NCBI GenBank assembly: GCA_965285935.1
Contig: OZ260667.1
Location: 52,204,001-52,268,000 of the forward strand
Origin: Ophelia neglecta
Lineage: Eukaryota
Reading direction: 5' to 3'
Length of the DNA: 64,000 nt
Below, piece by piece: positions 1-64,000 of this stretch. The position numbers and the translations under genes were made by a program. Each line of letters opens with the position of its first letter. Position 1 is the stretch's first letter. The notes below the pieces were generated by a model. It had not been told where the DNA came from. It saw only the letters and a program-made list of their open reading frames with translations, and made no database searches.

Positions 1-28600: not shown

Positions 28601-31600
28601 TCGAGCTCAAACGATTAAGTTATCACGCCAGGATTGTTATATGCAGATTAGGGAGATGGATATAGAACCTGTGTGGTGTTGATGATATTGTTGTCCATAA
28701 AAGGTTTACATAGACATTGAATTGTTCTAATTGAGAAGTTTCTGGGTTTAATGTGCTAGATTAAACCGACAACACCTACAAGTAATCTCCTTTACCAATT
28801 TTTGATCTAGGTTGATCCTAGTCAGCTGGATATCTACTGGACAGGCTTCACAGATGTGGAGACATTGGGGCCAATGGTCCACCATTCTGGAATCCATTAT
28901 TACCAATATGCTATAGGTAAGTAATGAAGAAAAACAGGTTGTTATATAGCAAATATATATTGAAATATCAAGGCGAGGATACCAGGAAAACCTAATAACA
29001 AATAATTTATACGTTTCGAAAATACCAAAACAATAATATTTATATTACCCTCAATTTGAATTTGAATGTAATAGTAGAGGGGCGAGGATTCGGATGTTGA
29101 TTTAGTTGACGGGACTCAAAGTACCAAAAAAAAGAAAATTAACATTTACTGTAGAATTCGCTGTGTGCGTCTGTATCCCGTTTAGACCATTATGACGTAT
29201 TTCCTCAGGCACTTATCCGGGAGGTGTTGATGTCCGGGGACATACAGTTGTTGGGGTCACCAATATGGCGGTCGCCCACGGACTTGCCCTCCAGTCTGGC
29301 ACTACATACTACATCACCGTTAATGGTATGTGTGCAATTTCAAATAATCCAAACCAACAGAGTATGTTCAGTACACCACCCTTTTTGTTTCTCTTTGTTA
29401 GCAGCTTCATGGATTTTACTCATTGTCAAAGAATTATATCGTACGCAATTGTTGTCATATAGATCAGTTTTAGTTTATGTACGTTACCTTGTTTTTTCAA
29501 CAACATTACAGCAAATCCTGACATATGTCTTATAACATTGTAAAGTTGAGCAATTTGAATAATAATTATGAATTTGTAAGTAAACATAAGGAAGAAAAGT
29601 CAATCTAAAAAGCATATATAAAGGGAAGAATCCACCGATTATTGGTCAGTGGCTCAAGTGAACAATATCAGCCCAACAATTACGGGTCATGAAGTAGAGG
29701 TTTAATACACAGGATAATTATTCACAGCTATCAGTAAAGGCAGTACATGATATACCAAGCCACGTAAACACTGCATGGAGAAATCATTGACATGTTCAGC
29801 TACATGACCCCAAGTATCCTTATAAGGCGTCAATTATGTTATAATAAAATAGAATTTATTGCCTACTCTTATTCCGAATATGCTTATGTCTTAGACATAT
29901 TTCATATGTCATAAATTATCTTCCCTTTTCTCAGCCACTGACTTTGCTGGTAGAAGTAGCGAAGCGTTTGGTACAGGAGTGACTATAGACACGTCCCCTC
30001 CAGTGGTAACTGGGGTGCCCATAGACACGGGGGATATGTATGTGACTGAGGCTAAACACCTTTCAGCGACATGGCACGGGACCTTCTTAGATATCGAAAC
30101 AGGTAAAAGACAGATGTGCGCATAGACACGAGTACATATTTGTGTCTGGGACAAGATAAAGCCCGCGTTTGCAATGCCGAATTTCAGTGCACATTGGTTT
30201 CCACTGAAGTATTAAGCAGGGGAAACCAAGTTTTTTTTTCACTTCCCCGTGAAATGTACCTCAAATATGGGTATTTCTGAATGGTATCTACTATATGTAA
30301 GGCAGGGGTTTGGGCATTGCGTAAGATGTACATATATTTTAGCCGTCCTCCAACACATATTAGATATAGAATACACACTTGAGGGGTAATTTGGTCCTCA
30401 CGACACACGCCTAAACCTACTGTATCTTGCATTTATTAAGGTATATGGAGGTATGGTTGGTGTATTGGAAAACAACAAAACCACTGTGATGTAGTTGGTG
30501 TCCAATATACTAATGATGAAGAAGCCAGCGAAATCGACACCTCTCTGGTTCTTGAAGATGGACAAGAGTACTACTTCACAGTTCAGGTAACGCACTCGGC
30601 GCTATTAAAACTAATGAAATTATGTTCAGTTGTCACTTGGCAAAAGTGACATGATAACTTACAACATATAATCTTATTTCACTTTATAATAGTTACACGT
30701 ATTCAAATGTTTTGGCTTTTGTTTCAAAAGGCAATCAATGGAGCAGGTCTTATTTCAATCGCCACCTCGCGGGCAATTGTAGTCGATAGCACCGCCCCAA
30801 TTGCTGGTCACGTGTACGAAACCACAGCAAATAGTAACGGGCTCGACGTGGACTATCAGGTAAGAAAAACATATCTGCTCTAAACATTTAAAACAAAAAC
30901 CTCCCGTTACCATTAAAAAATAATCAAATAACCGTTTTTCCAAAGGAACCTTGCCTTATGTTGAAGAAGTGGTTCTATTCAATTCCGTAAAATGTATCAC
31001 AGATTCAACATTATGGGAAATTTTCTTAATAGCAATGCAACTATTGGTAACTAAATCCTTTCGTTGTTCAGACCACATTGAGCCAGTTACTTTTAACGTG
31101 GGCTGGATTCCACGAGACACACACACATCTAACGGGCTATGACGTCACGGTTGGAAAGTGCCCTGATTGCGATGACATTCTCGAGGAGTCAAACGTGGGA
31201 CTCGCAACTGGTCAGATTATTCAAATAATATTGTCTGGGCAATCTAGTAAAACCAAATGCTACTCCGTCTGTTAATGGAAACGGTTATTTCAATTATAAT
31301 ATTAATTAAAACAACACCTATGTGTAATTTATGCCTTGCATTATTTTCCGAAATACTACCTTAGGGAATAAATAGCTTTAACTGGAACCCAGGAATTGTG
31401 AAATATGAGAATAATGCATGTCTGTTGATTATTAAACAGGCTTTGAAATAATTATTCCATTTGAAACAGATTTGTTCCTGGATCACTTAGAACTTGAACA
31501 AGGTCAAGTATATTACACAAAGGTCAAGGCATGCAACCCGTCTGGCTTGTGCATAACAGCGACATCAGATGGCGTTGTCCCTGACATCACTCCGCCCATT

Positions 31601-34600
31601 GTGGGACAGGTAGATGACGGTGCCACTGACGACGATATACAGTATCAATATTCACGGTATCACACTTTAACTAATTGAGAATATATTACTTGTAAAATGT
31701 ATTAGCAAGACGAATGTCTGTCTCTATTGTGACATGTACATCCCCGAATAATGAGCGGCATTTTGCTTATGCAGGTTTATTTCAATTCTGCCTTTTAGAG
31801 AAATTCTGTCAGGCCATTGGCTGAACACACATGACGTCCATGGAGGGTTGTCCCACATGACATGGTCTGCTGGCCGGACACCAGGGGGTAGTGATATACT
31901 TCCGGTTACTAGGCTTCACCTAGTGGAGAGTGCGAGCATTTATATGGACAGTCCGTTACCAATAGGAGTGAAAATCTACATAACTGTTATGGCTTTTGAC
32001 AAGGCTGGTTGGTCTCCCCTTACATGTAAACTATTGGTTCACGTTTGGAAAAGCTTGCAAAAACGTGCCAAAGAATTAACTTAGAATTATCTAGCAAGCC
32101 CTTTTTATATTTCTACGATTGTGTTCGTAAGAAATAACTTTTTTGTGTTTAAAATATTAAATATACTAAATGGAATAGAACGATAATAGCTTTATATAAC
32201 TTGTTCTTTACAGGGTTGTCGTCTCAAAAGACTTCTAATGGGTTCATTGTTGACAACACCGCACCTGAATTTATACAGAAAGTAACCTTGGACCACACTT
32301 TAGGGTCATTCTATACAAATACTTTGGTAAGCGTAGCCCGCTAATTCAAATAAGAAAAGAAAATCCTAAGAGGAAGGTTGTTCTGACCCAAATGTAATGC
32401 CGAATATGAATATATATCATTATGTACTGATGCTGAGAAGAGTTCATTTCCTATTTAGACATGGACTACATCAGTCACGGTTACATGGAACTCGAGAGAC
32501 CCGGACAGCCCCGTATTAGAGCACTATCTTTCTATTATGACTCGGGATTCAGATCATCTTCAGGTACCTACTTTGAAGGTAAGTCGTCAAATACTTTCGT
32601 TTCATGGGTCTTACAATTTGAATTAACTCATGTGCCAGACAAGGCCTATATTATCAATAAGGCTGAAAACTGGGTTTTATAAATATCGTGTCTTTCATTT
32701 TAAGCAAAAACAACCTTTTGGGTAGATACTTTCTATCTTAAGCACAAACTTCTTTAGATTATAATTTAAGTGGACCCAATGCAAATAATATTAATCAATT
32801 TCAGTCTAAATTGCTCAAATTATTATCGAAACATTTTATTTCTTACAGTACAAGCAGAATAATAATATGTGACAATAACACTTTTAAACTAATGTCCAGG
32901 TCCTTGGTGATTTAACAACTTACACCTTCACCAACGTGAGCCTATCGGATGGAGAAATGTATTTCGTCAAAGTTATCACGTGCAACGCCGCCAAAATATG
33001 TACTACTTCAGTCTCCGATGGTATTCTGGTAAAGATTTTTATTTATTAATCTACTACATTTCAAAAGTTAACATGACGCAGTTCCGTAAAAGAGAAAGCA
33101 CTCGTATTCCGAGAGTAACGTTCCTTTCAATGGTCTGATTACACCAACAATCATTGCTTGGAATGTTGACCAATATTCATTCACTTTTATTTTATTGTCT
33201 CCTTTCTGAATTCCCTTAGGTTGACAATAGTCCGCCTACTTCCGGTGCATTCGCAGTCGGAACAGACCATGCTGCGGATCTGACACGTCACAGAGATAAT
33301 TGGATGACGTATGATAATACAGGCCAATCACCGGTGGCCAAGCTGGCGTGGCTTGGGTTTTCGGACGGTCATAGCGATATTTTAACTTATCATGTGACTA
33401 TAGGGACCACATATTCTGGATCAGACTTGGCAGGGGTAAAGACAGACATTCTATATTTCTTTTAAACTTATACTGCTATTCTTAACGCCAGCACTGTTGT
33501 ATCAATCACCAAAATACCGTCAAATATGAAGCAACATCTTATTCCGCATCCGGGGAATTGCTTCATATCTTGAATCTCTCGTAGTATTGTTGTTAATTGT
33601 GACAACATATGTTCAATCCAATTAAAGGCTCCGACCCCGGTGAATGTGAGCCCAAAGGCTTTTGATTCCCATGAAGATGAGGGTTATATACAAACAAGCA
33701 CTATAGTGTTATCAGCGAACCTACAGGAAAACGTTGACATTTATGTCTCCATATGGGCAGAAAACAATGTACGTAATAAAGAAAATAGGCAAAATGATCT
33801 AGAAACAAATAGAGCGATATATACATGCATGATACTTTTAAAATGTATGTTTATAAACTGAAGTGTGGTGTTCACAGGTCGGTCTTGTCAGCGAAAGAGT
33901 GCATGGAACATTTGTTGCGATCCCGTCAAGCCCTGGGAAAGGATCACTTGACCTGAAAAGACGGTGTGATGTTATTTCCTGTAAAGGTCATTGCTCATGC
34001 GCTGATAAAGCACATATATGTGACGATTTCAACACTTGTTCTGACGTCACCGGTATGTTTATTCCAGATTAACATCAGTCGACCCTTCTGATTAAAATGT
34101 GTAAAACAAAATCTGATATAAGGGAAGAGACTGTCTTTTAACATACATTTCACATATACCATTTGTTGATCTATAAGGGTTGGCAGGATACCAGAGCCTG
34201 ACTGTGAAGGACGTTATAAATTATGTGGTGGATCCTGCCCAGCCGTCTAGTTTAGATGTGGACTTTACCCGCTCCCAATGTGCTCTAGCCGCTGTTTGGA
34301 CCTTAAACTCTGGAATTGGGGGCGCAAAGCCTGTTAGTGATTTCTAAAATAGATTTATATTATAAAATAACAAATGAATGATAAAATAGCTCTGTTATTT
34401 CTGTCATAGAACATATTTTCGTTTGACGCTGCCGAGCCTGTGTGAAACCCATTATAGAAATAACATTTGGGAATATATATCTGATCAAGTTTGGAAATGC
34501 TATAATTAGCTACGGTACGAATGGAGTGCGGGTATCTCGGGAGAAGATCCTGGGAGTGGCCTATTTGATGTACTACAAGAGTCGGTGTGGAAAGAAGTTG

Positions 34601-37600
34601 GCCATCAGGACAGGGCAATTTACACCACACGAGGTAGCAAGCTGCCAGGTACGATAATAATACTTTATGTCTGACGATGATCGCATAACATCGGTCCATC
34701 GATTTATTTATCTTAATAGTAACTGTTTCCTTTATTCAGTTACTGTAGCTGCTAAAGATAGAACAGAGTCCCAAATCTACTCACATACATTTCCATTTTA
34801 TATTGACACAGTGGTTAGTAAAACAGGACGTTATACTAAGTGTTTTCTTGTGATCTTCTTCTGTAGATGCTGAGATATCACCCCACGCCAACTATACATT
34901 TTATGTCCGGGCCTGGTATGACAGCAATAAATACGCCATTTACCAATCTGATGGAGTGAGCGCAGACGCACTAGCTCCGGAAATATCAAGGTCATACAAG
35001 GTCATGGAGGTCAAAGACACAGCGTCAACTGGCGACGTTGATTACGTTACGTCTACGTCAGCGTTATACGCCAGATGGCAGTATGTGTTTAGGGACTCTA
35101 ACGCTGACATTGTGACTTACAAGGCAAGCGTTGGGACCTTTCCAGGGGGCGCTGATGTGGCAACAAAAGAGCTAGACGGGACTATGTATACTACTAGGTT
35201 TGATGTAACACTGGAAGAAGGCATGAAGTACTTCGTCACCATTACGGCTGTCAACCAAGCTGGGCTTTATAACACCGCCGTTTCTGATGGCGTCGTGGTA
35301 AGTCTGAGTTCTCTGTCCGGTATTTGTTGATGAGTACATTTTGCCTTTAATACACAATTGGTTTCATTTCAAAGATCAATTTCTGGTTGGTGTATGTTAA
35401 GGATTTTACTACTCGGCTTAATTGTGTAGAACCTCATCCTTATAGTGGTAGGCTCTTTATACTAATCATGACCTATTTATGGTAAATGTCTAAATAGTTA
35501 CTATGCTTCTCAGGTTGATCTCACAGCGCCTGTAACGGGAATTGTGAGAGACGGTGGGCTGTTAACAGATATTGATTTCATCGCCGGTATTCCCTTGAAC
35601 TCGGGCTCGCCATTCCGTCTCCTTGTGTCATGGCATGGTTTCTTTGACGACGTGAGCGGAATTGACTTTTATACAATATGTGTCGGTAGAAATCCTGAAG
35701 GATCAGATGTCGTCGCTTGCCTCGACGTCGGGCTGCATACAAAATACAGCCTGGACATTCCACAGTTGCTTTCAGGTACATCATCACTGTTTAATACAAC
35801 TGAAAAATGGAAATGGAGCAGAATCTTCATAACAAATGTATATCTTTAAATTCGAAAATTGTAATACATATTTGTTTGTACTAAGATCACCCTAATTTTT
35901 GAAATCAATGATAAAGAGGTAGAACATGAATATATTTCGCTGTTTAGAGAAAGTTTTAATTTTGCGGTAAGCTGATACTCAACTATTTGCATAGCTAATG
36001 AAAAGATTCGTTTTTGGCTTTACAACCATGATGCTTAAAATGCCGAAATATATAGATCAATGAGCGACCTCGCAATCGGTCGATAAACCGGGATATATGA
36101 ATTATTGTCTTTGAAAACGGCTTTTAGTTCTTGATTTATTTGTAGCAATTAAACAAATATTTATTGATTTCGTTTTGTCCGAAAGGTGTTCTCTCCCTTT
36201 TTGTAAACATTATGAAAAATTGTCTAAAACATAACCTACTACGATTAATTTCGCTTTTCTTCAGGCACCCGAGTTTACACGACGGTGTATGCAACAGATG
36301 CCGCTGGACTCCGCAGCCCACCAGCGACATCTGACGGGGTCTTGGTCGATTATACCCCCCCGCAACCTGTCCAGCGATTCCAGTTTGGAGCCAACCTAAT
36401 TAGAAATCCCTCCTTTGAGGCTGGGTCTTTTCAAGAAGGGCGATACACGTACGTTCTAAACCTAACTGCGTGTTTATTGTAGTAAAAATTCTCACCTTCT
36501 GTCGTGCTGTATAAAGTGAATATATTTAAAACTTGTCAAACATTTCTGTTGTCCGTTTAGTCTAGTGCCACCTGATTGGTCAGGATCTGGTCAGGTGACA
36601 TTGTACAAGAACACATCCGGTATAGCTTACCACAATACCAACTATGTGGAGTTGGAGGACGGCTATATAAGGCAGTCCATCACCACAACCCCGGGAACTA
36701 AATACCGCCTTACTTTGTTTGCGGCGGGGTTGGAAGGCAGAGATGATCATTATGCCAACCCAATGGGATATGTCAGTCTACCTGGCAACCATCAGCAGTT
36801 CATTTTGGCGCCCAAACCTACTGGAAGTCAACAAAACAATGCAGCTTGGGGAAAGCATATTTTCTTCTTTGTAGCTGAAGGTGTCAGCACGTGGGTAAAG
36901 ATTGGAAGCAATGGTCGTAGAAACGCATTAAGCCTCGATGATATACTGGTTGTAGAAATGCAAGACGGTGAAAGAAGTGGACAGCCAGATCCACAACATC
37001 CTAGGGCTGACGATATGCAACCAATACACTTTCATGTTTCCGCTCTCGGAAGTTACGTCACCATCAGTGCATCCTGGGACGTAATTGACCCAGAGAGCCC
37101 TGTTGTCAGAAACTCGTGGGCTATTGGAACTGTGCATGGTAAGTACGCTAATATATGTTCAGACGTTATGGTGTGTGAAAAAGCAAACGTTTCTTCCGGC
37201 TTAAACGTAAACTTCGCCATTGCTTGACCAGTTCTTTACCCTCATACGTTTCAGGCGGAACTCAAATCAATTCGTTTGAGTCACTTGGCCGCAGGACGCA
37301 TGGACGCAAGGAGTTGGTATCTGTACCGCATGGAACCACTATTTACGTAACTGTTGTCATAGAAAATGCTGCTGATTTGAAAACTATTATCTACTCTGAT
37401 CCTATCCTATTAGATTTGACACCACCTGTCGTCTGCTGCCTTCAGGTAACCATGTAATATATAATGATATAAACTTTACGTTTCGTAGCTGCTCCTTGAT
37501 GTTTGGAAAAATGCAATAGTTAATATGTCCTCACTGAAATAATATCAAATGTACGCTTCTAATTGCATTTTCGTAATTAGGCGCTATTTCCAACCTTTTT

Positions 37601-40371
37601 GCGTAACTAATTCAAATTTAATATTATTCCCGACCTACAGACGTGTCAAACTCCTTTTGTTGCTTTATGTTTACATTCATTTCGTTATCATGTCAAGGAT
37701 TCAAGCGGGATACCAATCCGGTTTATAACATCTAGTACAGTGTATGTGAACTGGAACGCCACTGATGTGGAACAAGGAGTGGAGAAATGCGAAATTTCTA
37801 TAGGTATGCCAATCTTTTGATCATATATTCAATCCAGCTTACATGCATATAAACCCCAACTTTCCATTATGTTTCCCATAGAAAGGAACGATGTAGCACA
37901 GCCTTACCCAGGCGAATAATTGTGAATAATTTCAATGCTTTCCCTTGTGTTAATTTGACTAAATCTGATAGTGGGACTTGCGCATTATGCTTTGTTCTTT
38001 ATCATACTTCCATAATTTATCCAGGGGAAAGTCCTGGATCACAGGAACTGGTCTCGTGGCAGAGAAGTATGCAGAAGGAAAACACTCGGATCACTTTTGA
38101 GGAAAATGATTTACGGCTGCTTAGCACTTTATACATATCTCTTCGGTGTGTTAACTACGGCGGCCTGTATGCCTACTATCACTCTGACCCAATTCACGTC
38201 ATAATGACGTCACCGGATACGTCATCGGGCTATATAAACGTTATTACCAAATCAGAAACGTTATACCAAGCGCGTGATAAACACCAGGCAGACACAAACA
38301 CTGTTTGTGTAGGTTGGGGTGGCTTAGGGCATCATCCAGGAATAAGTCACTACCAGGTAGGTGCAACAGTCTACATACGTTACAGGCATACTTTATAAAT
38401 TAAAAAAGCGGTATATAAGGTTATTACACAATTCAAACGAGTGTCTTGACATTTGGATAGTATGTTTTAAATACAGTCTTATTTAGGTCATTTCTTTTAA
38501 GACAAATACAACCAATCTAAAATTAAAGGAGTGTCCTAGTTCAATTGCCATTATTTCATAATTGCCAGTGACGTGTCGAGCCGTCATTGGTAGAACAGGT
38601 CAATAAGAGTCATCATCAGATACCTGCTGATTTGTCAACACGAACATGACGCTCAAGTTGGTGAGCTACGTCACACACAGTAACGTAGCTCTGTGTATAC
38701 GACTTTTGAAGCAGGGGAAACCCCACCGTTAGTGCTGCTCCAATGTTGATATAGCCCGATAAAATGATATCTGCGTTCAGTCGCATTATCTGATTATGCC
38801 AGGAAAATATATTAAGGATCTCAAATGCCAAACTTTTCTCAAAGCAAATTATTATGTAGAATACCGTGCGCAACAGAGACCACTAAGGCTGACTAAGCCT
38901 TTGATACGACCCCTGTGCAAACCTCTATGGACTGTTTACTGCCTCTGCTTTTATTCTGCACACTCCCTACTTCAATATGAATGATCAAGTAGGGCTTTAA
39001 CACTAGTCAAAAATACCCCACTCACTAGGAACATTATGCGTAATGCTTTTATATGTACCCAATGAAAAAAAAAGTAGGATTCGTCACTATGTGAAAACGT
39101 CATTCTCCTATAAATTTATGTTGGTTGTAATGGGCATAAAAAACAATTCTATCGCATGTTATTAGGAAACGATTGGATATTTGCTTCTCAATTAGTATAT
39201 ATTTACCTGCATTCTGAGCCATATTCGTAGATAACTAGATTGGTTTATCGAAACAATACGCGTCCAATGTCTCGACTACTTCAGGTAATGGTACAAGAAC
39301 CAGGCTCGGGAGCTGTAATCGTCCCATGGCGAGATATTGAGTCTACAACGATAAGCTACAGTAGACTAACAGGCCTACAGATGACGTCATACAACCAATA
39401 CCAGGTGTTGTTGCGGACTGTAAATGTTGCCGGGCTCCAAAGTGCCAGCATAGCAGCAAACTTTACAGTAGAAACGGAAATTCCTGGACTGACAGGTACT
39501 GGTTTTCACTACTGATACATCGGTCAGCGCAACAATGTTTTATAGCATAATGCATTTTCATTGCCAAACACAAACAACACATTTAGTGCGTGTATAACCA
39601 ACATATATATAATTGGACACAGTGAGTGTTCGAAACAACTCATCAGCATCAAACATTTACCCTATTTATGCCCAGCAATTAAATATTTTCACCGGCTTTC
39701 AATAGAATATTTATGTATACCAGGAAAGCACACATTTTTAATTTAATTTAATAAAAGGGCATTAACAGAGCATGAATTTATACATTTTAAACACTTGAAT
39801 ATAATTTCACTTTAAGGCCAGTCGCCAACCAGTCACTGGATAAATGAATGGACCTTAGTGTTGGACTGGGTTAATGTCTTCAGCAGCTTGTCTGAACTAC
39901 AGTATGAAGTCACAATAGGTGGGTTAATGTTGAATCCGTTGTGAAGTTTATAATTAACCATATATAACGAGGATATTTGTAAAGTATTGGTAATAGTCTG
40001 TATAAAAAATAAGATGTTATTAAATAAGAGCACCCGCAATCGGTAGTCGAATATATTACTGAGTATAAGAGATAGCTATGTAAGTTATGTAAACAAAATA
40101 GAAGAAACTGCCATGCAAATGAAACATGTTCTGAATTATATATTAACCACCTAAATATATGTCACTCGTATAAGCACACTCGTTATTATTTTGGTTCCTA
40201 GGAACGAAGACAGGAGGCCTTGATGTTCTCTCCTGGACGGAATCCAAAGGAACTGAAATGAAAATCACAGGCGTAGACAGCAGTAAAAAACATTATATAA
40301 ACCTGACAGCCATCAATAAAGCTGGGCTTTATCAAACAATCTCATTCACAACTACATATTCAAAATCATAA
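10555..40371 (+). CDS. Paralogue B: giant secreted protein of about 3,400 aa (signal peptide - VWA - EGF-like - many FN3-like repeats - DUF642/CBM-like - FN3-like), about 54 exons
   Basis: Exons (later ones approximate): 10555-10633 (SP), 16198-16414 and 16721-17112 (VWA), 17956-18066, 18645-18784, 18917-19034, 19208-19334, 19606-19822, 20072-20261, 20461-20660, 20856-21116, 21400-21608, 21715-21835, 22325-22513, 22782-22988, 23186-23460, 23612-23744, 23938-24153, 24355-24526, 24838-25121, 25297-25495, about 18 further exons between 25720 and 33030, then 15 exons 33220-40371 matching paralogue A. Stop TAA at 40369-40371. Phases were compatible and no in-frame stop was seen in the exons I translated. 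Summed exon length is about 10.3 kb. Confidence 0.8.
12360..12702. repeat. Two-copy tandem direct repeat, unit about 180 bp, in intron 1 of gene B
   Basis: catgtaagtcgcaccagtgacta...ttcaagtca (12360-12538) is repeated as catgcaagtcgcaccagtgacta...ttcaagtca (12539-12702). Confidence 0.85.
16198..17112 (+). CDS. von Willebrand factor A (VWA) domain, two exons, N-terminal head of gene B
   Basis: DLVFLLDTSGSI (MIDAS DxSxS), RVGVVLFS, GLTNTADGL (MIDAS T), VVIIVTDGQPN (MIDAS D) and VFVVGI. Flanked by Cys at both ends. The module begins and ends in phase 1. Confidence 0.92.
17956..18066 (+). CDS. EGF-like exon, first exon of the shared scaffold (homologue at 49188-49298)
   Basis: EVCSWRPDSSYCYPGLCPGTPSSCNCAPGFSGINCMT has six Cys and the CxC-x-PGF-x-G-x-x-C pattern. 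Phase 1-1. Confidence 0.85.
22068..22248. mobile_element. MITE with Tc1/mariner-pogo-type ends in an intron of gene B
   Basis: Right end gacaggtttcactgta (reverse complement tacagtgaaacctgtc), degenerate left end taccagaaaacctttgt, and internal repeated ggtcac motifs. Confidence 0.6.
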
Positions 40372-40390
40372 CTTCCTGTTGAAATGAGTC
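33195..40390 (+). repeat. Paralogous copy of window positions 1-7190 (exons and introns)
   Basis: Position 1 aligns to 33195 (ttgtctcctttctgaattcccttagg...). The two are colinear to the stop codon with small indels. Confidence 0.97.
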
Positions 40391-41469
40391 ACGTTGCTTG
40401 CTGTAATATTGCTAAACGTGTGATGATTCACCAAAAATATATAAAGACCAAAGATAATATGGTTTGCATGACAAAAGTAAAGGTCTCACTAATAGAATGA
40501 CCATCTATGTATATCCCAGTATATATATTTTTAAATTACTGTTTAATATTATATTCTATATTATTATTTAGATTATCAAGCTACGGCTGTTTTGCTTCTA
40601 AAATACGCTGACTTCACCAAGCTATCCCATGATAGACCACCAGTAAACAGATAACAATAAAACACCTCCAAACTTTTCATCTTATATGGATCATTTTATT
40701 CAGGGATAAACATGCATACTTCCTAACACTATAATCATGTAATTACCAGAGGACATTGTACATTATGGCCGCCCGGAAGGAAGCAATAACATTTGTAAAT
40801 TAGTTCATAATCCAACAATTGAATGATAGCAATGTAGTTAGTATAAAAACTACCAAGAACCTGGTGCCGATTTTGCACTGTCATACAATGTTAGATATGT
40901 ATTAGTATGCCTTTAATGTGTTCTATCACTTGACACATTGGAAGCTCACTAAAACCATCATCCACCATTCTGTGTTTCCTATTCCTATCACCAGTCTTAA
41001 TAATTAATTGTAGACTTGTGCAAACACTCCTGGGCAGGTAACTTTTAAAGAGTCTTTTTCCCTGAACAGGACGTTATATATACGACGGAATAAGTCATCG
41101 CTTGACGGCACATTCTTCATTGCGTCCAATGACAAAAATGTCCAGACGATGCTAGAATATTGGTAGTACCGTAATTCTGAGTAATTGGTGACATTTAACA
41201 TTATGGAAAATCATTATGCTCACTACCTTCTTCATAAACGTTCATACGACTTCCTATTGCTTAAGCTATCTGGATATCGTTCTTTGATTTATGATTTTTT
41301 TTATGAATATGATTACTTGTTGTTTGCTGAAGGTTAAGAAGTTGCACATAGAGAGAAAAAATGTATTCCTCATATATGTATATTGATGATTTATTATTTG
41401 TTTAATAACATATAATTCAGGAAAAATTTATACATCATTTTTAGAACTTGAAGATACCACTGACAACTT

Positions 41470-41780
41470 TTTTAGTTCACGGCTTTTTAACAAAAGAGGC
41501 GATTTGGATTTTTCATTAGGCAACTTCTAATTCCTTGATAGCAATATTCCTATGTTCCTAGAATATGGGTTGAGGCTCCTGGCCTGTTCAAAAGCTTGTC
41601 TTTTCTGCCTGATTTTAATATGTCACACGTAGCCCTGGGTTAAGAATTACTGATCCAGGGATACTTAATCTGCAGGTTAAAACGGGCATTATTCAATTCA
41701 TGGAAAACATTCCACCAATTTATCTATATACAATTCTCGCATTAAAGACTTGTGGAAACCAATTAAGGATTTCGTCAGAC
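41470..41780 (+). mobile_element. Degraded retroelement RT C-terminal fragment, probably Penelope-like
   Basis: Reads NKRGDLDFSLGNF*FLDSNIP..EYG...SKAC...DF......ELLIQGY...LKR. This resembles the DKRDDFNFxIVNFPFLxSNIP..AYG...RAC..DF...KLLxQGY motif common in invertebrate retroelements. The clade assignment is from memory. Confidence 0.55.
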
Positions 41781-41947
41781 ACGAGGAGGTAAAATACGAT
41801 CGACGAGTCTCCTTTAGACTGTTCGTGTGTCTGTTCTAGTTTCCATTGTTTTAACACCCATGCAGTAAAACACTTAATGATTTGAGTGGTCAGTGCCACC
41901 CATCCTAGCTCTAGTGCATCTGCTTCTTACCAATATGATATCGTATG

Positions 41948-42173
41948 GGCTTTGTGTTAACTGCGAAAGCGAAAGTTTCGGCGAAAGCCGCATGGCCTCT
42001 TAAATTGAGCTAATATGAACACAATAATAACCCTACCCTTACCCATTTATATCAAAAAACAAAATGGAGACGTCTTGGGTTAGGGTTGGGTTATAAAATA
42101 TTTGATATTTTAGATTATTGTGTCACCAGTGCTGCTATCGCACAGCTTTCGATTTCGCCGTTAACACAAAGCC
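41948..42173. mobile_element. MITE or fold-back element with 28-bp terminal inverted repeats and internal telomere-like motifs
   Basis: Left ggctttgtgttaactgcgaaagcgaaag versus the reverse complement of the right end, ggctttgtgttaacggcgaaatcgaaag (2 mismatches). Internal taaccctacccttaccc faces gggttagggttggg. Confidence 0.75.
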
Positions 42174-42224
42174 TGTCGTTTGTTGCAGAGGTTTCACTTT
42201 AGAATGGTAATATATTTCATTATT

Positions 42225-42955
42225 ATCTATACGCTTCCAGACAACAAATGGAAGGCATGTGTGGATAAAAAAAACTATGACGCCTCCTTAAGCGCGTCTG
42301 TTGGAAGTCGCTTGTGCTACTCGGACGAAGTGGTATACTACTGACAGCCTTGGCTTTGGGTTTGACAAACCATTTCTCTGCTCTCTATCCGGTGTGGTGA
42401 TAATTGGTTAGATATTGGGGCTCCTTACTCCCTAACGTAAGATATGTAGTAGTATTGGGCTTAGTTGTTAGATGTTACACAATCGTTCTTATTTTTCACT
42501 ATAGTATCCATCTTTCAGGAATAGGGGACGTTTGGTGCAGAAAGTATTTGTTCCTAGTGTTTCCACCTTAAATTTTACATCACTCCAGAAAATGCAGGCA
42601 GGAAAGCCAATGTTGCAATCAGAATAGGGTTAAGCAAAATACATCAATGTTACTATACACTTTTTAGGAAAACCGTCTATAATGGATTTAGTGGTTGAAC
42701 TAGGCCTTATTAGATTTCGAAGTACTGCTTATGTAATTAGCAGTATAAACTAGAGGGAAATCTCTAACCTAAAACTATCTATTATTTTCATAAATTCAAG
42801 CATGTTCTTTATATAGTTGACTGCTAATGTCAATGCCGGTAAATTATATTGTTGCTTGGAAATTTGCCCTGCACGGTAAGTATAATAACTTCACCATTAT
42901 AATCACAGGAGTGATACCGAGATGTTGGAGGTCTTAGCTGCACCTGACACCTCAA
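42225..42955 (+). pseudogene. Decayed fragment of a further family paralogue (remnants of three consecutive exons)
   Basis: 42225-42437 aligns to exon 52377-52593/19606-19822 (acaacaaatgga...aactatgacgcctcc...gtctgttggaagtcg). 42520-42625 aligns to 20185-20290 (tttgttcctagtgtttcc...gccaatgttgcaa). 42800-42955 aligns to 20461-20610 (gcatgttct...aatgccggtaa...gatacc.agatgt). Many indels and stops. Confidence 0.8.
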
Positions 42956-44093
42956 TTGCTAGGCAAGAACGTGTTCATGGAAAGAGTTCATTCTTTAAAT
43001 TCTGGTTGGCGCAGGTTTCCTTGTACTCGGGAGTGCTTATTTGAAATATTATTCAAACTCCTTTTCCTTGACAACAAGGGAAATTTGGTTCAACACTATA
43101 TATATTCGCCAATATATCAAAATTTCCCTGTTTGGGCCAAACACAAAAAAGGGGAATGAATCATTTATAATGGGACTGTCGAAAGTCCAAGATCATAGTA
43201 ACCAGGAAATTTATTCCAACAGGTAAGGTTTGTATCAATAGCCCAAAACATTAAGTAAATGTTATACCTATATAGTTGTAACAAAATTTTACAAACAAAA
43301 GTCACAATGAAATATAATGGGACACACATTGAAGATTTGACAATAAAAGGGTAAAGCTGCCACGGTAACTTCATTAGCCAATTTTTTCAACAAAGAGATG
43401 TGGTAAAACATTGACACCCGTTAGCGAGGCAATGAAAGGCGTTATTGTCTTGGGCATATATTCTGTTAGGTTTACTATTGTGCGATACGCAAATATGCGA
43501 AATTTCTTGCATGTAACCGGCAATGATTCAGGAATATTCCTCCCAAATTTATAATTGTATTTATTATTGTACTTCCTGTTAACTGTTGTTGATCTATTGT
43601 GGGAATTTCCCTACTCTGGCATTTGCAAATGAGGGCAGGACTGAATGGTCTAAAATGTAAACACGCTTATGTTTAAACATTCAGGCGTGAAAGGAAGGTG
43701 TTTCGTGAGGACCGTTTTTCACAGTAAGCCAGGTAATTAAACTGAAGTGAGGCGCTATACCTTTACAGGTAAACTATGCAAAAATACGACTGTGGTACTG
43801 AATGCACAACTTAGGTATGGCATTTTAGCACCTTTAAAAAGCAATGATCTTGACAGACTGAAATACTATCCGAGTGGCAGCCATATTGGCAATTGAAAAC
43901 GTTCTTCATATTTGGTATTACCAAAAAATATGTGTATTTGGTTTTCCATACAGGATTCTTTTTTGGAACTAAAACAGTCTAACTTGAAATACATCATTGG
44001 CTGATAAGGATGTATTGAATTTAAGGCTCGACGAATTATTCATGAACACACACACACACACACACACTTAGATCGTGCTAGCAACAGACAGAC

Positions 44094-44436
44094 ATGAAAG
44101 TGGCAAATATATTTGTGATTGCGACAATACTGTCTGTTATGGTTCCTGAAGCTTGTAGTTTCCTATGGAGACGGAGGAGGCGCGGAGGGTGCTCTGCAGT
44201 CAGCTGCCTCTGGGGCGGCTGGTCTGGATGGAGCCCATGTAATCACCCGTGTGGTACCTCGGGGACCCAAACCCGGAGTAGGGGCGTGTCTCGACAGCCT
44301 TCCTGTGGGGGAGCTGGCTGCAGTGGGCCCAGTTCAGAGACACGGGCGTGTAACAGATTCTGTAATAACGGAGGGGCACCCCGACCGGGATACTGTGATT
44401 GCCCAGGCGCCTTCTGGGGGACGTGTTGTGAAAAAC
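44094..44436 (+). CDS. Exon 1 of gene C: signal peptide, RRRRR, thrombospondin type-1 repeat and EGF-like motif
   Basis: MKVANIFVIATILSVMVPEACS|FLWRRRRRGGCSAVSCLWGGWSGWSPCNHPCGTSGTQTRSRGVSRQPSCGGAGCSGPSSETRACNRFCNNGG...CDCPGAFWGTCCEK contains the WxxWxxWxxC and RxR TSR signatures. Donor C|gtgagt is phase 1. Confidence 0.9.
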
Positions 44437-47400
44437 GTGAGTAACCTTAATGCGCTCTATATTTTATGAAAGCTTTGTTTTAGTAAAATACATTTATTCT
44501 AACATTACAGTAAAAACAACTTTGCCCATCACCTGTTACACCTCATAATACGCTCGGATCAAATGTCCATTATTAGTTTGCCATTCATTTGATAGTAAAC
44601 ATGTCAGCTTAATATTCATATATATTTATATACACATTTATGTGTGTATATCTGTGTGTGCGTGCGTGCGTGCATGCGTGCGTGTGTGTTTGCGTTCGTG
44701 CGTGTGTGTGGTTGTGGGCATATATCAAATCGTACTCACTAGATTATTATCGATCAGCTGTTTGAGCCATGCGTCTTTTTTGATCATCCTACACTCTATA
44801 CTTTTGCTTTGTCTGCCGGCTATTCACCCTTTGTCTGCCGGCTATTCACCCTTTGTCTGCAGGCTATTCACCCATTGTCTGCCGGCTATTCACCCTTTGT
44901 CTGCCGGCTATTCACCCTTTGTTTGCCGGCTATTCACCCTGGCATTTCCCCTGAAAACGTGAAAGTGGCACCATTTGTTAAGTTTTGAATGGATTAAAAT
45001 GACTAAAAGCTTCAAAAAAAAAGTCCGTTGCATAAAGAACGGCCTATATCTAATACTAAGTAGTGTTTGTTGCCATTTACCTGAAAAATTGCAAGATTGT
45101 ACCGAAATGAGGTTCATTGACCATTTTATATTGTTGATTGCCTATTAATGATAAATGCCTAGTCTACTACTGTCCCCACTTTTGAGATTACTCTCATTCT
45201 GATTGACAGCCAATGATTTCAACTGAAAATCCACCGATGTTTATGTTTCAAATAACCACTTAATATCAATATCTTATGTTTACGCTTGAGATAAGCATTA
45301 TTAAACACTGTTATGCTCAGTCAGAGAAACTTTAAATGTAATCACATTACCTACCTGTATGGTTTACGAGTTTGTGCAACAGTACTATGGACATTTTTTT
45401 TTGCAAAAAAACATATGTTGTCGAGAGTTTGAAATTTAATCTCATTTGCTTAGACTTGTATGAAATAGAATCATTCTGTGATCATAAATCTTATACGAAA
45501 TTATGTCCCATTTGTCAATTTTCTTCCAATTCGGTACTATTTGTTGACTGTTTCGACCACTTAAGAACCTATCATTCATAAATCTGTTGCGTTGTGTGAC
45601 ATATTTAGCTGTTTTCTTTTCCTATAATATTGCTTTATGCAACGTAACCAGCTGTTCACCACATTGCAGGTCAAGGCATGTCCGCTAATCGCTAATAAAG
45701 TATTAGATAATGTCGTTAGGTAATTTTTTTCCATTCCATTCAGTTCATTAATTTTATTTGGCATAATACGTGGTACATGTAACAGATGATTTTGTAAAAA
45801 GGATTGCATTGCCAAAGACGCCAGAGCTAGCTGATGAAGCTGTTGTTTCTGGACGCCCTGTAGCATGTTACAAAATTATTGTGCAAGCAAGAAATATAAG
45901 AGAAAAAAAAACTAAACAAATACAAAAATAAACACACCAGTCACTGTGCACATAGACAAAAGAAAAATTACAATATTACAAGTGATTAAGTATACGACAT
46001 GAAGTGTGGCAGATTTGTTGATTTGTTGGTAAAAGTTTTAAGGGTTCATCGTTTATAAACGTATCGACAACCAAATGATGTGGAAATGTACAATTCTCAT
46101 CATTAACTAAAGACCCAGTCTACGTAAAAGGGCAACGTACTGTATCCACATTTCTTTAATTCCTTGATACTTTTTATATCTAAACAAATCCGCCACTGAT
46201 TTATATATTCTCCAAAACCTCAATGAGTCTGGTGTCGTCGGGATGTTTCTATTCTTACGCACCTCTTTCCTTTTGGTTTTGATATATCTCAACTGGGAAA
46301 TAAATTACAGAAATCAAGAGCTTAATTAATGGCATTTCTATCTTTGAATAGCTTTAGTCTTTCATCTTTATTTACTACTCTAGCGCAGATTTCTTCGTTT
46401 GAATGTGAACCGCGAGGGAGTGAAATCAGGCAAAAGGTGTATATATAACTCTTATCTTGCGATGCATTTTATTTATGTTTAGATATGTTAAGATTGGTTT
46501 AAACATATTTATTTACAACGTGATTTTTACAATAGCAAATGCTAACAAAACGTAAGTATCACGTAAAAACAAGATTAATGATTATATTACAACTATAACA
46601 TGCGCCAACAAAATAAGAACAAATATTGCATGCACCGACAGGTGCGAAAAAGAATGGATGAAGGTTTGTATCTTAATTTAAGCATCTATTTTGTTTACAC
46701 AAATGCTGTGAAAATAATATGACAAACGAAGGAAAGATAAGTAAGAATATATGTATAAATGGCGAATCGATGAATGAAATGAGAAATGTAATGAAAATCA
46801 ATAATATGATTAAACAGTATATTAGTTGACAAAGCGACCAGAATTGCTGACGTAGACATCGATTAGATTTACAAACTCCGGCAAGGAGGTAAAAGCAGGC
46901 CCGTGGATAATTGTTTTAACATGATTATTGCTGGGTATGTAATGACGGTTGAAATATTCAAATAGTGGAAGCCGCAGGAGGGAATATTTTTCACAAAATA
47001 AAAAGAAGTGACTAATGCTTTCACTGACTGAACCGCATTGACCTGCAGGGGACGATATACAGTGGTTAAGATAAAGATGCTCATTTAACAAGAACAGCCC
47101 AGCCGGCACTGCGCTAAGAAAATTTGTGTAGGTCTCGAGCCCATATAAAAAACACGAAGGGAGGTCTCTGGATCGCGGAGTATATGCGTTTCTTATAAAT
47201 AGCTTTACTCTCACTTAGTCTGATGCAAAAGGGAAGTTTATTCCATTCAGAAATTACTAAGGGAAAGGAGGAGCTCATATAGTGATGGGTTCGACAACGA
47301 GGTGTGAGAACTATTAAGTTTGAAGCACTACAAGTAGACGCGAGGTCTGAGGCAAGGTTAGAAAGAACTTTTGGAGATACTGAGGTGAGTGGCCATGGTA

Positions 47401-50400
47401 TAATTATATCATAAAATTGACAGAGTAAGGCCCTACGCCGACGGGAGGCAAGAGTATTCCAACCTAATTCATCTAGAAGAAGATTATGAGAAGTTCCCTT
47501 CCTGGCTCCGGAAACAAAAGAAGCTGCTTCAATATTACGTTTCTCAAGCACGTTCGACATCTTTTGAGAACAACCATGGAAAAGGACAGAGCCGTATTCC
47601 AATATAGGTCTGACATAGGACATGTAAGCTGTGTCCAAAGATATGTTCTTTCCATTGCAAGTTGCTTGTGAGTGTAACATCCAAGTGACTCACATAATTA
47701 CAACTACCAATAACGTTATCACCTAAAAGAAGAGAAAAGTCGGGACCGGACCGAAGCTTCCTACTGAACAGAATATATTTAGTTTTGGGAATGCTTATAA
47801 TGACTTTCCAGCTTCTACACCAGGACTGAATAAGAGAGAGATCATCATTGAGCGTAGATACAGCAATATGTTTACGATCTGATTAAACCGGTACATTCAT
47901 GAAGTGTCGTCAGCAAAAAGGAAGGGCTTGGAGACCAGACCTTCAGTAATATCGTTTATATAGACCAGGGAAAGTAATGGTCCTAGAACCGAACCTTGCG
48001 GTACACCGGCAGAAAGGGCCTTATAGGAGGACGTGCCACCAGGAAGGGTGACACGTTGCCGTCTGTTTGTCAAATAATCAGTCAACCAGGATAGTGTCTG
48101 GCCATTAATGCCGTACTTGGAAAGTTTGTGCAGAAGCCCTTTATGCCAAACTTTCTCAAAGGCCTTGGTGGGATCAATGAAAACCCCTATGACCTCCTCA
48201 TTGGAGTCCAAGGCGTTCGCAATGTCCTCGCAGATATTAAATAATTGGTTTATGGTGGAATCACTAGGAATAAAACCAGACTGATTTGGGATTAAAATGC
48301 TATTATTTCTCAAGTGGTTATAGAGGTGTTGAAACATGATTTTTCAAAAACTTTGGACATGCAGGGAAGCAAGGAAATTGGACGGTAATTGTTACAGTCA
48401 TGTGCACTGTTCTTCTTATGTAATGGAATTACACTGGCACTCTTCCAAATAGTTGGGAATTTGCATTGAGTTAGTGAAGTGTTAAATAGAGAATCAAGTG
48501 GTCCAAAGAGTGCTGGTGCAGCCTCTCTCAAGAGAAAGTTACCTATTTGGTCTGGACCAGTGGCTTTATGGGACTTTAGATTTCTTAGAGTGTGAAAAAC
48601 ATCGGCAACAGTTATAATTTTATCTTCTATAGATGTGTTAAGATTGATGATGAAGCATTTGAAGAATATGTAAAATTATATGTTTAATCCGTTAAAATCA
48701 TGTTTATATTGTATTTTAGATTGCCTGCGTATATCTAACTGTGGGCAGCTCTATTGTACCTCTGGGAGTAACCAACGGTGTAAGAGATGTCACTATGACA
48801 AGGGAGGACAGATCAAAGCTTACATCCTTAAAAACTCAGGGCGCTACCCGAACAGGATCTGTCAACGTTAGTGACGAAGTGTATTAACAGTCCATAAGCC
48901 TGTTTCCTATTGTCCACAATTAGATAATATATAAACATCAAGGGTCTATTATATCACAATATTATATATCTTCAGAATACAGGACTGAATACACGACAGC
49001 TTTGCCATAATAAAGCGAAAACTATCCTACTTGTAAAATGTGTCTAGATTAAAGACTCAATTGATATGACACCCTTTATGCATGCCAATATTAACAGTAT
49101 ATCTCCTCTGGCTTATTCGTTAATTTTGTCTGGAATGAAGACAATGATGATATATTTGATGCTGTAAGTTATGTTATTCACTCATAGAGGTATGTTCCTG
49201 GCGCCCAGACAGTAAATACTGTTACCCAGGGTTGTGTCCGGAAGCCCCAAGGACGTGTAACTGTGCCCCAGGATACTCTGGAACCAACTGTATGACAAGT
49301 GAGTGAACACCGACAGCCTTGCAAAGCATACTTTTTAAAACTACTCTACAATTAAAAGGGTGCGAATATGCAATTTAAGGTGTCTTTTTATATTCGAAAC
49401 AGTTTATTCTATTTACTCTATTTTGATATCTGTTTACTGCAATAAGCCCGCTCTGCAAACATCATCATAAGCCTGGTGTGATGCACAAATGCACAATATA
49501 TTATATTCTTATGCGGACCCAAAGGGTTATAGTACAATACAAAAGTGCTGAACATTTATTTATGCTACTATTATCATTCTTTTATTAAAACCTCCACATA
49601 TATGAAGGAAAAAGTACATATAGTAACATCACAGACTAAACATACACAACTTTTCATACACCCGAGATGATCTATATTACTATAAATGTTCATATGTTAG
49701 AACATTTGTCAGAAAGTCGACAATTTCATTGTCCCCACAGGCGTAAACATGCCACCTCGGTTTAAGTGTGAAGAACAACCTGCATCGACAATTCTGTCTT
49801 CCAAGCTTCCAGAACATAGGGTCCTGATAACCACTCTGCAAGCATATAATTTAAAAGAGAATTAGCGGAAGAATTTACCATCGCAATTTGCCGTACTAAG
49901 TAGTGCATGTCCTGTCTAACGATGACTAGATGGAGTTTCTGAATCAAGTCAATGTGCTTTGTGCGAACGGTGAAGACTGAATTTGAGCCCGATGAAAAAG
50001 GTTAATTTGAAAGATGTGCCCGGCAGGTTAGGCTTATACTGCTCATGTCATAAAGCAGTGACGCTTGGCAAACAGCTCTCCAAAGATAGGCCTTCCCATG
50101 TTTGGTGTGAGACGCCAATCTCTCTCATTGCATAAAATGCCCGGCGGAATGCGGCACGACGGGTAACCATATGAGTGGGACAGTCCATAGAATAGTTCAC
50201 TACAAATAGGTTCAGAGTGTCCACATGTGAAACATCATCAGCAAATGATCTAAAAGGTAATTCTCCAATCTGAAAACCAGATTTTTCTGCTACTAATTCA
50301 AGTAAAAGGGCATTGATAAATAGGTAAAATAATTGAGAGGAAGTACACTGGCCAGCTTGGTTCCGCGTGAAACACAGAACGGACGATTTGTCCAGCATTT

Positions 50401-53400
50401 CCATCGGACAACAACTTCATATCAGATTACCATTCAAATAAACATCTCCGTTGTGTGGCTGATAACTCTCAATTTATTAAAATGACCAGCATGCTATATT
50501 GAATCGAAACATTTTTCAGCATCAAGTAAACAAATAAACAAATGTCACTTTTTCTCTTAAAAACACACTATAATTAAGAAATTTACACCTGGATGGCAGC
50601 CTGATTTTAATTAAGTATAGTGTTATTCTCCATAATGTTTGTCAACCGGTATTTCAAAACTGAAGGTAAATAATTTACCTACATATTAAGGAAGGGTTGT
50701 GGAGTGTTAAGCATTAGGGTCTGTTACGTATCTTTATTTTTATTTATTAGACAAGAACAAAACACCAACTAAAAGTGACTATACAAGCCTCGATGATACA
50801 ATTAAACGATGATACAAAGAGGACAATTCACATTTCTGTAACTATTAATCAGTTACAAAATCAATATCAATAGTTATTCCACTTTTTTAAAACATTGATA
50901 CATTTTTAAATTTTATCCAATGAAATTGGTTGAACTAACAAGATAAGATCGATGCCAGGATGGTCATGTTTTGAGCTAGAGATACCCTTGATATAAGTTC
51001 ATTTGTTTGTTCAGGACAACTAGAGCGAAAGCAATTGGCAGACAACACCTGGCTTAATGGATTCAACCCCTTGATATTTTTACTATTCATAATATTCCAA
51101 CAAAGTCTTGGTTTGGAGCACTCAGACAGAATTCTGATTTGATTTTAAAAAATACCGTTAAAATTTTACCCGATCCTGTATCTGATTTTCGCAAGGTTAA
51201 GATTTTACTGATAATGTATAATCTGTTTTCTCGTTTTTTTCGTTTTATGATAATTGCTTTTGGCTTGAATAACATTTGTCTTTTCTGTGACATGGGATCC
51301 GTACAGACCGGTATAGATCATTATAACGTTTGAGGTTCCCGTTAAAAAAATATTCCTCTTAATCAAACAACCCAAAATCATATATTGGCCTGTTTTAGAC
51401 AGGTGTTTGTAGTTATTGTTGTTCGCATATTTGATGAATACTTTACTTCCTGATCGTGTTTTGTATGCATTAGTAACTGCTTTCCCGGCGATAGCTAGCT
51501 GTTACGCAGGCGCCCAAGTGATAACAGGCGGAAAGATAAATGACTTTGTAGACGTTCCATGCGAGGGTTCGAATAATGTTGTCTACACAAATCTGAAAGT
51601 GACGCATTTCAAGGTCAGATTGTCATTTGCTCAATGCTAGTGTATATCATGTATTTAATGTTCTAAGCGTAGTGTCTTGGAGTAAGTCCATTGCTCTAAC
51701 AATTATTTAAACAAAACAATTGCAGGTAGACTGGAATACTCTATTTGAAGGACCACGTGCCTCAACGTACCCAAAGCCGTATTATGTAAATGATTTCAAA
51801 GTTGGAATTGTTTCTGCTGGAGTACGTATCGAGCACAAACGAGGTAAAGTGATGCATCGCTGTTTCAGTGTTAAAAACGACCATTCACACGTTTTGAACC
51901 GATTGTTATTGTACCGATATGATGGCAAAAAAAAACACTTCTATGGATTATGTGTGGCAAAGATATACAGTGAGAAATCCATGCAGCTGTTCTCTTTCAG
52001 GAGGTGTCGCCCAAAACAGCTTTGACATCGACTGCAACAATCGAAAGTCGCGAAACATACCAAATGCTGGTGTACACCATTGTGAAAAAACACAGGCAAT
52101 CCCGATTTCTTATAAACACGGAGACTCGTAAGATCAACTGATTTATTTTATGGTTTTTCATCATGGGTTTGATTAAAGTACCCGTGTCTTGCATAAAATA
52201 AATGCAGGTTGTAATAGTTACCATTTGAGTATATGCAAACTCTTAATATTTATGAAACGCAGATACCAATGCTTGCATCAAAACCAGGGGGTTCATGTGA
52301 AGAAAATAATGTAATAATCTCCAACATTCTACTTCGTTTAAATAAACAGTATGATGTGTATATTAGTTTTTTTCAGAGTATCAATACGCATACTGACAAC
52401 AAATGGAGGGTACGTTAGGATAAACAACTATGACGCCTCCGCCACGCCGTCTGTTGGAAGTCGGAAATACTACTCCGGGCGAAGTAACTCTACTAATAAC
52501 AGCCTTGTGTTTGACTTTGAGAGACCAGTCCACTGCTCTCAATCTGGATGTGGGAACAATTACTTAGATGTCGGGGATTCCTACTCAACAAATGTGAGTA
52601 TTGTGTCTGGTTTTGATTAAGGAAATGGTAAAAAAAACACATTCAATAAAAATTCGCCCACTCTGTAATCTTGTATCACTTCCTATTTTATATCAAAGTG
52701 AATACATATTGTTTGATGATAAAAGGTGTTATTTTCTTGTTAACAAACTGAACTGTGTTGCCACATTGATAAATATATGAAAGTGTGTGTATCATTCTCA
52801 CCTGCTATACTGGTTAACAATTATTACGTTGTTGGATCCAGGGAGAGTTGACAATCCGCTGGACAGGATGGTCTGACACTCCGTCTGGTATATTCAAGAC
52901 TGAGCTCCACATCTACAAGATGGTCCCATATGGCCAGGACCTTGGTTATAGGACACAAGCACCTCTTGTGCAGAAAATGTTTGTTCCTAGTGACTCAACT
53001 TTCCAATTCACCATTAATCCAGAAGACGGAGGTGGGTAGCCCAATGTTGTAATCAAAATTCCGTTTGATAATAACGTAATAGATAGAAACAATATATTTT
53101 ACTCTACACCAAGTGAAGACAAACATTCTCTTAAGGATCTAGTTTTTGTAGAATTCGACATGATACTCGCTTTTCAACTGATATTAATGTTGTCAGGTAT
53201 GTTCTGTATATTGTTGACTGTTGATGACAATGCCGGTAACTATGTTGCTGCGAGGAGATTTGTCCTGTATGATAATTATAGTAAAGTCACCATTGTGGAC
53301 AGAAGTGATACAAAAATGTGGGTTGACTCAGCTGCTGCTTACACCTCCTATGTTTGGGTCACCAATCTCCAGGACACCAACAATGTTGGGCCACAGGTTG

Positions 53401-56400
53401 GTCACGTGTCTGATATTCGCAATGTATCATTTAAGTAGAATTGTAAGTTATTCGGAAGTGTTATAGCATTGAACGATATTTGAAAAAATGATACGTTATT
53501 GTCTCACATAAAATCATTCATTAAATTATAAGGTTAATTTATGGTCCATTCAGGTAATGACAAAATGGCCCGGACACTTCATAAACCAATTCCATGTCGA
53601 TCATAAACTACTGAACGCCGTTGAGGCCCACAGTCCGGCGTCTGATATTGCCTACGAGGATATTCAAGGTCAGCCACCTCTTGTCAGGTCACGTGAGGCC
53701 ATAGTAAACATTAACGGGATGGTCAAGTACCAGGTGGGATACCGAGTTGACCGTAAAGGAGGAGAAACTACTGTTCAACCTCCATCAACGTGGATGGACG
53801 TGAATAAATTTATGGTGAATTACAATTATCTTTCTTTACTTCTATTTTTAAACACCCGTCTACTTTTTCTAGATGACTCTGTATTTCTGTTATGTATTAA
53901 CAGAAAGCCTTGTTTTATGAGTTGATTATAGAGTGTCATGCAAATTCTTACCAAGAGTATCGTTGGGTCGGACTCGCCGATTTATCGTTAACAATTGGCT
54001 ATGAATTTGTCCATGTTCCCAAAGCGACCCTGTGGGCTATGCTGGAGTTGTCTTTCCCTATCGAGTCTACCTAAGGATTACATCAATGAAAAGTTCCGAA
54101 AGTGCTGCACAGTTCAACTGTCGTGGTCAGGCGTTACCGTCGTCTATCGCCTACCTCCTTCAGCTAAGAAAAAAGTTGACCACCAACCAGAATTAAGATG
54201 AGGTTTCAGATATTTTACAAGATAAGGCCTTGAAGATAAGGGGTGATTTCAATTTCTACTTAACATTACCCTCAGCAAGTCTTAATAGACATGCCCTGCT
54301 AAGGATATGTCAGTTTTGAATTGCCCCAAAGTGCTTGGTATAGATCGCAACTTCGCTGCGCCTAGAAAATATCAGCATTTTTTGGAAATGCTGGATCGCC
54401 TATACGCCGTCAAATTGATGACTCTATGATAGACAACTCCAACCAGCTGTAACAGAAAACGTTAAAGTCGGAACAATTTCAAGGATCATCGATTCAAATT
54501 TAATAAGCTTTTACATAGGAAAAATGGTCCCTAATTTGCCTAGCCTTGAACCATCCCGTAAGATGGACAATTTTTTGATGTCAAAATCAAAATGATGATA
54601 CACGATGAGCTTCCAACAAGTGGTCATCTAGTTGTCTGCTCTCTCCTTGTGGCTATATCTGCGATCTGGCTAATTATCACAGTTGGATTTCTGAATAAAC
54701 TTAATCTGAACCCTTACAAGACTGACATTTTGGCGACGGACACAGGGTTGATATCCCATCTGCTCTTGTGGCTGGTCACACCATATCTGTGCGTAGTGCT
54801 CCTGTCGGCAATCCCGGGGTGCTGAATAGCGTAGCTCTTGCTCTCCTTGGGTACCTAGATCCCACCGGCAGGCACCAAATTAAAGACTTATGGTGACCGA
54901 GCGTTGTCACACTTGATCCAAAACTATGGAATACTTTGCCTGTTGGTCTGTTAGTGTTATTCACTTAAAACATTTCTATTTAAAGAAGCGTATAATGCAT
55001 GATATAAGTGTTTGCTTTAAACCACTAATGTTCTAGTCCGTTTTCTCTAAATGCTTAAATGCGTAATTTTGTTTTAAAGGGTAGGTGTATGTCCCTTATG
55101 ATTTCTTAAAAATAAGCTGATGTACTAGCCTTAGATAGGCTAGCTCTGATCTTGACTAGAGTGATTACTTTTGAGCCTAATGTATTATTGTTGTTTTAGG
55201 AATGTTTTCATTTGCTACCTAGAGCTTTTATCTATTATGAATCAAACCAAACGCATCTCACCTTACTTCCCAATGTATTCGATGGTGATTAAATAAAACG
55301 CATGAAAATCACTTTGTCCTCCTGCAAAAAGCGTGAACTTGAAGTGTCTCGTGTTGTCTAGATAATAACGTGTTTGAGGCAAAGGCGTTGGAAAAGTGAA
55401 CGATATCCGCACAACTGTTTTAAATGTGATGGAACACACGGCTACGCCAACATATTGTGAATTCTTGGATTGAAACTTCCGTTAGATTTATTTGAGTCTT
55501 GTCGATTCTCACCAAATTAATAATACACCATTCTAGTTGTGTTTTTGTCAATGCACGGTGGCACTGATAACTAAGGTACGGGCCAACCACCGATCCAAAA
55601 CTACCAAATGTTTTAAACTACTTAGCCACCTTTCACTGTAGTAAAGAACTGTTTGTTTTATGCTGGTGTACACCATTGTGAAAAAACTAAGGCAATCCCG
55701 ATTTCTTATAAACACGGAGACTCGTAAGATCAACTGATTTATTTTATGGTTTTTCATCATGGGTTTGATTAAAGTACCCGTGTCTTGCATAAAATAAATG
55801 CAGGTTGTAATAGTTACCATTTGAGTATATGCAAACTCTTAATATTTATGAAACGTAGATACCAATGCTTGCATCAAAACCAGGGGGTTCATGTGAAGAA
55901 AATAATGTAATAATCTCCAACATTCTACTTCGTTTAAATAAACAGTATGATGTGTATATTAGTTTTTTTCAGAGTATCAATACGCATACTGACAACAAAT
56001 GGAGGGTACGTTAGGATAAACAACTATGACGCCTCCGCCACGCCGTCTGTTGGAAGTCGGAAATACTACTCCGGGCGAAGTAACTCTACTAATAACAGCC
56101 TTGTGTTTGACTTTGAGAGACCAGTCCACTGCTCTCAATCTGGATGTGGGAACAATTACTTAGATGTCGGGGATTCCTACTCAACAAATGTGAGTATTGT
56201 GTCTGGTTTTGATTAAGGAAATGGTAAAAAAAACACATTCAATAAAAATTCGCCCACTCTGTAATCTTGTATCACTTCCTATTTTATATCAAAGTGAATA
56301 CATATTGTTTGATGATAAAAGGTGTTATTTTCTTGTTAACAAACTGAATTGTGTTGCCACATTGATAAATATATGAAAGTGTGTGTATCATTCTCACCTG

Positions 56401-59400
56401 CTATACTGGTTAACCATTATTACGTTGTTGGATCCAGGGAGAGTTGACAATCCGCTGGACAGGATGGTCTGACACTCCGTCTGGTATATTCAAGACTGAG
56501 CTCCACATCTACAAGATGGTCCCATATGGCCAGGACCTTGGTTATAGGACACAAGCACCTCTTGTGCAGAAAATGTTTGTTCCTAGTGACTCAACTTTCC
56601 AATTCACCATTAATCCAGAAGACAGAGGTGGGTAGCCCAATGTTGTAATCAAAATTCCGTTTGATAATAACGTAATAGATAGAAACAATATATTTTACTC
56701 TACACCAAGTGAAGACAAACATTCTCTTAAGGATCTAGTTTTTGTAGAATTCGACATGATACTCGCTTTTCAACTGATATTAATGTTGTCAGGTATGTTC
56801 TGTATATTGTTGACTGTTGATGACAATGCCGGTAACTATGTTGCTGCGAGGAGGTTTGTCCTGTATGATAATTATAGTAAAGTCACCATTGTGGACAGAA
56901 GTGATACAAAAATGTGGGTTGACTCAGCTGCTGCTAACACCTCCTATGTTTGAGTCACCAATCTCCAGGACACCAACAATGTTGGGCCACAGGTTGGTCA
57001 CGTGTCTGATATTCGCAATGTATCATTTAAGTAGAATTGTAAGTTATTCGGAAGTGTTATAGCATTGAACGATATTTGAAAAAATGATACGTTATTGTCT
57101 CACATAAAATCATTCATTAAATTATAAGGTTAATTTATGGTCCATTCAGGTAATGACAAAATGGCCCGGACACTTCATAAACCAATTCCATGTCGATCAT
57201 AAACTACTGAACGCCGTTGAGGCCCACAGTCCGGCGTCTGATATTGCCTACGAGGATATTCAAGGTCAGCCACCTCTTGTCAGGTCACGTGAGGCCATAG
57301 TAAACATTAACGGGATGGTCAAGTACCAGGTGGGATACCGAGTTGACCGTAAAGGAGGAGAAACTACTGTTCAACCTCCATCAACGTGGATGGACGTGAA
57401 TAAATTTATGGTGAATTACAATTATCTTTCTTTACTTCTATTTTTAAACACCCGTCTACTTTTTCTAGATGACTCTGTATTTCTGTTATGTATTAACAGA
57501 AAGCCTTGTTTTATGAGTTGATTATAGAGTGTCATGCAAATTCTTACCAAGAGTATCGTTGGGTCGGACTCGCCGATTTATCGTTAACAATTGGCTATGA
57601 ATTTGTCCATGTTCCCAAAGCGACCCTGTAGGCTATGCTGGAGTTGTCTTTCCCTATCGAGTCTACCTAAGGATTACATCAATGAAAAGTTCCGAAAGTG
57701 CTGCACAGTTCGACTGTCGTGGTCAGGCGTTACCGTCGTCTATCGCCTACCTCCTTCAGCTAAGAAAAAAGTTGACCACCAACCAGAATTAAGATGAGGT
57801 TTCAGATATTTTACAAGATAAGGCCTTGAAGATAAGGGGTGATTTCAATTTCTACTTAACATTACCCTCAGCAAGTCTTAATAGACATGCCCTGCTAAGG
57901 ATATGTCAGTTTTGAATTGCCCCAAAGTGCTTGGTATAGATCGCAACTTCGCTGCGCCTAGAAAATATCAGCATTTTTTGGAAATGCTGGATCGCCTATA
58001 CACCGTCAAATTGATGACTCTATGATAGACAACTCCAACCAGCTGTAACAGAAAACGTTAAAGTCGGAACAATTTCAAGGATCATCGATTCAAATTTAAT
58101 AAGCTTTTACATAGGAAAAATGGTCCCTAATTTGCCTAGCCTTGTACCATCCCGTAAGATGGACAATTTTTTTATGTCAAAATCAAAATGATGATACACG
58201 ATGAGCTTCCAACAAGTGGTCATCTAGTTGTCTGCTCTTGTGGCTATATCTGCCATCTGGCTAATTATCACAGTTGGATTTCTGAATAAACTAAATCTGA
58301 ACCCTTACAAGACTGACATTTTGGCGACGGACACAGGGTTGATATCCCATCTGTTCTTGTGGCTGGTCACACCATATCTGTGCGTAGTGCTCCTGTCGGC
58401 AATCCCGGGGCAATATTATATCCTGCCATGTCCAAGCTATAGCAGGTCACTAGTGTTACGAAAATTGTTAGCAGCCATTTGAAAGCTATAAGCCTTGCTT
58501 GTAGCTATTTAACTGGTGAATCAGCAAAGCAGGCGGGTGTCTCATTGGTCCTAGCAAGATTAGCTTATTGTAACGGGCTTTTGTGTAGTCTGCCATAGTA
58601 CCATTAGCAAGACGACAGAGGGTGCTGAATAGCGTAGCTCTTGTTCTCCTTGGGTACCTAGATCCCACCGGCAGGCACCAAATTAAAACCTTATGGTGAC
58701 CGAGCGTTGTCACACTTGATCCAAAACTATGAAATACTTTGCCTGTTGGTCTGTTAGTGTTCTTCACTTAAAACATTTCTATTTAAAGAAGCGTATAATG
58801 CATGATATAAGTGTTTGCTTTAAACCACTAATGTTCTAGTTCGTTTTCTCTAAATGCTTAAATGCGTAATTTTGTTTTAAAGGGTAGGTGTATGTCCCTT
58901 ATGATTTCTTAAAACTAAGCTGATGTACTAGCCTTAGATAGGCTAGCTCTGATCTTGACTAGAGTGATTACTTTTGAGCCTAATGTATTATTGTTGTTTT
59001 AGGAATGTTTTCATTTGCTCTATAAAATAAATATTATATTTGAACTCTCATTACCAGTTCTGAAATGGCAACAATCCTTCTGAAGTAAATTGTTTGTTTG
59101 ATAATATGCTTTCTTTGAGACACCGTAGGACGAAGAAGTATCAATGGATATACCTAGAACAGACGGAGACTCAGTACGTATCTTTATCAAGGGCTATGAC
59201 GTCATGAACAAAACGATAACGGATGACGTGTTAATACACGTGGACTCCTCACCACCAATCATAGAGAACGTTTGGCTGAGTAGACACGGACAAAGGTAGC
59301 TAAAATTCCATCACTCAATTTACTAATTCAATATGATGAACGAAACCTTCAAATCATAATATATATATATCCTACCTCGATTTTAATACATATATACTAC

Positions 59401-62206
59401 TATGACTTCTGGCTCCCAAATAGAACCCATAGACCCTCTGTTCAGTGATGACGGTGACTCTATCAGTGCTATTGAACCAACCTTTTTTGGAGCTGGGGAT
59501 GTAGCACACTGGATAGAGTCCCTGGTATCGCTGGGCAAGGTGAATGGTACCGCAAGGGTGGTGGGTTCGAGTCCCATCCAAGTCAGAACAACATTTGAAG
59601 TGTCAAAACACTCCAAAAATTTAAATTGTCGCATGGATTTCCGCAGTAAGTTTAAAAAGACCTATATGACCCAGCCTATAATGAGAAAATATATCCTGCC
59701 TCGATATATATATATATATATCCAGTTTTGCTCAAATATTATTAATGGGCACTTTGTTTCGGAAATAAATTCATCAACTGGTCGCACAAACATATTTGAA
59801 TTTAATCATAAGTCGGGTATATCATTAAGTTTTCTATTTCCTTTAATATCTTTCTTTGAAAATCCTATAAACCAATGACCCCCCCCCCCTCGCCCCTTAT
59901 TTTTCAGATTGGAAGTTGATATCATCGACCATCACTCAGGCATACAGCACGTCAAATGGGAGATGTACCACACCTCAGATCCCATCCTTGTTCATTTAGT
60001 AGGAACGGCAGATGTAGGTGTATTTTTTAATGTAAATAGGTTTTGTATTTGTAAATCTCCTGCTTTATTGTGTAAAATAAACACCTTTCTATATTTAGTT
60101 TGTTTTTTTGCTTTACGATTATATCCTTATGCTTTCTAAAATATAATGATTCTTACAGGTTAAAACCTGCAAACTACCAGACAAGGGATGTTATTGTATA
60201 CCCAAGGGAGAGTGTTTTCTGAAAAGGTTTACTTTATCGCCGACTGCAAAGGAATTGGAAGTTTCAAATGGGCATACCGTCTCTCTAATAACTGCAACAA
60301 ATTTTGCATTGCTACAGGCTGTCTATATCTACCAGGTTATAATTTTAATGCTGTTAGTTATGAAGTGAAGACATACAATTAACTATGCAGTATGTACGCA
60401 CGGCATTAGTTTCATGGTTTGTTCATTGGAACCTATCAAAAAGCACATTAACATGTATTACTATAGTTGAAGTCCAAACCCAAATTTACGCTCGACGCAT
60501 CAGTTCAGACACAATAATAATTTCTGTATTTTATTATACACTAATAGGGCATCTTAGATACAAGTCCCCCCTCAACGGGTATTGTTCATATCAACTCTTC
60601 TGTGTCTGATGATTTGGGAAATACGACTGTGTTAGCTTCATGGGAACAGTTCTTTGATGAGCAAAGTGGTGTTATTTTTTACCAATATGGGTTCTCTGAC
60701 AAATGTTTGACATCCAGTGCTTTCGCGGTGCCAGCACCAATGGGAGTAGGTGAATTTTTAGCATATAGTAAAAACAAGTCTAGCGTAACATTTACAATGA
60801 TCATCAGTTCAAAATCTACAACCATAAAGTTAATTAAATAACAAGTATAATTATATTGAATTAGAACACTTTCGCTATTATTTTGAATACTAACATTTAG
60901 TATAATACTTTTTTGTTTAGATCTATCAAACTAATAACACATTTGTAAACTACACTCTCACCGGATCTCAACCATTTTATCTGACATTGGTTGCCTACAA
61001 TGGTGCACTTGAGCCGTCAATCCCGGTGTGTTCCAGCGTGATTCCTAAACACTCGCTAGGTTTGTATATCCTAGTACATATTTAAGAGCTCATTGTTTAA
61101 ACGGTTGAAATCGTTTCTTGATTTTATCAATGTAATTGATGGGCTGAATCGTTGGTTTGGAATCACAATGGTGAAATGTTCTTGTTAAAAGTGTTTAAAC
61201 AAGCTGAATTTGATGAAGCATGTATTAGTTAATTCTTAATGTAATATGCGCGAATGTACTATCCTAAGCACAGATTTGTTTATTTGCAACAGATAAACTG
61301 TCAACGGGGGCATTCGTTGGAATTGGCATTTCCGTTGCTATTTTGATCATATTCACCATTATTGGCTTAATAGCTCTGTGCTTAAGGTAATATCTTGTTT
61401 CATTTGCTTGAATATATCGAAAAAAATGCATTGTGTACGTGAACTGATTGGGGTAAACAATCAAGTGAGGCCTACATTTTTTAGATACTCTTACTAACTA
61501 TCGCAAGGTATTCTATGAAACCTATCCAACACCTGACATGGGAACAAGGAGGTGTTTGAATGGATAGGTCCAATCCCATAAACATTTAAGTATAATATGG
61601 CATAGTATTTGTGGATTGGACACAGGAACACATCTGGAGTATAACGTAACCAAGTTTCTATCAATCTATTGACACTACAATAAATGAGCTCGAACAATGA
61701 TGTCTAGGATAAATCAAATGGCCATTAAGATATTTTTACCACGTATAAATATAAAATTAAGGTACAATAAAAAGGGATCATATGATAACACTGCAATGAT
61801 AATTAAATATGCTAAAACTGCATAATAATGTACAATTTATAAATGCCCACTTGTTATTGTATTGTTTAAGAATGCTATTCACAGATGCCGGAGTGCTCCA
61901 GCCGAACCCCCGCCTGTGTCTACTGTCAACCCGGCTTACGAGAACAGTAGTGTCCAACCTGATTTGAATGAACTGGACGAGACCTTGTATGAAACTATAT
62001 CGCCTGAAGCAGACAATTCACACGTATACGACACTATGCATCAAGGAAATTTTGCTCCGACCGTTTCAAAAGTGTCCCCAATTTATGAAAACATGGAAAG
62101 TCCAGCTCGACCTGTGAGGCAACATCTGTTTGGTCACATGACCACCAAGCGTATAATTGTTAGACACGGGCATGGTAGAGGTCATGATAATTGTCTTCCT
62201 TATTGA
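44094..62206 (+). CDS. Paralogue C: single-pass type I membrane protein of about 1,020 aa (SP - TSP1 - EGF-like - Cys-rich - shared scaffold - TM - Tyr-motif tail); may be compromised by an internal duplication
   Basis: Exons 44094-44436, 48720-48866, 49188-49298, 51474-51613, 51726-51843, 52001-52127, 52377-52593, 52842-53031, 53197-53396, 53554-53814, 59129-59295, 59908-60031, 60159-60335, 60548-60745, 60921-61059, 61293-61386 and 61885-62206. All phases match and the lengths sum to 3075 nt, a multiple of 3. The model requires skipping the duplicated exons in 55660-57410. Confidence 0.65.
44641..44710. repeat. (GT)n/(GCGT)n microsatellite
   Basis: tgtgtgtgcgtgcgtgcgtgcatgcgtgcgtgtgtgt... 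Confidence 0.85.
44808..44939. repeat. Minisatellite, six copies of a 22-bp unit
   Basis: Unit tttgtctgccggctattcaccc, six near-perfect head-to-tail copies with no spacers. Confidence 0.95.
46820..48640 (-). mobile_element. 5'-truncated, frameshifted CR1/L2-like LINE (RT to 3' end), antisense in intron 1 of gene C
   Basis: KATGPD..., WKSASVIPLHKK...NYRPISLLPCMSKVFE, NQSGFIPSDST.NQL, AFEKVWHKGLL.KL, GVPQGSVLGPLL, LFADDT, YVRPILEYGS and WNKLP are spread over several frames. Confidence 0.95.
48720..48866 (+). CDS. Cys-rich exon 2 of gene C (absent from gene B)
   Basis: HCLRISNCGQLYCTSGSNQRCKRCHYDKGGQIKAYILKNSGRYPNRICQ has six Cys, a tttag acceptor and a C|gttagt donor. Phase 1-1. Confidence 0.75.
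49700..50720 (-). mobile_element. Highly degraded non-LTR retrotransposon RT fragment
   Basis: Minus strand reads FICLLDAEKCFDSI*H, then LFYLFINALLLEL...GFQIG...FADDV. Confidence 0.7.
52064..55216 (+). repeat. Copy 1 of a recent internal duplication in gene C (intact exons)
   Basis: Near-identical to 55660-59019, with initial offset 3596. Starts mid-exon at atgctggtgtacaccattgtg and ends at aatgttttcatttgct. Confidence 0.95.
54040..55000 (+). mobile_element. Internally deleted L2-like LINE remnant in an intron (duplicated at about 57640-58800)
   Basis: Endonuclease-like VVYRLPPSAKK and GDFNF; KLNLNPYKTD (compare LKLNxxKTE); 3' end TYGDRA...PKLWNTLP...LKTFLFKEAY. Confidence 0.7.
55660..59019 (+). 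pseudogene. Copy 2 of the internal duplication: half an exon plus four exons, one carrying a nonsense codon
   Basis: Lacks the acceptor of the first exon. TGG has become TGA at 56951-56953. Retains about 210 bp (58411-58620) that is missing from copy 1. Confidence 0.85.
57640..58800 (+). mobile_element. L2-like LINE remnant, second copy
   Basis: Same motifs as 54040-55000, plus YCNGLLCSLP and RVLNSVA (compare DYCNSLLxGLP and LQRVQNxAAR). Confidence 0.7.
59492..59585 (+). mobile_element. tRNA-derived SINE head or tRNA pseudogene
   Basis: ggggatgTAGCACACTGG (A box) ... gtgGGTTCGAGTCCcat (B box and T-arm). The acceptor stem does not pair, so this is not a functional tRNA. Confidence 0.6.
61293..61386 (+). 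CDS. Transmembrane exon of gene C
   Basis: caacag|AT AAA CTG... translates as DKLSTGAFVGIGISVAILIIFTIIGLIALCLR, about 25 uncharged hydrophobic residues followed by a basic residue. Phase 1 in, phase 2 out (AG|gtaata). Not present in the ORF track. Confidence 0.85.
61885..62206 (+). CDS. Cytoplasmic-tail exon of gene C with four tyrosine motifs
   Basis: Phase-2 acceptor ttcacag|A TGC CGG matches the TM exon. Reads RCRSAPAEPPPVSTVNPAYENSS...ETLYETISPEADNSHVYDTM...SPIYENMESP. An AATAAA lies at about 62515. Confidence 0.8.
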
Positions 62207-64000
62207 ATCCGAACAGGGTATACGCAACCTATATTTTTAAAACTAGACAATGAATGTTTGTTAAAGCCAAGCACTGTGTACAGATAAACAGATGTTTAGG
62301 TAACACTGTTCTCGCAATTCTGGGAAAGATTAAATCTTGATTGTTAAAACCGATCTAGTTATACAGGATACGCCACTAACACTTACTGTAAAAGGGATAC
62401 ATGTTAGAGTTTATTAATATCTCTGGTTTGTAAAATGGTTAAATTAAAAGCGAAAATATGGAATGCATCCCGTGTTCCAGCCGATAGTTTTTCACAATCG
62501 TGAGATATAAATACAATAAACTAGATACATAAAATAAAATCCATTGTAATTTCTTGCAACGAATGTTATCTTAACTCAACTAACCAATGACACACGTTTT
62601 GGGTTAATACGAATATAAAGGGTTGAAATAACCCCGAAAATTTATAAATATGGTATGGTGCAAAACGGTCATTTTCCAAAGGGTATGCAAGCGAAAACGA
62701 AATTATATAAAGATAAGACATTTTGTCATTTTAAAGATGTTTCCTGGTTCAACCATTATATTTGGATAGTTATCGTACTATGAAAAAGGGCAGAGTCGAG
62801 GAAAAGTGAAATTCATATCTATGCAAGATTGGTCCCCCCCGGTCAATAAAACTCACAAAACTGTGCATATTCATATTGTAAGACTATTTTCAGACCAGAT
62901 GTGTATATCGATTGTGTAATATGGTTTCGACACCGGCAAGCAATGATACGATTTAGATTTTCTAACCATAGAGTGGCAATAGAAATACACATGGCTACTG
63001 TCTCGAAGGATAATGTTCTTTTAAATTTTTTGATAAAAAAGAAAGTAAACAATATTATCGCAATAACTGCTTACATTTAAACTTTCTTTCTGACGCACGA
63101 AGTATATAACAATTAAGTGTAGATTATTCTCCCAATTATTTTATTTGTAACCCTAGAATAATTTATTAATATTTTCGTTTATACATGTATATGTTAGATA
63201 GCACGTATACCCTGTTTATTTTAGAGCTTTTACTATATGCCGGCGGCCTCATGTATTTAGCCCAATGAAATTAGAAAGATTGGACTGACATATTAGCTTG
63301 GCTATCCAGTATTATAATGCAAAAAAATTATTTCTTACCTTAGATCATATGAATTACCCAATAAAGCAATTATATAAACCGTTATTTTGGCAATTACATA
63401 AATTCTTGATTCGTTAAACTATAGATTTGTCAGTTGTTCACACAGTGAACAAAGCATTTCCAGTTGCCATAGCCAGCGTTCATTTCTATTCGAATGATTA
63501 GTAAATAAATGTTTCGTTAAACAAATGTAAGAGATCGGGAAGTTGGCGCCGACATGCTAACACCATCTCAAATTTCCAGCCTTGGCTTAACATCACTGGT
63601 TGCCATAAAGTTTTTAGAAAACGGTAAATGAGAAGTAATATTTTAAGGGAGGAATATTATATGAACAGGATGACAATTACACGTCAGCTTAAAAATAAAA
63701 CCGCCAAACAATTTCAAACCTACCCTATCTTTGATGTGATTTAAAATCTATTGGATGATTCCCGTCTTGTACACACCATTAATACTCCAATGACATTCAA
63801 ACAGTAGCACATTGTTACAGGTTACTACAAAATCAGGTTATGCTTGTTTCCCAAAAGCGTAATAAGTAGTATTGTCATGCTAAAGTTTCCACAGCGCTAA
63901 TTTCCCAACTGTGACTATTGCCGATGACGACACATCTTTATCGAACGCTGCGTTAGGCTAAACTATATGATCAATAACCCATTGATAGACGAAGAGTCAA

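What the first reader, a model, noticed from the sequence alone, without database searches (positions are those of the whole stretch)
60921..62206. Hidden TM exon and phosphotyrosine-motif tail turn a truncated scaffold into a receptor
In B the exon continues ...AYNAALEPSVAVCSDGVTIDTTPP... into more than 2,000 further residues. In C homology stops at AYNGALEPSIPVCS, and a phase-1 donor leads to a TM exon missing from the ORF track, then in phase 2 to a low-complexity tail. The tail carries NPAY (NPxY, the PTB-binding/endocytosis consensus) overlapping YENS (YxN, Grb2-type SH2), TLYETI (exact ITSM consensus TxYxxI/V), VYDTM (YxxM, PI3K p85-type) and IYENM (dual YxNM, as in CD28 YMNM). YETI-x9-YDTM has ITAM-like spacing. 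No catalytic domain is visible, so signalling through kinase or adaptor recruitment is inferred.
Basis: partly seen in the sequence, partly recalled or inferred. Interest (0 to 1): 0.85.

Follow-up and report, generated by a model that had tools for sequence, protein, structure and literature searches.

The report
Membrane anchor and tyrosine tail exons
Two small exons probably give the short last gene of a cluster of giant secreted animal proteins a membrane anchor and a tyrosine-motif tail, making a likely surface receptor, but there is no RNA evidence, no relative of the tail was found, and the assembled copy may be freshly broken.

Summary
E15 (60921-61059), a 31-codon membrane-span exon (61293-61386) and a 107-codon tail exon (61885-62206) have AG/GT borders and matching phases. 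Joined in a script to 14 upstream exons from an ATG/signal-peptide/TSP1 exon at 44094, they give an unbroken 1018-codon type I membrane protein.

Evidence that the exons are real:
- The span is the most hydrophobic 21-mer in 204 kb, all six frames.
- The tail is a GC island.
- Four of its five tyrosines sit in [AVLI]-Y-[DE]-[NT], written with different codons (0 of 200,000 shuffles).
- Gene C shows purifying selection (dN/dS about 0.18). Its homology to the four ~33-kb paralogues stops inside E15.

Evidence against, or missing:
- No RNA run exists.
- The ITAM claim fails.
- A 3.6-kb internal duplication (over 99% identical) adds 868 nt (3n+1), and its copy of exon 9 carries TGA. The full protein needs that copy skipped.

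Verdict: probably a real lineage-specific receptor-like gene. Signalling is inferred, and the allele may be newly inactivated. A new member of a known kind; modest interest.

The parts
44094..44436 (+). Exon 1 of gene C: ATG, signal peptide (MKVANIFVIATILSVMVPEACS), TSP1 repeat and an EGF-like Cys-rich end. The donor AAC|GTGAGT leaves 1 base.
   Evidence: Sequence. Pfam TSP_1 at E 5.7e-8 (33.3 bits, cut-off 21.6). Paralogous first exons (81-83% identical) lie upstream of gene 1.
48720..53814 (+). Exons 2-10 of gene C: 48720-48866, 49188-49298, 51474-51613, 51726-51843, 52001-52127, 52377-52593, 52842-53031, 53197-53396 and 53554-53814. All have AG/GT borders and consecutive matching phases.
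   Evidence: Homology to the four giant paralogues. Splice sites are conserved in alignments with gene 1 and B. The in-script join has no stop.
55660..59019 (+). Second copy of a tandem duplication of 52064-55216 (99.2% over 2756 nt, 98.3% over the last 400 nt). It holds a 64-nt piece of exon 6 and exons 7'-10' (55973-56189, 56438-56627, 56793-56992, 57150-57410). Exon 9' has TGA at 56951-56953 where copy 1 has TGG.
   Evidence: The four duplicated exons sum to 868 nt (3n+1). Including them gives a stop at codon 632. Short-read contigs did not show the A of the TGA.
59129..60745 (+). Exons 11-14 of gene C: 59129-59295, 59908-60013, 60159-60335 and 60548-60745. They are strongly diverged from the giants (43-61% amino-acid identity) but open and in phase.
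   Evidence: For exons 12-15, dN is 0.35-0.37 with dS saturated.
60921..61059 (+). Exon 15, the finding's first exon. It encodes the end of the last beta-sandwich repeat (…LVAYNGALEPSIPVCS), then 22 nt with no homology to the giants, then the donor TAG|GTTTGT, which leaves 1 base.
61293..61386 (+). Membrane-span exon: (D)KLST-GAFVGIGISVAILIIFTIIGLIALCL-(R). It leaves 2 bases before the donor AAG|GTAATA. An R-C-R stop-transfer sequence follows on the cytoplasmic side.
   Evidence: It is single copy in the genome.
61885..62206 (+). Tail exon of 107 codons including the split Arg, ending in TGA at 62204-62206. It carries NPAYENS, TLYETI, VYDTM and IYENM. Its last 35 residues are basic and His-rich and score poorly as coding.
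62515..62538 (+). Two AATAAA hexamers (62515 and 62533) about 310 nt after the stop. They are candidate polyadenylation signals.
   Evidence: This is inference only.

Best explanation
60921-62206 is the true 3' end of gene C. C is an old, short, membrane-anchored paralogue of a tandem family of four ~33-kb genes for giant secreted multidomain glycoproteins.

The 17-exon model (44094-62206) encodes a 1018-residue type I protein:
- a signal peptide, a TSP1 repeat and EGF-like modules;
- about 700 residues of family-specific beta-sandwich-type modules;
- a 10-residue stalk and one membrane span;
- a 107-residue tail that is probably disordered.

The tail has no enzyme domain. It carries four tyrosines in a shared [AVLI]-Y-[DE]-[NT] context.

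Inferred mechanism: after ligand binding or clustering, Src-type kinases phosphorylate these tyrosines. The phosphotyrosines then recruit SH2/PTB adaptors: Grb2/Drk at YxN, p85 at YxxM, and PTB or endocytic adaptors at NPxY. This is how non-catalytic tyrosine-phosphorylated receptors work.

Shown: the exon structure, the open frame, the topology signals, the motif regularity and purifying selection on C.

Inferred: splicing, expression, phosphorylation and partners.

The assembled allele also carries a very recent internal duplication. That copy must be skipped for the protein to be made.
For: - Exons, splice sites and phases.
- The in-script join of 17 exons gives 3057 nt and 1018 codons with no stop, ending in the tail.
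- Only two hydrophobic peaks exist, the signal peptide (6-24) and the span (886-911).
- The span is the most hydrophobic 21-mer in 204 kb across six frames.
- Tail GC is 0.463 against flanks of 0.31-0.33, reached by 1.8% of non-exonic windows.
- Four tyrosines share [AVLI]Y[DE][NT] with different codons (TAC/TAT, GAG/GAA/GAC), in 0 of 200,000 shuffles.
- dN/dS of C against the giants is 0.18-0.20. The C branch has dN 0.137 and dS 0.79. Exons 12-15 stay open although dS is saturated.
- Homology to the giants ends inside exon 15, and after it the frame runs into a stop within 15 codons.
- The genome encodes at least 67 SH2 exon matches.
Against: - No RNA run holds the locus. The three holders are DNA contigs from one sample.
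- Span and tail have no paralogue in the genome.
- Among 1.84 billion protein representatives the only hit is a spurious plant LRR match. The Atlas and PDB also give nothing.
- Including duplicated exons 7'-10' shifts the frame (stop at codon 632), and exon 9' reads TGA.
- Variants seen in exons 11-14 are 7 non-synonymous to 4 synonymous, close to neutral.
- The last 41 codons of the tail score like non-coding sequence.
- The codon-usage score did not separate coding from non-coding ORFs here.
Confidence: 0.55

Rival explanations
1. Gene C is now a pseudogene, or a null allele in this haplotype. The membrane-span and tail exons were once its 3' end. The recent 3.6-kb internal duplication, and possibly the TGA in exon 9', now stop translation after about 630-840 codons. 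No membrane receptor is made from this allele.
For: - The duplicated exons sum to 868 nt (3n+1), and the splice sites of both copies are identical. Stops fall at codon 632, 840 or 518 depending on which exons are included.
- Exon 9' reads TGA against TGG in copy 1.
- At least three sequence versions occur at 56617/56624 and at 56936/56953 in one sample, which points to a real duplication rather than an assembly artefact.
- Variants in exons 11-14 run 7 non-synonymous to 4 synonymous.
Against: - The long-term dN/dS is 0.18, so any inactivation is very recent. The two copies differ at 14 of 2579 sites.
- Skipping copy 2 restores a perfect 1018-codon frame.
- The A of the TGA was not seen in the contigs of two runs, and a third run had no contig there.
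- All three runs come from one sample, so nothing is known about other alleles.
Confidence: 0.2
2. The membrane-span and tail exons are used mainly in a much shorter transcript. The signal-peptide/TSP1/EGF exon, alone or with exons 2-3, would splice directly to the span exon. That gives a 252- or 338-residue membrane protein, and the giant-family exons would be skipped or decaying passengers in its intron.
For: - Exon 1 leaves 1 base and the span exon needs 1 base.
- The joins exon 1 to span, and exons 1-3 to span, both give open frames that end in the tail.
- Exons 2 and 3 are symmetric, phase 1 on both sides.
Against: - Exons 4-15 of C have kept open frames, splice sites and a dN/dS near 0.18 over a long divergence. 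That is not expected of passengers.
- No small gene with this layout was seen at the paralogous first exons upstream or at C12:53.28 Mb.
Confidence: 0.1
3. The exons are real, but the tyrosine motifs serve sorting and endocytosis (NPxY and YxxPhi bound by PTB adaptors and AP-2), not phosphotyrosine signalling.
For: NPAY is present, and there are three YxxPhi matches: YETI, YDTM and YENM. From general knowledge, NPxY and YxxPhi are classical internalisation signals that work without phosphorylation.
Against: An acidic residue at +1 and N/T at +2 on all four tyrosines is not required for AP-2 binding. It resembles kinase-substrate and SH2 contexts instead (inference from known motif preferences).
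Confidence: 0.1
4. The span and tail are chance open frames in non-coding DNA. Gene C ends by read-through after exon 15 (…KHSLGLYILVHI, stop at 61083-61085) as a short secreted protein.
For: - The tail ORF of about 114-125 codons is not by itself beyond chance in a 64-kb AT-rich window. This is my own rough estimate of about 1-2 expected.
- The tail has no homologue anywhere.
- The codon score is inconclusive.
Against: Several features coincide within 1.2 kb, on the right strand, directly after the homology breakpoint:
- the top hydrophobic segment of 204 kb;
- compatible phases at two junctions;
- canonical splice sites;
- a GC island;
- a basic stop-transfer sequence;
- the regular tyrosine context.

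No AATAAA or ATTAAA lies between 61060 and 61678.
Confidence: 0.05

Closest known systems
Non-catalytic tyrosine-phosphorylated receptors with YxNM-type tails (DAP10 YINM, CD28 YMNM; the ITT-like motif)
   Same: Both are single-pass proteins with a short tail and no enzyme domain. IYENM matches YxNM, which combines a Grb2-type YxN with a p85-type YxxM. The motif definition is as cited in PMC12582321 and from general knowledge.
   Different: There is no sequence homology. The ectodomain is about 885 residues of TSP1/EGF and family-specific modules, not an Ig domain or a short adaptor stub. The tail has four motif tyrosines. Function is untested.
CED-1 / Draper / MEGF10 engulfment receptors
   Same: Both are type I proteins with an EGF-containing ectodomain. 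Both have a tail that combines NPxY (bound by the PTB adaptor CED-6/GULP) with further YxxI/L-type tyrosines.
   Different: Draper has a true ITAM; here the ITAM consensus is not met. The ectodomain lacks EMI and multiple EGF repeats. No homology was detected.
SLAM-family and other ITSM receptors (TxYxxV/I)
   Same: TLYETI matches the ITSM consensus exactly.
   Different: There is only one copy of the motif and no Ig ectodomain. SAP/EAT-2-type adaptors were not examined in this genome.
Invertebrate multigene receptor families with tyrosine-motif tails (for example the Botryllus FcoR family, PMC12582321, and other receptor families noted in this genome by the scan)
   Same: All are lineage-specific type I receptors, in tandem clusters that evolve quickly and vary in copy number, with short tyrosine-motif tails encoded on small 3' exons.
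   Different: Here only one gene of the cluster has a tail. The others are secreted giants. The tail has no paralogue, and neither ITIM nor hemITAM is present.
The neighbouring giant paralogues (gene 1, gene 2, A and B of the 33-kb tandem array)
   Same: Exons 2-15 of C are homologous to them (43-93% amino-acid identity), with the same exon borders and phases. The first exon of C matches that of gene 1.
   Different: The giants' equivalent of exon 15 runs on into further repeats for about 17 kb more. For A and B the gene is seen to end …TTYSKS/…IYTTS, then stop; the 3' ends of gene 1 and gene 2 were not examined. No membrane span was found on the + strand of the window, which holds B whole and the 3' end of A. 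C stops 38 codons into that exon and carries the span and tail instead.

Membership tests
Type I single-pass membrane protein | An N-terminal cleavable signal peptide plus exactly one further hydrophobic span, with basic residues on the cytoplasmic side | tested here: met
   A Kyte-Doolittle scan of the in-script model finds only residues 6-24 (2.10) and 893-911 (3.05). R-C-R follows the span. No dedicated predictor such as DeepTMHMM was available.
ITAM-bearing receptors | Yxx[LI]-x(6-12)-Yxx[LI] | tested here: not met
   The regex finds no match. The candidate YETI-x9-YDTM has M at +3 of the second tyrosine.
ITSM receptors | TxYxx[VI] in the cytoplasmic tail | tested here: met
   TLYETI at tail residues 33-38. 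This is a motif match only and does not test function.
ITIM receptors | [SIVL]xYxx[IVL] | tested here: not met
   No match.
NPxY / PTB-binding receptors (LDLR, CED-1 class) | NPxY in the cytoplasmic tail | tested here: met
   NPAY at tail residues 15-18, which is 17 residues after the span.
YxNM (ITT-like; DAP10/CD28 class) | YxNM in the tail | tested here: met
   YENM at tail residues 67-70.
Any of the above as a functional signalling receptor | Tyrosines are phosphorylated and bind SH2/PTB partners; motifs are conserved in orthologues | not testable with these tools
   No RNA or protein data exist. No orthologue or paralogue of the tail was found. The genome does encode at least 67 SH2 exon matches.
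Expressed, spliced gene | Junction reads 61059^61293 and 61386^61885 | not testable with these tools
   The look-up of sequencing runs returned only DNA-type contig sets from one sample.
Thrombospondin type 1 repeat proteins | Pfam TSP_1 above the gathering score | tested here: met
   Exon 1 scores 33.3 bits against a cut-off of 21.6, E 5.7e-8.
Fibronectin type III repeat proteins (for the repeat ending in exon 15) | Pfam fn3 match or an FN3 fold | tested here: inconclusive
No Pfam hit on single exons. The Atlas's best lead is a mollusc cluster with fn3, at 0.89. The W..F.D..SG[IV]..Y and AYN.A..PS pattern looks FN3-like by eye.

The most novel reading that the evidence does not exclude
The membrane span and tyrosine tail have no relative anywhere. 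They may have arisen from non-coding DNA at the breakpoint of an old truncation. That event would have turned the N-terminal ~880 residues of a giant secreted matrix protein into a surface receptor. Because the receptor shares its whole ectodomain with the matrix giants next door, it could sense or compete for the same ligands. This would be a matched secreted/membrane pair generated within one tandem array.
Probability: 0.12. Interest if true: 0.6.

Novelty: new member of a known kind. Interest (0 to 1): 0.33.

Why it matters
If the splice is real, this is a clean genomic example of a lineage making a new non-catalytic, tyrosine-motif receptor. It would have done so by cutting a giant secreted adhesion-type gene short and adding two small exons. 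The secreted parents still sit next to it for comparison. That would give experimenters a tractable pair, same ectodomain with and without a signalling tail, in a poorly studied invertebrate. It would also add to the picture that such tails arise repeatedly outside vertebrate immunity. If it is not expressed, it is one more decaying duplicate in a fast-evolving tandem array.

Tried and rejected
- RNA evidence: the look-up of sequencing runs gave no RNA run. The contigs are DNA from one sample.
- Homologues of the tail: HMMER against 1.84 billion representatives gave only a spurious repeat match to a plant LRR protein. The Atlas gave 0.82, which is chance level. The PDB gave nothing.
- Control for database coverage: exon 10, which is 84% conserved among the paralogues, found no candidate of 50-155 residues.
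- Own-genome searches for tail, span and DNA 61040-63400 returned only the query itself.
- A codon-usage log-odds score trained on 26 kb of paralogue-supported exons did not separate coding from non-coding ORFs. The tail scored 0.09, coding segments averaged 0.13 and non-coding ORFs 0.08. I set it aside as inconclusive.
- Pfam on single exons found only TSP_1 and VWA.
- I looked for a membrane span at the 3' ends of the giants A and B and found none on the + strand of the window.
- I looked for small TSP1-to-span genes at the paralogous first exons and found none.
- ARAGORN found no tRNA in the high-copy repeat of intron 11.
- The joined 17-exon protein was built only inside a script, to count frames and hydropathy.
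Full report
**What the window is**

The window is G000:C12:52204001-52268000 of a 762-Mb animal genome. It is AT-rich, about 35-41% GC. Rfam found nothing. Earlier notes of the scan guess an annelid; I did not test that.

**The observation**

All three pieces are in the sequence as described.
- Exon 15 of my numbering starts at 60921 (TTTAG|ATC). It reads I-YQTNNTFVNYTLTGSQPFYLTLVAYNGALEPSIPVCSSVIPKHSL and ends at 61059 before TAG|GTTTGT, leaving one base.
- The next exon, 61293-61386 (CAACAG|AT…AAG|GTAATA), supplies two bases. It reads (D)KLSTGAFVGIGISVAILIIFTIIGLIALCL(R) and leaves two bases.
- The last exon starts at 61885 (TCACAG|A) and reads CRSAPAEPPPVSTVNPAYENSS…DNCLPY, with TGA at 62204-62206.
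The ITAM consensus is not met.
- A weaker second in-frame pair also exists: donor AGC|GTGATT after 61037 with acceptor GCACAG|ATT at 61274.

**The surroundings**

Self-comparison of the window, and then of 204 kb around it, shows a tandem array of units about 33 kb long. Homologous head exons lie at window-relative -82084 (gene 1), -48824 (gene 2), -15474 (gene A), 17526 (gene B) and 48674 (gene C).
- Window 1-7187 is the 3' end of A. It is 87-95% identical at the DNA level to 33195-40391, the 3' end of B.
- A and B end …TTIYTTS/…TTYSKS followed by a stop. No hydrophobic span lies on the + strand of the window apart from the one in the finding. I did not examine the 3' ends of gene 1 and gene 2.
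- B has VWA exons at its head (Pfam VWA, E 1e-18).
- Gene 1 and gene C instead start with an exon for ATG, signal peptide, TSP1 repeat and an EGF-like end. In C this is 44094-44436 (Pfam TSP_1 33.3 bits, donor AAC|GTGAGT).
- Most of the remaining ectodomain has no Pfam family. By eye the repeats have an FN3-like signature (W..F.D..SG[IV]..Y … AYN.A..PS … D.[ST]PP).

**Gene model of C**

I placed 15 upstream exons using the paralogue alignments and the conserved AG/GT sites. Every junction has matching phases.

I joined them inside a script only. From ATG 44094 to TGA 62206, the 17 exons give 3057 nt, or 1018 codons, with no stop. Hydropathy shows just two peaks: the signal peptide (6-24) and the span (886-911, KD 3.05). 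There are 885 residues outside the membrane, with 38 Cys and 8 N-glycosylation sequons, and 107 residues inside.

**Are the two small exons real?**

Intrinsic evidence is strong.
1. The span is the single most hydrophobic 21-mer in all six frames of 204 kb. Only 14 segments exceed 2.4.
2. It lies within the 825 nt between exon 15 and the tail ORF, on the right strand. It has canonical sites and the two phases needed.
3. The tail exon has GC 0.463 (0.49 in its first 196 nt). The introns beside it are at 0.31-0.32 and the 3' flank at 0.33, like the other exons of C (0.39-0.57 against 0.23-0.39). Only 1.8% of non-exonic 322-nt windows reach that value.
4. Four of the five tail tyrosines sit in [AVLI]-Y-[DE]-[NT]: AYEN, LYET, VYDT and IYEN. 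They are written with different codons, so this is not a recent DNA repeat. None of 200,000 shuffles of the tail reached four such sites. I chose the pattern after seeing it, so the figure overstates significance, but not by five orders of magnitude.
5. R-C-R follows the span, and AATAAA hexamers lie about 310 nt after the stop.

A codon-usage score was inconclusive. The last 41 codons, which are basic and His-rich, look less like coding sequence than the first 65.

**Is gene C a living gene?**

Pairwise Nei-Gojobori estimates on 734 aligned codons give dN/dS of 0.18-0.20 between C and each giant. In the three-taxon split, the branch leading to C has dN 0.137 and dS 0.79.
- The tree is unrooted, so part of that branch belongs to the giants' stem. 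Even so, a copy dead from birth should have pushed the ratio well above that of the other branches (0.2-0.25), and it does not.
- Exons 12-15 are the most diverged (dN 0.35-0.37, dS saturated), yet they are open, in phase and keep the family motifs.
- C is therefore old and was long constrained. Homology with the giants stops at about 61037, inside an exon that in the giants runs on. After that point C's frame closes within 15 codons. Such a gene needs a 3' end, and the span and tail exons are the only candidate in sight.

**What speaks against a working receptor today**

- A tandem duplication (52064-55216 against 55660-59019) is 99.2% identical over its first 2756 nt and 98.3% over its last 400 nt, with 14 substitutions in 2579 aligned nt. 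It repeats exons 7-10 and the last 64 nt of exon 6.
- The four exons sum to 868 nt (3n+1), and both copies have the same splice sites. Outcomes, all:
  - plain inclusion shifts the frame, with a stop at codon 632;
  - use of a cryptic acceptor in the exon 6 remnant restores the frame, but exon 9' reads TGA where copy 1 reads TGG, with a stop at codon 840;
  - only skipping the whole second copy gives the full protein.
- Contigs of three DNA runs from one sample did not show the A of that TGA. Two runs show G there and the third has no contig. One contig combines a copy-2 letter at 56936 with G at 56953. The nonsense change may therefore be heterozygous or an assembly error.
- Three distinct versions at two site pairs argue that the duplication itself is real.
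- In single-copy exons 11-14 the same contigs show 7 non-synonymous and 4 synonymous differences. That is near the neutral ratio, but the numbers are small.

**Conservation**

The tail, the span exon and the DNA of 61040-63400 occur once in the genome. HMMER of the tail against 1.84 billion representatives found only a plant LRR protein whose repeats contain DEYENLPSP, which is a false positive. The Atlas and PDB gave nothing.

A control query with a well-conserved ectodomain exon also found nothing among short proteins, so the databases may simply lack this lineage.

**Mechanism**

The most likely reading is a non-catalytic, tyrosine-phosphorylated type I receptor.
- The acidic +1 and N/T +2 context suits Src-type kinases.
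- It creates YxN (Grb2/Drk class) twice, YxxM (p85 class) twice, one YxNM (the DAP10/CD28-type motif, PMC12582321), one ITSM and one NPxY.
- The genome has at least 67 SH2 exon matches.
- None of this was tested. A sorting or endocytosis role for NPxY and YxxPhi is a fair alternative.

**Comparison and novelty**

It works like DAP10/CD28-type and Draper/CED-1-type tails and like other invertebrate tyrosine-motif receptors. It is homologous to none of them, and it is not an ITAM receptor. It is a new member of a known kind. The unusual feature is that its ectodomain is shared with four neighbouring secreted giants, while its span and tail are orphans.

The joined spliced protein was not sent to any search, fold or complex tool.

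Noticed in passing
G000:C12:52106633-52116000 (L015, L017), about 90-100 kb upstream of the window: There are three intact tandem copies (81-83% identical to window 44094-44436) of the ATG/signal-peptide/TSP1/EGF first exon, 3-6 kb apart, plus degenerate ones. All lie ahead of gene 1's second exon. They may be alternative first exons or promoters.
   Followed up: partly
window 1-7187 vs 33195-40391; heads at -82084, -48824, -15474 and 17526 (window-relative): Four giant paralogues sit in a 33-kb tandem array with a mosaic history. Genes 2, A and B differ by dS 0.04-0.07. Gene 1 against B has dS about 1.7-2.0 in exons 2-6 but 0.1-0.24 in exons 7-15. This suggests gene conversion or recombination between units.
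   Followed up: partly
window 42224-42953: A decayed fragment (68-76% DNA identity) of family exons 7-9 lies between the end of B and the first exon of C. It looks like a remnant of another partial copy.
   Followed up: no
window 47114-48531, minus strand: ORFs with reverse-transcriptase motifs (…YINDI…FADD…) sit inside the first intron of gene C. This is probably a non-LTR retrotransposon fragment.
   Followed up: no
window 59296-59907 (intron 11 of C), especially 59300-59499: An insertion is absent from the paralogues, contains GGTTCGAGTCCC-like sequence, and shows very high summed contig depth (1000-1900 against about 20-40 nearby). It is a high-copy repeat, perhaps a tRNA-derived SINE. ARAGORN finds no tRNA.
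   Followed up: partly
window 55217-55659 and L019 about 528-976 (window-relative 64528-64976): The joint between the two copies of the internal duplication carries about 440 nt that resemble a sequence 3.4 kb downstream of the tail exon (70-89% at the protein level). A repeat element may have mediated the duplication.
   Followed up: no
window 44807-44940 and 44654-44710: A 22-nt minisatellite (6.1 copies, 95% matches) and a GTGC-type microsatellite lie just after exon 1 of C. They create long spurious ORFs.
   Followed up: yes
window about 10600-10700 (open frame 10459-10773): A possible signal-peptide exon for gene B (MGYSAGIKFSSGLVLAVAILSYARAEG) lies upstream of its VWA exons at 16164-17117. 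This would make B a separate gene rather than a continuation of A.
   Followed up: no
window 62114: A strong-looking donor, CCT|GTGAGG (phase 0), lies inside the tail ORF just after the last tyrosine motif. The 31 codons after it score poorly as coding. The tail exon might be internal in some transcripts, but no downstream exon was found within 2 kb.
   Followed up: partly
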